A stretch of DNA of 64,000 nt, from assembly GCA_046483305.1 (NCBI GenBank), contig JAWODM010000014.1:59367-123366 (forward strand), in the 5' to 3' direction. This DNA is from Candidatus Krumholzibacteriales bacterium. Its GTDB lineage: Bacteria > Krumholzibacteriota > Krumholzibacteriia > Krumholzibacteriales > WJIX01. The notes below the pieces were generated by a model, which worked only from the letters and a program-made list of their open reading frames with translations, did no database searches and was not told the origin of the DNA. Position 1 is the first letter of the stretch. The number at the start of each line of letters is the position of its first letter. The position numbers and the translations under genes are program-made. This document shows positions 1-64,000 of the stretch, one piece after another.

Positions 1-2494
1 CTACCCCGAGATTACTCCCCGGATAACAGAGAGGATAGATTATGAACTGAGGGTTATCAGGGAGATGGGGTTCTCCGGTTATTTTCTGATAGTATGGGAT
101 ATTGTTAAATCCGCCAAGAATGCCGGGATCCCGGTGGGGCCGGGGAGAGGTTCCGCCGCGGGAAGCATAATATGCTACATACTGGGGATTACCAGTATAG
201 ACCCGCTTCGGAACGGACTCCTTTTCGAGCGGTTCCTGAACCCGGAGAGAGTTTCCATGCCGGATATCGATATCGACTTCTGCGACGACCGGCGGCAGGA
301 AGTAATCGATCACGTGGTGGAGACTTACGGGAAAGAAAATGTATGCCAGATAATAACTTTTGGGAGGATGGCGGCCAGAGCGGTAATCAGGGATGTGGGA
401 AGAGTTCTGATGGTTCCCTTCGGAGATGTTGACAGGCTGGCAAAGATGGTCCCGCCGCAACCGGGGATAACCCTTACAGAAGCTTTAGAGAACGTGCCGG
501 AACTCAGGGAACTTTACCGGAATGACGAAGAAATAAAAAGATTGCTGGATCTTTCGCTCTCTCTGGAAGGTATGGCCAGGCATGCTTCTACTCATGCCGC
601 CGGACTGGTTATAACACCGACTCCTCTGGTAAACCATGTCCCGCTTTTCAGGTCCAACAAGGGGGAGATCACCACCCAGTACGAGATGAAGATTCTTAAC
701 AGTATCGGCCTTCTCAAGATTGATATACTGGGTCTTAAAACCCTCTCCCACATATCCAACACACTGAAGCTGGTGAAGGGGCCGAAAGAGACCGGAATGA
801 AGCCCGATGAGATCCCCATCGAAGACGAAAAAGCTTTCAAACTGCTTCAGAAGGGTCAGACCGTAGGGATATTTCAGCTGGAGAGCGAAGGGATGCGGAA
901 TCTTCTGAGGCGGATCAGGCCGGCCGCCTTCCAGGATGTGATAGCAATAAACGCCCTCTACAGGCCGGGACCGCTGAGAAGCGGAATGGTTGACAATTTC
1001 ATCGAATGCAAGCACGGAAAGAAGAAAATAACTTATATGGATCCCCGGCTGGAACCGATCCTGAAAGAGACCTACGGGGTGATACTGTATCAGGAGCAGG
1101 TGATGCAGGTGGCCAGCGATCTGGCCGGTTTCTCCCTGGGCGAAGCGGATATATTGAGAAGGGCAATGGGCAAGAAGGACATGAAGGCGATGGGGCGGAT
1201 GCGGGAGCAGTTCATGAAGGGAGCGTCCGAGAGGGGGTTGGGGAAAAAGAAGGCTGAGAAAATCTTCGACCTGATGTCCAGTTTTGCGGAATACGGTTTC
1301 AATAAATCCCACTCTGCCGCTTACGCGATGGTTTCCATGCAGACGGCATACCTGAAGGCTCATTACCCGGCCGCTTTCATGGCGGCGGCAATGACCAATG
1401 ATATGGGTAATACCGACCGGCTGATGTTCCTTCTGGAAGAGTGCCACAGCCTGGGAATCGCGGTGCGCCCCCCTGACGTAAATTCCAGTCTGGTGGAATT
1501 CGGGTTGAGCGGAGGCGAGATAACATACGGGCTGGCGGCGATAAAGAATCTGGGTATACCCGCTGCCGGGGCGATTGTTGAGGCAAGGATGGATGGGCCT
1601 TTCGTGGACCTCTACGAAATGTGCGAAAGGATAAATCTCAGAAGCATAAACCGCAGGGCGATGGAGAGTCTGATCAAGAGCGGAGCTACCGATTCGCTTC
1701 CGGGAACCAGATCTCAGAAAATAGCTACCCTTGACGATGTCATCTCCCAGGCGCAGAAGAGGCAGAACGAGAAGGAGAGAGGGCAGACTATTTTTATTTT
1801 TAACGACGATCCCTCTTCGCCGGATATCTGCAATCTCAAGGACGTGCCTCCCTGGGACGAAGACAAGAAACTGAAGGAGGAGAGGGAATCTCTCGGTTTT
1901 TATTTTTCTGGCCATCCCCTGGACCGGTACAGGGATGTTCTGCGCTCGATAGTAAATACCGGCAGCGCGGACCTGGGCAGAAGGAAGAAGGGAAGAAACG
2001 TTATCATAGCCGGCCTTATTAACGGAGTAAGAGTAATACAGGACAAACGCGGCAACACCATGGCTTTCGTATCCATGGAGGATTTCTACGGTTCATTCGA
2101 AGCTATCGTTTTCGCCAGCTGCTACCGCAAAGCCAGAGAGGAGCTGGTAGAAGAGAACGCAGTAGTGATAAAGGGGAAAATATCAAACCGGGACAGGGGC
2201 GAAACCAAGATAATTGCGGATAACATCTATTCAATCGACAGGGCTCTCTCAGCGCTGGCCAGAAGAGTTGTCCTGACCTTGAAATCGAACAGTTTTAACG
2301 AGAAGAGCCTGGCCTCTCTAAAGGACCTGATGTCCAGATTTCCCGGAAGAAGGGAACTCGTTTTCGACTGGCGCGAGAATGGCAATGCGCTGTTCAGGAT
2401 AAAATCAGGGAACTGCAGCGTGGAACCTTCACTGGAATTTGTTGACAGAATCAGGAAAATAGATGGAGTGGAAAATGTTGAAGTTACGGTATAG
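1..2494 (+). CDS. dnaE: DNA polymerase III alpha subunit, C-terminal ~830 aa (5' end lies outside window)
   Basis: The open frame runs from position 2 with no stop. The product carries a DnaE polymerase core and beta-binding/OB-fold region (GYFLIVWD, NKSHSAAYA, FYFSGHPL motifs) and is collinear with bacterial DnaE. Confidence 0.9.
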   Translation, partial: YPEITPRITERIDYELRVIREMGFSGYFLIVWDIVKSAKNAGIPVGPGRGSAAGSIICYILGITSIDPLRNGLLFERFLNPERVSMPDIDIDFCDDRRQEVIDHVVETYGKENVCQIITFGRMAARAVIRDVGRVLMVPFGDVDRLAKMVPPQPGITLTEALENVPELRELYRNDEEIKRLLDLSLSLEGMARHASTHAAGLVITPTPLVNHVPLFRSNKGEITTQYEMKILNSIGLLKIDILGLKTLSHISNTLKLVKGPKETGMKPDEIPIEDEKAFKLLQKGQTVGIFQLESEGMRNLLRRIRPAAFQDVIAINALYRPGPLRSGMVDNFIECKHGKKKITYMDPRLEPILKETYGVILYQEQVMQVASDLAGFSLGEADILRRAMGKKDMKAMGRMREQFMKGASERGLGKKKAEKIFDLMSSFAEYGFNKSHSAAYAMVSMQTAYLKAHYPAAFMAAAMTNDMGNTDRLMFLLEECHSLGIAVRPPDVNSSLVEFGLSGGEITYGLAAIKNLGIPAAGAIVEARMDGPFVDLYEMCERINLRSINRRAMESLIKSGATDSLPGTRSQKIATLDDVISQAQKRQNEKERGQTIFIFNDDPSSPDICNLKDVPPWDEDKKLKEERESLGFYFSGHPLDRYRDVLRSIVNTGSADLGRRKKGRNVIIAGLINGVRVIQDKRGNTMAFVSMEDFYGSFEAIVFASCYRKAREELVEENAVVIKGKISNRDRGETKIIADNIYSIDRALSALARRVVLTLKSNSFNEKSLASLKDLMSRFPGRRELVFDWRENGNALFRIKSGNCSVEPSLEFVDRIRKIDGVENVEVTV

Positions 2495-3248
2495 GATACT
2501 TACGGCGGTTCTATCACTGTTCATGCTGGCTGCTGTTTCCGGCGCGGCAAACGCTCAGTTCCGGGAAGATATCAAAGTTATCGAGATACCGACGGCCGGT
2601 ATTATCCCTCATAAGAGCTATATGTATTCAGGTTCGATGGGCCCTTTCAACTCCCTTCTGTTCGGATTGGATGTAGGCCTCCACGACCGCCTGATGATGG
2701 GCGGTTCTTTCGGCCTGCAGAATTTTATCGGCAGGGGGGATATAGAATATAATGAGCGGCCGGAATTCAGAATAAGACTGAGATTGCTGGAAGAGATAAT
2801 AGGAGGGCCCGCTCTGGCGGTGGGAGTAAATACCCAGGGCCAGAATGAATGGTTTGAAGACCTGGAACGTTACGAGAGGAAATCGAAGGGCTTTTACGCC
2901 GTTTTCAGCAAAGGTTATAAACTCTGGAGGAGGTTTTCTCTCCATTTTGGGATAAACTATTCAATGGAGGATGAATATGAGGACGGTACCGACCTGTTCG
3001 GCGGCGTCAGCATAGAGACATTTCCGGGGATGATGATCCTGTGCGAATACTCGGCCGCTTTCAATGATGATGATGAGGACAATCCCAACCGGATGACCAG
3101 AGGCAGGGGGTATCTTGATCTGGGAGTCCGCTTCGATTACCGGGAGAATATGAGGGTCAGGTTGAATTTCCAGGACCTGTTGGAAAATTATATACCTGAA
3201 TCCGGGGTTTCCAGGTCGGTGGAAATTTCTTATATTAATTTTTTCTGA
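2463..3248 (+). CDS. hypothetical secreted/outer-membrane-like protein
   Basis: N-terminal signal peptide (LTAVLSLFMLAAVSGAANA) and beta-strand-like alternation, with a C-terminal INFF (terminal Phe typical of outer-membrane barrels). No recognised family. An alternative ATG at 2475 is possible. Confidence 0.4.
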   Translation: MEWKMLKLRYRILTAVLSLFMLAAVSGAANAQFREDIKVIEIPTAGIIPHKSYMYSGSMGPFNSLLFGLDVGLHDRLMMGGSFGLQNFIGRGDIEYNERPEFRIRLRLLEEIIGGPALAVGVNTQGQNEWFEDLERYERKSKGFYAVFSKGYKLWRRFSLHFGINYSMEDEYEDGTDLFGGVSIETFPGMMILCEYSAAFNDDDEDNPNRMTRGRGYLDLGVRFDYRENMRVRLNFQDLLENYIPESGVSRSVEISYINFF

Positions 3249-3260
3249 AGGGTGAGGAGT

Positions 3261-4217
3261 ATGACAGTCGGGAAAAAGAGAAGACTTGATTTTGAGGACC
3301 CGGTGTACGAACTGGAGGAGAAGATCGAAGCGGGAAAGCAGAGGGGGCTGGAACCGGAGTCCGCCGAAATGAAAAAACTGAGGGAGAGGCTGGAGGAGCT
3401 CGAAGCCAGAGTATACAGCGGGCTTTCCCCCTGGGAGGAGGTTCAGCTGGCAAGGCATCCCGACCGGCCCACCGCTGTTCAGTATATGAATGAAATTTTC
3501 GATGAATTCCTTGAATTTCATGGCGACAGGTATTTCGGTGATGACCCGGCGGTGGTTGGGGGGCTGGTTTCCCTGAACGGAAGAAGGATGGCGGTGGTAG
3601 GGCATGAAAAGGGGAGAAATACCAGGGACAGGCTCAAGCGCAATTTCGGAATGGCATCCCCGGAGGGTTTCAGGAAGTCGCTCAGACTGATGAGGCTGGC
3701 CGAAAAATTCGGGCTTCCGATTATCTCTTTCGTGGATACTCCGGGCGCTTATCCGGGGGTAGGGGCCGAGGAGAGGGGCCAGTCGGCGGCTATTGCTTCG
3801 AATCTCAAGAACCTGTTTGATATATCGGTGCCGATTATAGTAATAATTATCGGCGAAGGCGGGAGTGGGGGTGCTCTCGCTCTGGCTGTGGGGGACATAG
3901 TCCTGATGATGGAGCATGCGGTGTACTCGGTAATTTCTCCGGAAGGATGCGCCGCGATACTTTACAAGAACAAGGAAAAGGCGCCGGAGGCCGCGGCTTC
4001 GCTGAAGCTGACCTCGGCCAACTGCCTGAAGCTGGAAGTCATAGACGAGGTCATCAGCGAGTGCCATGGAGCCGCCCACCGGGACCTCCAGGGCAACGCC
4101 CGGAAGATAAAGGGGCTGATTATGCAGAAACTGGCGGAGCTGGACGGGGTGCCGGGTGATACCCTGCTGAAGAAGAGAGTGGATAAGTTCAGCAGAATAG
4201 GTATTTTTAACGGCTGA
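3261..4217 (+). CDS. accA: acetyl-CoA carboxylase carboxyltransferase subunit alpha
   Basis: MTVGKKRRLDFEDPVYELEEKIE N-terminus; GHEKGRNT, FGMASPEGFRKSLRLMRLAEKFGLPIISFVDTPGAYPG and GEGGSGGALA motifs typical of AccA. The ATG at 3261 follows RBS GGGTGAGGAG; the ORF-track start at 3252 is less likely. Confidence 0.9.
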   Translation: MTVGKKRRLDFEDPVYELEEKIEAGKQRGLEPESAEMKKLRERLEELEARVYSGLSPWEEVQLARHPDRPTAVQYMNEIFDEFLEFHGDRYFGDDPAVVGGLVSLNGRRMAVVGHEKGRNTRDRLKRNFGMASPEGFRKSLRLMRLAEKFGLPIISFVDTPGAYPGVGAEERGQSAAIASNLKNLFDISVPIIVIIIGEGGSGGALALAVGDIVLMMEHAVYSVISPEGCAAILYKNKEKAPEAAASLKLTSANCLKLEVIDEVISECHGAAHRDLQGNARKIKGLIMQKLAELDGVPGDTLLKKRVDKFSRIGIFNG

Positions 4218-4265
4218 AACGGATCAGTATAATTACTGAAAAAAGACCTTTGGAAATATTGGCAC

Positions 4266-4295
4266 TTGACCTCGGTATATCTGATGTTCTATAAT
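4266..4295 (+). promoter_or_regulatory. sigma-70-like promoter (TTGACC - 18 nt - TATAAT) upstream of the Trm112-like gene
   Basis: Near-consensus -35 at 4266-4271 and a perfect -10 at 4290-4295 in an AT-rich spacer downstream of accA. Confidence 0.45.
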
Positions 4296-4403
4296 ATATA
4301 TGTCAGCAATAAAATTAATAATTTACTTGAATTGAAACCCCTGAGTTTATGACCTGTGTCTGAATCAGGGTTTTATTATATTGAACCTGCAGAGGTTTTG
4401 AGA

Positions 4404-4574
4404 ATGACTGTGAGTAATGAGCTGCTGAGCATTCTGGCCTGCCCCAGATGTAAACAGGGGGTAAGGCTTGACAGCACGGAAGAATATATCATTTGCGACG
4501 GGTGCGGGCTTAAATATCCGGTAGAAGAGGATATTCCCGTTATGCTGCTGGAAAGAGCAGAAAAAATCGATTAG
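4404..4574 (+). CDS. Trm112/YcaR-like small zinc-ribbon protein (UPF0434)
   Basis: MTVSNELLSILACPRCKQG...CDGCGLKYPVEEDIPVMLLERA shows the CPxC...CxxC pattern and size typical of the Trm112p-like family. The ORF-track start 4356 lies inside an upstream hairpin, so I chose the ATG at 4404. Confidence 0.65.
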   Translation: MTVSNELLSILACPRCKQGVRLDSTEEYIICDGCGLKYPVEEDIPVMLLERAEKID

Positions 4575-4595
4575 ACTGAAAGAAGGGTAGTTCCC

Positions 4596-5003
4596 GTGAC
4601 CGTATTCACCCATTTTTCTGCCGGGGCCCTGCTTGGCTATTTCTCTCCCGGGTTAGCTTTCGCCGCTTTCCTGGGGCTGTTGAGTCATCTGCTGCTCGAT
4701 TATCTGCCGCATTACGACTTTGAGAATGTATGGCTGGAAATATTATTGGGCTGCGCCGTTCTGGGCTTTCTTATAGCGGGCAGGAGCTGCACCGCTAATA
4801 TCTGTATGGGAGGACTGGTGGCGGTGCTGCCGGATGTGGAGAATCTGCTCTGGAAACTGGGAGCGATCAGGCGGGAGAGGCGGATATTTCCATCTCACAC
4901 CGGCCTGATACCCCACGGAAGGGAGGCCGGAAGACTCAATCTGGCGGCACAGGTTGTTTTCTCTGCCACTGTTGTTGGTTTCCTGCTTTGGAGTAATAAA
5001 TGA
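4596..5003 (+). CDS. YdjM-like membrane-bound metal-dependent hydrolase family protein
   Basis: Small polytopic membrane protein with FTHFSAG and SHLLLDYLPH motifs resembling the YdjM/DUF457 family. Its stop overlaps the next gene's start (ATGA at 5000-5003). Confidence 0.45.
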   Translation: MTVFTHFSAGALLGYFSPGLAFAAFLGLLSHLLLDYLPHYDFENVWLEILLGCAVLGFLIAGRSCTANICMGGLVAVLPDVENLLWKLGAIRRERRIFPSHTGLIPHGREAGRLNLAAQVVFSATVVGFLLWSNK

Positions 5004-8000
5004 AAAGATTAATGATCATAATACTTGTTTTTGCCGTATCCACCCCGGCGCTGAGCTCCGAGCCTCAGGTGAGGATTATAGATTCTGACGGCAGGGGAAT
5101 GGTTGTGGAGGTAACCAGCCCTCCTTACCGGAGAATCCCCGGGCCTGGCGGCCCGGCCAGCGGAGGAGAGATAATAGAAGTTCCCGGTTATGAATTGATT
5201 ATGGAAGAAGACAGGCCGGTGCTTCCTCGCCGCAGGCATCTGTTCTCGGTTGGTTCCGTCTCTGAGATAAAAGTAGAAGTTATTGAAACCGAAACGGAAA
5301 TAATTGAGGGCGCCAAACCTGCCATATTCCATTACGGTTTTGAAATCAATCAGAATTTATGGGAGGGGGCCGGAATCCTGCCCGAAAAGGATAACAGCTT
5401 TGTATTTCTCAGAAAAGCCGGACTATACAGGAAGAAACCCCTCGCCCTGGTAGAGGTCCGGCCGGTGATTTTCAATGAGGAAACGGGGCGGATGACATTC
5501 GCTTCCAGGATTTTATTCAGAATCTCTCACAGTTTCTCTGAGCCGGAAAGAGGAGCGGGCCTGCCCGGTTTCATACTGGGCGCAGGGGACGAAAGCCCCG
5601 TTTCGATAAGCAGGCCTGAAGCGCGGCATTCAGATTTCCAGTTTGGAGAATCAGATCAGTGGGTGAGGCTGGAAGTTCCGGAAACGGGGATATACAGGGT
5701 CGATTATGACGCCCTTCATGATAATGGAATAAACCTGATGGGGATCGATCCCTCCGGGATACGAATCTTCTCAGGGGGGCATTTCTCACAGAATACCAAT
5801 CTTTTTCAGCAGCCGGAGTCAGTCGTGGACGGGGGAAGTTTCAAACAGGATTACAGTATGTCCGAGCATGCCATAAGGCTGGTTGGGATGGAGGACGGCA
5901 CCTTCGATCCCGGCAACTATATTCTGTTCTTTGGCGTGGGAGTGGAAGGGTGGACTGATTATCTGGAACCTGAGGCGGAATCTCACGAACGTTACGACAA
6001 TCTCTACGAAAAGAATAATGTCTACTGGCTGAGCCTGGGAGGAAACTTCGCAGGCGAACCGGCCAGAATGGAATCTCTTGATACCGCCCCCTCCGGCAGC
6101 TCGCCGGAGAACACCATTGATTCCTATATCGAGAGGCTCCATCTGGAGGAGGACCGGGAATATTTCCCGCTTATCTCCGACGACAGATGGGTATGGGATT
6201 TCCTGGTATCCGGGGGGAATAAATCCACCAGAAAGGAATTCAGCGTTCATGATATCGTGAGCAGCGGCTGCAGAATCAGAACTATCGGTTTCGGGGGAAA
6301 GGACAGCGTAACCGACCTGGCCAGGTGTTATCTCAATGACGTCCTGGTGGGGGAAATGGCCTGGATCGGCTCCGACGGCAGTTTCAACCCCGATACCCTT
6401 GATGTCAACGTATCCTCACTCAGAGAGAGCAGCAACTACTTTGAATACCGGAAAACAGACAGCGGGATGGAGATGAATATATACTGGTATCAGGTTTTTT
6501 ACGAGAGGTACCTCAGGCCCGATCCCGATTCCGGAGATCTTGATTTTTCCGCTCCGGGCGCCGGCGGATCCACCCGTTTCATCCTCACGGAGTTTTTCGG
6601 AGAAGACCCATTTATCTTCGATGTTACCGACTATTACAATCCGGTATTACTGGAAGGAGCATATTCTTCCAATGATTCGGTGATCTTCGATTACGGGCTC
6701 GGCACATCTTCCGGGCATTTCATGGCGGTTACCCCTTCCGGCATAAAGGAACCCGGGATAGAGAATTCAGGCAGTATTCCTTCGTTGAGGGATGAACAGG
6801 CGCCTTCCTCCATGGTTGTGATATACCACGGCGCCTTCGAGGAAGCCGCTCTCGAGTATGTGGCGCACCGTTCCGGAAATAATTCTCCGGGTGTGATAAG
6901 GGCGGTGGATATAGACGATGTCTATAATAATTTCTCCGGCGGGCTGAAGGATCCCCTGGCAATAAGAAATTATCTGAAATACCTGTATGACAACTATTCA
7001 GAGGGCGGGGAACCGGCGATAGAATACGCCCTGCTGATGGGAAAGGGAACTTTCGATCCCAAGGATATCAAGGGGGCGGGGAAGGATTTCATTCCATTCT
7101 TCTACAGGACCGTGGGGGGATTTAATGTTTTCGTGGAATACGATGACTTCCTGGCCAGGCTGGACGACACCGGCGACGACTTCGTGGATATCGCCATGGG
7201 AAGGCTGCCCTTTCAGAATTCGCAGGGGGCGGGTAATTACATGGACAAGCTCCGGGGTTACGAAGCGGAAGATAACAACGGCGCCTGGAAGAATAAACTC
7301 ATATTCGTGGCCGACGATGAACATCAGGGAGACAGCCACACGCAGTTTGAGCATATGCAGCAGACCGAACGGATGAGTTCCAACGCAATTAAGCGGGATC
7401 ATTTCGATATCAGCGAAGTTTATCTTCACGAATATCCATTTGACGGTTCCACCAAACCGGAGGCCGCGGCGGCTCTCGCGGAGGAATGGAATGAGGGAGG
7501 TCTGCTGGTCTGTTATTTCGGACACGGTTCTCCATACCAGCTGGCGGACGAGCTGGTACTTAAGAAGTCAGATATATATTCTCTGAATAACGGTAACCGG
7601 CTGCCCCTGTTCCTGCCTCTTTCCTGTTCGGTGGGGGATCAGGAAAAGTTATATGATACATCCCTGTCGGAAGATCTGATCCTCGCCGAAGGAAGGGGGG
7701 CTATTGCCTCCATCGCGGCGGTGACCATAACACTGCCCACCTGGAATGAGGATATGTGCCGTCTCTTTCTGCTGAGGTTGTGGCCGGAGGGGACCCTTGA
7801 TTCCGAAACGGTGGGGAAGGCCCTGAGTTACGCTAAAATAAACAGCCTGACCGCGTATCCCTATATCCTTTCCGGCGACCCCTCCATGAAAATGGCAATG
7901 CCCGAGCTCAACGTCAGGCATGATTACTCCACCATCGACACCCTGGTTACCGGGTTCAGATACTCGGAGAGGGGTTCGGTAATGGTGGATGGCTCTCTTG

Positions 8001-8914
8001 ACCCCGGGTTCAACGGAACCGCCGAAATAATCGTTCGGGAAGCAGAAAAGCGGTTTGAAGTTAATAATTATGATTATAACCACGAGGGCGCGGTAATGTA
8101 CCGGGGAACCTCGGAGATAACCGGAGGTATATTCGATTTCCAGTTTGTAGTGCCTCTTCGCTGCAGGATAGGCGACCGGGCCAGGCTTAGAAGTTATGTC
8201 TACAGCGATGATTACCGTGACGGCGTGGGCGCCTGTGATACCCTCAGGATTATCCAGAATTCCACGCCTCCGGCAAACGACGGGCCTCCCAGAGTCAGCA
8301 TGTACTTCAACAATATGGCTACCAGGGTTAAAAAGGGCTCGCGGCTGTTTGTTGATATAGCTGATGATAACGGTATAGCCATACTGGGCAAGGATCCCCA
8401 GAATTCGATATTGCTGGAGTTCGATGACAGCGGATACCCCATACAGGTTACGGATTATTTCCAGTATGATCATAATTCATACACCAGCGGAGGGCTGGAA
8501 TACTCACTGAATGAGGATTTTGATATCGGAGACCACTCGGTTCTCCTGAGGGTATTCGACAATCTCGGGGAGATGTCGACCGATACCCTGAACTTCTCCA
8601 TAGTCGAAGAGGGGGTGCATAAGATAAGTGATGCCTTTAACTTCCCCAATCCGCTGAGTGAGAGCACCAATTTTGTCTTCCAGCTTACCTCGCCGGCGAA
8701 GGTGAAATTTGCGATTTATAATCTTTCCGGAAAGAAGATCTGGGAGAGAAGGATCAGCGCAGTGGAAGGATACAACAGCATTTACTGGGATGGAACGGAT
8801 TATGCGAATAATACTGTCGCTAACGGAACTTATATATACCTGATAGACGCGAAATTCCCCGGAACACTGGGACGAAACGAGAAAGTGAAGGGCAAGGTGG
8901 TAGTTCTCAAATAG
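5000..8914 (+). CDS. porU: PorU-like peptidase C25 (gingipain family) protein with T9SS C-terminal domain
   Basis: Signal peptide. C25-type catalytic dyad context: GHGSPYQ (~7520) followed by LPLSCSVGDQ (~7625). C-terminal ~85 aa (8657-8914) match the T9SS sorting-domain pattern (FNFPNPLSE...YNLSGKKI...NGTYIYLI). Sits immediately upstream of a PorV-like gene, the conserved PorU-PorV arrangement. Confidence 0.65.
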   Translation: MKRLMIIILVFAVSTPALSSEPQVRIIDSDGRGMVVEVTSPPYRRIPGPGGPASGGEIIEVPGYELIMEEDRPVLPRRRHLFSVGSVSEIKVEVIETETEIIEGAKPAIFHYGFEINQNLWEGAGILPEKDNSFVFLRKAGLYRKKPLALVEVRPVIFNEETGRMTFASRILFRISHSFSEPERGAGLPGFILGAGDESPVSISRPEARHSDFQFGESDQWVRLEVPETGIYRVDYDALHDNGINLMGIDPSGIRIFSGGHFSQNTNLFQQPESVVDGGSFKQDYSMSEHAIRLVGMEDGTFDPGNYILFFGVGVEGWTDYLEPEAESHERYDNLYEKNNVYWLSLGGNFAGEPARMESLDTAPSGSSPENTIDSYIERLHLEEDREYFPLISDDRWVWDFLVSGGNKSTRKEFSVHDIVSSGCRIRTIGFGGKDSVTDLARCYLNDVLVGEMAWIGSDGSFNPDTLDVNVSSLRESSNYFEYRKTDSGMEMNIYWYQVFYERYLRPDPDSGDLDFSAPGAGGSTRFILTEFFGEDPFIFDVTDYYNPVLLEGAYSSNDSVIFDYGLGTSSGHFMAVTPSGIKEPGIENSGSIPSLRDEQAPSSMVVIYHGAFEEAALEYVAHRSGNNSPGVIRAVDIDDVYNNFSGGLKDPLAIRNYLKYLYDNYSEGGEPAIEYALLMGKGTFDPKDIKGAGKDFIPFFYRTVGGFNVFVEYDDFLARLDDTGDDFVDIAMGRLPFQNSQGAGNYMDKLRGYEAEDNNGAWKNKLIFVADDEHQGDSHTQFEHMQQTERMSSNAIKRDHFDISEVYLHEYPFDGSTKPEAAAALAEEWNEGGLLVCYFGHGSPYQLADELVLKKSDIYSLNNGNRLPLFLPLSCSVGDQEKLYDTSLSEDLILAEGRGAIASIAAVTITLPTWNEDMCRLFLLRLWPEGTLDSETVGKALSYAKINSLTAYPYILSGDPSMKMAMPELNVRHDYSTIDTLVTGFRYSERGSVMVDGSLDPGFNGTAEIIVREAEKRFEVNNYDYNHEGAVMYRGTSEITGGIFDFQFVVPLRCRIGDRARLRSYVYSDDYRDGVGACDTLRIIQNSTPPANDGPPRVSMYFNNMATRVKKGSRLFVDIADDNGIAILGKDPQNSILLEFDDSGYPIQVTDYFQYDHNSYTSGGLEYSLNEDFDIGDHSVLLRVFDNLGEMSTDTLNFSIVEEGVHKISDAFNFPNPLSESTNFVFQLTSPAKVKFAIYNLSGKKIWERRISAVEGYNSIYWDGTDYANNTVANGTYIYLIDAKFPGTLGRNEKVKGKVVVLK

Positions 8915-9008
8915 TATCCTGAATCTTTCCGGGGAGCGGAATGTTTACTGCTTGACCGGGTAAGGTAACAATTATTATTTTAAGGTGGTATCAAAGAGAG
9001 GAAATGAT

Positions 9009-10007
9009 ATGAAAAAAATTACTGCAGCTTTGTTGTCAGTCTTAACAGCAATTCTTCTGATCCCCGCCGGCGATACCTTCGCTCAGGGACAGGCGGGAGC
9101 ATACTGTCTGAAGATAGCGCCCGGCGCAAGAGCTAATGGAATGGGTGGAAGCAGTGTGGCTATGGTCGAGGACGCTACCAGTCTCTGGTGGAACCCGGCC
9201 GGAATGTCCATGCTGGAATATTCAATGGCGGATATAATGCATACCAAACTGGTACCTACACTGGCCGCCGATGTTTTCTTTGAATATGCCGGCATAGTTC
9301 ACCACCTGGGTAGCGGGATCAGTGTGGGGTTCGCTTTTCAGTACCTCTCCTACGGCGAGTGGGTGGCCACCGATGAAGGCGGAGAAGAGCTCGGAAACGC
9401 CAGCAGTTACGAGATGTCTCCCATGGTAGGCGCCTCCATGAAACTGGGCGAGAATTTCAGCGTGGGTATGAACTTCAAGTTTGTATATATCGATCTGGCG
9501 CCGAAGTGGGCTACGGTGGAGGGAGAAGAAGGTGTGGGGCATTCCGTGGGCCTGGATATAGGATGCCTTTACAGGATCCCTGAATTCAGCTATGCCGGCT
9601 ACAGGGTAACCGGATTGCGGCTGGGAGCGGCCATATCCAACCTGGGGCCGTCCATTACCTATATCGACAGCGATCAGGCGGCCCCTCTGCCCCGGACCGT
9701 CAGGGTAGGGTTCGGTTATACCGCAGTCAGCAGCGAGCTGTTCGAGGTGAACGTGGCAGGTGACGTGGAAAGGCTGCTGATAGACGGAGATATCGATCCG
9801 ATATATCATGCCGGGAGTGAGTTCGTCTATACCGACCTTTTCGCGGTCAGAGTCGGTTATCTGTATGATAAGGACGGCGACGTCAAGGGTGTAAGCTACG
9901 GGCTGGGATTCAATATAAGCAACCGCATCAGGATTGATTACGGTAACGTTCCCCAGCATGAGGACCTTGACAGAGTGCACCGATGGTCACTGGGCCTTAA
10001 TTTCTAG
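9009..10007 (+). CDS. porV: PorV/PorQ-family T9SS outer-membrane shuttle protein
   Basis: Signal peptide, then the hallmark LKIAPGARANGMGGSSVAMVEDATSLWWNPAGM motif (GARxxGMGG...NPAG) of the PorV/LptO family. Size and composition fit a beta-barrel and the C-terminus is LNF. ATG at 9009 follows RBS GAGAGG. Confidence 0.7.
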   Translation: MKKITAALLSVLTAILLIPAGDTFAQGQAGAYCLKIAPGARANGMGGSSVAMVEDATSLWWNPAGMSMLEYSMADIMHTKLVPTLAADVFFEYAGIVHHLGSGISVGFAFQYLSYGEWVATDEGGEELGNASSYEMSPMVGASMKLGENFSVGMNFKFVYIDLAPKWATVEGEEGVGHSVGLDIGCLYRIPEFSYAGYRVTGLRLGAAISNLGPSITYIDSDQAAPLPRTVRVGFGYTAVSSELFEVNVAGDVERLLIDGDIDPIYHAGSEFVYTDLFAVRVGYLYDKDGDVKGVSYGLGFNISNRIRIDYGNVPQHEDLDRVHRWSLGLNF

Positions 10008-10033
10008 AATCCCCTGGAAAGGTTATTATTGAG

Positions 10034-13000
10034 TTGCGCTTAATTCGATATAGATGGTTATCTGCTGCGTTGCTACTGGTATCGTTAATCTTTCCGCGAA
10101 CCGGAAGCGCTTCGGACAAACTGCCGGTTCTGGAAAAACTCCCCTCGGGGAACCTGATCATAACGGGCCGCTACACGGCTGGCCGCCGGGAGAACTATCC
10201 GCGAAGAAGAAGGTTTAATTACGACCGGCCGTCCATGAGGGAATTCAAAAGGAGGGATGCCAGGCCTCCCCTTCGGTCTTCCGCGGAAGTATCCGGAACC
10301 CGGCACGTAGCCCTGATAAGAATAGGATTCAATACTGACCGGAAAGACGGCCTTTCCAGCCTGGATATAAATGCCGGCGAGGGTGGGTTTATCCTGGAGC
10401 CGGATCAAGACTGGATTATAGATCCCCCTCCGCATGACAGAGACTACTTTAACGCACATATGACCTGCCTGAGAAACTATTATCATGCTCAGTCCTGCGG
10501 CAGGCTCGATATTACCTGGGAAATATTCCCCGCCGCCGACAACAGCTGCTACAAGCTCTCCGACCTCGCCGATTACGGGCCCGGAAGCGGGATGTGGACA
10601 ACCGGCCAGCTGGTTGATTTTGTTCACGCCTCTCTGGATGTAGCCGATCCGGATGTTGACTATACCCGGTTCGATGCAGTGATTATAGCTCACGCCGGTC
10701 CAAATCTTCAGAGCGACGTAAACAATGATACCCCCAATGATGTCCCGTCATTCTTCGCCCGGCTGGGAGATGAAGACCGGTTTGAAACCGGCGACGGATT
10801 AATAATTACCGATTGTTCGGTAATTCCGGAGACCGGTATTCAGGATGGTTACTACTCCGGCATTTCGGCTGTTCTGGCCCATGAATTCGGCCATCAGCTG
10901 GGCCTTCCGGACCTGTACGATATTACCAGCGGCGGAACCGGCATAGGGATCTGGGGCAATATGGGAAGCGGCGGCCAGCTGGGAGTATCTCTGGGAGGGG
11001 AGCGGATAGACGGGATTATTCCTGCCGGCCTCAGCGCCTGGTCCCGGTACTACCTGGGATGGGTCGAGGCGGATACCGTGGAATCTTTCAGAGAGGCCAT
11101 GGAGATTCCCGCCGTGGAGAAGGTTCCGGCTGAGATAATAAGGATAGATATATCCAATGACGAATACTTTCTTATAGAGAACAGGTGCGTGGAGATTGAT
11201 CAGTATCTGACTCTCCTGATAGCCGACCAGGAAACCGGTGTGGTGCTGGGTGTCTACAACTGCAAAAACTGCACGGAAGAGAACATTTACGACGATGGAT
11301 TCATTTATGATCTTGAACTCTCCACCGAATATGACTGTCTTCTGCCGGTGGACCCGGATCTTCCCGCGGGGCCGTTTGACATTAAGCCTGATTTCGGGCC
11401 TGGCCTGCTGATATGGCACATAGACGAGAGGCTGATTGCGTCCAGGTGGGAGGATAACACGCTCAACAGCCGAGAACCATTCTCGATAAGGCTTATGGAA
11501 GCCGGGGGGGTTCTGGATATAGGCGATCCCACTTCGCCGCTCAGCTACGGCAATTACGATGACGCTTATTACCAGGGCAACAGCAATAGCTTTTCAGATG
11601 TGACCATACCCGGCGCGTGGAGTAATATGGGAGTCCCTTCGGGGGTGACGGTGGAGAATATCTCGGCCAGGGATACTGTGATGACTTTCGACGGAGGAAG
11701 AAGGGCGGTTCTTGAAGCGGGGAATATATTCGCCGATACGCTCCCTGCTGCCGAATGCCTGTTACCGGTGGGGAGCCAGCCCGGAATGCTGGCGGTTGAT
11801 CATCAGGGAAACGGCTGGCTGGACGGGATGCCATTCCCGGTTTTCAGCATTGGCTCTTCCCCGCTGCTTCCTTCTGCTTACGGGCCGGGTTTCGCGCTTG
11901 GCGGGGATGCGGTAATTATAGGAGATGCGGAAGGGTATATTCACGCGATTTCTATCTCAGACTGGTCTGAGGCTGGCGGGAACTGGCCGGTTGCCACCTC
12001 CGGATTGAGCGCATACCCGGTGGTTATGGAAATGGAAACAGGAATGGCGGTGGCGGCTGCGGATGAGGAGGGCAGAATTTCCGTGTTGAACAGCTCGGGC
12101 GTGGAAGAATATTCGTTTCAGCTGCCGTCAGGACAGGTAAACGCGGCTAACATTTCGGCTGTGGTCGATTCTGCGGGGCTTACCGGCCGGCTGATCTTCT
12201 TATCGGCGGGGGACAATTCGGTATACCTGTGGTGGTGGAATTTCATCCTCGGAGAGTCCGAATCCGTGAGACTTCCGGTTTCAGCTGATGAAGTATCGGG
12301 CGCCGCTGCACTGGCTGCCGGCGATATCCTGCCCGGGAAAACGGGTTTGGAGGTATATCTGACCGCTCTGCGGGCGGGAAAGATCTATCTCTGCTCCGCT
12401 GACGGGGTAATATTCGAGAGAGATCTCGGCCAGGGGGTCCAGCCCCCCGCGGTGGTGGATATCAACGGAGATACCGTTCTGGATATAGTAGTTACCGACG
12501 GAGAGTCCATATATGCCATCTCAGCTTCGGGGGCCAATCTTACCGGCTGGCCCAGGAAGATTAACGGCATGCATAATTTCCGGCGCAGGCAGAAGATAGC
12601 CGTTCCGGTTTCCGCTGTCGGAAGCGGAGGCGGGGCCAGGGTGATTGCCGTTTCGACGGACGGAATTATATTTACTCTGGATCACCGGGGGGAGCTGCTG
12701 GGCGGCGGCTATCCTGAAAGGATAGCCGGATCGGTAAGACAGGCGCCGCTATTTGTCGATATGGGCGGAGAAGGCGCTTTCGGTTTTATCGATGTCCTGG
12801 AGAACGGGACCGGAGAATATTACCAGAACAGGCCTGAGGCAATCAGAGTCAAATGGAGATCCGGGCCTTTCCGGCCGGATGAGATAGCGACTTCCTGGTT
12901 CGGCTCAAGCGCTGATGCAATGCGAAGATCGTTTGCGACTGGAGTGGGTAGATGGAGCAGCCCCTCGGCGAATTGGGCCGCCATGGACGATAACCTGATA

Positions 13001-13258
13001 ATTTATCCGAACCCGGTTGAGGGGGGAAGGGCCGGTTTTCAGTTCAGGGCTCCTTCCGGATCTCACGCTTCTCTGATGGTATTCAATATTTCCGGAGAGA
13101 TCGTGCTCCAGAGGGAAAAGAGGTGTGAGGGAGGAGAGGAACATGAAATACCGGTACAGCTGTCCGGCACCGGTTCCGGGGTTTACATCGCCCGCCTGGT
13201 GATTACCTCCGGAGGAAGAAGCTTCAAGACACTTAAGAAATTTGCTGTAGTAAATTAA
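10034..13258 (+). CDS. M6/immune-inhibitor-A-like zinc metalloprotease with FG-GAP repeats and T9SS C-terminal domain
   Basis: Signal peptide. HExxH zinc site VLAHEFGHQLGLPDLYD (HEFGH at 10880-10894). Downstream FG-GAP/VCBS-like repeats (VVDINGDTVLDIVVTDGES). C-terminus IIYPNPVEGG...MVFNISGEIV...GVYIARLV fits a T9SS sorting domain. Confidence 0.7.
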   Translation: MRLIRYRWLSAALLLVSLIFPRTGSASDKLPVLEKLPSGNLIITGRYTAGRRENYPRRRRFNYDRPSMREFKRRDARPPLRSSAEVSGTRHVALIRIGFNTDRKDGLSSLDINAGEGGFILEPDQDWIIDPPPHDRDYFNAHMTCLRNYYHAQSCGRLDITWEIFPAADNSCYKLSDLADYGPGSGMWTTGQLVDFVHASLDVADPDVDYTRFDAVIIAHAGPNLQSDVNNDTPNDVPSFFARLGDEDRFETGDGLIITDCSVIPETGIQDGYYSGISAVLAHEFGHQLGLPDLYDITSGGTGIGIWGNMGSGGQLGVSLGGERIDGIIPAGLSAWSRYYLGWVEADTVESFREAMEIPAVEKVPAEIIRIDISNDEYFLIENRCVEIDQYLTLLIADQETGVVLGVYNCKNCTEENIYDDGFIYDLELSTEYDCLLPVDPDLPAGPFDIKPDFGPGLLIWHIDERLIASRWEDNTLNSREPFSIRLMEAGGVLDIGDPTSPLSYGNYDDAYYQGNSNSFSDVTIPGAWSNMGVPSGVTVENISARDTVMTFDGGRRAVLEAGNIFADTLPAAECLLPVGSQPGMLAVDHQGNGWLDGMPFPVFSIGSSPLLPSAYGPGFALGGDAVIIGDAEGYIHAISISDWSEAGGNWPVATSGLSAYPVVMEMETGMAVAAADEEGRISVLNSSGVEEYSFQLPSGQVNAANISAVVDSAGLTGRLIFLSAGDNSVYLWWWNFILGESESVRLPVSADEVSGAAALAAGDILPGKTGLEVYLTALRAGKIYLCSADGVIFERDLGQGVQPPAVVDINGDTVLDIVVTDGESIYAISASGANLTGWPRKINGMHNFRRRQKIAVPVSAVGSGGGARVIAVSTDGIIFTLDHRGELLGGGYPERIAGSVRQAPLFVDMGGEGAFGFIDVLENGTGEYYQNRPEAIRVKWRSGPFRPDEIATSWFGSSADAMRRSFATGVGRWSSPSANWAAMDDNLIIYPNPVEGGRAGFQFRAPSGSHASLMVFNISGEIVLQREKRCEGGEEHEIPVQLSGTGSGVYIARLVITSGGRSFKTLKKFAVVN

Positions 13259-13268
13259 GGGAGTCAGG

Positions 13269-14264
13269 ATGTCAAGAGCAGGAAAGCGCATCACGGCGGC
13301 AGCGGTTCTGATACTGTTTCAGGCGGCCGGAAATTTCTCGGAGGCAGAAGGCAGCGGCCTTCTGACGGCTCCTTCCAGTCTGAAACTTTCCCATTCCGAA
13401 AGAATCGAAAGCAGAAGGAACGAAAGACTGGTCTCAATATTCGATCAGAACAGAGATTTCAGAATCGCCTCCGGCGGCAGCTCGGAGGAGGCCCTTCGCC
13501 TCAACGGGGAAAGGATTCTTTCTCCCGGTATGGTGGCACCTGACAGGGATTCCGGGCCATACACCGCTGCCGGCAGGAGAAAAAGGAATATGGCGATATC
13601 GATTATCGGCTCGGCCCTGCTTCCCGGGCTGGGCGAGATGTATATGTATTCCAGAACCGGAGAAAAATCGATCCTTGGCCGGGCTCTGGGGTTTATCGCG
13701 TTCGAAGCGTACCTGTGGTACGGATATTTGCACAATCACGACAGGGGCAAGGATTTCAAGCGTCAGTACGAAGAATACGGCGACGCTCACTGGAGCCAGG
13801 AAAGGTTCCTTCAGAACCATCCGATCTGTTATACTACCTTTCAGGGGGGGTGCGACAGCTGGCAGCAGTACAATGAGATAGGTTCAGATGATCACTCTTC
13901 AGAATATTTCTATTTCTTCTATACCGCCAAAGAGGTGGACAGGGAGGAATATTACGAGAATATGGGCAAATACGATGCCTTCCTCTACGGCTGGGACGAC
14001 TGGAACGGGGAGTACCTGCACGAGGGGGGAGAGCCCAACTACTGGACCCCTCATAGAACGTATTACTGGGACCTTCGGGGAGAGAGTAATAAATACCTGC
14101 TCAGGGCGGATTACCATGTAATGGGAATGATCGCGGCCAGGGTTGTTTCGATGGTCCAGGCCGGATGGATAGCCCACAACCGGGGGTCAGCGCCGGAGGA
14201 ATGGTCTCTGGAGATAGACAAATCACCCCTGGATTACAGATGCAGCATTAACTACAGGTTTTAG
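13269..14264 (+). CDS. hypothetical secreted protein, LPGLGE-motif family, paralog A
   Basis: Signal peptide. Central IIGSALLPGLGEMYMY...GRALGFIAFEAYLWYGY segment and a Y/E/W-rich region, ending INYRF. Shares architecture and motifs with the next gene. Confidence 0.5.
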   Translation: MSRAGKRITAAAVLILFQAAGNFSEAEGSGLLTAPSSLKLSHSERIESRRNERLVSIFDQNRDFRIASGGSSEEALRLNGERILSPGMVAPDRDSGPYTAAGRRKRNMAISIIGSALLPGLGEMYMYSRTGEKSILGRALGFIAFEAYLWYGYLHNHDRGKDFKRQYEEYGDAHWSQERFLQNHPICYTTFQGGCDSWQQYNEIGSDDHSSEYFYFFYTAKEVDREEYYENMGKYDAFLYGWDDWNGEYLHEGGEPNYWTPHRTYYWDLRGESNKYLLRADYHVMGMIAARVVSMVQAGWIAHNRGSAPEEWSLEIDKSPLDYRCSINYRF

Positions 14265-14278
14265 GGAGGAGATAGAAT

Positions 14279-15154
14279 TTGCGTAAAATATTTGTTTTCA
14301 TAACAGTGATTTTCCTGCCGGTAAACCTGTTTTCCTCATCTCTTTCCATGGACCCGGCGCCGGTCCCTGAACCGGAACAGAAAAGGTCGGTTTTCAGAAG
14401 TTCATATTCGATAGGCGGTTCCGGCTCAGGTGGCATCAGGCTCTCTCTGGCCGGCAGGGAAGGGATCAAATTACAGCTCCTGAGCGCCAGGCGGGGCTAT
14501 GGCTTTGACGGCACCTTTGAACCCGGCAGCCGTGATTATTCCACAGGAGGGATTATAGCCCGCAATGTGCTTCTGCCCGGACTGGGCCAGCGGAAGATGG
14601 GACAGAGAATGCGCTCCCGGATATATTTTTTCCTGGAAGGAGCCGCCTGGGTGGGACTGGGCACGTTCTTCTGGCAGAAAATGGCCAGGACCGGCGCGTA
14701 CGAGGAGTACGCGGTGGCCTACGCCGGTGTGGAAGAAAAAGGGCTTTCAGAGGATTACTATGAGACCATCGGCAATTTCATGAGCAGCGACGGCCCGGGC
14801 GGGTATAACGAATATGTTATGAGAGAAGCCAGGGACCTTTACTACCCCGACCAGGAGGCCATACAGGACTATTATGAGGCCAATGCTCTGACTGGCGACC
14901 AGTCCTGGAGATGGCTTTCCGAGAGTACCTATGACAAATATAATTCACTCCGCAAGGGAGCAAACAGCTCCGAGAGAAGGGCGGTTTATTCCCTGTTCTT
15001 TATGCTGGGATTGAGGCTGATCAGCAACATCGATGCGGTCAGGTCTATTATGACCGATGAAGGAGATCAGGAGCAGGCCGGACAGGGCGGGGCAGCCATA
15101 GATATTCATCAGAACGGGGAAGGTATTTCCGTCGTTCTGAAACGGCCCTTCTGA
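14279..15154 (+). CDS. hypothetical secreted protein, LPGLGQ-motif family, paralog B
   Basis: Signal peptide. IIARNVLLPGLGQRKMG...LEGAAWVGLGTFFWQ segment, DYYE/YYP-rich region and C-terminal Phe. Paralogous to 13269-14264. Confidence 0.5.
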   Translation: MRKIFVFITVIFLPVNLFSSSLSMDPAPVPEPEQKRSVFRSSYSIGGSGSGGIRLSLAGREGIKLQLLSARRGYGFDGTFEPGSRDYSTGGIIARNVLLPGLGQRKMGQRMRSRIYFFLEGAAWVGLGTFFWQKMARTGAYEEYAVAYAGVEEKGLSEDYYETIGNFMSSDGPGGYNEYVMREARDLYYPDQEAIQDYYEANALTGDQSWRWLSESTYDKYNSLRKGANSSERRAVYSLFFMLGLRLISNIDAVRSIMTDEGDQEQAGQGGAAIDIHQNGEGISVVLKRPF

Positions 15155-15210
15155 TCGAACCGGCGGCGCCGGCAGCCAGCCCGCCTCTTTCTGCAGGGAC
15201 AGATTCGGAT

Positions 15211-16122
15211 ATGCGGAAATTACACCGGTTGATTCTATTGTTAATTTTTGTTCCGGCGGCGGTTCATGCCGCCGTGCAGGAGGAAGAGCCTGCTGCCGGG
15301 GATTATCCGAATATAGTGGAAGCTGATTCGGTTCTTGCCGGGCTGAAGGAACCGCTGGGAATCTCCGCCGGGGCCCGCGGCGGGATATATGTGGCCGACG
15401 GGATGAGCGGCAAACTTTTCAAATATATGGCCGGCCGGGAAGTTCTCGAATTTCCGGTGCCCCGGTCGCTTGTTTCGATATATCCGGTTGATGTGGCGGC
15501 CGGAGCGGACCCCTTTATATATGTACTGGATTACTCCTCCGGGAATGTACTAAGATACGACTACAGGGGAGGATATCTGGATGTACTTATATCGTTCGAT
15601 GATTTCAAGCCCTCTTCAATATCGGCGGGAGCGGGAGGGAGCTTTATTCTGACAGATATGGAGAATCATTCGGTCCTGGTACTCAATCCCCTCCTGGACA
15701 GAGAGGTGGAGATAGAGGGTTACGGCTGGGAAGCGGGCTTTTTCAATAAACCGGCGAAAGCTGTAATACTGCGGGACGGGAGGCTGGCGGTTGCCGATAC
15801 CGGCAACCGGAGAGTGCAGATATTTTCGTCCTCGGGCCTCTATCTGAGGCAGTTATCCCCGCCGGACAGCCTTGGCTTCAAATCTCCAAGGTCGCTCTGC
15901 TGCGGCCCGGAGGGAAATATATTCGTTGCCGATACCGGGAGGGGTTCGGTTTTTGCCTACTCGCCCGGAGGGGAATATATCACCGCGATAGATTCCTATT
16001 CGGGAAAGAAAATATCGCCTTCCGCCCTCACTGTCGATCTGAATGATAACCTTTTCGTTGCCGATCTGCTTTCCAGGTCGATTCTCATATACAGGCTTGT
16101 TTATCCGGACAATGAGCGATGA
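15211..16122 (+). CDS. NHL-repeat beta-propeller protein, secreted
   Basis: Signal peptide. Repeated VADTGNRRVQIFSSSG and VADTGRGSVFAYSPGGEY segments typical of NHL repeats. Confidence 0.65.
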   Translation: MRKLHRLILLLIFVPAAVHAAVQEEEPAAGDYPNIVEADSVLAGLKEPLGISAGARGGIYVADGMSGKLFKYMAGREVLEFPVPRSLVSIYPVDVAAGADPFIYVLDYSSGNVLRYDYRGGYLDVLISFDDFKPSSISAGAGGSFILTDMENHSVLVLNPLLDREVEIEGYGWEAGFFNKPAKAVILRDGRLAVADTGNRRVQIFSSSGLYLRQLSPPDSLGFKSPRSLCCGPEGNIFVADTGRGSVFAYSPGGEYITAIDSYSGKKISPSALTVDLNDNLFVADLLSRSILIYRLVYPDNER

Positions 16123-19100
16123 AGCGTTACTCCCTTTCTATTATTATCATGGTTGTATTCACCCTCGCGCCTCTGCGGGCAAATCCGCTCGCGGAGCCGG
16201 GAAGAGGTCCGGTTTCGAGTAAGTCTTTTATCCTTTCGCCGGGCCAGAGCCGTATCGATACCGGCATATCTTTCATAAAACCGGGTTCCGATTCCCTTAT
16301 CATTGACGGCAGGGAAATCGAAAGGGGTGCCGGATACCGGATCAGTTCCCTCAGCGGGGTGATTATCCTGAACAACCCCGCTGAAGGCGGAGAGATGGCG
16401 ATCCTGTATTACAGCAGGTTCCATTTCCCCTTTCCCCCAGTGATGGCGAGAAGGTTCCCCGGAACCGGGGAGGCGCCTTTCAGAACTCCCCTCGCGGATA
16501 CTGCGGCGCTGTTCAGCAGTAAGAAAATTAATCCCTACCGCCTCAACGTTTCGGCCAGCAAATCGGTGGGATTCTCGGTAGGTTCCGCGAGAGGGGTGGG
16601 GATAGATCAGAGCCTGAGAGTGACCATTGCTGGAAAACTTGCCGAAGACCTGGAGGTCAAGGCGTTCCTTTCCGATGACGACCTGCCGGTACAGCCGGAA
16701 GGGAACACCGAGGAGCTCAAACGCCTGGACCGGATATCCATAAATATCAGGAGCAGGCATACCGAAGTAAAGCTCGCCGATTTTGCCTCCTCCCTGGACT
16801 GGTCCGTCTTTTCTTCCTTCGACAGGGAGCTCAGGGGAGGGGAGATTACGGTAAAAGCGGCCGGTCAGCGTTTCATGACAGGCGGAGGCATAGCCAAGGG
16901 CAGGTTTGAAACTATCAACATCACGGGGCGCGAAGGCGTTCAGGGCCCCTACCAGCTTCTGTCCGCCCGGAGGTTCAACGGAGTAATAGTGATTCCGGGT
17001 TCAGAGTCTGTATACCTGAATGGCAAATTAATGAAGAGAGGCCAGGAGAACGATTATGTCATAGATTACAACAGGGCGTCGGTTGCCTTTACCGAGAGAG
17101 TGCCGGTAACCGACGATTCGGAAATCGTAATAGAATTCCAGAAGGGCGAGAGCAATTACGAGCGGAATACCTTCATGGGGGGATGGTCCGCCCCCCTCCG
17201 GGAAGGCGCTGTCAATATCAGGGCCTTCTTCCTGACCGAGAGCGATGATAAGGACTCCCCTCTGGCCGGAGAGTTTACCGACGAGGAGATTTCAGCCCTG
17301 GCGGCGGCGGGAGACAACCCTGACAGCGCCTTTGCGTCCGGGGTGGAGAAGACAGATGAAGGGGGCAGCGGCTACATCTATTCGGAGGCGGATTCATATT
17401 TCGTGTTTGTAGAATCAGGCGCTGAATACCAGCTGGATTTCTACAAAGCCGCAGGCGGGGGGGATTATGATACCGACGGGTTTTCTTCCAGCGGAGAGCT
17501 GAAGTACCGTTACGTTGGCGAGGGAGAAGGGGATTACAGAATAGGCAGGCGGCTCCCCCTTCCTGAAAGGAAGGATCTGGTGGCGGTATCCGCCGATGCC
17601 GGGTCCGATCATCTCTTTCTGAGGGCGGAAGGAGATTTCAGCAGGCATGACAGGAATACCCTGTCCGGGCTCGATGACGGCGACAACAACGGGGCCGCCT
17701 ATACAGTGGAGGGGGGCCTGAGAGGGTTCGATTTTCTGGAATCAACCCTCAATCTGAAAGGAAGTTACTCATCGCTGGAGAGCTCGTTTGCCGCTCCCGA
17801 CCGGGTCCGCAGGGCCTATTTCTACAGGAACTGGAACCTGGAGGGAGTAGAGCTTGAAGGAAGGGAGAATATATCGGGCCTGAAGCTGAACTGGGAAAGG
17901 GACCGGTGGTGGAAGCTGGAAGGGAGCTACAGCAGGTTGACCCGAACCGGTGGGACCTCTGCGGGACGGGGGCGGGCTGAGGGAGAACTGGGGAATCCGG
18001 AAAACAGGGGGTTAAGGTTCCAGTGGCTGAGAACGGAGAACTCCGACCGGAGAAAACGGGAATTCGCTCTGGCGAAAGGGGTGTTTGCGATGTGGAAGCT
18101 GGTTCCGGGGATTACCCTGGACCGGGAGAGGTACCGGAGTTTCAGCCCCGCGGGGGCGGATACCGGAAGGTATTACAGGCAGGGAAAAATCTTTCTGGGA
18201 ACCCGGGATCTGAAAGGTTTCGATGCAGGTATCTCTTTCAACCGCAGGCTTACCGATAACCTGAGAGAGAGCGGCGGCGCGTGGTTCAGGGCCAGGGAGA
18301 ACGACGAGATTATTTTGAACGGTTCATACTCCGGTGGAACCAGGATGATAGATTTCTTTCTGAGCCACCGGGAGAGCGATGAGATAGAGTCTGGAAGCTC
18401 CAGCACCTTTGACCTGGCCAGGATCAAGTACCGGGATTCATACAGGCCGCTGGGGGTCGCTACCGACATCGGCTACAGGATCACTTCCGGCGAGGAGAGA
18501 AGAAGAGAAAGAGCTGTTATCTTCGTGGGAGAGAATCAGGGAGATTACGATGAAGAAGGCAACGAAGTGGGCCAGAAGAGGGGCGACTATATGCTTGTGT
18601 ACATCCCCGGAACGGGTACCGAAGGGGTCAGGACGGTTGAGCTGAACTGGAAGCTGAGCTTCGGGGATGGAATCAGGGGGTTCGGTTCAATGACGGATGA
18701 GGATGGCGGCCTGTTCAACCTGATAAAGAAGAATGTATCCCTGGACCAGATATTCTCTCTTTCCGAAAAATCAACCACCGATGAACTCTTCCGGCTCTAC
18801 ATCATGGATCCCGATCTTCTTCAGAGGGATGACGTGACGGTTGAAGGGTACAACCGGCTCAGGCAGGAATGGAACTTCCTCAGGGACGTCAGGAAGTACA
18901 ACCTCGGTTTTACCTTCTCCAGGGAGGACAGGGAGGATAACAGGACTGAAGGGGCTTCATCCAGCAGCTATCTCAGGGAGATGAGGCTTAAATCGGAGTA
19001 TTTGCCGGTTCCCTCACTGAGCATATCCCTGGAAGGAACCAGGACGGACAGAAGCAGTATTTCTGATAACAGGGCGGTACAGAGCTACGATATCCTCGCC

Positions 19101-19487
19101 TATACCCTCTCCAGCGCTCTCGGCTACAGGAGAGGGCCCAACGCCCGTTTCTCGGTGGAATTCTCCGGGCAGGACAGGGAGGATTACCTCTCAGAGTCCA
19201 GGCAGAATTCGTATTCATTCAAACCTTCAGCCAGCATCTCTCCGGCCGGGGATATAAACATAAGGACTTTCTACAAGTTTACCTACACAGATGTGAAGAA
19301 CGACGGGGGGCAGCCCCTGTTCTTCCTGGAGGAGGGGGTAAGGCAGGACTGGAACATCTTCAGCCGTTACCAGGTGGGAAAGCACATAAGCGTGGGACTT
19401 AACTATACCGGCAGAAGGGAAAAGGATTTCAGGGAGGAGGTGAAGACTGTCCATGCGCTCAAGGTTGAAAGCAGGGCTTATTTTTAG
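16119..19487 (+). CDS. large (1122 aa) hypothetical outer-membrane-type protein
   Basis: Cleavable signal peptide. Composition rich in alternating R/E/D/G/S/Y typical of beta-barrel proteins. C-terminal ESRAYF with terminal Phe. Start overlaps the upstream stop (ATGA). No family recognised by eye. Confidence 0.5.
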   Translation: MKRYSLSIIIMVVFTLAPLRANPLAEPGRGPVSSKSFILSPGQSRIDTGISFIKPGSDSLIIDGREIERGAGYRISSLSGVIILNNPAEGGEMAILYYSRFHFPFPPVMARRFPGTGEAPFRTPLADTAALFSSKKINPYRLNVSASKSVGFSVGSARGVGIDQSLRVTIAGKLAEDLEVKAFLSDDDLPVQPEGNTEELKRLDRISINIRSRHTEVKLADFASSLDWSVFSSFDRELRGGEITVKAAGQRFMTGGGIAKGRFETINITGREGVQGPYQLLSARRFNGVIVIPGSESVYLNGKLMKRGQENDYVIDYNRASVAFTERVPVTDDSEIVIEFQKGESNYERNTFMGGWSAPLREGAVNIRAFFLTESDDKDSPLAGEFTDEEISALAAAGDNPDSAFASGVEKTDEGGSGYIYSEADSYFVFVESGAEYQLDFYKAAGGGDYDTDGFSSSGELKYRYVGEGEGDYRIGRRLPLPERKDLVAVSADAGSDHLFLRAEGDFSRHDRNTLSGLDDGDNNGAAYTVEGGLRGFDFLESTLNLKGSYSSLESSFAAPDRVRRAYFYRNWNLEGVELEGRENISGLKLNWERDRWWKLEGSYSRLTRTGGTSAGRGRAEGELGNPENRGLRFQWLRTENSDRRKREFALAKGVFAMWKLVPGITLDRERYRSFSPAGADTGRYYRQGKIFLGTRDLKGFDAGISFNRRLTDNLRESGGAWFRARENDEIILNGSYSGGTRMIDFFLSHRESDEIESGSSSTFDLARIKYRDSYRPLGVATDIGYRITSGEERRRERAVIFVGENQGDYDEEGNEVGQKRGDYMLVYIPGTGTEGVRTVELNWKLSFGDGIRGFGSMTDEDGGLFNLIKKNVSLDQIFSLSEKSTTDELFRLYIMDPDLLQRDDVTVEGYNRLRQEWNFLRDVRKYNLGFTFSREDREDNRTEGASSSSYLREMRLKSEYLPVPSLSISLEGTRTDRSSISDNRAVQSYDILAYTLSSALGYRRGPNARFSVEFSGQDREDYLSESRQNSYSFKPSASISPAGDINIRTFYKFTYTDVKNDGGQPLFFLEEGVRQDWNIFSRYQVGKHISVGLNYTGRREKDFREEVKTVHALKVESRAYF

Positions 19488-21126
19488 TCTGATGCTGTTT
19501 GCGCCGTCAGTTCTGAATGCCGGGCGGGCGGCCAGGGTGGAATATGCCGGTATCGACCTTCTTGATACCGGAAAGCTGAAGGCGGATTCCTACCTGAAGG
19601 AAGGCGGGCGGTTTTCCGATTCGCTTCTTTCCATGGAATTGCAGAGGCTCGATTCGCTCTATTTCAATATAGGTTACCCCGGAGCGGTTATTGATGCCGA
19701 TACCGCCGCCAGTGGCGATCAGTACCTGATAACCATATCGGTAAGCGAAGGCGGGCAGGCCAGTTTCGGTAAAGTCGCTGTTGCGGGTGATAACCCTGTT
19801 GAGGAAAAGGGAGGGATTTACAGCCTGAAGCGGGGCGAAGATTTCCTCCCCGGGAGAGTGGAAGAGGCCATGAAATTTACCCTTTTCTCGATGAACAGGG
19901 CCGGATTCCCCTATGCCCAGGTATGGATCACCGGATTCGACTATATCCGGGCCGATAATTCGGTGGATATATCCTTTTCCGTAGTTACCGGCGAGCGGAT
20001 GACGGCCTCGGAGGTGGTATTCGAAGGGATTTCATCCACCGACACCTCCACCGCCATGATAGCTTCGGGTTTCAGGAAGGGCAGGGAGTATGACGAAAAG
20101 ATGCTGATCTCGGTCAGAAACCGCCTGGAGGCGAGCGGCCTTTTCGAAGAGGTTCTCCCCGGAAGGGTAATCCGCAGGAGCAAAGGGGAGGTTGCCCTGG
20201 TGTTTCCGGTCAGGGAACAGGAGAGAAGAAACCTCTTCCGGGGGGCTTTCGGATTCTCCCGGAAGCAGAACGATGAATACGAAGTTAACGGGAATGTGGA
20301 ACTTGAGCTTAATAATATAGCGGGGACGGGCAGGGGGGCTGAATTCACCTGGATAAACGACGGCAGGGATTATTCCAGGACAGAGGTGAGCTATCTGGAA
20401 CCGTTTCTTTTCTCCAGGAACCTGTCCCTGGAAACCTCCCTGAGGCAGATTGTCAGGGATTCCCTCTACAATATGAGCAGCGGGAGCCTGAGGTTCAGGG
20501 CGCCTTTCGGCCCGGCCGGATTCAGGCTGTCGGTTTCCGCCTCCGCTGACAGGATCGTAATCCAGAACGACGTCGATCTGAGCAGGAGTTTCAGGCAGAG
20601 ATACGGCCTGGGCCTTGAGAAGAGTAGCGGTTCATATCTGAGGTTCGAGACCTCGCTGGAGGGAGGGCTCAGGAACAGTTACTACAAATTCCGGGATGAC
20701 GAGTCTGTCTGGCAGCTGCTGTATAACATTGAGGCCACCTCTGAGATGCCGACTTTCCGGGGCCAGAGCGCTTATCTCAGGGTGGTATCCGAGGGGATAT
20801 TCAGCGGTGGAGAAATACACCCGGCGGAGCTGTTTTCGGTGGGGGGAGCGAGATCGATCAGAGGCTACCGGGAGAACCAGTTCAGGGCCGAGCGGGCGTC
20901 CTACCTCAATCTGGAATACCGGCTGGGAAGAACCAGCAGGGTATTCCTGTTCAACGATACGGGGGTTATTTACCGAGAGGATACCGGCTGGGAGTTCAGG
21001 AACGGCGCAGGATTCGGCATAAGGTCGGTATCAGCGGTAGGAATCATCGAGCTGAGCTTCGGAATGGCGGAGCGCTTCTCCCTGGACGCCGCCAGAATAC
21101 ATGTGTCGCTGGTGGAGAGTTTCTAG
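19453..21126 (+). CDS. Omp85-family (BamA/TamA-like) outer-membrane protein with POTRA domains
   Basis: Signal peptide. N-terminal POTRA-like repeats. C-terminal surface-antigen barrel with FSVGGARSIRGYRENQF motif and terminal VESF. Overlaps the upstream gene by 35 nt. Confidence 0.65.
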   Translation: MRSRLKAGLIFSLMLFAPSVLNAGRAARVEYAGIDLLDTGKLKADSYLKEGGRFSDSLLSMELQRLDSLYFNIGYPGAVIDADTAASGDQYLITISVSEGGQASFGKVAVAGDNPVEEKGGIYSLKRGEDFLPGRVEEAMKFTLFSMNRAGFPYAQVWITGFDYIRADNSVDISFSVVTGERMTASEVVFEGISSTDTSTAMIASGFRKGREYDEKMLISVRNRLEASGLFEEVLPGRVIRRSKGEVALVFPVREQERRNLFRGAFGFSRKQNDEYEVNGNVELELNNIAGTGRGAEFTWINDGRDYSRTEVSYLEPFLFSRNLSLETSLRQIVRDSLYNMSSGSLRFRAPFGPAGFRLSVSASADRIVIQNDVDLSRSFRQRYGLGLEKSSGSYLRFETSLEGGLRNSYYKFRDDESVWQLLYNIEATSEMPTFRGQSAYLRVVSEGIFSGGEIHPAELFSVGGARSIRGYRENQFRAERASYLNLEYRLGRTSRVFLFNDTGVIYREDTGWEFRNGAGFGIRSVSAVGIIELSFGMAERFSLDAARIHVSLVESF

Positions 21127-21163
21127 TAACGGTAAATTCCCGGATGACAGTGTTGGCAGGTAA

Positions 21164-21191
21164 ATTAATTACAGGAAATTCGATTTTTCTG
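21164..21191 (+). repeat. 28-nt direct repeat, copy A (attaattacaggaaattcgatttttctg)
   Basis: About 25 of 28 positions match copy B at 30874-30900 in the same orientation. Copy A lies 38 nt after the Omp85 stop. Confidence 0.5.
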
Positions 21192-21770
21192 TCAATGAGG
21201 GAAGTGTGGGCAGGAGGATTTGCAACCCCATTTATGCTGTGCTTCGCCGCTTTTATCCTCATTTCAGGCATGTTCCGACACCTTAAAGCAAAATTGGCTG
21301 TGGTATGGGGGAAGTAAGGCCGAATCAGATAATAACTCATCCAACTCTCCTCGAGAGATGACACGGTTTACAATGATCCGGGCCGCTTCAGCCGAGCGGT
21401 GAGCCGCAGAGCCGGGGAGGAGGGTGATAGCGGAGAGGAGGTGGGTCACTGTATGTATTTCCAGCCGATGCGTGCGCGGGATTCTATCAATCACCACCGG
21501 ATCGGTGATAAAGGAAATAATCCTCATTTTGCCGCCGTATTTGACACGCGGCAGTGGGTCATTCTTCCAGACTTCAGCTGTCAGCTAAGCCCGGCATATC
21601 AATTATGAAAAAAAACCAATTCGTTTCGAGAAAAGAATAAAGTAGCGCGCAATAGTTGGGTTTTCGCTTTTTGAGGGGCCATAATAATTTCCCGCAATCA
21701 TTTTCTGGTGTTTGGTTATATGGTTTCCCTTTAAACAGCAGGGTATATGGAGGCGGCATATCTGTGGATG

Positions 21771-22250
21771 CTACCGCCCCCCGTAGATTTTCTTCAGAAA
21801 GCCCCAGCTCACCTCGGCGCTTACCGTGCCGCTAGCGGGAGACACCTCGGCAACGTCGATGAAATCGCACGGCACGGCCAGTGTTCCCTGGCATACACGG
21901 GTGAAGGTGTGCCCCGCGACAAGGATCTCCTTGTCGATATACTGGCTCAGGTTTATCGAATCCGCCTCAAGGTAAAAGCTCTGTCGCGGCTCTCGCGCTT
22001 CGAGGTAATACTCTCCGCAAAAACAGATGCAGATCTCGGGCTTCGGCTGAAAGCGCAGATATCCTTTGGAGATGCAAATAGTATCATCACCGTTTATTAC
22101 TATTGACCGGTAATCTCCGGCGCCGGCTTCAGGCAATTCTGGTTCCCCGGACCTTACTCCATCGCCCGGTCCCAGAATCGATAACAGCAGCAGAGAGGTT
22201 GCTATCAGGAATACTTTCCGCAGATTGGTTATCGAATTGTAATCGCTCAT
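21771..22250 (-). CDS. hypothetical small secreted Cys-containing protein (159 aa)
   Basis: Signal peptide/hydrophobic N-terminus and a CxC...CxxC-type Cys cluster. Sits 63 nt downstream of the S8 protease gene on the same strand. Confidence 0.45.
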   Translation of the reverse strand: MSDYNSITNLRKVFLIATSLLLLSILGPGDGVRSGEPELPEAGAGDYRSIVINGDDTICISKGYLRFQPKPEICICFCGEYYLEAREPRQSFYLEADSINLSQYIDKEILVAGHTFTRVCQGTLAVPCDFIDVAEVSPASGTVSAEVSWGFLKKIYGGR

Positions 22251-22272
22251 TTCAATCTCACCCCGGTAAAGT

Positions 22273-22304
22273 CCGGGAGCCTCCCAAAGCGCGGAGGCTC
22301 CCGG
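22273..22304 (-). other. GC-rich 12-bp stem / 8-nt loop hairpin in the protease-to-small-gene spacer
   Basis: ccgggagcctcc (22273-22284) is a perfect reverse complement of ggaggctcccgg (22293-22304). No following U-tract on either strand. Confidence 0.4.
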
Positions 22305-22313
22305 TAATTGTTC

Positions 22314-25300
22314 TCACCTCAATAGAACCATCTTCTTCGTTATCTTGACATCTTCGGTCACGAACCTGGCGAAGTAGATGCCTGTCGCGACCGCCGAGCC
22401 GTTGTCATTAGTCCCTTTCCACTGGAACTCGTGAATTCCGGGTTCCTTCATCCCCTTGAAGACCTTTTTGACCAGTCTTCCTTTCACATCGTAGATCTTC
22501 AGGGACACCTGCCGCTGATCTCCGGCCGGCAGTCCGAAACGGATAGTGGTGACAGGGTTGAACGGGTTCGGATAGTTCTGCCACAGCGTGAACTTTTCGG
22601 GTATCACGTTGTCGCTGTCGCCGACCGCTTCTCTGCCGTCGGCATCCATGGTGATGGTACCTGAAGCTGTGGCCATCCAGTCGAGTGCGCGGTCGAGGAT
22701 CTCCGCACGCCGCGTCTCTTCCTGGATGTAAGTGAAGTTGAAGGTGAAGTAGACCGAAACATGATTGGGACCGATGTACCTCACCGCTGCCGCTGAATCC
22801 GGCCCGGAGGGGGTCATCGGCCACAGTTTCGAATCCCACTCTTTACCTTCCTTGCTGTAGAAGGCGGACATTTCCTCCCTCGATTCGAACATGTCAAGAG
22901 ACGATCCTGTTCCGCTCCACTTGTAAATTACCTGGCCTCCCGAATAGGTGGTGGACAGTTTGACCTCGTCGGGATAGGAGCCCTGAATTGTAAAGGTCTC
23001 GCCGGCGCCTATGGGATCTCCAGGCGTGCTCGAGATCTGTCTCCAGCCCGGGTCGTCCTTGACGTACGCGGTTCCGGTGTACTGCTCCATCCAGGATCTG
23101 GCTGTGGATCCATAGGAGAGGTCTCTGCCGAGGAACCAGATCTTCTGACTTTCACCATCGGAGGCGCTCAGGAAAGCTCCCAGGGTGTCCATCTGGGTGG
23201 TGCTGAGATACCAGGACTCGTCCACTATGACTGCGTCATAGGAATGAAGTATGGCGGTCGCAGGAACTCCAAGTTCGTCCCAATCCCAGATATCCGCGGT
23301 CCGTCCAGCGGCGGTGAAGGCCTGCTGGAAGACTTCGGGAGCGGTATGACCGGCGCCTCCAAGCAGCACCAGGATATCGCCAGAAGGCATGATGCCGAAC
23401 TCATAGTAAGAAGCGGGAGCTCCGGCCGGATCGAACGACGTGTTCGCGCCGTCGTCCTCCGCCTCCAGATACAGTCTTATCCTGGTTCCGGAAGCCTGCC
23501 CGGGGATGTCGCCTGAATACTCGTCGGGATTACCGGTCGGCGACATGGCCACCGCATTCCAGGTGCCGCCCTCGTTGATGCTGTAATGCAGCTGCACCGA
23601 AGAAACTTCGCCCAGGGCGTCGATCACTTCCGTGGTAACAGTGTACGGGCCTGTAGTATCGAACGTTGAAGATGGCACCGTGGTCGACACAAAGTTGGGA
23701 CCTTCTGTGTCTTCGGCGCCCATTATGCTGACGTCATCGATATACCATCCGACCTTGTTGACCCACGAATCGCTTCCGAAATGGAACCTGATGATGACCT
23801 CCTGTCCCTTGTAGGGTGTAAGGTCGCAAGTCACCTGGTGCCAGTTATCATTGTTGTATCCGGTGAAGCACGGTTCGTTCGGTATGCCCGCGTTGTAGCT
23901 CTTGGCCGTTCCGTTATAACCGATATCCGGAGTGAGTATCGACCAGGTGCTTCCTCCGTCGGTGGAAATCTTTATGTTCCCTCCGTCGTAGTTGGTCTCG
24001 ATATAGTACCACTGCCAGAAGGTCAGCATAGCGTAGGAGCTGCCCGCTGGAACTATGACCTCGGGCGTCTCCAGCTTGGAGTTCGAGCTGGAAGAATAGG
24101 TGCCGCCGACCTGTGTCGCCCAGAGGTTGACCCCTGAATTAGCTCCGTCGGGTCCGGTGGTGGGTTCGCCCCATTCCCAGTCGCCTGTCGAGCTGAATCG
24201 GCCGTCAGTAGCTTCGAAATCCCAGGTGTAATAGTCCACGATCTCGAAGGAATGGTATCCGGATTCCGGTTCTCTTGCCGTATTGGGAACGGCCGCTGCA
24301 TCCCGAGCTCTTATATAGTAGTTGAACACATCGCCCAGAGCGGCCGGTCCGGGAATATCTCCCGTGTAGAGGTCTCCTCCGGCGTTTGTCATGGTGATGG
24401 TAGTGTTGGCGCCGCCGTTCTTGTTGTATGTGAGGAATACCCCGGCTGGATCGACACCCACATTGTCGGTCACAGTAGCCTCTACCGTGTAGGGGCCTGT
24501 CTCGTCCGGCGTATTGGGCAGTGGATAGTGGACTATCTCCGGAGGAGTTATATCCGCTGTCACCTCGAACGAATGCTGTACATCCGGCGCTCCCGACGGA
24601 TGGAAGCTGGTGTTTCCGTCGGTGTTGGTGGCGCTGATGTAGTAATGTACGGTAGTGCCGTAGGATTGCGGAGGTATATCCGCTGAGTATTCGTCCGGGT
24701 TGGCCGTGGGGTTCATCTGCAGGCTAACCGGTCCCGCACCGGCGTCGTAGATCAGGTTGATCCGGTTGGGGTCCAGATACTCGGAGTACACGTTGGCGGC
24801 TACGGTGTAGGTGCTCAAGGTGTCTTCGGTATCATGAAGCGGTTCGTGCAGGATCTCCGGGGCGGCGAACCACTTGAGTGTCCTGTCGATGATGCCCGCC
24901 CTTCTCCACGGTTCCTGGATGTAGTTGAAGTTGAAGGTGAAGTACACAGAACGATATTTATCGCCGTTGTACTTGATTCCGGCGGCCGCGTCTATGCTTT
25001 GCGGATCGTGCGGCATCACGCCGTCCCATTCCTTTCCGGCCTTCTGGTAGGTCCCGGCAATCTCCTCTCTGTCAAGGTACGTACCTTCTCCGGTGTACTG
25101 GTAGACAAGCACGCCGCCCGGATAGGCCTCGCTGCGTTGAGTCTCGTCAGGATACGAACCGGAGATTACGAAGGTCTCATTGGCTCCGATCGGTTCGCCG
25201 GGCGCTCCGGTGAGTTCGCGGTATCCGGGATTGTCCTGGACGTAGGCCGCCCGCATGTACTGTTCTATCCAGGGCCTGGTCGAGGAGTAGAATCCCAGAT

Positions 25301-28300
25301 CGCGTCCCAGCAGGAACAGCTTCTTCTTGGCTTCGCTGGTTCCGCTCTCCAGGAAGGCCGCCAGATCGTTCTGCTCGGTGGTGGTGAGACTGCCCGTTTC
25401 GTCGAGTACGATCACCTTGTAAAGACCAAGCTGTTCCGGAGTTAGCCATCCCTGATCGTAGTGGTTCCAGTAATCGGCCTGGTGGCCGTTGGCTTGGAGC
25501 GCCTCGCGGAACATCTCGAGAGGCGTTCCGTAGTTTGTCCCGATCATAACCAGCACGTCCGCCGAAGGCAGTATGGCGAATTCGTGCGTATCATCGGGCG
25601 CGCCGGCGGGATCGAAGCTTACGTTCTCCTCCGAGGAGGTATCCACCGCCTTGATATAGAATTTGACCTTGGTCCCGTTCGCCTGGCCGGGTATGTCGCC
25701 GGACCATTCGTCTCCGGAAACCAGAGTCATGGGGATTTCCATGAAAGAGGCTCCATCGTCCACCGAGTAGAAGATGGATACACCCGCCACGTCCGAAAGC
25801 GGATCCATAACGTGAGTTGCCACGGTGTACGGCCCGGTATTGTCGAAGGTGCTGGGAGGCACTTCCGTACCGCTTATGACCGGCGGAAAATTATCCGCCG
25901 ACGAACTTCTGACCATCACGTCGTCGATGTACCAGCCAGGTTTGTAAACGCTTCCGTCGCTTCCGAAGTGGAAGCGGAATATCACCTCTGATCCGGCGTA
26001 TGAGGAGACGTCGAACAGCTCCTTCTGCCAGAACTGGTTGTCATACCCGGTAAAGCAGTCCTCTCCGGGTATACCGGCGTTTCCGCTTCGCGCGGTTCCG
26101 TCATACCCTCCCATGGGGGTGAGTACCGTCCAGGTCTCTCCTCCGTCGGTGGAGACCTTGACGTTACCGCCGTCGTAATTTGTTTCAATGGAGTACCAGT
26201 GCCAGAACGACAGCATGGCGTAAGGCTGGCTGGCATCCAATGTAATCGGGATAACATCCAGAGTGGCGTTGGACGAATTTGGATAATTGTCTTCCAGGCC
26301 GGTAGCCCAGACGTTCTCTCCCGAATTCGCTCCGCCTGGTCCGGTGGTGGGGGGACCCCATTCCCAGACATCGCCGCTCTGGACGAATCCGCCGTCGTCG
26401 GGCTCGAAATCCCACAGGAAGTACTCCACTATCTCGAAGCTGTAGGTCCCGTTTTCGGGAACTCGTGCGACGTTGCCGTGATACGATTCATCCATAGCCA
26501 GGATGTAGTAATCATAAATGTCCCCGACCTCGGAAGGCCCTGGGATCGCTCCCTGGTATGATCCGTCTCCCATCAGAGTCATCGACTGCCTGTGGAACAT
26601 GCCTCCGTTCTTCGAGTACATCAGAAAGACCGATTCGACTCCCAGGTTGTCCTCGATAAGGGCTTCCACATAGTAAGGCCCTTTAAGGTTATTGGTGTCG
26701 TAATGCCTCTGGTGAGTAACGGCTGGAGCTTCTTCGTCCCAACCTACGGTGAAGGTATGGACGTTCACTGGAGCTCCGATCGGATCGGTTGTGGTATGCC
26801 CTTCAACGTCCGAAGCGGTCAGGTAATAGGCCACTTCCGTGCCCAGGGGCTGGGCCGGAATGCTGGCCGAATATTCATCTGGAACTCCGGTTGGTTCCAG
26901 TGGCACCGTAACCGGTCCCGCCCCGGCGTCGTAGATCAGGGCGAAGGTTGAGGGATCCAGATCAAAGTAGCTGGATGTTATGTACGCCGTGACCGGATAC
27001 GGGTCGGTGGTGTTCTCGGTGCTGCTGAGCGGAGTATGGGCGATATCCGGGTATCCCAGAAGCCAGTCCAGTATCCTTCCCATCATTCCGTGACGGTCGG
27101 CCTCATTGTCTATCGCTTCGAATCCGAAGGCGAAATAGACCAGCTTGTAGGTCCCGTTATCCACAGACAGGGCCGCCGTTCCGGAGCTACTGATGGAACC
27201 GGCTCCGACATCGCCTTTGGACATGTCGTGAGCGGAGACCGCTCCACTGGGAACCGCCTCATCATAGAAGAGAGCCGATATCGCCGGATAGACGGGATCT
27301 ATCTCGGAAGGATAGCCCTGGTTATTGGCTCCGTCGCCTCCCTCTATGCCGAAGGAGAATCCGGCGCCGACCGGGCTGCCTTCTGATCCGGCTACCCCGC
27401 CAAGCCCTACGTCGTCCTGCACGTATTCGGCGTGGAGGTAATTAGAGTAAAAGTCCTCATCCTTGATATCGTATCCGATATCCTGGCCTGATATGAAGAG
27501 CCGTCCTCCCCCATCCAGATACGCCGCGATATTGGACTGATCATCGGCTGAAAGCGTAGTGGTGTAATCGTTTCCTGTCAGCCAGACCACCGATTCGAAC
27601 ATCGACATCTCGGCGGCGCCGGGCGGAGTCGATACTGTCAGGTAAGACCTTCCAGCCGCCGTGATGGCGTCCTCGTACCAGGTCTGGAACGAACCGCCTC
27701 CGTCGTCATCGACCAGGAGGACCTGGGCCGCTCCAAGCTGGATGTCCTGAGTGGTGATCATGCCTTCCAGGACTTCCACTCCGGTAACTGTAGTGGCCGG
27801 ATAGGGGAAAACGGGCGAATAGACCAGGTCGTAGGTGCCCACCGGCAGCGTTATGCTGTATTCGCCTGTTACCGGGTCGGTGCTGCTCCAAACTACCGCT
27901 TCTCCCGCCAGCCTGACGGAAATATCCGCTTCTATTCCTCCTCCTGAATTCTCGTCGGTTACGTACCCGGCGATAGTGCCGGAAGGAAGCTGATTCAGCG
28001 TAACATCAAAGGTCGTCGTCTCGTCGGCCGTTATTGTGACAATATCCGTCCCCGTCTCGTATCCGAACCTTGAGATCTCTATCGGATGGCTTCCGGCGAC
28101 TGCCTGCATACTGAATGTTCCGTCCGGACCGGAGTATACTTTCTGTCCGGTGTCGGTCAGTATTATCATCGCGTTCTCGACGGTTCCTCCCACCGAACTG
28201 TATATGGTCCCCTCCAGGGTTCCCACGCCGGAGAGCGCCGCGGTCACAGCGGCGTAGGCATTGACCCGCCCCCAGCCGTAGGTGTTATCCATTCCTGGAT

Positions 28301-29678
28301 CGCCCAGTTCCAGGGCGGTCTGAGCGACCAGCTGCTTGGCAATCTCGACATCGATGGTGGGATTCGCCTGATACATCAGGGCGGCTGTTCCCGCCATATG
28401 GGGAGCCGCCATGGAGGTTCCGCTCCATTCGAATCCCGCTCCGTACCACTGCCAGTCGCCGCCCGGAACGGAGGAATAGATCTTGACTCCGGGAGCGGAG
28501 ATATCCGGCTTGGTGTACGTTCCGACATACGGCGGATCGTTCCATGTTACCGGCCCGCGGCTGGAGAAACTCGCGATCACGTCAGAGCTATCCGTCGCTC
28601 CGACTCCGAAAGCGCTGGGAACGTTACCCGGACTGCCCGTGGTGGCGGACCCCGGCCCCGCGTTACCTATCGATATCGCGGGAAACACGTTGGCAGCTAT
28701 CATGTTATCAACAGGCGTAATCATAGCCGAATGGGTCCCGGTCGCGCCCAGCGACATATTCACGATATCGCATCCGTCATCTGTGGCGGGGTCGCCGTCG
28801 GGATCGATGATCCATTCCATCCCGCCGATGACCTGGGCGAACGTTCCGCTTCCGCCGGGGAGGACCAGGGCGTGCATCAGCTGAGCGCCCGGAGCCACGC
28901 CGATATCATACCCGCTGGCGTTGCCGCCTATCATGGTTCCCGAGGTATGAGTGCCGTGTTCGTCGGAATCGTGAGGCACCGAACCCGGGACTATATTTCC
29001 GTCCGAGTCGAACTCCGCCCATCCTCCCGGATAGGTTGGATCCGACGGATTACTGGTCACCATCTTCCCTGAAAGATCGGGATGGCTTATGTCCACTCCG
29101 GTGTCGATTCCTCCGATAACAACTCCGGTTCCGTTCAGTCCGTAACTCGACCAGACCTGTTTTGCTCCGATCTTATCAATCGAGTCCCAGAGCTGGTTCT
29201 GGCTCTGTTGCAGAAGAGGCCTGCTGCTTTCCTCTTGCGGGGGAAGCGTGACTGTGAAGTTCTCGAACACTTCCAGCACGTCGGGCCTTTCGGCGAGCTG
29301 TGTGATTACCTCTGGTTTGGCCCGGACCAGCACCAGGTTATCCAGCCAGAACTGTCTTATCTTCTTTACTTTGGGGGATACCCCGGTTGACTTGAGAAAC
29401 CTGACAAGTTGCGCCTGGCTTCTGCGCTTGGTATCCCTCAGCTTGTTCATCACTGCCGGCCCGTTGCCTCTGATCAGCTGGATGTCGGCAGTTTCCTTCA
29501 TCTTTACTATTGCGGTTACTTCACCTGTAGCTCCGGCCGCCTCTATCTGCGTCCTGAGCTTCGGGCTGATCCTGACCTTTTTGCCTTCCTCGGCGTCCGC
29601 CGAATTCAAGGAAGGGAGCACCAGGAGCAGGACCAGAAAAAGCGCCGCACAGCTGAAACGTCTTATACTTGAAAACAT
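22314..29678 (-). CDS. giant (2454 aa) subtilisin-like S8 serine protease, multidomain T9SS cargo
   Basis: Signal peptide. S8 catalytic triad context: Asp (GGIDTGVD), His (HGTHTSGT) and Ser (GTSMAAPHMAG), roughly nt 28256-29171. Two carboxypeptidase-regulatory-like beta-sandwich segments. Two ~730-aa tandem modules each containing a MAM/choice-of-anchor-J-like segment (WEWG...ANSG...FWHWYSIETNYDGGNVKVSTDGG). C-terminal T9SS sorting domain (YPNPFNP...KIYDVKGRLV...GIYFARFV, nt 22314-22586). Confidence 0.8.
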   Translation of the reverse strand: MFSSIRRFSCAALFLVLLLVLPSLNSADAEEGKKVRISPKLRTQIEAAGATGEVTAIVKMKETADIQLIRGNGPAVMNKLRDTKRRSQAQLVRFLKSTGVSPKVKKIRQFWLDNLVLVRAKPEVITQLAERPDVLEVFENFTVTLPPQEESSRPLLQQSQNQLWDSIDKIGAKQVWSSYGLNGTGVVIGGIDTGVDISHPDLSGKMVTSNPSDPTYPGGWAEFDSDGNIVPGSVPHDSDEHGTHTSGTMIGGNASGYDIGVAPGAQLMHALVLPGGSGTFAQVIGGMEWIIDPDGDPATDDGCDIVNMSLGATGTHSAMITPVDNMIAANVFPAISIGNAGPGSATTGSPGNVPSAFGVGATDSSDVIASFSSRGPVTWNDPPYVGTYTKPDISAPGVKIYSSVPGGDWQWYGAGFEWSGTSMAAPHMAGTAALMYQANPTIDVEIAKQLVAQTALELGDPGMDNTYGWGRVNAYAAVTAALSGVGTLEGTIYSSVGGTVENAMIILTDTGQKVYSGPDGTFSMQAVAGSHPIEISRFGYETGTDIVTITADETTTFDVTLNQLPSGTIAGYVTDENSGGGIEADISVRLAGEAVVWSSTDPVTGEYSITLPVGTYDLVYSPVFPYPATTVTGVEVLEGMITTQDIQLGAAQVLLVDDDGGGSFQTWYEDAITAAGRSYLTVSTPPGAAEMSMFESVVWLTGNDYTTTLSADDQSNIAAYLDGGGRLFISGQDIGYDIKDEDFYSNYLHAEYVQDDVGLGGVAGSEGSPVGAGFSFGIEGGDGANNQGYPSEIDPVYPAISALFYDEAVPSGAVSAHDMSKGDVGAGSISSSGTAALSVDNGTYKLVYFAFGFEAIDNEADRHGMMGRILDWLLGYPDIAHTPLSSTENTTDPYPVTAYITSSYFDLDPSTFALIYDAGAGPVTVPLEPTGVPDEYSASIPAQPLGTEVAYYLTASDVEGHTTTDPIGAPVNVHTFTVGWDEEAPAVTHQRHYDTNNLKGPYYVEALIEDNLGVESVFLMYSKNGGMFHRQSMTLMGDGSYQGAIPGPSEVGDIYDYYILAMDESYHGNVARVPENGTYSFEIVEYFLWDFEPDDGGFVQSGDVWEWGPPTTGPGGANSGENVWATGLEDNYPNSSNATLDVIPITLDASQPYAMLSFWHWYSIETNYDGGNVKVSTDGGETWTVLTPMGGYDGTARSGNAGIPGEDCFTGYDNQFWQKELFDVSSYAGSEVIFRFHFGSDGSVYKPGWYIDDVMVRSSSADNFPPVISGTEVPPSTFDNTGPYTVATHVMDPLSDVAGVSIFYSVDDGASFMEIPMTLVSGDEWSGDIPGQANGTKVKFYIKAVDTSSEENVSFDPAGAPDDTHEFAILPSADVLVMIGTNYGTPLEMFREALQANGHQADYWNHYDQGWLTPEQLGLYKVIVLDETGSLTTTEQNDLAAFLESGTSEAKKKLFLLGRDLGFYSSTRPWIEQYMRAAYVQDNPGYRELTGAPGEPIGANETFVISGSYPDETQRSEAYPGGVLVYQYTGEGTYLDREEIAGTYQKAGKEWDGVMPHDPQSIDAAAGIKYNGDKYRSVYFTFNFNYIQEPWRRAGIIDRTLKWFAAPEILHEPLHDTEDTLSTYTVAANVYSEYLDPNRINLIYDAGAGPVSLQMNPTANPDEYSADIPPQSYGTTVHYYISATNTDGNTSFHPSGAPDVQHSFEVTADITPPEIVHYPLPNTPDETGPYTVEATVTDNVGVDPAGVFLTYNKNGGANTTITMTNAGGDLYTGDIPGPAALGDVFNYYIRARDAAAVPNTAREPESGYHSFEIVDYYTWDFEATDGRFSSTGDWEWGEPTTGPDGANSGVNLWATQVGGTYSSSSNSKLETPEVIVPAGSSYAMLTFWQWYYIETNYDGGNIKISTDGGSTWSILTPDIGYNGTAKSYNAGIPNEPCFTGYNNDNWHQVTCDLTPYKGQEVIIRFHFGSDSWVNKVGWYIDDVSIMGAEDTEGPNFVSTTVPSSTFDTTGPYTVTTEVIDALGEVSSVQLHYSINEGGTWNAVAMSPTGNPDEYSGDIPGQASGTRIRLYLEAEDDGANTSFDPAGAPASYYEFGIMPSGDILVLLGGAGHTAPEVFQQAFTAAGRTADIWDWDELGVPATAILHSYDAVIVDESWYLSTTQMDTLGAFLSASDGESQKIWFLGRDLSYGSTARSWMEQYTGTAYVKDDPGWRQISSTPGDPIGAGETFTIQGSYPDEVKLSTTYSGGQVIYKWSGTGSSLDMFESREEMSAFYSKEGKEWDSKLWPMTPSGPDSAAAVRYIGPNHVSVYFTFNFTYIQEETRRAEILDRALDWMATASGTITMDADGREAVGDSDNVIPEKFTLWQNYPNPFNPVTTIRFGLPAGDQRQVSLKIYDVKGRLVKKVFKGMKEPGIHEFQWKGTNDNGSAVATGIYFARFVTEDVKITKKMVLLR
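22668..27038 (-). repeat. internal tandem duplication inside the S8 gene, two ~2.19-kb units (aa 881-1610 and 1611-2337)
   Basis: Collinear motifs recur at a constant ~730-aa offset: IYDAGAGP 916/1644, WEWG 1105/1834, FRFHFGSD 1234/1964, FTFNF 1581/2311. The unit boundary is near nt 24848/24849. Confidence 0.75.
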
Positions 29679-29733
29679 TTTCTTTCCTTTCTGTGCTGAG
29701 CGCCGGCCTCGCTACCGCGCGCCGGCTGCTTTC

Positions 29734-30504
29734 TTAGCTCTTTTTCGTCTTGACGTCCTTGGTCTTTTTCAGGATCTCGAAGTAATTTATCTCAAAATCT
29801 TCGTACTCTCCGTAGATGCACTCTCCATCCGGGCTCGTGTCGGGGTCGTCGTAAGACAACACTCCCCGCGCCCAGACCTTGGTCTCTAGCCGTTCGTTGC
29901 CTTCGGACATTCCATAAAGCAGAGCGGCATCGGGAACCAGGAACATGGTCATATAACTGATTTTCAATACAGCTTCATCCGTCGGGAAATAATCCTGCAG
30001 ATTGATGGACTCGCAGATCATCTTCTCGTTCTGCCCCCAACTATTGTCCTGGTTCCAGTCCACCCAGAGTGAGACAGTAAGGTCCTTTTCGAATTCGCTG
30101 GCTAGCCGGCTGCTGGCATTGGGTATGTTAATATCCCACCATACCAGAGCCCATTTATTGGGAAGCCAGAGATTGGCGTTCACGAACCAGATTCCGTCGC
30201 AGTCATCCGCGGATGCCCCCAGCTGTTCAATTCCCTTTTCCTTCATGTCGATCGTGGGATATGGATCAGGAGCGGGACCGGGAGTGATCCCGGGGGGCAG
30301 GATCTCATCTTCTGATACAGTCTGGATCTCGCCGGACTGCAGAAACGTCTGCAGATCAATTACATTTGAAGGCAAGTTCTCCTGGATCAGATAGATGGAT
30401 TTTCCTGCCGGTTCCTCCAGGGCCATTTCCTGGGTGTGGAGGATGGAAAAGGAAAGAAGCAGACAGAGGAGGCACATGAACAGTAAGCTCAGTTTGTTGC
30501 GCAT
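29734..30504 (-). CDS. hypothetical secreted protein (256 aa), possibly GEVED-like
   Basis: Signal peptide. Trp-rich central region, GEYEDFEINYF near the C-terminus and a Lys-rich tail. Sits 55 nt upstream of the S8 gene on the same strand. Confidence 0.4.
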   Translation of the reverse strand: MRNKLSLLFMCLLCLLLSFSILHTQEMALEEPAGKSIYLIQENLPSNVIDLQTFLQSGEIQTVSEDEILPPGITPGPAPDPYPTIDMKEKGIEQLGASADDCDGIWFVNANLWLPNKWALVWWDINIPNASSRLASEFEKDLTVSLWVDWNQDNSWGQNEKMICESINLQDYFPTDEAVLKISYMTMFLVPDAALLYGMSEGNERLETKVWARGVLSYDDPDTSPDGECIYGEYEDFEINYFEILKKTKDVKTKKS

Positions 30505-30840
30505 CCTGTCACCCTCTTTCTACCGGGTCTCTTTCGAGACCGGTGATTTTGTTTCGAAAGTTCTACTTTCAGCCGTCTCTTTCTTCACCTCCTTTCACGG
30601 TGGGGATACTACGGCCGGGAGACATCGCCGCACATGTAATATCTCTGTTACTGCCGATTTAGTTTCAGGTTTTTTGGCGAAACGATTCTGTAAGGATTCA
30701 ATTAATCACAGCATGCAGCACAGTGTTAATGTCCCTTGATGCGGATTGTCAGATGTTTGTTTCCTGATGAGAGATAACAGAGCTAGTACTCGGCGCAGTC
30801 CCTGGTGCACTTTTCGCTTTCCCTGATTATACGGGAACCG

Positions 30841-30869
30841 ATTGTAAAGTAGAATTTAGTAAATGTCAA
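30841..30869 (-). promoter_or_regulatory. sigma-70-like promoter on the minus strand (TTGACA - 17 nt - TACAAT) facing the 256-aa/S8/159-aa operon
   Basis: The reverse complement of 30841-30869 reads ttgacatttactaaattctactttacaat. A second TATAAT (reverse complement of 30815-30820) lies just downstream. Confidence 0.45.
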
Positions 30870-30873
30870 CTGG

Positions 30874-30900
30874 ATTAATTACAAGAAATTTGATTTCCTG
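30874..30900 (+). repeat. direct repeat, copy B (attaattacaagaaatttgatttcctg)
   Basis: Matches copy A at 21164-21191. Abuts the minus-strand -35 element. Confidence 0.5.
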
Positions 30901-31113
30901 AACAGCATGTATTCATTAACGGGAATAATAATTGTCATTAGCACTGCCGGGTCCGGCAATCCCCGGTTTTCACTGCAAGGATGGTGAAATGTATAAAGAA
31001 GATAACGTAAACGTTATATCGAGCCTGTTCAATTGCTTGAATCATGTCTTGATCCCCTGCCCTGCCACCTTGACTCCGCCCGTTTACGGGATTATAATTA
31101 TATGTTATGACAA

Positions 31114-32442
31114 TTGGAAGGAGAGGAATTGACTGAATTTCAGAAAGCGATAAATGGCGAGATAACTCCCGCTCTCAAAGAGGTAGCCGGGACTGAATCT
31201 GTGGAAGAGGAAAAGCTCCGCAGACTGGTCGCGGAAGGCAGGGTAGTGATCCTGGGGATGCTGCGGAAGCACTGCCGGATGATAGGTATCGGGGAGGGCC
31301 TTACCACCAAGGTTAATACCAATATAGGGACCAGCCCCGATCACGACGACCTTGAGATCGAGCTTGAAAAGCTCCAGGTTTCGCTGAAGATGGGCACCGA
31401 CGCGGTGATGGACCTTTCCACCGGCGGTGATATCGACCGGATCAGGCGGACCGTGCTGGATCAGTGCACCGTGCCGGTAGGGACAGTTCCGGTGTACCAG
31501 GCCGCCGTGGAGGCCTCAGGGCGGGGAGAGTCCATAACTGAATGCAGTGTCGACAATTTTCTTGATGTAGTAAGGCGTCATGCCGAGGACCGTGTGGATT
31601 TTCTGACCATACACTGCGGGCTGGTCTCCAGGCTGGCCAGAGAAGTGGCCAGGACCAGGGTGGCCGGGGTGGTCAGCCGGGGAGGATCTCTTCTTATGCA
31701 GTGGATGGCCAGGAACAACAGGGAAAATCCGTATTACGAATATTATGACTCTCTGCTGGATATCTGCGAAGAGCATGATGTGGCAATCAGCCTGGGCGAC
31801 GGGCTGAGGCCCGGCTGCCTGGCAGATGCCAGCGACAGGCCGCAGATAGGCGAACTGATGATGATAGGCGAACTGGTTGAGAGAGCCAGGGAACGGGGGG
31901 TGGCTGTATTCGTGGAAGGGCCCGGCCATGTACCCATGAACCAGATACAGGCCAACGTGCAGATCCAGAAAGCTGCCTGCGGCAATGCCCCCTTCTACGT
32001 GCTGGGGCCTATAGTTACAGATGTGGCTCCCGGCTACGATCACATAACATCCGCTGTCGGAGGGGCGATCGCCGCCTGGCACGGCGCCGATTTCCTCTGT
32101 TACGTTACACCCGCCGAGCATCTTCGCCTGCCCTCGGTTAACGATGTCCGTATCGGGGTGATCGCGGCCAGAATTGCCGCTCATGCCGGGGATGTCGCCG
32201 CCGGCCTTCCGGGAGCGGAAGAATGGGACCGGGAGGTATCCGGAAAGAGAGCGGAGCTCGACTGGAAGGGATCGCTGGAGAAGAGCATGGATCCTGAAAG
32301 GGCGGAGGAGCTTTACGACAGATCGCCCGGCGGGGAAGAGGAGCTGTGCACCATGTGCGGGGAGTTCTGCGCGATACGTGGCACCAGAAAGAGCAGGGAA
32401 GACTACCGGAAGGCCCGGGAAGCTGCGACGGAAAATAAATGA
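31114..32442 (+). CDS. thiC: phosphomethylpyrimidine synthase
   Basis: TKVNTNIGTSPDHDDLEIELEKL, DAVMDLSTGGDIDRIRR and C-terminal CTMCGEFCA (Fe-S CxxCxxxC-like) are typical of ThiC. TTG start at 31114, or at 31129 after GGAAGGAGAGG. Confidence 0.9.
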   Translation: MEGEELTEFQKAINGEITPALKEVAGTESVEEEKLRRLVAEGRVVILGMLRKHCRMIGIGEGLTTKVNTNIGTSPDHDDLEIELEKLQVSLKMGTDAVMDLSTGGDIDRIRRTVLDQCTVPVGTVPVYQAAVEASGRGESITECSVDNFLDVVRRHAEDRVDFLTIHCGLVSRLAREVARTRVAGVVSRGGSLLMQWMARNNRENPYYEYYDSLLDICEEHDVAISLGDGLRPGCLADASDRPQIGELMMIGELVERARERGVAVFVEGPGHVPMNQIQANVQIQKAACGNAPFYVLGPIVTDVAPGYDHITSAVGGAIAAWHGADFLCYVTPAEHLRLPSVNDVRIGVIAARIAAHAGDVAAGLPGAEEWDREVSGKRAELDWKGSLEKSMDPERAEELYDRSPGGEEELCTMCGEFCAIRGTRKSREDYRKAREAATENK

Positions 32443-32505
32443 ACGGCTGACCGGCTGAACTGATGTTTGAAAATTATTCCAGTTGATATACAGGGGGCGG
32501 TGTGA

Positions 32506-34833
32506 ATGGCAGAGAGAAGCGGTATTGCCGGCAGCGGTATATCTACCAGATTTGAAGCCTTTATTCCTTTTCTTGAAGGGGCCGGTTCTGACCCGGATAA
32601 TCCGGAAAGCTTCATTCTGAGCAGGCTGGCGGAGAGCCCAGTGCCGCCGGCCATGCTGCTCACTCTCGCGGCAAGGGCGGGGTTTGAGGGGATCCCGGTT
32701 CTCAAACAGGCCGCTCTGGCCGCCGGCGACAACAGCCTGTTCGGGCCCCCTGAAAACAGAGAGCCCAATAGCTGTCAGGGCCCTTCGGATCTCTCCGGAT
32801 CCACCGGACAGCACACCCTGGAATCGGTCTTCGAGACCCTGTTTGAGAGGCTGGGAGAGAGAAGGGATCAGCAGATCAGGATGGCCCGGTCGGTAATGGA
32901 TACCCTCCGGGAGGAAAAGATCACCCTGATAGAAGCTGGTACCGGGACCGGAAAATCTCTGGCTTACCTGGTTCCGTCTGCGATATTCGCCATGGAGGCC
33001 GGAGAGAGAATAGTAGTGTCCACCCATACCAGGAACCTCCAGAACCAGCTGTATGAGCGTGAGATAGAACTGGTGCGGGATGCCCTGGCCCCCGGTATCA
33101 GGGCTGCCCGGCTGGTGGGAAGAGAAAACTATATCTGTGCCAAGAGATTGATTTCGGAGGTCAGCCGGCTGGGGGGCTCCGACCCTCCGGAAGCTCTCCG
33201 CCTGGCGCTAAGCGCCGCTTTCGCCTCGGGGGGTACCGTGGATGAAGCGCCGGCGGAATGCCGGGGGAGTATATCCGCGCCTTCAAGGTGCAGGATGAAC
33301 CGCTGCGGTTATTCGGAGAACTGCCCCCTGCTGAAGGCCAGAAAGAAAGCTTCCGAAGCTGATATATTATTCGTCAACCATGCCCTTGCCCTGGCCGACT
33401 ACAGCGGCGGAGGCAGGGTTCTGGGAGGGTATCATTCCATTATCTTCGACGAGGCTCACCACCTGGAGAGGTCTGTAATGGAAAACCTTTCGGTATCGGT
33501 CTCTCCGGGCGATGTCAGTTCCGTTCTGGAGTGGATCAGGCCGATTGACCCGGAAGAGGAAAGGTGGAAGTTCCTGGTCAACGAACTCGAAGCCGCCTCC
33601 CCCGGCGGGGAATGGAAAGAGGTGGTCAAACGGGCCTCGTCGCTGGCTGCGGGGACAGAGCGTCAGTGGAGGAGTATCTTCAGGGATTTGAACTCCGAAC
33701 TCAACAGTTCGGGAGGACTCAGCTCCGTGAAGAAGAGATATTACGACGGGGATGAAACATTCGGCGACGTCAGAGGCCCTATAGATAGTTACTTAAGCTA
33801 CAATAAGCAGTTATGCGATTCACTCAATATGCTTACTAAGGTGGAGGCAGAGTCAGGTATCCGCTCGTTTCAGCAGGAGATAGAGATAGCGGGGAGTCAA
33901 CTGGCCGAGATTTCCGAGGCGGCCGGTTACCTTACCGGCGTGCTGGATGATGAGGTGGTATACTGGATCGAGTGGAACAGCAGAGGCAGGATCGCGGCTA
34001 TCTGCGGGTCCCCCCTCAGGGTGGACAGGCGGTTCGCCGACTTTCTCACGGACAGCTGCAGGTCGGCGGTTCTTACTTCGGCCACCATCTCGCAGAACGG
34101 CTCCTTTGATTATATCAGCGGATGCCTGGGCACCGGGCTCACCGGCAGGGAAGTAAACGGATATATAGAGCCCTCAACCCTGGTAAACGACCGGAATTGC
34201 AGGATAATTCTCAGGTCTGACCTTCAGAACCCCAACCTGGACAGTTTCTCGGAGCGGGTGGCGGAGCTGATCCGGGAGCTTTCCCGTAATCAGGGAAGAA
34301 GGATTCTGGCGCTGTTCACCTCGTACAGAATGTGCAACCTGACCGCTGAACAGCTTAAAGGCGGCAAGCTTGCCGGCCCCCTGCTGGTTCAGGGAGAAGG
34401 GCTCAGCAGGGATCTTCTCTCCGAGCGGTTCAGGAGCAGCAGTGGCGCCGTGCTGCTCGGTGTAGCCAGTTTCTGGGAAGGCGTTGATTTCCCGGGAACC
34501 CAGCTGGAGATACTGATCATTCCCAAGATACCGTTCCCGGTTCCCACTGACCCGATGGTTGAGGCGCGCACGGATATGATCAGAAGAACGGGGGGAAATC
34601 CCTTTACCGGGCTGTTCCTGCCGGAGGCGATTCTCAGGCTCAGGCAGGGGATCGGCCGCCTGATCAGGGGGGCGGCCGACCGCGGAGTAGTAGTGATAAT
34701 GGATTCGAGGATTCAGGTCAAATCTTACGGCAGGCAGATAATTGATTCCCTCCCAACCGAGCCCCTGCTGGTATTTTCAGGAGAGGAGGTAGTCTCGGAG
34801 TCGGAAGCCTTTTTTGATAAGGGAGGATCATAA
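32506..34833 (+). CDS. DinG/Rad3-family ATP-dependent DNA helicase
   Basis: Walker A EAGTGTGKSLAYLVP, DEAH box IIFDEAHHLE and C-terminal helicase_C_2-like region (GVASFWEGVDFPG...IIPKIPFPVP). Confidence 0.75.
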   Translation: MAERSGIAGSGISTRFEAFIPFLEGAGSDPDNPESFILSRLAESPVPPAMLLTLAARAGFEGIPVLKQAALAAGDNSLFGPPENREPNSCQGPSDLSGSTGQHTLESVFETLFERLGERRDQQIRMARSVMDTLREEKITLIEAGTGTGKSLAYLVPSAIFAMEAGERIVVSTHTRNLQNQLYEREIELVRDALAPGIRAARLVGRENYICAKRLISEVSRLGGSDPPEALRLALSAAFASGGTVDEAPAECRGSISAPSRCRMNRCGYSENCPLLKARKKASEADILFVNHALALADYSGGGRVLGGYHSIIFDEAHHLERSVMENLSVSVSPGDVSSVLEWIRPIDPEEERWKFLVNELEAASPGGEWKEVVKRASSLAAGTERQWRSIFRDLNSELNSSGGLSSVKKRYYDGDETFGDVRGPIDSYLSYNKQLCDSLNMLTKVEAESGIRSFQQEIEIAGSQLAEISEAAGYLTGVLDDEVVYWIEWNSRGRIAAICGSPLRVDRRFADFLTDSCRSAVLTSATISQNGSFDYISGCLGTGLTGREVNGYIEPSTLVNDRNCRIILRSDLQNPNLDSFSERVAELIRELSRNQGRRILALFTSYRMCNLTAEQLKGGKLAGPLLVQGEGLSRDLLSERFRSSSGAVLLGVASFWEGVDFPGTQLEILIIPKIPFPVPTDPMVEARTDMIRRTGGNPFTGLFLPEAILRLRQGIGRLIRGAADRGVVVIMDSRIQVKSYGRQIIDSLPTEPLLVFSGEEVVSESEAFFDKGGS

Positions 34834-35021
34834 TTGAAGATATTCTTCGGCGCTGTCCGGCCGCCATTTAAATCTATGTTTTTATTATATGATTTGTTAA
34901 CATTCATGAAAACCTTCTGTATGGGGGGATCAGAAACAGCTGACAGGCCGGACTGCTGTCGCCCCTGCGGCCGGCCTCCCGCCAGGTTCAGAGACAGATT
35001 GATTCCGGAGGTGATAAGTTT

Positions 35022-36683
35022 ATGAGTTCAGTAAATATAAGAGCTCCCAGAGGGAGCGAGATAAGCTGCAAGGGCTGGTTTCAGGAAGCGGCCCTGAGGA
35101 TGCTGATGAACAACCTGGACAGCGAGAACGCAGAGAACCCAGATGAACTGGTAGTATACGGCGGTACCGGCAAAGCCGCCAGAAACTGGGACTGTTATCA
35201 TGCCATAGTCAGAGAGCTGAAGAATCTTGAGAATGACCAGACCCTGCTGATACAGTCCGGGAAACCGGTGGGTGTCTTCGATTCCCATGAAGGCGCTCCC
35301 CGGGTCCTGATCGCCAACTCTCTGCTGGTTCCAAGGTGGGCTACCTGGGAACATTTCTGGGAGCTGGAGACCAAGAACAAGATGATGTACGGCCAGATGA
35401 CGGCCGGCTCATGGATGTATATCGGAACCCAGGGGATACTCCAGGGAACTTACGAGACCTTAGCAGAATGCGCCAGGAAGCACTTCGGGGGAGACCTCAG
35501 GGGGAGGTTCGTTCTTTCCGGCGGGCTTGGCGGGATGAGCGGCGCGCAGCCCCTGGCGGTTACCATGAACGGAGGGGTGTGCCTGATAGTGGAGGTTGAC
35601 GAGAAGCGGATCCGCAAAAGACTGGATACCAGGTACCTGGACGTGATGGAGACAGATCTGGACAGGGCTCTTTCCAGAGTGGACCGGGCGGTCGAAAAAA
35701 AGGAGCCGCTTTCGGTCGGCCTTCTCGGCAATGCCTCCGATGTGTTCAGAGAGCTCGCTGACAGGGGTATAATACCTGACGTGGTTACCGATCAGACCTC
35801 AGCCCACGACGCCCTTAACGGATACATTCCAAGCGGTTACGACGTGGACGAGGCCGCCGAGCTCAGAAGGAAGGATCCGGACAGGTATGTGAAAGAGGCG
35901 ATTGAATCGATAGTCGTTCATGTTCAGGCGATGCTCGATTTCCAGAAGGAAGGGGCGATAGTCTTCGATTACGGCAATAATATCCGGGGCCAGGCCAGAG
36001 AGGGAGGGCTGGAAAACGCCTTCGATTTCCCCGGTTTCGTTCCCGCCTTTATAAGGCCGATGTTCTGTATAGGGAAGGGGCCTTTCCGCTGGCTGGCCCT
36101 CTCCGGCAGGGAAGAGGACCTTTACAGGACCGATGACCTGGTGCTGGAGCTTTTCCCGGAGAAGGAATCACTGGCGAGATGGATTAAGCTGGCCCGCGAA
36201 AAAGTGGCGTTCCAGGGCCTTCCCGCCCGCATCTGCTGGCTGTCATACGGAGAAAGAGAGAAGCTGGGAGTGGCCATGAACGATCTGGTGGCCAGCGGCG
36301 AGATTTCAGCTCCCATTGTAATCGGAAGGGACCATCTGGACAGCGGTTCGGTGGCTTCCCCCTTCCGGGAAACAGAGAGTATGAAGGACGGCACCGACGC
36401 AGTGGCGGACTGGCCGATTCTCAATGCTCTACTGAACGCGGTTAACGGCGCGGCCTGGGTATCGGTGCACCACGGAGGAGGCGTGGGTATGGGCCTTTCC
36501 ATCCATGCGGGGCTGGCAGTGGTGGCCGACGGGACCGAAAAAGGGCGTGAAAAGCTGATAAGGTGCCTGAGGGGAGACCCTGGCACAGGGATTGCACGAC
36601 ACGCTGATGCAGGCTATGAAATAGCCGTTAACAAGGCGAAAGATGCGGGAATAAACATCCCAATGCTTGAAGAGAAAAGCTGA
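35022..36683 (+). CDS. hutU: urocanate hydratase
   Basis: Full-length collinearity with urocanase ([53 protein letters not shown]). Confidence 0.9.
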
Positions 36684-36779
36684 TTGAAGAGATGATTTTT
36701 TTTCAGGCCTTTCGTTTATTTAAGTTATGCATTTTGCTTGAGTTAACTGCTTATTGTTTCATTATGCAAGGAGTGGCGC

Positions 36780-38066
36780 TTGGTCGAAACAGTTGATTTA
36801 TTACTTCTTGGCGCCGGACAATTGATAACCTGCCGGGCTGAAAAGCCCCTGAGAGGGAAAGATCTTTCGGATCCCGGCATCATAGAGGATGGTGCGTTGG
36901 CGGTGCGCGATGGCAGAATTATTGCCACGGGTACTACCGGTGAGCTGGAGAGAAAATTCAGGGACAGCGATCTGTCTGAGATAATAGACGCGGAGGGGAG
37001 AGTTGTAATGCCGGGTTGGGTTGACCCCCACACTCACGCTGTATTCCCGGGATACAGGGCCGATGAATACGAAGCCCGTATCAGGGGCGACAGCTACCTG
37101 GAGATAGAGAAGAGGGGCGGAGGGATAAAGAGGACAGTGAGGGATTTGAGAAGTACCGGCGAAGACAGATTATTCGAACTGAGCAGGAGGCGTCTCCTGA
37201 AGATGATAAGGTCAGGAGTGACCTCTCTGGAGATTAAGAGCGGGTACGGGCTGGACCTTGAGAATGAGTTGAAAATGCTTCGGGTGATATCCAGGCTCTC
37301 GGAGAAGCTCCCACTTGATATCGTGCCTACTTTCATGGGAGCTCATCAGAAGCCGGAAGAGGACCCGGATGGTTACGTTAAACTGCTTGTCGAGGATATG
37401 ATACCGAAAGTGGCGGAAACAGGCCTGGCAGAATATATCGACGTATTCTGCGAGAAAGGCGTTTTCGGCCTGGAAGAGACCAGGGAGGTTCTGGATGCGG
37501 GGAAAAAGCATGGATTCGGGCTTAAAGCCCACACTGACGAGATATTCGCCATAGGGGGGACTGAACTTGCGGTTGAAATGGGAGCGGTGTCGGTGGAACA
37601 TCTGACCAGAATAACACCCGGGGGGATAAGGGCGCTTGCAGAGAGCGAAACCATCGGGATAATTCTTCCCGGGACATCCTTCGGCCTGGCTTCCAGCCAT
37701 TTTGCCCCCGCCAGGGAACTGGTGGACTCCGGAGCGGCTATAGCTATCGCCACTGATTTCAATCCGGGAAGCAATCCCTCTTCCTCGATGCCGCTTGCGG
37801 TATCGATAGCATGTTCTCAGATGGGGTTGATCCCGGCAGAAGCGATAAACGCCGCCACCGTGAATGCAGCCTGGTCAATCGGGCTGGGCGATGAGACCGG
37901 ATCCCTGATGGAGGGGAAAAAGGGCGACCTGGTGGTTTACGATATAGAGGATTACCGCGAGATACCGGCAAGGGCGGGCCTGGATCATTCCGTCATGGTG
38001 GTCAAGGAGGGCAGCCTTGTCTGGGAGAGGGAAGGATTCAGGAGAGAGAGTGAGGTTGGAGTGTGA
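36780..38066 (+). CDS. hutI: imidazolonepropionase (amidohydrolase family)
   Basis: Amidohydrolase metal-binding motifs (DPHTHAVF, KAHTDE, ATDFNPGS), ~420 aa, immediately downstream of hutU. Confidence 0.7.
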   Translation: MVETVDLLLLGAGQLITCRAEKPLRGKDLSDPGIIEDGALAVRDGRIIATGTTGELERKFRDSDLSEIIDAEGRVVMPGWVDPHTHAVFPGYRADEYEARIRGDSYLEIEKRGGGIKRTVRDLRSTGEDRLFELSRRRLLKMIRSGVTSLEIKSGYGLDLENELKMLRVISRLSEKLPLDIVPTFMGAHQKPEEDPDGYVKLLVEDMIPKVAETGLAEYIDVFCEKGVFGLEETREVLDAGKKHGFGLKAHTDEIFAIGGTELAVEMGAVSVEHLTRITPGGIRALAESETIGIILPGTSFGLASSHFAPARELVDSGAAIAIATDFNPGSNPSSSMPLAVSIACSQMGLIPAEAINAATVNAAWSIGLGDETGSLMEGKKGDLVVYDIEDYREIPARAGLDHSVMVVKEGSLVWEREGFRRESEVGV

Positions 38067-39484
38067 GCAAGATAAACAAAAAGAGAAGAGAAGCACAGGA
38101 CCTCATCAAGAAGGGCAAGCTCAGTAAGGCTATTGAGCTGTACCGTAAGATTATTTCCAGGCAGGCCAATAATCCCAATCTGCACAACGAACTCGGAGAT
38201 ATTTACTTCAGGGCGGGAGACCGGGTACAAGCGGTCTCCTCATTTGAGAACGCCATCGAGAATTATGAAAAGATGGGGTTGTATAATAATGCCGTTGCTG
38301 TATGCAAGAAGGTGCTGAGGATATTCCCTGACAGGCTGATAACCATATACGAGCTGGGTGAATTGAAGGCCAAACAGGGGTTTGGCAGCGACGCGGCCGA
38401 ACATTTTTCACACTACCTGAATATGCTGGTCAGCAACTCCAATATGCCACCCGACGGGGTGGAGGAAAGGCTGGAATTAATTCTCGAATACATGAAGGGG
38501 AAATTCGAAGTCCTTGATCTGGTGGTGGACGCTTTCGTGTCGCTGGAGATGAATATGAAGGCCGCGGAAGTGCTGGTGTCCATCCTGAATGATGCGTGCG
38601 GGAGCGGAAGCGAAGCGGTAGGCGGAAATTGCAGGGAAAGGCTGGAGCGCCTTATGCAGTCGCTCACCCCGGACCAGAAAAGCAAGATAGACGAGCAACT
38701 GAGCTCCGCCGACGGGCCGGACCCAGGCGCTGCCGGAGACCGGATGGATATGGAAGATGTGGTTTCGGAGAAAGTGGTGGGGACTGAGGATATCATTTCA
38801 GGTTCGGAATATATAGACGAGGGGGAATCGGATTCCCCTGAAACCCATTCCGGGGGGGATAACACAGCCGGCCAGGAAACAGGAGACTCCCTGTACGATA
38901 TGGATGACCCGGAGACCGGAGACAGTCCCGCTGCCGGTTCCGAGCGGGTGGAGGAGGAAGTTTTCCCCCCGCCGGAGCTGGATGAAGAGGAAGTCGCAGC
39001 CGGGGACCATTCTTCCAGAGCGGATGAAACGCAAAGTTTCGCGGAGCTGATTGATTCTGTCAGCGACGAAAGCGGCGAGTCTCTGGCGGGGCAGATAACC
39101 AGCGATATAGACGACGGGGACCTTAAGAGCCACTATGATATGGGGATGGCTTATATTGAGATGCAGCTCTATGATAAGGCTATAAAGGAGCTTCAGATAG
39201 CGTCCCGGGCCGATGAGATGAAACTGCGCTCACTGGAGATGATAGGGCTGTGCTTCATTTCCAAACAGGAGCCCCGCCTGGCTGTAAAACAGCTGGAGAG
39301 AGGGCTGGAGATATCGGAAAAACTGGGGGCGGAGAACCTGGGAATTCATTACAATCTGGGACTGGCTTACGAAGCCCTCGACGAAACAGAAAAGGCCCGC
39401 GAGCATTTCGAGCAGGTCTATATCGTGGACGTTACCTTCCGCGAAATCAAAGAGAAGATGCAGAAATTCAAAACCCTTACCTGA
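38063..39484 (+). CDS. TPR-repeat protein with long acidic low-complexity linker
   Basis: TPR-like helices at both ends and a D/E/S/G-rich central region. GTG start overlaps the hutI stop. Confidence 0.6.
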   Translation: MSKINKKRREAQDLIKKGKLSKAIELYRKIISRQANNPNLHNELGDIYFRAGDRVQAVSSFENAIENYEKMGLYNNAVAVCKKVLRIFPDRLITIYELGELKAKQGFGSDAAEHFSHYLNMLVSNSNMPPDGVEERLELILEYMKGKFEVLDLVVDAFVSLEMNMKAAEVLVSILNDACGSGSEAVGGNCRERLERLMQSLTPDQKSKIDEQLSSADGPDPGAAGDRMDMEDVVSEKVVGTEDIISGSEYIDEGESDSPETHSGGDNTAGQETGDSLYDMDDPETGDSPAAGSERVEEEVFPPPELDEEEVAAGDHSSRADETQSFAELIDSVSDESGESLAGQITSDIDDGDLKSHYDMGMAYIEMQLYDKAIKELQIASRADEMKLRSLEMIGLCFISKQEPRLAVKQLERGLEISEKLGAENLGIHYNLGLAYEALDETEKAREHFEQVYIVDVTFREIKEKMQKFKTLT

Positions 39485-39495
39485 AAACGGAATTA

Positions 39496-40323
39496 ATGGA
39501 CAAGCCATGTGACCTTCATATTCATTCGGCCTATTCGGATGGAATTCTCTCTCCCGGCGAAATTGTCAAAAGGGCCAGCCGGAAAGGGCTGGCAGCCGTG
39601 GCGGTGACGGATCATGACACTACCGGGGGGCAGGAGGAAGCGGTCGCAGCCGGCCTGGAATACGGAATCGATGTGATCCGCGGGATTGAATTCAGCGCGT
39701 TAGAGGATGGAAGAGGGTTCCATATACTGGGTTACCTTATAGACCTGAATGACCGGGCAATCATCGAGAGCGTGGAGTGGCTCAGGGAGAAGAGGCTGGT
39801 AAGATTCAGAGAGATGCTGGATAAACTGGATGGCCTCGGTTTCCGGATTGACATGGATTATATTCGGGATTCGGAGGAGATCGATTCCTACGGCCGGCCC
39901 CACCTGGCCAGAATGATGCTTGAGAACGGTTTTATATCCCACTATCAGGAAGCTTATTCCAGATACCTGGGCAACGGCCGGGTGGCTCATGTGGCCAAAG
40001 AGGTTCTGCCGCTGCAGAAGGTTATTGAACTGATCAGAAATGCCGGAGGCGTTCCGGTATGGGCTCATCCCGGAGGCAGGATTCTCGCCGGCGGGCATCT
40101 GAAGAATATGATGGAGATGGGGCTGCAGGGCGTGGAAGTATGGCACCCCAACCATAATTCCGATCTGGAGCACAGGATAGCGGCGGTAGCCGCCGAGTAC
40201 GGGCTGGTAGCCACCGGGGGTTCGGACTTCCATTTTGAGGAGGGGATGAAAGTTGATATCGGAGGCAAGCACGCCCCCTTCAGTTCGGTCCAGCGCCTGC
40301 GCGAGCTGGCTGATTTATCTTGA
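39496..40323 (+). CDS. PHP-domain metal-dependent phosphoesterase (TrpH/YciV-like)
   Basis: DLHIHSAYSDG...VAVTDHDT and later WAHPG motifs. The ORF-track start 39250 overlaps the TPR gene; the ATG at 39496 fits family length. Confidence 0.7.
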   Translation: MDKPCDLHIHSAYSDGILSPGEIVKRASRKGLAAVAVTDHDTTGGQEEAVAAGLEYGIDVIRGIEFSALEDGRGFHILGYLIDLNDRAIIESVEWLREKRLVRFREMLDKLDGLGFRIDMDYIRDSEEIDSYGRPHLARMMLENGFISHYQEAYSRYLGNGRVAHVAKEVLPLQKVIELIRNAGGVPVWAHPGGRILAGGHLKNMMEMGLQGVEVWHPNHNSDLEHRIAAVAAEYGLVATGGSDFHFEEGMKVDIGGKHAPFSSVQRLRELADLS

Positions 40324-40397
40324 CCGCCGCGCATTTCTTGCTTAGAGTTTCCATTGACATCAAGCCGCTCTTGTATCGCTCAGCGCCGGGTACAGTT

Positions 40398-40946
40398 ATG
40401 AAACCAGACGGTAAAAGACAGAATATCATTCTAACAGCTCTCTTTACTTCGCTGGCCGTGGTCCTGGGATACGTTATGGCGGCGGTTCCCAATGTGGAAC
40501 TGATGACTCTTACTGTTTTCCTCGGCGGGATATTTACCGGCCCCCGCTACGGAGCGGTCACAGGTTTTCTCTCCATAATCATTTTCTCCCTGTTTAATCC
40601 TTATGGGGCGGCCCTTCCGCCCCTGCTGGCGGCCCAGGTCGCCGGATTCACGGTGGCTGGAGCCGCCGGGGGTATGATGAGGGGGATAATAAGGCGGGGG
40701 GGGATGATGACGGCTGCTCTTTCAGGTTTTTTTATAACGCTGTTTTATGATATCTTAACCACCCTCGCTTCCGCTTATATAGCGTTCGGTCCGGAGAATT
40801 TCATGGATGGGCTGATAGGATTCTTTGCGGCGAGCGGGGTTTTCATACTGGCTCACACGGGGGTGAACACCCTGATATTTTCACAGGCCGTTACGGCCGT
40901 CACGAGGGTTTCTTTTTTTGACGATGCGTATAACAGGATATTGTAA
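40398..40946 (+). CDS. small polytopic membrane protein, ECF-transporter-S-component-like
   Basis: About 180 aa with 5-6 hydrophobic helices (LTALFTSLAVVLGYV...PNVELMTLTVFLGGIFTGPRYGAVTGF). The resemblance to ThiW/BioY-like S components is weak. Confidence 0.35.
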   Translation: MKPDGKRQNIILTALFTSLAVVLGYVMAAVPNVELMTLTVFLGGIFTGPRYGAVTGFLSIIIFSLFNPYGAALPPLLAAQVAGFTVAGAAGGMMRGIIRRGGMMTAALSGFFITLFYDILTTLASAYIAFGPENFMDGLIGFFAASGVFILAHTGVNTLIFSQAVTAVTRVSFFDDAYNRIL

Positions 40947-42717
40947 GCTCGCGGGCCTGATTCTGCTGATGTGGTGGGCTGCGGCCGCGGAGTGCCGGGC
41001 GGCGGCAGGTTCAGACTACTCCGCCTCTTCGGATTCATTGCTGATGCCGGGGGATATCTATGTAATTGAGTGGGAATACCTGAGGCGGCTGAATATAGAT
41101 ACTTTCGACGACATTCTCCAGATAGCGCCGGGGGTTTCTTCATGGCGGGAGGGAGTTCCCGGATCCACAACCGGATTTTCGGTTGACGGCTCGAAAACGG
41201 CGCTTCTGGTAAACGGCCGGCTGACAGATAATATCTATACCTCCGAACCTCTGGAGAAGTATGTTGACCTGGGCAGGATGATACGGGTGGAGGTAATTCG
41301 CCGGGGGCTTTTTTCTCTCACCGGTGAAATCGGTTCCGGAAACGCCATAAATCTGGTGGTGGAGAGGGGGGGAAGAGAATCTCCATTCACCCGGGCTGAT
41401 TTCACGTACGGCGGAAGCAACCGGAGGGCGCGGAGGATATGGTTCTCCACCCCAAGGTCTCATGTGAGCGCGGCCATATCCTACAATGAATACCTTCAGG
41501 ATGCCATTGAAGCCCTGGATTACGGCCAGAACAGGCTGATCGGAGACGACCATATGAAATCGGTCTCCTTCGATCTGTCGCTGGGAGGGGACCGGGGCGC
41601 GCTGGTTCACCTGACCCGGTTCGAGGATTCATTCAACCGTACTGCCTGCCTCCGTTCCGAGGATATACGCACCAGCGGGTTTGATTCATGGATCGACTAT
41701 TCAGGAAGCGGATTCCGGGGCTCTGTCAGGCACCGGGGGATTGAGCGGCTTCGCGCTTACGGGAGAATGGCCGGGCTCTGCTCCAGCCTCGGGCTGGAGC
41801 TGGACCGCAGCCTGGGAAACCTTCACCTGAGAACTTTCCTTAAAGGAAGAAATTATCTCTTCGAGAACCGCTTCAGCGGAGTGGAAACCGACCCTGAGAT
41901 ACATAACTACTTCGGAGGCGCAACTCTGTTTTCCAGGCTTGCCGGACATTTCCCTCTGCGGGGTTCCGTATTTCTGGGGGATCACAGCGTATCCGGGAAT
42001 TATCTGGGGTGGGAGATGGGAGCTGCGCGGGAGGGGGGTGGTGGTTCCTATCAGAGCCTCACTCTTTCCAGGAAGCCGCAGCTGCCTTCAGCGGCCATGT
42101 TCTTTCATCCGGTCTCGGGTCTATCCGCTCCCGAATGCTTCGATATAGTAAGCGCCGGCTCGGGGGGCCTGAATCCTCAGATGGTCGAAGAGGTATCCGC
42201 GGAGAGTTCATCGGGGTTCGGATTGATCCTTAATTTATTCTACCGGAGAATTCATGACCTGATCGAACCGGAAGGCCCTGCAGGGGCCTTCGGTAATGCG
42301 CCGGGGTTCGAAGAGGTGTCGGGGATCAGGGCCCGGTTCGGAGAGGACCTGAGCTGGCGGCGGTTTACCCTGGAACTGGAGGCGGGCGGAGAATATTTCT
42401 TCGAAACCGGAGGGATAGGAGCGGGGGTGCCCGAATACACGGCCACGGGAAATCTGTACCTGAGGTTTCCGATGTTCAGGCGGACCGAAATCATGACCCT
42501 GCACCTGAACAGTATGGCGTTCGGGAGGCGTCATTGGTACGGTGAGTCTACAGACCCCGATTCGGTGCATAACTTTTCCCTCTCGCTGACTCTGATGTCG
42601 GCGGTGATAAGGTTTCAGTATAAAAATATACTGGACACCGAATACCAGACTGTTCCGGGATTCAACATGGCCGAAAGGCACTTCAGGGTCGGAATCCTGT
42701 GGAACCTTCCCAATTGA
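40918..42717 (+). CDS. TonB-dependent-receptor-like outer-membrane protein (short, 599 aa)
   Basis: Signal peptide and plug-like N-terminus (DTFDDILQIAPGVS...FSVDGSKTALLVNGRLTDN). Beta-rich remainder, though the C-terminus (WNLPN) is atypical. Confidence 0.45.
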   Translation: MTMRITGYCKLAGLILLMWWAAAAECRAAAGSDYSASSDSLLMPGDIYVIEWEYLRRLNIDTFDDILQIAPGVSSWREGVPGSTTGFSVDGSKTALLVNGRLTDNIYTSEPLEKYVDLGRMIRVEVIRRGLFSLTGEIGSGNAINLVVERGGRESPFTRADFTYGGSNRRARRIWFSTPRSHVSAAISYNEYLQDAIEALDYGQNRLIGDDHMKSVSFDLSLGGDRGALVHLTRFEDSFNRTACLRSEDIRTSGFDSWIDYSGSGFRGSVRHRGIERLRAYGRMAGLCSSLGLELDRSLGNLHLRTFLKGRNYLFENRFSGVETDPEIHNYFGGATLFSRLAGHFPLRGSVFLGDHSVSGNYLGWEMGAAREGGGGSYQSLTLSRKPQLPSAAMFFHPVSGLSAPECFDIVSAGSGGLNPQMVEEVSAESSSGFGLILNLFYRRIHDLIEPEGPAGAFGNAPGFEEVSGIRARFGEDLSWRRFTLELEAGGEYFFETGGIGAGVPEYTATGNLYLRFPMFRRTEIMTLHLNSMAFGRRHWYGESTDPDSVHNFSLSLTLMSAVIRFQYKNILDTEYQTVPGFNMAERHFRVGILWNLPN

Positions 42718-42720
42718 TCC

Positions 42721-42747
42721 TGCAGTGGCAAAATATTTGTCACTGCA
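42721..42747 (+). other. 11-bp-stem hairpin (tgcagtggcaa / ttgtcactgca, one G-U pair) 4 nt after the receptor stop
   Basis: Seen directly in the sequence. No U-tract follows. Confidence 0.4.
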
Positions 42748-43099
42748 AACCCCTTAATTAACGGTTAATTATAATTTGCAATAATTTCGCATAATGCGAA
42801 TTGGGTGTCCCTCATTATTTTTTATTCCCTCCGGCGAGATTTTCCGATTATGGGGGCTGCCTGCGCCAGCGGCGGAGTTCATAAATAAGATAATTGAATA
42901 TTTTTAGGTGGACGGCAGGCGGGCCGATTAACCGCTTATCTTTCCCGCGGGCCCAATAATGATAATAACCTTAATAATGGCATATAACTTGCGGCTGAAC
43001 TTATTCTGTAAATGTGTGGAATAATCAGCCGATTAATAAGCGAAAAAGATTTTAAATATTTGATAGATATTTCAGATCCCGGCCCAGTGGAGGAGATTT

Positions 43100-44785
43100 T
43101 TGAAAGGTGAAATAGCAGATCAGCTCCTGAGCAAAAGTCTGATTACACAGGATCAGCTGACCCTCGCCCTAAAGGAACAGGGAAAGTCAGGGGGCAGTGT
43201 AGGTTATAATCTCGTAAAGACAGGGGCTATATCGGAAAAGGCGTTATCGGAATTTCTTTCCCAGGCCTACCAGGTGGAAGCGGTTGACCTGGAAGAGGTC
43301 GATGCTGACGATCACGCCATAGAACTGATCCCGTCGGAAGTGGCCACCAAGTTCCAGGTGGTTCCTGTCAGGAGAGAGGGCAGGACCCTGACGGTGGCGA
43401 TGGCCAACCCTGACAACATCTTTGCCATAGACGACATCAAGTTCATAACCGGCCTGGATGTCCGTCCGGTAGTGGCCACCGAAACGGCCATCAAGAAGAC
43501 CATTGACCGGTTCTATGATTCGGCGGACTCTCTTGCCGATGTGATGAAGGATATGGAAGACGACCTGGAGCTGGTCGAGGATGAAGAAGAAGATGAAAAT
43601 GCCGGGTTCGCCGAAGCGCAGGACGAAGACGCCCCGGTGGTCAAACTGGTGAACTCCCTCATCGCCGACGCTGTTAAAAGGGAGGCCAGCGATATCCATA
43701 TAGAGCCCTTCGAAAAGACTATCAGGGTCAGGTTCAGAATAGACGGTGTCCTTCACGAGATGATGTCTCCTCCCTACAAGATGAAGGCCGCCATTACTTC
43801 CCGCCTCAAGATCATGGCCGAGCTTGACATTGCCGAAAAGCGGGTGCCGCAGGACGGAAGAATAAGGATCAGGATAGGGAAAAAGAAGATCGATCTGCGA
43901 GTCAGCACTCTCCCTACCATATTCGGCGAGAAGGTGGTGATGAGAATTCTGGACAAGAGCAATCTGGAGATAGACCTTACCAAGCTGGGATTTCAGAAGG
44001 ATGCCCTGAAGATATTTACCGATGCGATCGATTCTCCTTACGGGATGGTACTGGTAACCGGCCCCACCGGAAGCGGGAAAACTACCACCCTGTACTCCGC
44101 GCTGAACAGGATAAACGAACCCCACCACAATATTATGACAGCCGAGGACCCGGTTGAGTACAACCTGGAAGGGATCAACCAGGTCAACGTTCATGAGGAG
44201 ATAGGCCTGACCTTTGCCTCGGCGCTCAAGGCTTTCCTGCGCCAGGACCCCAATATCGTGATGGTCGGTGAGATACGTGACCTCGAAACCGGTTCTATTG
44301 CGGTAAAGGCCGCTCTGACCGGGCATCTTGTTCTAAGCACACTCCACACAAACGACGCCCCCAGTACCATTAACAGGATGATCGATATGGGTATTGAACC
44401 TTTCCTGGTCGCCAGCTCCACAAACCTCATCCTGGCCCAGCGGCTGGTCCGGCGGCTCTGCGGCGAGTGCAAGAAAAAGAAGGAGATACATCCCGAGGTG
44501 ATGAATGAGCTGGGGATCACCGATGGCACTCCTTTCGAAATCTATGAACCGGTCGGCTGCTCCAGATGCAGTAACACCGGTTACAAGGGAAGGGCCGGTC
44601 TGTACGAAGTTCTGAATGTATCGGAAATAATCCGGCAGATGGTACTGGACCGCAGTTCCACCGCGGAGATCAGAGAGCAGGCGGTCAAGGAGGGTATGAT
44701 AACCCTGAGAAAGGACGGGATACGGAAAATCAGGGACGGAATTACGTCCGTAGGAGAAGTATTGAAGGAAACCAGCAACAATTAG
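43100..44785 (+). CDS. pilB: type IV pilus assembly ATPase PilB (GspE family)
   Basis: N-terminal GspE_N-like domain, Walker A LVTGPTGSGKTTTLYS, and tetracysteine CGEC...CSRC. Confidence 0.85.
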   Translation: MKGEIADQLLSKSLITQDQLTLALKEQGKSGGSVGYNLVKTGAISEKALSEFLSQAYQVEAVDLEEVDADDHAIELIPSEVATKFQVVPVRREGRTLTVAMANPDNIFAIDDIKFITGLDVRPVVATETAIKKTIDRFYDSADSLADVMKDMEDDLELVEDEEEDENAGFAEAQDEDAPVVKLVNSLIADAVKREASDIHIEPFEKTIRVRFRIDGVLHEMMSPPYKMKAAITSRLKIMAELDIAEKRVPQDGRIRIRIGKKKIDLRVSTLPTIFGEKVVMRILDKSNLEIDLTKLGFQKDALKIFTDAIDSPYGMVLVTGPTGSGKTTTLYSALNRINEPHHNIMTAEDPVEYNLEGINQVNVHEEIGLTFASALKAFLRQDPNIVMVGEIRDLETGSIAVKAALTGHLVLSTLHTNDAPSTINRMIDMGIEPFLVASSTNLILAQRLVRRLCGECKKKKEIHPEVMNELGITDGTPFEIYEPVGCSRCSNTGYKGRAGLYEVLNVSEIIRQMVLDRSSTAEIREQAVKEGMITLRKDGIRKIRDGITSVGEVLKETSNN

Positions 44786-44801
44786 AAATTGAGGAATTTT
44801 T

Positions 44802-45881
44802 ATGAATCTCAGAACTTTACTGAAGGAAATGATCGAAAGAAAGGCGAGTGATCTGCATATTTCAGCGGGCGCGCCTCCGGTGTTCAGGATCGACGGGCAG
44901 ATAGTCAGGTCGTCATACGATAATGTTAATCCGGAAACCTGCAAGCAGATCGCCTACAGCGTTCTCACCGAAAACCAGCAGAAGAGGTTCGAGAATGAAA
45001 AGGAACTGGATTTTTCATTCGGGATTCAGGGACTGTCCCGCTTCAGGGCGAACGTCTTTCAGCAGAGGGGGGTGGTCAGCCTGGCCATCAGGAAGATCCC
45101 TTTTGAAATACTCGATTTTGACAAACTTGGCCTTCCGGAGGCGGTCCGCACGTTCTCCGAAAAACAGAAGGGGCTGATTCTGGTAACCGGCCCCACCGGA
45201 AGCGGAAAATCAACCACCCTGGCCAGCATGATAGATAAGATAAACAACGAGAGGGCCGCTCATGTGATCACCATAGAGGATCCCATAGAGTATATTCACA
45301 AGCACAAGAAGTGTATCGTCAACCAGCGGGAAGTAAAGGCGGATACCGAGACCTTTGCCCAGGCCCTCAAGTATGTTCTCCGTCAGGATCCGGACGTTAT
45401 ACTGATAGGCGAGATGAGGGACCGGGAGACCATGCAGGCCGCCCTGACCATATCCGAGACCGGGCACCTCGCCTTTGCCACTCTCCACACCAATTCTACT
45501 TTCGAATCTATAAACAGGATAGTGGATACCTTTCCCCCCGGCCAGCAGGGACAGGTCAGGGCCCAGCTCGCATTTGTGCTGAAGGGAGTGGTTACGCAGC
45601 AGCTGATACCGCACCTTTCCGGGACCGGAAGGGTACTGGTGGCCGAAGTGATGGTATGTACGCCGGCGATCAGCGCTATCATAAGAGACGACAAGATTCA
45701 TCAGATATACGGTTTGATGCAGGCCGGGCATAAACACGGCATGCAGACCATGAACCAGGCGCTGTTCGCGGCTGTCAGGAACAGGCAGATATCCAAGAAC
45801 GAAGCGCTGGTCAGGAGTACCGACCCGGCTGAACTTACCCAGATGCTGGGAAAGAAGCAGGTAATGAGCGACAGGATATAG
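44802..45881 (+). CDS. pilT: twitching-motility retraction ATPase PilT
   Basis: ASDLHISAGAPPVFRIDG, Walker A ILVTGPTGSGKSTTLASMID, about 359 aa. Confidence 0.9.
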   Translation: MNLRTLLKEMIERKASDLHISAGAPPVFRIDGQIVRSSYDNVNPETCKQIAYSVLTENQQKRFENEKELDFSFGIQGLSRFRANVFQQRGVVSLAIRKIPFEILDFDKLGLPEAVRTFSEKQKGLILVTGPTGSGKSTTLASMIDKINNERAAHVITIEDPIEYIHKHKKCIVNQREVKADTETFAQALKYVLRQDPDVILIGEMRDRETMQAALTISETGHLAFATLHTNSTFESINRIVDTFPPGQQGQVRAQLAFVLKGVVTQQLIPHLSGTGRVLVAEVMVCTPAISAIIRDDKIHQIYGLMQAGHKHGMQTMNQALFAAVRNRQISKNEALVRSTDPAELTQMLGKKQVMSDRI

Positions 45882-45911
45882 TTGAACGGTTCAATCAGGG
45901 AGTGATCAATA

Positions 45912-47123
45912 ATGGCTACTACATTTGTTTGGAAAGGCAAGACGCCGGCAGGTGAGTCCGTCTCCGGTGAATACAACGCCGATGACAAGAATGAGCTGAT
46001 GGGCCATCTCCGGCGCCGGCGGATCATCGTCACCCAGGTCCGCCAGAAGCCGAAGGACCTCAATATCAATATTGGAATCGGGAACAGGATAACTACCAAA
46101 GACCTTGCAATCTTCACCAGGCAGTTCTCCACCATGATAAATGCCGGGCTGCCCCTGGTGCAGTGCCTGGATATTCTATCCAGCCAGATGGAGAAGGAGC
46201 ATTTCAAGAAGGTAGTAACCGAGGTGACGGAGGATGTGGAGTCAGGTTCGACCCTGGCCGAAGCTCTTCAGAAGCACGACTGCTTCAGCGAGCTGTATGT
46301 CAATATGGTCGGCGCCGGGGAATCGGGGGGTATTCTGGACCTGATTCTCAACAGGCTGGCTGTATTCCTGGAGAAAAATGACGCACTGAAGAGAAAGATC
46401 AAGGGCGCCCTGACCTATCCGACCATCATTTTCCTGGTGGCGGGAGGCGCTACTATCTTTATGCTTCTTTTCATTATTCCGACCTTTGCTCAGATGTTTA
46501 CCGATTTCGGAGGAACCCTTCCGCTTCCTACCAGGATAGTGATGGGGCTGAGCAATTTTCTCAGGGCGAACTGGTGGATCCTGCTGATCGCAGTCGCCGG
46601 AGCGGTTTTCGGACTCAGGAAGTACTACAAGACCGAAAACGGGCATTACAGAATCGACAAGTTCATGCTGAAGATCCCGATCCTGGGCGGCGTTATACGA
46701 AAGGGCGCTATCGCTCTTTTCACCAGAACCCTGGGTACCCTTACCGCCAGCGGTGTTCCGATCATCGACGGGCTGGATATTACAGCCAGGACCGCGGGAA
46801 ACAAGGTAATCGAAGAAGCGGTCATGAATACTAAGGAGAGTATCAGCCAGGGTAACACCATCGCGGAGCCCCTGGGCAAAAGCGGGGTGTTTCCGCCGAT
46901 GGTGGTCCAGATGATCGGAGTGGGGGAGCAGACCGGGGCTCTCGACGAGATGCTCGAGAAGGTCGCCGATTTCTACGATGATGAGGTCGACTCCGCTGTG
47001 GACGCTCTCACTTCGGCGATCGAGCCCATAATGATAGTAATAATGGGTGTAGTGGTGGGCGGTATGCTCATCGCCATGTATCTGCCCATGTTCGAACTGA
47101 TTTCTGTTGTCTCGGGTGGTTAA
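45912..47123 (+). CDS. pilC: type IV pilus inner-membrane platform protein PilC (GspF family)
   Basis: Duplicated GspF-type domains, about 400 aa, three TM segments. Confidence 0.85.
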   Translation: MATTFVWKGKTPAGESVSGEYNADDKNELMGHLRRRRIIVTQVRQKPKDLNINIGIGNRITTKDLAIFTRQFSTMINAGLPLVQCLDILSSQMEKEHFKKVVTEVTEDVESGSTLAEALQKHDCFSELYVNMVGAGESGGILDLILNRLAVFLEKNDALKRKIKGALTYPTIIFLVAGGATIFMLLFIIPTFAQMFTDFGGTLPLPTRIVMGLSNFLRANWWILLIAVAGAVFGLRKYYKTENGHYRIDKFMLKIPILGGVIRKGAIALFTRTLGTLTASGVPIIDGLDITARTAGNKVIEEAVMNTKESISQGNTIAEPLGKSGVFPPMVVQMIGVGEQTGALDEMLEKVADFYDDEVDSAVDALTSAIEPIMIVIMGVVVGGMLIAMYLPMFELISVVSGG

Positions 47124-47147
47124 GAAGGAACCAGAGGTAATTCAAAG

Positions 47148-48884
47148 ATGAAAGTAAATCCGCGTGCCGTCAACCTGCAGGACGAAGATAAGATCAGAAA
47201 GATGATCTTTGTCAGGCTGGTGGTAGCCACTCTGGTAGTGGGAGCCGCTACCATAGCGCTCCAGGCCCAGAGCAGGGAGCTGGCCTCGGCCGTCCTCTAT
47301 TCCCTTCTTGGGGTTATATACCTGAGTACCGGAGCTGTCTATCTGGGGCACCGGCGGGGAGTCCCCTTCAAGTTACTGGTCAGTATTCTTATCGGCGTTG
47401 ATATAGCGGTACTGACCCTGATAGTCCATTACAGCGGCGGATCCGAGTCTATCTTTACCAATCTGTACATACTGACCATATTCATGGGGGGTTTTTACTT
47501 CCAGGTTTCCGGCGGGCTGGTAACCTCCCTGCTGGCCGCCACCGCTTATATAATATACACGCTCCTGGAGCTGAAGGGGGGGGTCAGGTCTCCGGAGGGA
47601 GCCATACTGTTCACCCACCAGAACCTCTTCGATTCACTGATCAACGGGTATGTTCACCTGGCTGTGTTTGTCTCCAGCGGGCTGATCAGCGGATATTTCT
47701 CCCGCAGGATTATCAGCAGCAGGGAAATACTTGCCGACCGGGAAGAGGAGATAAAGCAGATCCAGATAAATAACGATTCCATATTCAGGAATATGAGCAG
47801 CGGGCTGGTGGTTATGAACCTGGAGAGAGAAGTTATATCGATGAATCCCGCGGCCAGGAGGATCCTCGGCGTAGATGAAGGAATGGATGTGGAGGGCAGG
47901 CCTCTCGGAGAAGTTATGGACGGGATGGATCCCCTGCTGCAGGAGCTGGTACTGGTCCAGGAGACCGGGATTCAGAAAAAGAGGCATGAGATCGAACTGG
48001 TCAGGCCGGACGGGACGGAACTTCCGCTCGGTATCAGCATATCCCTGCTCATCGGGAGCGGGGGACAGAAGATGGGAGTAATAGCCCTTTTCCAGGACCT
48101 CACCGAGGTACACATGATGAGAAAGAAGGTAAGGCAGTCGGACAAACTTGCCGCTGTGGGGGAGATATCGGCGGCGATAGCGCATGAAATCAGGGCTCCC
48201 CTGGCCTCCATTTGCGGTTCCACCGAGATGCTGAAGCAGGAACTGGAAGTGGACGAAGAAAATATGGAGCTGATGGACCTTATAATAAGAGAGTCCGACC
48301 GGCTGGACGGAATGATCACCGAGTTTCTGGAGTATTCAAAGATACGCCAGCCGGAGTTCGAATCGGTCAATATCGAGAACTGCCTCAGGGAGACCGTAAT
48401 GCTGATCAAGCACGGCTCTCATCTGAAGGACTCCTGTACCCTCACCTTCGAAGCGGAGGCCGGGGGGATCAGGGTTTTCGCCGACGAGCAGCAGATAAGA
48501 CAGGTATTCCTCAATATCGCTCTGAACGCCTGCCAGGCGGTGGAATGCAACGGGAGCATCAATATCGACCTGAAAACCGTGAAGAAGCGTGCGGAGAACG
48601 GCGAAGGGGAAGTGGAGGAGTACGCCCAGGTCAGATTCATCAACGACGGAGAGCCCATATCAGAGAAGGACAGGGCGCATATATTCGATCCGTTTTTCAC
48701 CACCAAGGAGGGCGGTACCGGCCTGGGCCTGGCCACCGCCGCCAGGATAGTGGAAAGCCATTCAGGATCGATTCACGTGGAAAGCAATAATTTCAGGACA
48801 GTATTTACGCTTCTGCTGCCGCTGAAGCATTTCGAGGGTCAGATAGGAATCAAGGAAATACAGAATCAATTTGAGAAAGTTTAG
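47148..48884 (+). CDS. sensor histidine kinase, PilS-like (multi-TM N-terminus, PAS, HisKA, HATPase)
   Basis: H-box ISAAIAHEIRAPLASI, GTGLGLA G-box, six N-terminal hydrophobic helices. Confidence 0.75.
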   Translation: MKVNPRAVNLQDEDKIRKMIFVRLVVATLVVGAATIALQAQSRELASAVLYSLLGVIYLSTGAVYLGHRRGVPFKLLVSILIGVDIAVLTLIVHYSGGSESIFTNLYILTIFMGGFYFQVSGGLVTSLLAATAYIIYTLLELKGGVRSPEGAILFTHQNLFDSLINGYVHLAVFVSSGLISGYFSRRIISSREILADREEEIKQIQINNDSIFRNMSSGLVVMNLEREVISMNPAARRILGVDEGMDVEGRPLGEVMDGMDPLLQELVLVQETGIQKKRHEIELVRPDGTELPLGISISLLIGSGGQKMGVIALFQDLTEVHMMRKKVRQSDKLAAVGEISAAIAHEIRAPLASICGSTEMLKQELEVDEENMELMDLIIRESDRLDGMITEFLEYSKIRQPEFESVNIENCLRETVMLIKHGSHLKDSCTLTFEAEAGGIRVFADEQQIRQVFLNIALNACQAVECNGSINIDLKTVKKRAENGEGEVEEYAQVRFINDGEPISEKDRAHIFDPFFTTKEGGTGLGLATAARIVESHSGSIHVESNNFRTVFTLLLPLKHFEGQIGIKEIQNQFEKV

Positions 48885-48892
48885 TCAGGGAG

Positions 48893-50278
48893 TTGGAATT
48901 CATGGTAAATGGAAAAGTATTAATCGCTGATGACGAGAAGAGTATGTGCAAGTATCTGTCCATTATGCTCAAGAAGGAAGGGTATGAAGTCGAAACCGTG
49001 TATGACGGAAAGGATGCCATAGAGAAGATCAGGGAGGGCGGCCTTGATGTGGTAATAACCGACATCAGGATGAAGGAGGCCGACGGGCTGGAGGTCCTAT
49101 CCGCCGCCCGCGAGGCCGAATCAAACCTTCCGGTGGTGATAATGACCGCTTACGCCTCCCAGAAGACCGCCATAGAGGCCCTGAACAAGGGCGCTTTCTA
49201 TTACCTGGTCAAAAGGGCCGCCAAGAATGACGAGATAAAGATGGTGGTAAAGAACGCTATCGATATGCGCAGGGTAACCAGTGAAAACGTCTTTCTCAAG
49301 AGGCAGCTGAAGGGTAACGGCGATTTCAAGAATATCATAGGCAAAAGCGAGGAGATGCAGAAGGTGTTCGAGAGGGTAAGGAAGGTAGCCAACTCGGACA
49401 GCACCATCCTGATCAACGGCGAGAGCGGTACCGGGAAGGAGCTGGTGGCAAAATCGATACATTACCAGAGCAGGCGCTCCAAGAATGCCTTCGTTTCGAT
49501 CAACTGCGGAGCTCTTCCTGAAAACCTCCTGGAGAGCGAGCTTTTCGGGCACAGGAAGGGAAGCTTCACCGGAGCGATTAGAGAGAAGGACGGCCTTTTC
49601 AAGGTCGCCTGCGGAGGTACCTTCTTCCTTGACGAGGTGGGAGAGACCTCCCCCGCCATCCAGGTAAAGCTTCTCAGGGTCCTGCAGGAGAGAGAAATCA
49701 TCCCGGTGGGAGGGACCAGGCCCATAAAGGTCGATGTGCGGCTGATAGCTGCCACCAACGCCGACCTGGAGGAGAACGTCAAGAACGGCAGTTTCAGGCC
49801 TGACCTCTATTACCGCCTGAATGTAATACCTATCACGATACCCCCTCTGAGGAAAAGACAGAGCGATATCCCTCTGCTGGTCGATCACTTCCTGAAAAAG
49901 GCCTCCGAGAAGACCAATCAGAAGAAGACCATCTCAAAGAAGGCCCTGGAACTGATGGTCGAGTACGACTGGCCCGGCAACGTCAGGGAGCTGGAGAATA
50001 TAGTGGAGCGTGCGATAGTGCTTCAGGAGGGGGACAGGATCATGCCCCACGACCTGCCCGACAAGATCAGGTTCCACTCCAGGTCGAGCAGGAATATCGT
50101 CCTGGACGATACCCAGATGACGCTGGAGGAACTGGAGAAGGAGTATGTGATCTCGGTGCTGGACGAAACCGGATGGCAAAAGAAGAAAGCGAGCGAGATA
50201 CTTGGGATTAATGCTTCCACGTTGTACCGTAAGATTCAGCGTTATGGCCTGAAACGGGAGAAAGAGACTGTCGAGTAA
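48893..50278 (+). CDS. sigma-54-dependent response regulator (NtrC family, PilR-like)
   Basis: Receiver domain (LIADDEKSM...DVVITDIRM), AAA+ sigma-54 activator domain (GESGTGKELVA, GAFTGA-like GSFTGA, ESELFGH) and C-terminal Fis-type HTH. Confidence 0.85.
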   Translation: MEFMVNGKVLIADDEKSMCKYLSIMLKKEGYEVETVYDGKDAIEKIREGGLDVVITDIRMKEADGLEVLSAAREAESNLPVVIMTAYASQKTAIEALNKGAFYYLVKRAAKNDEIKMVVKNAIDMRRVTSENVFLKRQLKGNGDFKNIIGKSEEMQKVFERVRKVANSDSTILINGESGTGKELVAKSIHYQSRRSKNAFVSINCGALPENLLESELFGHRKGSFTGAIREKDGLFKVACGGTFFLDEVGETSPAIQVKLLRVLQEREIIPVGGTRPIKVDVRLIAATNADLEENVKNGSFRPDLYYRLNVIPITIPPLRKRQSDIPLLVDHFLKKASEKTNQKKTISKKALELMVEYDWPGNVRELENIVERAIVLQEGDRIMPHDLPDKIRFHSRSSRNIVLDDTQMTLEELEKEYVISVLDETGWQKKKASEILGINASTLYRKIQRYGLKREKETVE

Positions 50279-50409
50279 TCTTTACAGTTGATTGCATTAC
50301 GAAACGAGAGAGAGCGAATTAGGATTGGAGCGGATAATAAGCCGGAAAGACAGATGATACAAGTGGTTGTTATAAATGTACTTAACCTCCAAGCCAGCTG
50401 TAACATTCT

Positions 50410-50424
50410 TGGCATATTATTTGC
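50410..50424 (+). promoter_or_regulatory. sigma-54 (-24/-12) promoter TGGCAT-N5-TTGC upstream of pilA
   Basis: TGGCATATTATTTGC has GG and GC at exactly the canonical spacing. It lies 120 nt upstream of the pilin start and immediately downstream of a sigma-54 activator gene. Confidence 0.55.
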
Positions 50425-50545
50425 CCCTATAGTTAGCGGGGCCGCAAAAAGGGCCCGTAAAATGGAAATTAGACGGCTGAGACGCCGTATATAACGATTT
50501 TCGAAGCATGGTCGCTTTGAATCGAGCACACAAAGGAGGTGCAGG

Positions 50546-50980
50546 ATGAATAACAAGGGTTTTACCCTGATCGAGCTGATGATCGTAGTAGTGATTATCG
50601 GTATTCTGGCAGCAATAGCGATCCCGAACTTTATCAACATGCAGGCGAGGGCAAAGGAAGCTGCAACCAAGTCTAACTGTCATACAGTTCAGCTTGCCGC
50701 GGAGGACTTTGCCGTACAGAATGATGGAGTATACGCAGCGGACAATACCTCAGCGCTGCCAAACGGTGACACAGTTGTGGATCTGTTCCCCGGTGGAGCG
50801 CTTCTGGAGAATCCGTTCACCAAGATCGCCTCTGAGCCCAATGTATGGGGCGGAAATGCTGCTCAGGCCGGAGAGATCGGATACGCAGCTATTCTTCTCA
50901 ACGGTATTAATGTAGGCTATAACATCACCGGCGGTGACAAGGATGGCGCCGTTATGATCACTCTCTCGAGTGGACAGTAA
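50546..50980 (+). CDS. pilA: type IV major pilin (PilA-like)
   Basis: N-terminal class III signal MNNKGFTLIELMIVVVIIGILAAIAIPNF (prepilin peptidase site G|FTLIE). Confidence 0.85.
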   Translation: MNNKGFTLIELMIVVVIIGILAAIAIPNFINMQARAKEAATKSNCHTVQLAAEDFAVQNDGVYAADNTSALPNGDTVVDLFPGGALLENPFTKIASEPNVWGGNAAQAGEIGYAAILLNGINVGYNITGGDKDGAVMITLSSGQ

Positions 50981-51003
50981 GATCAGTACAAGTTGACTTT
51001 CGC

Positions 51004-51038
51004 GGGCGGCTCACACACGGGCCGCCCTTTTTGTTTTT
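51004..51038 (+). terminator. rho-independent terminator after pilA
   Basis: gggcggc (51004-51010) pairs with gccgccc (51021-51027), followed by tttttgttttt. Confidence 0.7.
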
Positions 51039-51040
51039 GA

Positions 51041-51178
51041 TACCCTGTATTGGAAAAACCGCTGTCAGTTTCCCCGGCGAGGAAACTGCAGCTCCCGCCT
51101 CGGGCTCGCTCTTTCTGCCCCTGCGGGCCAGAAATCCGTGCCCGCTCGCCCTGCGGAGGGTTTTTCCAATACAGGGTA
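51041..51178 (+). repeat. structured repeat element, copy 1 (perfect 20-bp terminal inverted repeats enclosing 98 bp)
   Basis: taccctgtattggaaaaacc (51041-51060) is the exact reverse complement of ggtttttccaatacagggta (51159-51178). Internal hairpins cagtttcc/ggaaactg and tttctg/cagaaa. Confidence 0.55.
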
Positions 51179-51247
51179 TCAAGATTAAATAACTATAGCT
51201 GGTTGCCCGATTCTTAGTATTGATATTTTTATTATTTAGTTTATTGA

Positions 51248-51332
51248 CCGCTGTCGGTTACTCGCCGGCCGGGGAAACCGCAGCTCTGAGCCTCGCACAT
51301 CGCTCTTTCCGGCCCTGGCGGGCCGGAAATCC
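51248..51332 (+). repeat. structured repeat element, copy 2 (core only, no terminal IR)
   Basis: Aligns to the copy-1 core (ccgctgtc...ctctttc...gggcc.gaaatcc). Both stems are preserved through compensatory changes (cggtt/aaccg; tttccggccc/gggccggaaa). Confidence 0.5.
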
Positions 51333-51617
51333 ATTAACTGTATGAACCAGAATATAAAACGAAATATATATACTTTGCGACTATAAACAGTCTATAATAT
51401 TGACATCGGCGGCGCTGATTGATATATTTAAACCAAGAAAAGGGGTATTTATAGAAGAAACGCTACAGTTTTCTTTTTGTGTTAAATTCAAGGTTTTAAC
51501 TTACAGGAAGGGAGCGGGTAGCGTCTTTTTATATTTTATGATTATACTGTTTGATTTTTTTTCAGGCTGTAGTATTTTCATAAAAAACTAATAATTGACC
51601 CCGCAAAGAAAGCTGTG

Positions 51618-52868
51618 ATGGAAACGATCCTGATAATATTGATAACGGTTCTTATGGGAGCGGTTTTCTACACCTACGCAGGTTATCCGATAATACTTTT
51701 CCTTGTGGGCCTTTTCAGCGGCAGGCAGAGGCGGGGAGGATCGGATGAACTACCCTCCGTGGCCCTTATTATTTCAGCTCACAACGAAAGCAGGATAATA
51801 AGGGACAAGATAGAGAATTCCCTTCAGCTCGATTACCCTTCAGATAAACTGAGGATAATCGTCGCCAGCGACGGTTCCGATGACGGTACCAACAGCATAG
51901 TCAGGGAATACCCGGGAGTTACCCTGAAGGCGTTCGATAACCGGAGCGGAAAGAGCGCCACTCTGAACAGGGCGGTGGTCGGACTTGAAGACGATATACT
52001 GATATTCTCCGACGCGAACGCTTTTTACCGCGGGGATGCGGTCAGGAAGCTGGTCCGTAACTTCGATGACCCCGATGTAGGGTGCGTGGTGGGGAAGCTC
52101 GTCTATATGGACGGCGAATCCAGCGTGGGAAAGGGGGAGAGCCTGTACTGGAGGTACGAAGCTCTGCTTAACTGGCTGGAGAGCCGCAGGAAATCGGTGC
52201 TGGTGGCGACCGGCACCATCTTCGCGATAAGAAGAAAACTGTACCGGCCCGTTCAGAGCGATGTGGCCAACGACCTTCAGATCCCGGCCGATATAGCTTC
52301 CCAGGGGTACGGGGTAGTCTATGAGAAGGAAGCGGTCGCCAGCGAAAAGGCGACTTCATACTACCGCGAGGAATTCATGCGCAAGTACAGGATAATAGTG
52401 AGGGGCCTGACCGGTTACAGGCACCTGAAAGGCGATTTCGGAAACAGTTTCAGGAATTTCCAGTTTGTTTCCAGAAAACTGCTTCGCTGGTGGGTGGGCC
52501 CGATACTGACCTTGGCCTACCTCCTGAATATCTTTCTACTCGGCAATCCAATATTTCTGGCCCTGTTTATCCTCCAGACCGTTTTCTATCTTCTGGCGCT
52601 GGCCGGTTTTGTGACCGGAAGGGGAAACAGGCAGAGCAAGTTTCTATACATACCTTTCTATTTTGTCACCGTTAACGCGGCCTCTTTCTACGCCATAGCC
52701 ACTTTCCTTTCCGGAAAGAGGTATGCCGCCTGGGACAAGGCGGAAACCACCAGGGATATCAGGGAGGACCAGCCATACGTACCCGAACTCAGGATTGTGG
52801 GGAGCGGGGATAATGACCGCCCTGAGGGTAAGAAGAAAAAACGGGGCAAAATGGAAAGGATCACCTGA
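51618..52868 (+). CDS. family 2 glycosyltransferase (membrane-integrated, processive-type)
   Basis: N-terminal TM. SAHNE...DYPSDKLRIIVASDGSDDGT (DxD region), FSDANAF, C-terminal TM helices and a QxxRW-like region. Confidence 0.8.
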   Translation: METILIILITVLMGAVFYTYAGYPIILFLVGLFSGRQRRGGSDELPSVALIISAHNESRIIRDKIENSLQLDYPSDKLRIIVASDGSDDGTNSIVREYPGVTLKAFDNRSGKSATLNRAVVGLEDDILIFSDANAFYRGDAVRKLVRNFDDPDVGCVVGKLVYMDGESSVGKGESLYWRYEALLNWLESRRKSVLVATGTIFAIRRKLYRPVQSDVANDLQIPADIASQGYGVVYEKEAVASEKATSYYREEFMRKYRIIVRGLTGYRHLKGDFGNSFRNFQFVSRKLLRWWVGPILTLAYLLNIFLLGNPIFLALFILQTVFYLLALAGFVTGRGNRQSKFLYIPFYFVTVNAASFYAIATFLSGKRYAAWDKAETTRDIREDQPYVPELRIVGSGDNDRPEGKKKKRGKMERIT

Positions 52869-52876
52869 CTCTATAA

Positions 52877-54040
52877 ATGAAATCTATCAGGATTCTCTTT
52901 TTTATCAGCTCACTGAATTGCGGCGGAGCGGAAAATCATCTTCTCAACATCTGCCGGTTTCTTTCGGGACAGGGGCATTATGCGGCTGTCTGTTCACTCT
53001 CCGGCGGCGGGGACGACCTGGAGGAAAAGTTCAGGGAGCTGGGGACCGGGCTTTCCTATCTTAACCTTCCCTCGCTGGCGTCCTTCTGCAACCCGGCCCG
53101 TGTCGGAAGGCTGAGGCGGATCGTAAAAACAGCCGCCCCGGATATCATTCACGCCCATCTGTATCATGCTGAAGCTACCGCCGCGCTGGGGTCTCTCTTT
53201 TGTGACGCTCCCCTGATAGTTACCAGGCACAGCTCCGGGCTGGAGTTCAACGGTTTCAGGAGGCTGGTGACCGGAGCGGCATCCTCGAGAATAGACCGCC
53301 TGATAGCGGTGAGCTCCCAGGCCGCCGATGAGGCCTCAAAGACCGGAACAGACAGAGAACGGATTTCAGTGATTGAAAGCGGTATAGATACGGATCTCTT
53401 CAGGCCCCTTTCAGGCGATCAGAGGGAGAAAGAGAGAAGAAATTACTTGAACCGGCTGTTCGGAAGCGACGGGGAAAAGCCCCTGATCCTGATCGGTTCG
53501 GTGGGAGGCCTAAGGCCGGTGAAGAACTTTGAGCTTTTTCTCCGGATGGCCGGGCGGCTTACAAACAGCGGAAGCGGTCTGTCTCAGCGGCTGAGGTTCG
53601 TAATCACAGGGGAGGGCGGGCAGAGAGAACGGCTCCGTAAACTGATCGATGAACTGGATATCGGTGATGTGACCGCAATGCCCGGCAGAACCGAAAGCCC
53701 CGAGAAGGTGATCCCGCTCTTTGACATATTCGTCCTGACTTCGGATTCGGAAGGGGTGCCGGTTGCCTTCCTGGAAGCGATGTCATGCGGGGTTCCATGT
53801 GTGGCCAGCAGGGTGGGAGGGATCCCGGATGCGGCTGCCGGAAATTCGCTTCTCCCCGAGGCCGGGGACCTGGACGGATTTGTCCGGAGCGTAAGCTCCC
53901 TGGCAGAAGACGGCCGGCAGCGGGACCGGATAGGAGCCAGAAACAGGGAAATCGCCGTTGAGCGATACGGCCTGGAAGGCTGGGGCAGCCGGATCCTCTC
54001 GGTTTATTCCTCCGCTCTGAAAACTTCCCAGGCAGAATAG
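52877..54040 (+). CDS. family 4 (GT-B) glycosyltransferase
   Basis: N-terminal GGAENHL motif and C-terminal EGVPVAFLEAMSCGVPCVASRVGGIPD (EX7E region) typical of GT4. Confidence 0.8.
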   Translation: MKSIRILFFISSLNCGGAENHLLNICRFLSGQGHYAAVCSLSGGGDDLEEKFRELGTGLSYLNLPSLASFCNPARVGRLRRIVKTAAPDIIHAHLYHAEATAALGSLFCDAPLIVTRHSSGLEFNGFRRLVTGAASSRIDRLIAVSSQAADEASKTGTDRERISVIESGIDTDLFRPLSGDQREKERRNYLNRLFGSDGEKPLILIGSVGGLRPVKNFELFLRMAGRLTNSGSGLSQRLRFVITGEGGQRERLRKLIDELDIGDVTAMPGRTESPEKVIPLFDIFVLTSDSEGVPVAFLEAMSCGVPCVASRVGGIPDAAAGNSLLPEAGDLDGFVRSVSSLAEDGRQRDRIGARNREIAVERYGLEGWGSRILSVYSSALKTSQAE

Positions 54041-54195
54041 AAATATTTCATTTTATTCACATGAAAATTGAAACTTTCGGGTGACTGGAGACTATATATC
54101 AGTAGAGTCATCAGAGAAAACTTAAGATAATACCCGCCGGCGGAATCAAAGCCGGCCGATACAGGATCAACAGAACCGGAAAGAGAGGAACCGCC

Positions 54196-55209
54196 ATGAA
54201 AAAGGGATTACTCGTAGTCCTGGCAGTTGTTGTGGGAACTGCCCTGCTGTCAGCCTGCGGCGCGCAGGCGGGAAGGACAGCGGTGAAAGCGGCCAGCGGT
54301 GAGGAAGCCAGAAAAGAGAAGGCGTTTCTCGGTATTTTCATGTCTGATCTTACTGAGGAGGCGATCAAGGAAAAGGGTTACCGGATTGAAAAAGGCGTTA
54401 TTATCAGCGGGGTGATTGATGGAAGTCCCGCCGATGAAGCTGATATTGAAGAAGGGGACATAGTTATCAGTATCGACGGAATCGAGATCGGGGATACCAG
54501 GCAACTGGCCGGTCAGGTGGCCGCCAGAAAGCCGGGAGACCGGGTGAAGATAGAGCTTTTCAGGAATGGCGAAAAGAAGAGTATCGAGGTGGAACTCGGT
54601 GAGAAGGAAGAGGATGAATGGGTGATTTCCTGGGACGATGATGACCTGAGCAAATACTATATCCAGATGTCCAGGATGGGCAAGCACCTGGGAAAGTCTA
54701 TCGGGGGGATGTTTGAAAGCTACAATTGGAAACTGAGCGGGATGGAAGTTTCGGAAATCGACGGGGACCTGGCGGATTACTTCGAAGTGGATGAGGGGGA
54801 AGGGGTTCTGGTCACCGAAGTTGACGAAGAGGGTGTGGCAGGCCAGATAGGGATAAGGAGCGGCGATATCATCGTGGAGGTAGGGGGAAAGAAGATTGAA
54901 TCGGTGGACGACCTGAATGAAGCCGTGGGAGATTGCGAAGGCGAATTTAAAGTGGTAGTGGTGAGAAAGGGCCGCCGGAAGGAGTTCGAGGTAGATCTGG
55001 AAGATTATGATGCCGGCTATAATATTCACAGGCTTCCCGAAGACAGAGAGCTGAAGATAAAGATTCCCCGCAGGGATATAATCGATATCAAAACCATGAA
55101 ACTGGCCAGAGAGTTCGAGGAGGACCTCGAGAAGGAACTCCAGGAGCTGAAGTTGAAGCTGGAGGAGCTGAAGAAGAGGCTGGAAAGGATGGAAAAAGAC
55201 CGGGAATAA
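54196..55209 (+). CDS. lipoprotein with two PDZ domains and C-terminal coiled coil
   Basis: Lipobox LLSAC. Two PDZ-like segments (GVIISGVIDGSPADEADIEEGDIVISIDG; GVLVTEVDEEGVAGQIGIRSGDIIVEVGG). C-terminal EELKLKLEELKKRLERMEK coiled coil. Confidence 0.65.
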   Translation: MKKGLLVVLAVVVGTALLSACGAQAGRTAVKAASGEEARKEKAFLGIFMSDLTEEAIKEKGYRIEKGVIISGVIDGSPADEADIEEGDIVISIDGIEIGDTRQLAGQVAARKPGDRVKIELFRNGEKKSIEVELGEKEEDEWVISWDDDDLSKYYIQMSRMGKHLGKSIGGMFESYNWKLSGMEVSEIDGDLADYFEVDEGEGVLVTEVDEEGVAGQIGIRSGDIIVEVGGKKIESVDDLNEAVGDCEGEFKVVVVRKGRRKEFEVDLEDYDAGYNIHRLPEDRELKIKIPRRDIIDIKTMKLAREFEEDLEKELQELKLKLEELKKRLERMEKDRE

Positions 55210-55232
55210 TGTTTCTCTGAACCTTTCAGACC

Positions 55233-55264
55233 GGGGTGTTCCGCAGCGGAACACCCCTTTTTTT
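55233..55264 (+). terminator. rho-independent terminator after the PDZ lipoprotein gene
   Basis: ggggtgttcc-gcagc-ggaacacccc followed by ttttttt. Confidence 0.7.
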
Positions 55265-55552
55265 GCCCTTTAACCGGCTGCCGTGATGAGACTGGACCCT
55301 TACGTATTTGAATTGGATTTTCCCCAATATTTCATCAATCAGCCGCAGATGGCAGTTCAGTTACACTGATTCCAGCTCTTATTTTCTGCAGTACAGTATC
55401 GTATGGTTACTCAGTAGAATTACTGTGATGTTTTTGGGGAAACTCCAGGTATTTAAACCTTTGACAGTAACAATAAAGTAGTCTATTTTATTTATCACCG
55501 GAATAGATATCAGGCGGGACATTCCGGGAATTATTAACTGGGAGAGAGAAAT

Positions 55553-56284
55553 ATGGAAGAGAACAGGCAGGAGTTCGAGGTCGATACTGTTAAAGCGGAG
55601 CCTGATAAGAAGTTTCTTGCTTCAATAGCTGACATTTTCGTTGATCCGGGAAAGGTTTTCAACCGTATAGACGCCGGGCTTGAATGGTGGAAGCCGTTCA
55701 TACTGGTAGCTGCTGTCATGATCATCATGGTGTGGGCTCAAGCGCCGGTCAATATGCAGGTAATGTCTCTGAATGAAAGGGGCCTGAGTGAAGAGCAGCT
55801 TCAGATGGCCCTGGACAGAATGGGGACCTTTCAGGTAGTAGGGTATATCGTGGCTCCGATAGCCGCCATTACCATTTACCTGCTCAGCGCGTTGGTGATT
55901 AATATCACCGCCAACCTGATGAGCGGGCGCTCCGATTACAGGAAAGCGCTCAGCCTCTCTATATTTGTTGGCCTGATACCGCTGGTGGAACAGATAATTT
56001 CGGTGGTGGTGGTCCGGATGCGGGGAATAGAGGCTATACAGTCCACCCAGGATGCCCAGATATCTCTCAGCCTGGCTCCTCTTTTTTCGGACGCCGGGAA
56101 TTTTGTCAACTCAATCCTGAAGAGTCTCAGTATTTTCAGTATATGGTATTATATAGTCATGGCCCTGGGTATAGCCGCCATATACAGGATAAATGTCAAG
56201 AAATCCGCGGTTCCGGTGGTTATTCTTTGGATAATTTCCTTCCTGTTCATATATTTAGGTAGTCTGTTCAGCGTGAGCGCGTGA
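55553..56284 (+). CDS. Yip1-family integral membrane protein
   Basis: About 240 aa with five hydrophobic helices after a ~40-aa soluble N-terminus, the typical DUF1282/Yip1 architecture. Confidence 0.55.
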   Translation: MEENRQEFEVDTVKAEPDKKFLASIADIFVDPGKVFNRIDAGLEWWKPFILVAAVMIIMVWAQAPVNMQVMSLNERGLSEEQLQMALDRMGTFQVVGYIVAPIAAITIYLLSALVINITANLMSGRSDYRKALSLSIFVGLIPLVEQIISVVVVRMRGIEAIQSTQDAQISLSLAPLFSDAGNFVNSILKSLSIFSIWYYIVMALGIAAIYRINVKKSAVPVVILWIISFLFIYLGSLFSVSA

Positions 56285-56373
56285 AGGGGTGGCGGCAGGG
56301 AACAGATTTTTTATGATACTGAACTGGAGATTTGCTGGAACTTTTGAAGATTTAAATTCAATGGAGGTCAGGT

Positions 56374-58452
56374 TTGAAGCAGTACAATATCGAAGATTTA
56401 AGAAATGTGGTGTTCGTGGGGCACCAGTCTTCAGGGAAAACATCCCTTTGTGAAGCGATACTTTTCAATACCGGGATTATCAACAGAATGGGAAGCGTTG
56501 AAAACGGCAATACCGTTATGGATTCCGACCCGGAAGAGAAGGAACGTAACATATCGGTTTCGATGAGCATAGCCGCCATCGAAAAGGACGGAAAGAAGAT
56601 AAACCTGATCGATACTCCCGGGTATGCCGATTTCATTGGGCAGATGCTTTCCGGGATAAGTGTCGCTGAAAGCGGCGTGATAGTGATCCCCGCTGACGGA
56701 GGGATTGAAGCCGGTTCCGAGGTCGCCAACAGCTACCTCAGGGATAAGGGAGCCCCCCGTTTCGTATGCGTAAACAAGATGGACAAGGAGCACGCCGATT
56801 TCGATAAATGCGTTCAGGAAGCCCAGAACGTCCTTGGAAAGGAAGTGATGCCGCTGATTCTTCCGGCAGGCAGCGGAGCGCAGTTCAGGGGTGTTGTCAA
56901 TATTCTGGAGAACAAGGCGTATATTTACAGCGAAGGCGGAAAATTCAGCGAGGAGGAAGTCCCCTCCGAACTTGAGGATAAGGTAAATTCTATCCGCGAG
57001 GAGCTTCGTGATTTTGCGGCCGAGAGCGATGATTCCCTGCTGGAGAAGTATCTGGAGACCGGCGAGCTGTCCGGCGAGGAGCTGGTGAGGGGGTTGAGCG
57101 CCGGATGCCGCCAGGGCACCCTGGTGCCGCTGGTGGTGACCTCGGCTGCAGAGAATGTAGGAGTACAGCAGCTTGTCGATATGATGATCAACATGTTTCC
57201 CTCTCCGGCATACTTCGAAGAGGTCAAGGTCCTCAAGGGAGGCGAAGAGACCGCTGTCAGTATAGATCCGGATTCGACTCCTCTGGCCTTTGTGTTCAAA
57301 TCGTATTCCGAGAAGAACGTGGGCAAACTCTCATATCTGAAAGTCCTCTCCGGCAGGATTACCAGCGGTATGGATATGTTCAACTCGACCGCCGAGACAT
57401 CCGTCCGGATCGGGCAGCTGTATTATGCCATGGGAAGCGAGAAGATCGAAACAGACGAAATTTCAACCGGCGATATCGGGGTGGCGGTAAAACTGAAGGA
57501 AGCAAGGGTTAATGATACTCTCTGCGACAAGGACAACCCGGTCCAGATCCCTGAGATAGAATATCCTGAACCTTCCATCAGAACCGGGATCGTGCCCAGG
57601 GATGAAAGCAACATGGACAAGGTCGGTATCGGCCTGAATAAACTGGCTGAAGAGGACCCCAGCTTCACCGTGGAGATCAGCCAGCAGCTGAACCAGACCA
57701 TACTTTCCGGCCAGGGAGAGCTCCATTTCAATGTTATACTGAGCAGGCTCAAGGACCGGCAGGGGGTGGAAGTGGACATGGTGGAACCGGGAGTGGAGTA
57801 TCTTGAGACCATTACCTCGACCAGCCAGGCCCAGGGTAAACACAAGAAGCAGAGCGGGGGAAGGGGCCAGTACGGAGATGTCTGGATCAAGCTGGAACCG
57901 CAGCCCCGCGGGGAAGGGTTTGAGTTCGTGAATGAGATCGTGGGAGGGGTTGTCCCCAGCAAGTTCGTTCCGGCGGTGGAAAAAGGTATAGTCGAAGCGA
58001 TGCAGAAGGGAGTGATCGCCGGATACAGGATGGTGGATGTGCGGGCCACTCTCTACGACGGGACCCATCACAGCGTGGATTCGTCCGAAGCGGCATTCAA
58101 GGCCGCCGGGTCCAAGGGATTCAAGGCCGCGGTAAAGGATGCCAAACCGGTGCTTCTGGAGCCGATAATGGAAGTGACGGTAAGGGTGCCGGAGAATTAT
58201 ATGGGTGATGTGATGGGCGATCTTTCCATGAGAAGGGGGAAGATACAGGGCACCGAACAGGACAACACCATGCAGATAATAAAGGCCCAGGTTCCGCTGG
58301 CTGAACTGTACAGGTATTCCACCTCCCTGAGGTCAATGACTCAGGGGCGGGCCAGTCATACCAGGGTATTCTCTCATTATGAGATAGTGCCTCACGAGCA
58401 GGCGCAGAAGTTAATAGCCCGGGCGAACATAGACGAAGAGGAATCTGATTGA
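56374..58452 (+). CDS. elongation factor G paralog with degenerate GTPase motifs
   Basis: Full EF-G domain order, including domains IV-V (HSVDSSEAAFKAAGS...LLEPIMEVTVRVPENYMGDVMGDLSMRRGKIQG). G1 is GHQSSGKT and switch II reads DTPGY rather than DTPGH. Not in a str operon. Confidence 0.8.
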   Translation: MKQYNIEDLRNVVFVGHQSSGKTSLCEAILFNTGIINRMGSVENGNTVMDSDPEEKERNISVSMSIAAIEKDGKKINLIDTPGYADFIGQMLSGISVAESGVIVIPADGGIEAGSEVANSYLRDKGAPRFVCVNKMDKEHADFDKCVQEAQNVLGKEVMPLILPAGSGAQFRGVVNILENKAYIYSEGGKFSEEEVPSELEDKVNSIREELRDFAAESDDSLLEKYLETGELSGEELVRGLSAGCRQGTLVPLVVTSAAENVGVQQLVDMMINMFPSPAYFEEVKVLKGGEETAVSIDPDSTPLAFVFKSYSEKNVGKLSYLKVLSGRITSGMDMFNSTAETSVRIGQLYYAMGSEKIETDEISTGDIGVAVKLKEARVNDTLCDKDNPVQIPEIEYPEPSIRTGIVPRDESNMDKVGIGLNKLAEEDPSFTVEISQQLNQTILSGQGELHFNVILSRLKDRQGVEVDMVEPGVEYLETITSTSQAQGKHKKQSGGRGQYGDVWIKLEPQPRGEGFEFVNEIVGGVVPSKFVPAVEKGIVEAMQKGVIAGYRMVDVRATLYDGTHHSVDSSEAAFKAAGSKGFKAAVKDAKPVLLEPIMEVTVRVPENYMGDVMGDLSMRRGKIQGTEQDNTMQIIKAQVPLAELYRYSTSLRSMTQGRASHTRVFSHYEIVPHEQAQKLIARANIDEEESD

Positions 58453-58473
58453 TAGTATAGCGGGAGGCATATA

Positions 58474-59229
58474 GTGTCAGGCCATTCCAAGTGGAGTACC
58501 ATAAAGAGGAAAAAGGCGAAGGAAGACGCCAAGCGCGGTAAGATATATACCAAGCTCATTAAGCAGATAGTGATTGCCGCCAAGGAGGGCGGTGGCGATC
58601 CGGAGGCCAACCCGGTTCTGAGAACCGCTGTCCAGAATGCCCGCGACAATAATATGCCGAAAAAGAATATCGCCAAGGCTATTAAGCGTGGCACCGGCGA
58701 GCTTCCCGGAATCAATTACGAACGGTGCTCCTTCGAGGGGTACGCCCCGGGGGGAGTGGCGGTATTCGTCAACTGCCTTACCGATAACCACAACCGGACC
58801 AGCGCCGAGGTCAGGCATATCTTCAATAAGTACAGCGGCCACCTTGGAGAACCTCACTCGGTTTCATACCTGTTTGAGCGGAAGGGGCAGATCGTATTCG
58901 AAGCATCGGAGATGGACGAGGAGACGGTGTACGAAATAGCGTTGGAGAACGGGGCTGAAGATATAAGCCTGGATAACGGTTACTATGAAATAATATCCGC
59001 ACCGGAAAACTTCGAGGCGCTTCATCAGAATATCGTCAAAGCGGGTATTGAATGCGAAACCGCCGAGATAACCCTCATCCCGAATTCAGAGGTTAAGCTG
59101 GACGCTTCTAACGCAGTGGGCGTTCTCAAGCTGCTGGACGCCCTGGAAGACCATGACGATGTGGAGAATGTCAGCTCGAATTTCGATATACCGGATGAGA
59201 TTCTGGAGCAGATACAGGATGAAATCTGA
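58474..59229 (+). CDS. yebC: YebC/PmpR-family transcriptional regulator
   Basis: MSGHSKWSTIKRKKAKEDAKRGKIYTKL N-terminus, about 250 aa. Confidence 0.9.
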   Translation: MSGHSKWSTIKRKKAKEDAKRGKIYTKLIKQIVIAAKEGGGDPEANPVLRTAVQNARDNNMPKKNIAKAIKRGTGELPGINYERCSFEGYAPGGVAVFVNCLTDNHNRTSAEVRHIFNKYSGHLGEPHSVSYLFERKGQIVFEASEMDEETVYEIALENGAEDISLDNGYYEIISAPENFEALHQNIVKAGIECETAEITLIPNSEVKLDASNAVGVLKLLDALEDHDDVENVSSNFDIPDEILEQIQDEI

Positions 59230-59306
59230 ATGATTTTCAACCCGGTCCTCCGCCGTTCGGACCGTGAGACCATGGATATATCTTTTGAAACAGGGATGAG
59301 GACGTT

Positions 59307-59801
59307 ATGTCACTGACGCTCGGTATCGATCCCGGCAGTTACTGTACCGGATACGGACTGGCCCGCTCCGAGGGCCGCAGGAATATCTACGTCGATTCCG
59401 GTGTTATCAGGGTCGGGAAGAACAAAAACAGGGCTGCGCGGCTGAAGGAGATCAAGGAGAAGGTAGACCGGGTGATAGAAATACACGATCCGGATGATGT
59501 GGCTATAGAGGGAATCTTCATATCAAAGAACCCTAAAAGCGCTTTTGCCCTGGGAGAGACCCGGGGGGTAATCCTTCTGGCCGCGGCACAGGCGGGGAAG
59601 GATATTTTCGAATATTCGCCCCGGGAAGTTAAAAGGAGCGTTGCCGGATCGGGCAACGCCCACAAGTCACAGGTAGCCGCCATGATAAGCAAGCTTCTGA
59701 ATCTGGAGCATCAGCCGGAGGTCACCGACGAAACGGACGCTCTGGCGATCGCGTTCTGCCACCTGGCCAGGCGGGCAGGCAGGCTGAAGGGGTTGATCTG
59801 A
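59307..59801 (+). CDS. ruvC: Holliday junction resolvase RuvC
   Basis: LGIDPGSYCTGYGL and ETDALAIAFCH motifs, 164 aa. Confidence 0.9.
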   Translation: MSLTLGIDPGSYCTGYGLARSEGRRNIYVDSGVIRVGKNKNRAARLKEIKEKVDRVIEIHDPDDVAIEGIFISKNPKSAFALGETRGVILLAAAQAGKDIFEYSPREVKRSVAGSGNAHKSQVAAMISKLLNLEHQPEVTDETDALAIAFCHLARRAGRLKGLI

Positions 59802-59802
59802 T

Positions 59803-60420
59803 TTGATAGCGACCATTGAAGGGGTTCTCAGGGCCAGAATGCCCGACAGTATCATTCTGGAAACCGGAAACTTCGGAATACAGGTTTTCGTTCCCGAAAA
59901 ACTGCTGCTGCGTCTCGGCCCGGAGGGAGAACCTCTCCGGCTCTTTACCTACATGCATGTCAGAGAGGATGCCATTACCCTGTACGGTTTCAGCGCCGAG
60001 AGCGAAAAGAGAATGTTCCTGGCCCTGCTGGGAGTAAGCGGAATCGGCCCCAGGGTTGCCATGGGTATCATATCGGCGTCCGGGGCTCCCGAAATAGCGT
60101 CCTTCATCACTTCCGAAGATACCGCCGCTCTGACCAGGTTCCCCGGGGTTGGCAAGAAGACCGCCGAGAGGATCGTGCTGGAGCTGAAGGACCGGCTGGA
60201 GCCGGCCGATTACGGGGTGGAGGAAATGCCCGGGGCCCCCTCTCTGGACAGCGAACTTATCGAAGATGTGGTGGCGGCCCTATGCTCTCTGGGGTTTTCC
60301 CGGAGGAGAGCCGCTATGGCGGTAACCGAGCTTGAACCGGCCGATATATCAGATTCGATGGAGGTGGGGGATATCGTCAGGGAAGTTCTCAGAAGGAACC
60401 CTCCGGGAGGAGTGAGATAG
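59803..60420 (+). CDS. ruvA: Holliday junction branch-migration protein RuvA
   Basis: MIATIEGVL...GVSGIGPRVAMGI HhH motifs, about 205 aa, adjacent to ruvC and ruvB. Confidence 0.9.
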   Translation: MIATIEGVLRARMPDSIILETGNFGIQVFVPEKLLLRLGPEGEPLRLFTYMHVREDAITLYGFSAESEKRMFLALLGVSGIGPRVAMGIISASGAPEIASFITSEDTAALTRFPGVGKKTAERIVLELKDRLEPADYGVEEMPGAPSLDSELIEDVVAALCSLGFSRRRAAMAVTELEPADISDSMEVGDIVREVLRRNPPGGVR

Positions 60421-60422
60421 TT

Positions 60423-61451
60423 ATGGAAAGACCGATCACCGGCCCTGACGCGGCCCCGGAAGAAATCAAGGCGGAATCCCTGCTCCGTCCCAGGACCCTT
60501 TCGGAATTCGTGGGGCAGGAGCGGCTGAAGGAGAACCTGCGGGTATACATAGAGGCCGCCAGGCAGCGCGGGGAACAGCTGGACCACGTACTTCTTCACG
60601 GCCCGCCCGGGCTGGGCAAGACCACCCTGGCCCATATCATAGCCAGGGAGTTGGGCTCCAACATCAACGTGGCCTCCGGGCCGGTATTTCAGAGCCCCGC
60701 CGAGCTCCTCTCCATCCTGACCCAGCTGGAGGAGAGAGATGTGGTATTCATAGACGAGATCCACCGGCTGAACAAGGTGGTGGAGGAGCATCTCTACCCG
60801 GCGATGGAGGAATTCCGCTGTGAGCTGATCGTGGACAAGGGGCCGCACGCCAGGCATTATTCGCTGAATATCGAACCGTTTACCATAGTGGGAGCCACCA
60901 CCAGGGCGGGGATGCTGACTCCCCCCATGAGAAGCAGGTTCGGGGTGGTGGCCCGCCTGGAGTTCTATTCCCCGGAGGAAATTATGGCGATAGTACTCCG
61001 CTCTGCCGGGGTGCTGGGGGTAAAGATAGACGAGCAGGGAGCAGAGGAGATTGCCAAGCGGTCGAGGGGAACACCCCGGATCGCCAACCGGATACTGAGA
61101 AGGGTCCGTGACTTCTCCCAGGTGGAGGGAACCGGAGAGATCGACAGGGAGATAGTGGAATATTCGCTGAACCGGCTTAATATAGACGGGCTGGGCCTGG
61201 ACGAGATGGACAGAAAGATACTGAGGGTCATCGCGGAGCAGTTCTGCGGCGGGCCGGCGGGGATAAAGTCGATAGCGGTGGCGGTCTCGGAGGAAGAGGA
61301 GACCATCGAGGATGTATATGAACCCTTCCTGATACAGAAAGGTTTCGTACAGAGGACAGCCAGAGGAAGAAAGATCACCGGAAGGGGGCTCCGGCATATC
61401 GGCCTGGATCCGTCCAGCTTTGCGGATAAGCAGCAGGACTTTTTCGAGTGA
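60423..61451 (+). CDS. ruvB: Holliday junction helicase RuvB
   Basis: LRPRTLSEFVGQE, Walker A LLHGPPGLGKTTLAHIIA, FIDEIHRL. Confidence 0.95.
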   Translation: MERPITGPDAAPEEIKAESLLRPRTLSEFVGQERLKENLRVYIEAARQRGEQLDHVLLHGPPGLGKTTLAHIIARELGSNINVASGPVFQSPAELLSILTQLEERDVVFIDEIHRLNKVVEEHLYPAMEEFRCELIVDKGPHARHYSLNIEPFTIVGATTRAGMLTPPMRSRFGVVARLEFYSPEEIMAIVLRSAGVLGVKIDEQGAEEIAKRSRGTPRIANRILRRVRDFSQVEGTGEIDREIVEYSLNRLNIDGLGLDEMDRKILRVIAEQFCGGPAGIKSIAVAVSEEEETIEDVYEPFLIQKGFVQRTARGRKITGRGLRHIGLDPSSFADKQQDFFE

Positions 61452-61466
61452 ATGCCCTGATCGGAT

Positions 61467-62525
61467 ATGATGAAGATTGAAGATTTCGATTACGAACTGC
61501 CTGACGAACTGATAGCTCAGTACCCCTCCCAGAAGCGCGAGCACAGCCGCCTGATAGTCTTCCGGCGAAAAAGCGGCAATATATCCGAGACCATTTTCTC
61601 GAATTTCATCAATTATCTTCAGCCCGGCGACCTTCTGGTGATCAACGACACCGAGGTTATCCCGGCCAGAATACTGGGAAACAAGGGCAGCGGCGGCGAG
61701 GTGGAGGTTTTCCTGGTAAGAAGAACCGGCGAGAGGAAATGGGCCGCCCTGGTGAAACCGTCCAGGAGGATCAGGGAGGGAACGGTTATAGAAATCGAGG
61801 GGGGCGAAGACAGTATAACCATAACCGGCGAGATAGGAAGGGGAAGCTGGGAGGTGGAGCTGGGAGGAGAGCTCCCCGAATACGAATTCATCGAGCGTTA
61901 CGGCCACGTGCCCCTTCCGCCCTATATAAAGAGGACGGATGAAGATATAGATTCCAGAAGGTATCAGACGGTATACGCGGAGAGAAAGGGGTCGGTGGCG
62001 GCCCCCACCGCCGGGCTTCACTTCAGCGAGGATATTCTCGGAGCCATCCGGCGGAAGGGATGCATGGTTCTGCCGGTAACCCTGCATATAGGCCCCGGCA
62101 CCTTCAGGCCCCTGGAGAATGAAAAGGTGGAAGATAACCGCCTCTCTCCCGAGGAGTTCAGGATCGACAGGGAGTACTGGGATATAATCAGGATGGCCCG
62201 GCGGGAGAGGCGAAGGGTGATTGCGGTGGGCACCACCACTACCAGGGTGCTGGAATCGATGGCTCACGGGGAATTCACCGAAAGAAGAGAGGAGAATGAG
62301 GGCGGCAGGGAGTATATCTGCGGCTCTACCGGGCTGTTCATCTACCCGGGATTCGAATTCCGGGCGGTGGACGCCCTGCTGACCAACCTGCACCTTCCCC
62401 GCTCTTCGCTTTTTCTGCTGGTAAGCGCCTTCGCGGGCAGGGAGAATATGCTACGGGTATACGAGTGGGCGGTTAGAAGAAAGATCAGATTCTACAGTTA
62501 CGGCGACGTTATGTTCATCACCTGA
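61467..62525 (+). CDS. queA: S-adenosylmethionine:tRNA ribosyltransferase-isomerase
   Basis: FDYELPDELIAQYP, HVPLPPYIKR, VAAPTAGLHFSE. Confidence 0.9.
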   Translation: MMKIEDFDYELPDELIAQYPSQKREHSRLIVFRRKSGNISETIFSNFINYLQPGDLLVINDTEVIPARILGNKGSGGEVEVFLVRRTGERKWAALVKPSRRIREGTVIEIEGGEDSITITGEIGRGSWEVELGGELPEYEFIERYGHVPLPPYIKRTDEDIDSRRYQTVYAERKGSVAAPTAGLHFSEDILGAIRRKGCMVLPVTLHIGPGTFRPLENEKVEDNRLSPEEFRIDREYWDIIRMARRERRRVIAVGTTTTRVLESMAHGEFTERREENEGGREYICGSTGLFIYPGFEFRAVDALLTNLHLPRSSLFLLVSAFAGRENMLRVYEWAVRRKIRFYSYGDVMFIT

Positions 62526-63665
<1,140 letters not shown>

Positions 63666-63693
63666 GTTCGAACTTTTTTTAAAGGGAGGAAAT

Positions 63694-64000
63694 ATGTCAT
63701 ACCTGTTTTTTGCGTTCAGCAACCCCTCAGCGGAGGGTGGCGGATCAACCTTTACCATGCTGATACCCCTGATAGCTATCTTCGTGATTTTCTACTTCGT
63801 GCTGCTGAGGCCTCAGCAGAAGAAGCAGAAGGAGCACCAGAAGATGGTTTCGGAACTAGGCAGGGGGGACATGATTATAACCAATGGAGGGCTTTACGGA
63901 AAGGTCTTCGACGTGAAGGAACACATCATCGTTCTCAAACTGACCGATGACGTAAAGGTGGAACTGGTCAAGAACGCCGTTGCCACCGTGGTGGAGAAAA
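63694..64000 (+). CDS. yajC: preprotein translocase subunit YajC (3' end outside window)
   Basis: ATG at 63694 after AAAGGGAGGA. The TM helix LIPLIAIFVIFYFVLLRPQQKKQKE is YajC-typical, and the tgt-yajC arrangement is conserved. No stop within the window. Confidence 0.8.
   Translation, partial: MSYLFFAFSNPSAEGGGSTFTMLIPLIAIFVIFYFVLLRPQQKKQKEHQKMVSELGRGDMIITNGGLYGKVFDVKEHIIVLKLTDDVKVELVKNAVATVVEK

Follow-up and report, generated by a model that had tools for sequence, protein, structure and literature searches.

Proteins of the EFG II/EF-G2 subfamily represent a widespread and fast-evolving second type of elongation factor G (EF-G), which is encoded outside the str operon and occurs along with the canonical fusA gene. 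Canonical translational GTPases use a catalytic histidine, an aspartate of the P-loop and a glycine of switch I for ribosome-activated GTP hydrolysis. In EFG II/EF-G2, loss of this histidine, which is usually replaced by tyrosine, is the norm and has already been described in the literature. A survey of 305 genomes revealed that a lone EFG gene is always of the EFG I type (Margus, Remm & Tenson 2011; PMC3150367).

Three characterised EF-G2 proteins illustrate how differently members of this family can behave. Thermus thermophilus EF-G-2 (PDB 1WDT/2DY1; Connell et al. 2007) carries tyrosine in its catalytic motif DAPGYGDF (1WDT) and lacks the active-site histidine as well as the cation-site aspartate and glycine, yet intrinsic and ribosome-dependent GTPase activity and poly-Phe activity have been reported for it. 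In Mycobacterium smegmatis EF-G2 (MsmEF-G2; PDB 9K0Z/9K10; DTPGYADF in 9K0Z), the histidine is replaced by Tyr98, and the exchange H88Y in EF-G1 abolishes the GTPase activity of the latter. [quoted passage not shown] Mycobacterial EF-G2 is regarded as an inactive stress factor and, going by the source, the rotated ribosome is not stabilised by it. Bacteroides thetaiotaomicron EF-G2 (PDB 7UVP/8DMF; DCPGSDDF) possesses a serine at this position and, according to papers that cite Han et al. (2023), translocates without GTP hydrolysis and shows no ribosome-stimulated hydrolysis. Since the Thermus protein is an active GTPase, the mycobacterial protein is inactive and the Bacteroides protein is inactive but translocating, the mechanism of EF-G2 cannot be transferred with confidence from these examples.

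The EF-G2 gene and its neighbours

The window, i.e. the whole 64-kb stretch of DNA that was analysed, encodes at positions 56374-58452 a member of EFG II/EF-G2, an already described family of second-copy elongation factors. The genes and motifs discussed here are located on the + strand. The reading frame is intact, starts with a TTG codon and is preceded by the ribosome-binding site GGAGG (56363-56367, + strand, identified by reading the sequence), which lies 6 nt before the start. The product has 692 amino acids and five EF-G domains, and an identical protein has been annotated by NCBI in a Candidatus Krumholzibacteriales MAG. The first-pass annotation had assigned to it the five-domain layout of EF-G, and this is borne out by the order of the Pfam domains (GTP_EFTU, EF-G_D2, EFG_III, EFG_IV and EFG_C) and by an AlphaFold2 model (pLDDT 89.4, pTM 0.84), which superposes on structures of EF-G and EF-G2 with TM values of 0.84-0.93 and on ribosome-bound EF-G with values of 0.87-0.93. 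Domains IV and V had also been described as EF-G-like; indeed, they share 59% and 55% identity with T. thermophilus EF-G, compared with 32% for the G core. Antisense open reading frames listed over the gene were taken as frame shadows of the coding region.

The gene directly upstream (55553-56284) encodes a membrane protein of the Yip1/YknW family (Pfam Yip1; NCBIfam YknW_fam below its cut-off), and its position is conserved across loci of Krumholzibacteriota and Latescibacterota. Upstream of this yip1-like gene, a consensus scan identified a promoter-like site, TTGACA-17-TATTTT (55461-55489, + strand), which is possibly the start of the operon; a strong terminator-like hairpin is located ahead of it at 55233-55257. 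Rfam and tRNA scans of the 64-kb window produced no matches, hence nothing that would point to a leader RNA. Downstream, yebC (58474-59229), a member of the YebC/PmpR/TACO1 family (Pfam; NCBIfam NF001030, 334 bits, cut-off 243), starts 21 nt 3' of the EF-G2 gene and is probably co-transcribed with it. It is followed by ruvC (59307-59801), ruvA (59803-60420) and ruvB (60423-61451), assigned by the NCBIfam ruvC model, synteny, tblastn and open reading frames, and by the tRNA queuosine modification genes queA (61467-62525) and tgt (62538-63665), recognised by Pfam Queuosine_synth and TGT. In several phyla, EF-G2 immediately precedes yebC-ruvCAB-queA-tgt, and it is adjacent to yebC in at least six phylum-level lineages; however, the yebC-linked EF-G2 proteins do not form one exclusive clade in a neighbour-joining (NJ) tree of 75 sequences, so that a single ancestral linkage to yebC is not demonstrated.

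Tblastn searches of the 64-kb window with EF-G and with E. coli S12, S7 and EF-Tu detected neither a second EF-G nor S12, S7 or EF-Tu, which agrees with the earlier observation that the gene lies next to yebC and outside the str operon. The same division was seen among homologous loci: S12-S7 are located directly upstream in 14/14 loci of His-type EF-G, while S12, S7 and EF-Tu are absent from the surrounding 10 kb in each of 66 non-His loci (L002-L081). In the loci scanned, str operons contain every EF-G of the His type and none of the Tyr type.

Sequence motifs and their conservation

The phmmer alignment of the query protein with T. thermophilus EF-G is gap-free over the G core, including switch I, and pairs 'vghqssgkt' with 'aahidagkt', 'ernisv' with 'ergiti' and 'inlidtpgyadf' with 'iniidtpghvdf'. 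The canonical sequences AHIDAGKT, RGITI and DTPGH are all absent, and GHQSSGKT, RNISV and DTPGY are found instead. The alignment, the homologues and the sequence itself agree that the G1 motif or P-loop (56419-56442) reads GHQSSGKT, as claimed in the first-pass annotation; Gly16 is a signature of EFG II, Gln18 replaces the gate isoleucine and Ser19 replaces the cation-site aspartate. The G2 motif in switch I (56539-56559) reads KERNISV, where QERGITI is canonical; here, Ser61 takes the place of the Mg-binding threonine, which corresponds to the EFG II pattern xxxSx, and Asn59 that of the cation-site glycine. In the G3 motif or switch II, DTPGYADF (56611-56634), Tyr84 (codon TAT, 56623-56625) occupies the position of the catalytic histidine. 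The replacement of this histidine by tyrosine had been proposed before, and it is confirmed by the gap-free alignment. Three elements that canonical translational GTPases use for ribosome-activated hydrolysis are lost, namely the histidine (Tyr84), the P-loop aspartate (Ser19) and the switch-I glycine (Asn59).

The nucleotide-binding site, in contrast, is kept, with GK[T] of the P-loop, Mg-binding Ser61, DxPG, SA and the G4 motif NKMD (56773-56784), which is the same as in canonical EF-G. The acidic G' helix, which forms the contact to L7/L12, is kept as well. In domain IV, loop I, GKHKKQSGGRGQYG (57835-57876), contains the Lys-Lys signature of EFG II (K491 and K492), and loop II, HHSVDSS (58066-58086), is the canonical sequence of the translocase tip.

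These features are highly conserved. GHQxxGKT is present in 120/120 of the best homologues listed (56-100% identity) and D[TS]PGYxDF in 117 of the 120, the regular expression matching nothing in the other three; Ser61 is found in at least 98% of 119 homologues. In an alignment of 60 sequences, Y84 is invariant, as are G16, H17, Q18, G21, K22, T23, D80, P82, G83, D86, F87 and N134. The same holds for the residues of domain IV loops I and II, the latter represented by His566, Val568, Asp569, Ser570 and Ser571, whereas His565 and Ser567 are variable. The intact reading frame together with the invariant motif and domain IV residues indicates purifying selection. In a larger sample of 223 sequences (205 non-canonical EF-G proteins and 18 canonical ones), the catalytic position of the non-canonical proteins is occupied by Tyr (131), Phe (34), Asp (10), Leu (7), Ala (6), Asn (5), Ser (4) or His (2). 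Because loss of the histidine is the norm of the EF-G2 family, the observation of Tyr84 is correct yet ordinary: what the first-pass annotation took for an unusual departure from the near-universal DTPGHVDF is the hallmark of the widespread and published EFG II/EF-G2.

Relationship to EFG II and other translational GTPases

The best model for the query protein is NF009381 (882 bits, cut-off 583), which is also the best model for 1WDT (810 bits) and eight other EF-G2-type proteins. With the canonical EF-G model TIGR00484, the score of the query lies barely over the cut-off (661.4 bits, cut-off 659.4) but 220 bits under that of NF009381, and a true canonical EF-G reaches 1173. In an NJ tree of the 223 sequences, phylogeny being inferred by this distance method only, the 18 canonical proteins form one clean split, with the query and 1WDT on the other side; bootstrap support for the canonical split is 100/100 in the 75-sequence subset, which includes 15 canonical proteins. 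The signature residues of EFG II (Margus, Remm & Tenson 2011; PMC3150367) are also present: G16 and L25 in the P-loop (A and T in canonical sequences), G354 and K373 in domain II (Gly333 and Lys/Arg352 in 1WDT numbering; canonical A and G), K491 and K492 in loop I (signature Lys471-Lys472; canonical I/V and R), and the G2 signature xxxSx, in which serine replaces the threonine of RGITI, in ERNISV. The domain II signature Thr291 (Ile in EFG I) is not matched, as the query has Ser310; however, 1WDT itself has valine there, so that this residue is not strictly diagnostic. Model scores, tree and signatures all assign the query to EFG II/EF-G2, and the earlier description as a non-canonical EF-G-family protein is correct.

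The query shares with EFG II the five-domain fold, the signature residues, the location outside the str operon, the non-His catalytic residue and the best-scoring model. Compared with EFG II at large, its clade is distinguished by Gln18 of the P-loop (GHQ) and the linkage to yebC, and the query has diverged less than the majority of EFG II proteins, with NKMD, the switch-I arginine and 59% domain IV identity to EF-G1. With canonical EF-G (EFG I, TIGR00484) it has in common the fold, the sequence of domains IV and V, G4/G5 and the acidic G' helix, but it lacks AHIDAGKT, RGITI and DTPGH, is not encoded in a str operon and lies across the 100/100 split. T. thermophilus EF-G-2 (38% identity, TM 0.84) shares the tyrosine, the lack of the cation-site aspartate and glycine and the HMM family, but differs in TKLD, a Thr-containing switch I (HRTTV), a length of 665 aa and its measured GTPase and poly-Phe activity. 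M. smegmatis EF-G2 (TM 0.90) has the identical switch II and the His-to-Tyr replacement; however, it has lost NKMD, G5 and the contacts with 23S rRNA at the sarcin-ricin loop (SRL), has a length of 709 aa and is described as a stress factor that does not take part in recycling. B. thetaiotaomicron EF-G2 (TM 0.91) is likewise an EF-G paralog without the catalytic histidine, but has serine in its place, the P-loop GSSGSGKT without histidine, YGYSV as G2 and an insertion of around 25 aa that follows loop I of domain IV. The query stays below the cut-offs of both models named EF-G2, NF009377 ('EF-G-like protein EF-G2'; 616 vs 890 bits) and NF058620 (EF-G2 of Bacteroidota; 649 vs 1000 bits).

Several other relatives were rejected. 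The models for RF3 (prfC, 173 bits, cut-off 473), LepA (129, cut-off 534) and BipA (TypA, 159, cut-off 757) score far too low; spdEFG1/spdEFG2 and mitochondrial EF-G2/RRF2 do not fit either, as the KDG insertion of spdEFG1 is absent, with no gap through switch I relative to T. thermophilus EF-G, and among PDB sequences, mitochondrial EF-G1 (350 bits) and RRF2mt (265 bits) score below bacterial EF-G (557 bits).

Possible function of the EF-G2 protein

The best explanation as a whole, and a fairly probable one, is that the gene encodes an EF-G2 outside the str operon which serves as a His-less alternative translocase beside a canonical fusA. TM values of 0.90-0.93 between the AlphaFold2 model and ribosome-bound structures of EF-G and EF-G2 count in its favour. 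The trivial reading, in which CAT was misread as TAT during sequencing or the gene is a pseudogene in decay, draws on the single nucleotide that separates the two codons; it is ruled out by conservation and effectively refuted, given the tyrosine in 117 of the 120 best homologues listed (the motif scan failing on the remaining 3), its invariance in the 60-sequence alignment, the P-loop and switch-I changes that co-vary and recur with it, and the purifying selection on an intact frame. An assignment to the Tet(M)/Tet(O)-like ribosomal protection proteins, or to antibiotic-resistance factors of another kind, is hardly more credible. The first-pass annotation had considered ribosome protection, and the query does belong to the same superfamily and weakly matches tet_protect models, but these matches remain far below the cut-offs (NF012153, 344 vs 775 bits; NF033148, 224 vs 1100 bits), the scores with the models for Tet(M), Tet(Q) and Otr(A) are much lower again than that with NF012153, and PDB Tet(M) reaches 199 bits compared with 557 for EF-G. 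The domain IV loops are moreover of the EF-G type and the operon has a housekeeping context. Comparison with the EF-G1, EF-G2, Tet(M), RF3 and LepA families thus leaves NF009381 as the best model, with the Tet, RF3 and LepA models under their cut-offs.

That the Tyr84 protein is the only or primary EF-G of Krumholzibacteriota is very unlikely, even though canonical fusA is absent from the 64-kb window and from the ±10-kb flanks of orthologous loci, domains IV and V differ little from canonical ones and the clade is well conserved. Cultured Clostridium species carry a protein of the same subfamily and are known to possess a str-operon fusA, which counts against a sole EF-G, as do the EFG II signatures, the location outside any str operon and the outcome of the 305-genome survey of 2011 (PMC3150367). 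If it were true, translation in a whole phylum would depend on a translocase devoid of the canonical catalytic machinery for GTP hydrolysis. More weight, though still as an unlikely alternative, can be given to a non-translocating, stress-specific regulator like mycobacterial EF-G2, which would bind non-rotated 70S or 50S without GTP hydrolysis and have no role in elongation or recycling. The identical switch II DTPGYADF, the TM of 0.90 between the AlphaFold2 model and 9k0z_7 and the minimal ribosome-dependent GTPase and stress role described for MsmEF-G2 are consistent with such a function; however, NKMD and the SA of G5 are preserved in the query, in contrast to TKLD and a non-conserved G5 in the mycobacterial protein. 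The query also keeps the switch-I arginine and isoleucine, its domain IV loops are of the same type as those of canonical EF-G, and it falls under the NF009377 cut-off.

As an alternative translocase, the EF-G2 protein would bind GTP and, as EF-G does, enter the factor site of the ribosome. It may then promote slow translocation, with GTP hydrolysis absent, weak or mechanistically altered, by analogy with the reports on B. thetaiotaomicron EF-G2 and T. thermophilus EF-G-2, and it could act as an alternative translocase, or as one for times of stress, alongside a canonical EF-G whose gene lies elsewhere; the EF-G2 gene is probably co-transcribed with yebC-ruvCAB-queA-tgt. The earlier suggestion that the protein is hydrolysis-impaired does not follow from the tyrosine alone. 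Though plausible, such an impairment is unproven, as T. thermophilus EF-G-2 hydrolyses GTP in spite of carrying this tyrosine.

The main value of these findings is one of caution: a tyrosine at the position of the catalytic histidine is the normal state of EFG II/EF-G2 and no rare aberration. Because 'elongation factor G' is the plain name given by NCBI models to EFG II/EF-G2 proteins, many of which score above the equivalog cut-off of TIGR00484, annotations conceal the paralogy of EF-G. The recurrent EF-G2-yebC operon is the one new and testable lead, as it ties together two auxiliary elongation factors. The translation factor YebC acts on polyproline stretches, and it is tempting to speculate, if only tentatively, that EF-G2 and YebC form a functional pair on slow or stalled ribosomes. 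Interest in EF-G2 stems from translocation without GTP hydrolysis in Bacteroides and from a role in stress or starvation in mycobacteria. With NKMD, a canonical domain IV and the P-loop glutamine, the query clade represents a comparatively undiverged variant, which would make a useful comparison when the substitutions that abolish ribosome-activated hydrolysis are to be identified.

The EF-G paralog and its assignment to the EFG II subfamily

The open reading frame at positions 56374-58452 of the forward strand begins with a TTG start codon, lies downstream of a GGAGG site (56363-56367, +) and encodes a protein of 692 amino acids; an identical NCBI entry is named "elongation factor G" and stems from a Candidatus Krumholzibacteriales MAG. 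The five-domain EF-G layout proposed in the first-pass annotation was borne out: the Pfam domains GTP_EFTU, EF-G_D2, EFG_III, EFG_IV and EFG_C follow one another in this order, and an AlphaFold2 model based on an alignment of 60 homologues (pLDDT 89.4, pTM 0.84) superimposes on ribosome-bound EF-G with TM scores of up to 0.93 (best match 7pjv_x) and on the solved EF-G2 proteins 8dmf, 9k0z_7 and 1wdt with TM scores of 0.91, 0.90 and 0.84, respectively. Domains IV and V, described as EF-G-like, are indeed 59% and 55% identical to those of Thermus thermophilus EF-G, and the G core is 32% identical. The phmmer alignment of the G core is gap-free and pairs GHQSSGKT, ERNISV and DTPGYADF of the paralog with AHIDAGKT, ERGITI and DTPGHVDF of Thermus EF-G, which confirms both the unusual G1 motif and the replacement of the catalytic histidine in switch II by a tyrosine (Tyr84, codon TAT, 56623-56625).

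Judged by its sequence, the protein is a member of the EFG II/EF-G2 subfamily, on which three independent tests (HMMs, tree and signature residues) concur. Of the NCBIfam models, NF009381 gives it the highest score (882 bits, cut-off 583), and it is also the top model for T. thermophilus EF-G-2 (1WDT, 810 bits) and for all other Tyr-type EF-Gs tested, which came from Clostridium, Eisenbacteria, Latescibacterota, Deltaproteobacteria, Aminicenantes, Chlorobiaceae, Nitrospirota and Planctomycetia; a str-operon EF-G reaches 1173 bits on TIGR00484. A neighbor-joining tree of 223 sequences, comprising Thermus EF-G and EF-G-2, genome loci and representatives at 50% identity, separates the 18 canonical sequences cleanly from all others, among them the paralog and 1WDT; this split obtained a bootstrap value of 100/100 in a 75-sequence subset with 15 canonical members. 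The EFG II signature residues defined by Margus, Remm and Tenson (PMC3150367) are found as Gly16, Leu25, the G2 serine, Gly354, Lys373 and Lys491-Lys492; only Thr291 deviates, being serine in the paralog and valine in 1WDT. By profile score, the protein falls outside the narrower "EF-G2" models NF009377 and NF058620. Assignment to RF3, LepA or BipA was rejected on profile scores, to the spd/mitochondrial EF-G type on phmmer comparison, and to the Tet-type protection proteins on both; the previously considered role in ribosome protection is not supported.

EF-G2-type proteins, namely the paralog and those of the comparison loci L016, L025, L030, L042, L045, L049 and L056, exceed the TIGR00484 "equivalog" cut-off of 659.4 with 661-824 bits. 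Since NF009381 is itself named only "elongation factor G", the paralogy is hidden in automated annotation.

Loss of the catalytic histidine and conservation of the nucleotide pocket

Loss of the catalytic histidine is the norm in the EFG II/EF-G2 subfamily and an already published hallmark of this widespread group. Among 205 non-canonical sequences, the position is occupied by Tyr (131), Phe (34), Asp (10), Leu (7), Ala (6), Asn (5) or Ser (4), and only two retain His. Switch II reads DAPGYGDF in T. thermophilus EF-G-2 (PDB 1WDT), DCPGSDDF in Bacteroides thetaiotaomicron EF-G2 (PDB 7UVP/8DMF) and DTPGYADF, as in the paralog, in Mycobacterium smegmatis EF-G2 (MsmEF-G2; PDB 9K0Z). According to a 2026 preprint, His88 is replaced by Tyr98 in MsmEF-G2, and the H88Y change abolishes the GTPase activity of EF-G1. 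In the paralog, three catalytic elements are lost, His, Asp and Gly being replaced by Tyr84, Ser19 and Asn59, respectively; T. thermophilus EF-G-2, reported to make poly-Phe, lacks the same three.

GHQxxGKT is found in all 120 best homologues listed (56-100% identity, mostly Krumholzibacteriota MAGs) and D[TS]PGYxDF in 117 of them, the other three giving no match to the regular expression. G16, H17, Q18, G21, K22, T23, D80, P82, G83, Y84, D86, F87 and N134 are invariant in the 60-sequence alignment, as are the G' helix residues and both domain IV tip loops, which indicates purifying selection on the nucleotide pocket. A sequencing error at Tyr84 is ruled out by this conservation among homologues, and gene decay by the invariant pocket.

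Gln18 (56425-56427) replaces the gate isoleucine of AHIDAGKT in the P-loop GHQ..GKT. It is present in 120/120 best homologues listed, invariant in the 60-sequence alignment and yet shared by only 19 of the 205 non-canonical EF-Gs, and may represent an adaptation of the GTPase centre specific to this clade. Two His-keeping non-canonical EF-Gs of the representative library, P0135 and P0261, carry DCPGHTDF and DTPGHPNY together with the EFG II-like P-loops GQRGCGKTTL and GTFGSGKTTL. A further library protein, P0244 (1040 amino acids), has its EF-G2-like region at residues 346-1038, behind an N-terminal extension (about 345 amino acids) of coiled-coil or transmembrane appearance.

Genomic neighborhood

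The genes yip1-like, EF-G2, yebC, ruvC, ruvA, ruvB, queA and tgt follow one another at 55553-63665 with gaps of 1-89 nt, yebC starting 21 nt past the EF-G2 stop codon. In a consensus scan, a terminator-like hairpin rated strong (55233-55257) and a promoter-like site (55461-55489) were placed 5' of yip1, and two weak terminator-like hairpins within yip1 (56084-56100) and between yebC and ruvC (59262-59275, +), all as consensus matches only; the scan gave no strong hairpin inside the yip1-tgt cluster. EF-G2 is directly followed by yebC in 31 of 81 loci (L001-L081), including L001, an 8-kb contig of the same organism; beyond the window, the observation refers to loci L002-L045 and L072. The linkage spans at least six phylum-level lineages: it was seen in Krumholzibacteriota, Latescibacterota, UBP1, Eisenbacteria, Nitrospirota, Planctomycetia and a Clostridia-labelled MAG. 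The gap is 2.4 kb in L038 and 22-196 nt in the other 30 loci. Among the 81 loci, the linkage is absent from those of the Clostridium type, and yebC-linked genes do not form one exclusive clade in the 75-sequence tree. YebC is now known to act in translation, where it relieves stalling at proline-rich stretches (PMC12234827, PMC11990639). A linkage to EF-G is not mentioned in the YebC papers and review searched; we regard it as a lead rather than a result.

The location next to yebC and outside the str operon, as initially noted, is supported by the lack of S12, S7 and EF-Tu genes in the 64 kb, where no second EF-G was found either. Among 80 loci from one genome per species, S12-S7 lie immediately upstream of 14/14 AHIDAGKT/DTPGH loci, and S12, S7 or EF-Tu lie within 10 kb of 0/66 non-His loci; a stand-alone position is thus a family property. 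Cultured Clostridium species also carry a protein of this subfamily. We infer that a canonical fusA very likely exists in this genome; that the paralog is the only EF-G of its lineage is highly improbable and, if true, would be the one high-interest possibility for this protein.

Elsewhere in the window, genes for very large secreted proteases cluster at 5000-8914 (+), 10034-13258 (+) and 22314-29678 (-); they encode a 1304-aa C25 (gingipain-like) peptidase, a 1074-aa M6-like peptidase and a 2454-aa subtilase, which combines MAM-like domains with the type IX secretion sorting domain Por_Secre_tail. A 1122-aa ORF without Pfam match (16119-19487, +) overlaps the start of a POTRA-domain protein gene (19453-21126, +) by 35 nt, and both may form a TamB/TamA-like outer-membrane assembly pair. 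A PilB-type ATPase (T2SSE/MshEN) is encoded at 43100-50278 (+) together with a PilS-like histidine kinase and a sigma-54 response regulator, the latter two being regulatory genes of type IV pili. Other genes are a partial dnaE (65-2494), thiC (31114-32442) and the hut genes for urocanase (35022-36683) and an imidazolonepropionase-like protein (36780-38066).

Possible function of the paralog

The first-pass annotation suggested that the protein is hydrolysis-impaired; the three characterised relatives disagree, and the proposal is therefore plausible rather than established. Both GTP hydrolysis and translocation have been reported for Thermus EF-G-2, slow translocation without hydrolysis is reported for Bacteroides EF-G2, and minimal GTPase activity and a role as stress factor were described for mycobacterial EF-G2 (2026 preprint). 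The paralog retains NKMD and SA as well as Arg and Ile in switch I, its domain IV loops are canonical, and by these motifs it looks more like the translocating EF-G2s than like MsmEF-G2. GTP-binding residues and the acidic G' helix are conserved, and the domain IV loops carry the EFG II Lys-Lys in addition. The protein would bind GTP, occupy the factor site and promote translocation, with hydrolysis being absent, slow or mechanistically different, and may act as an auxiliary translocase.
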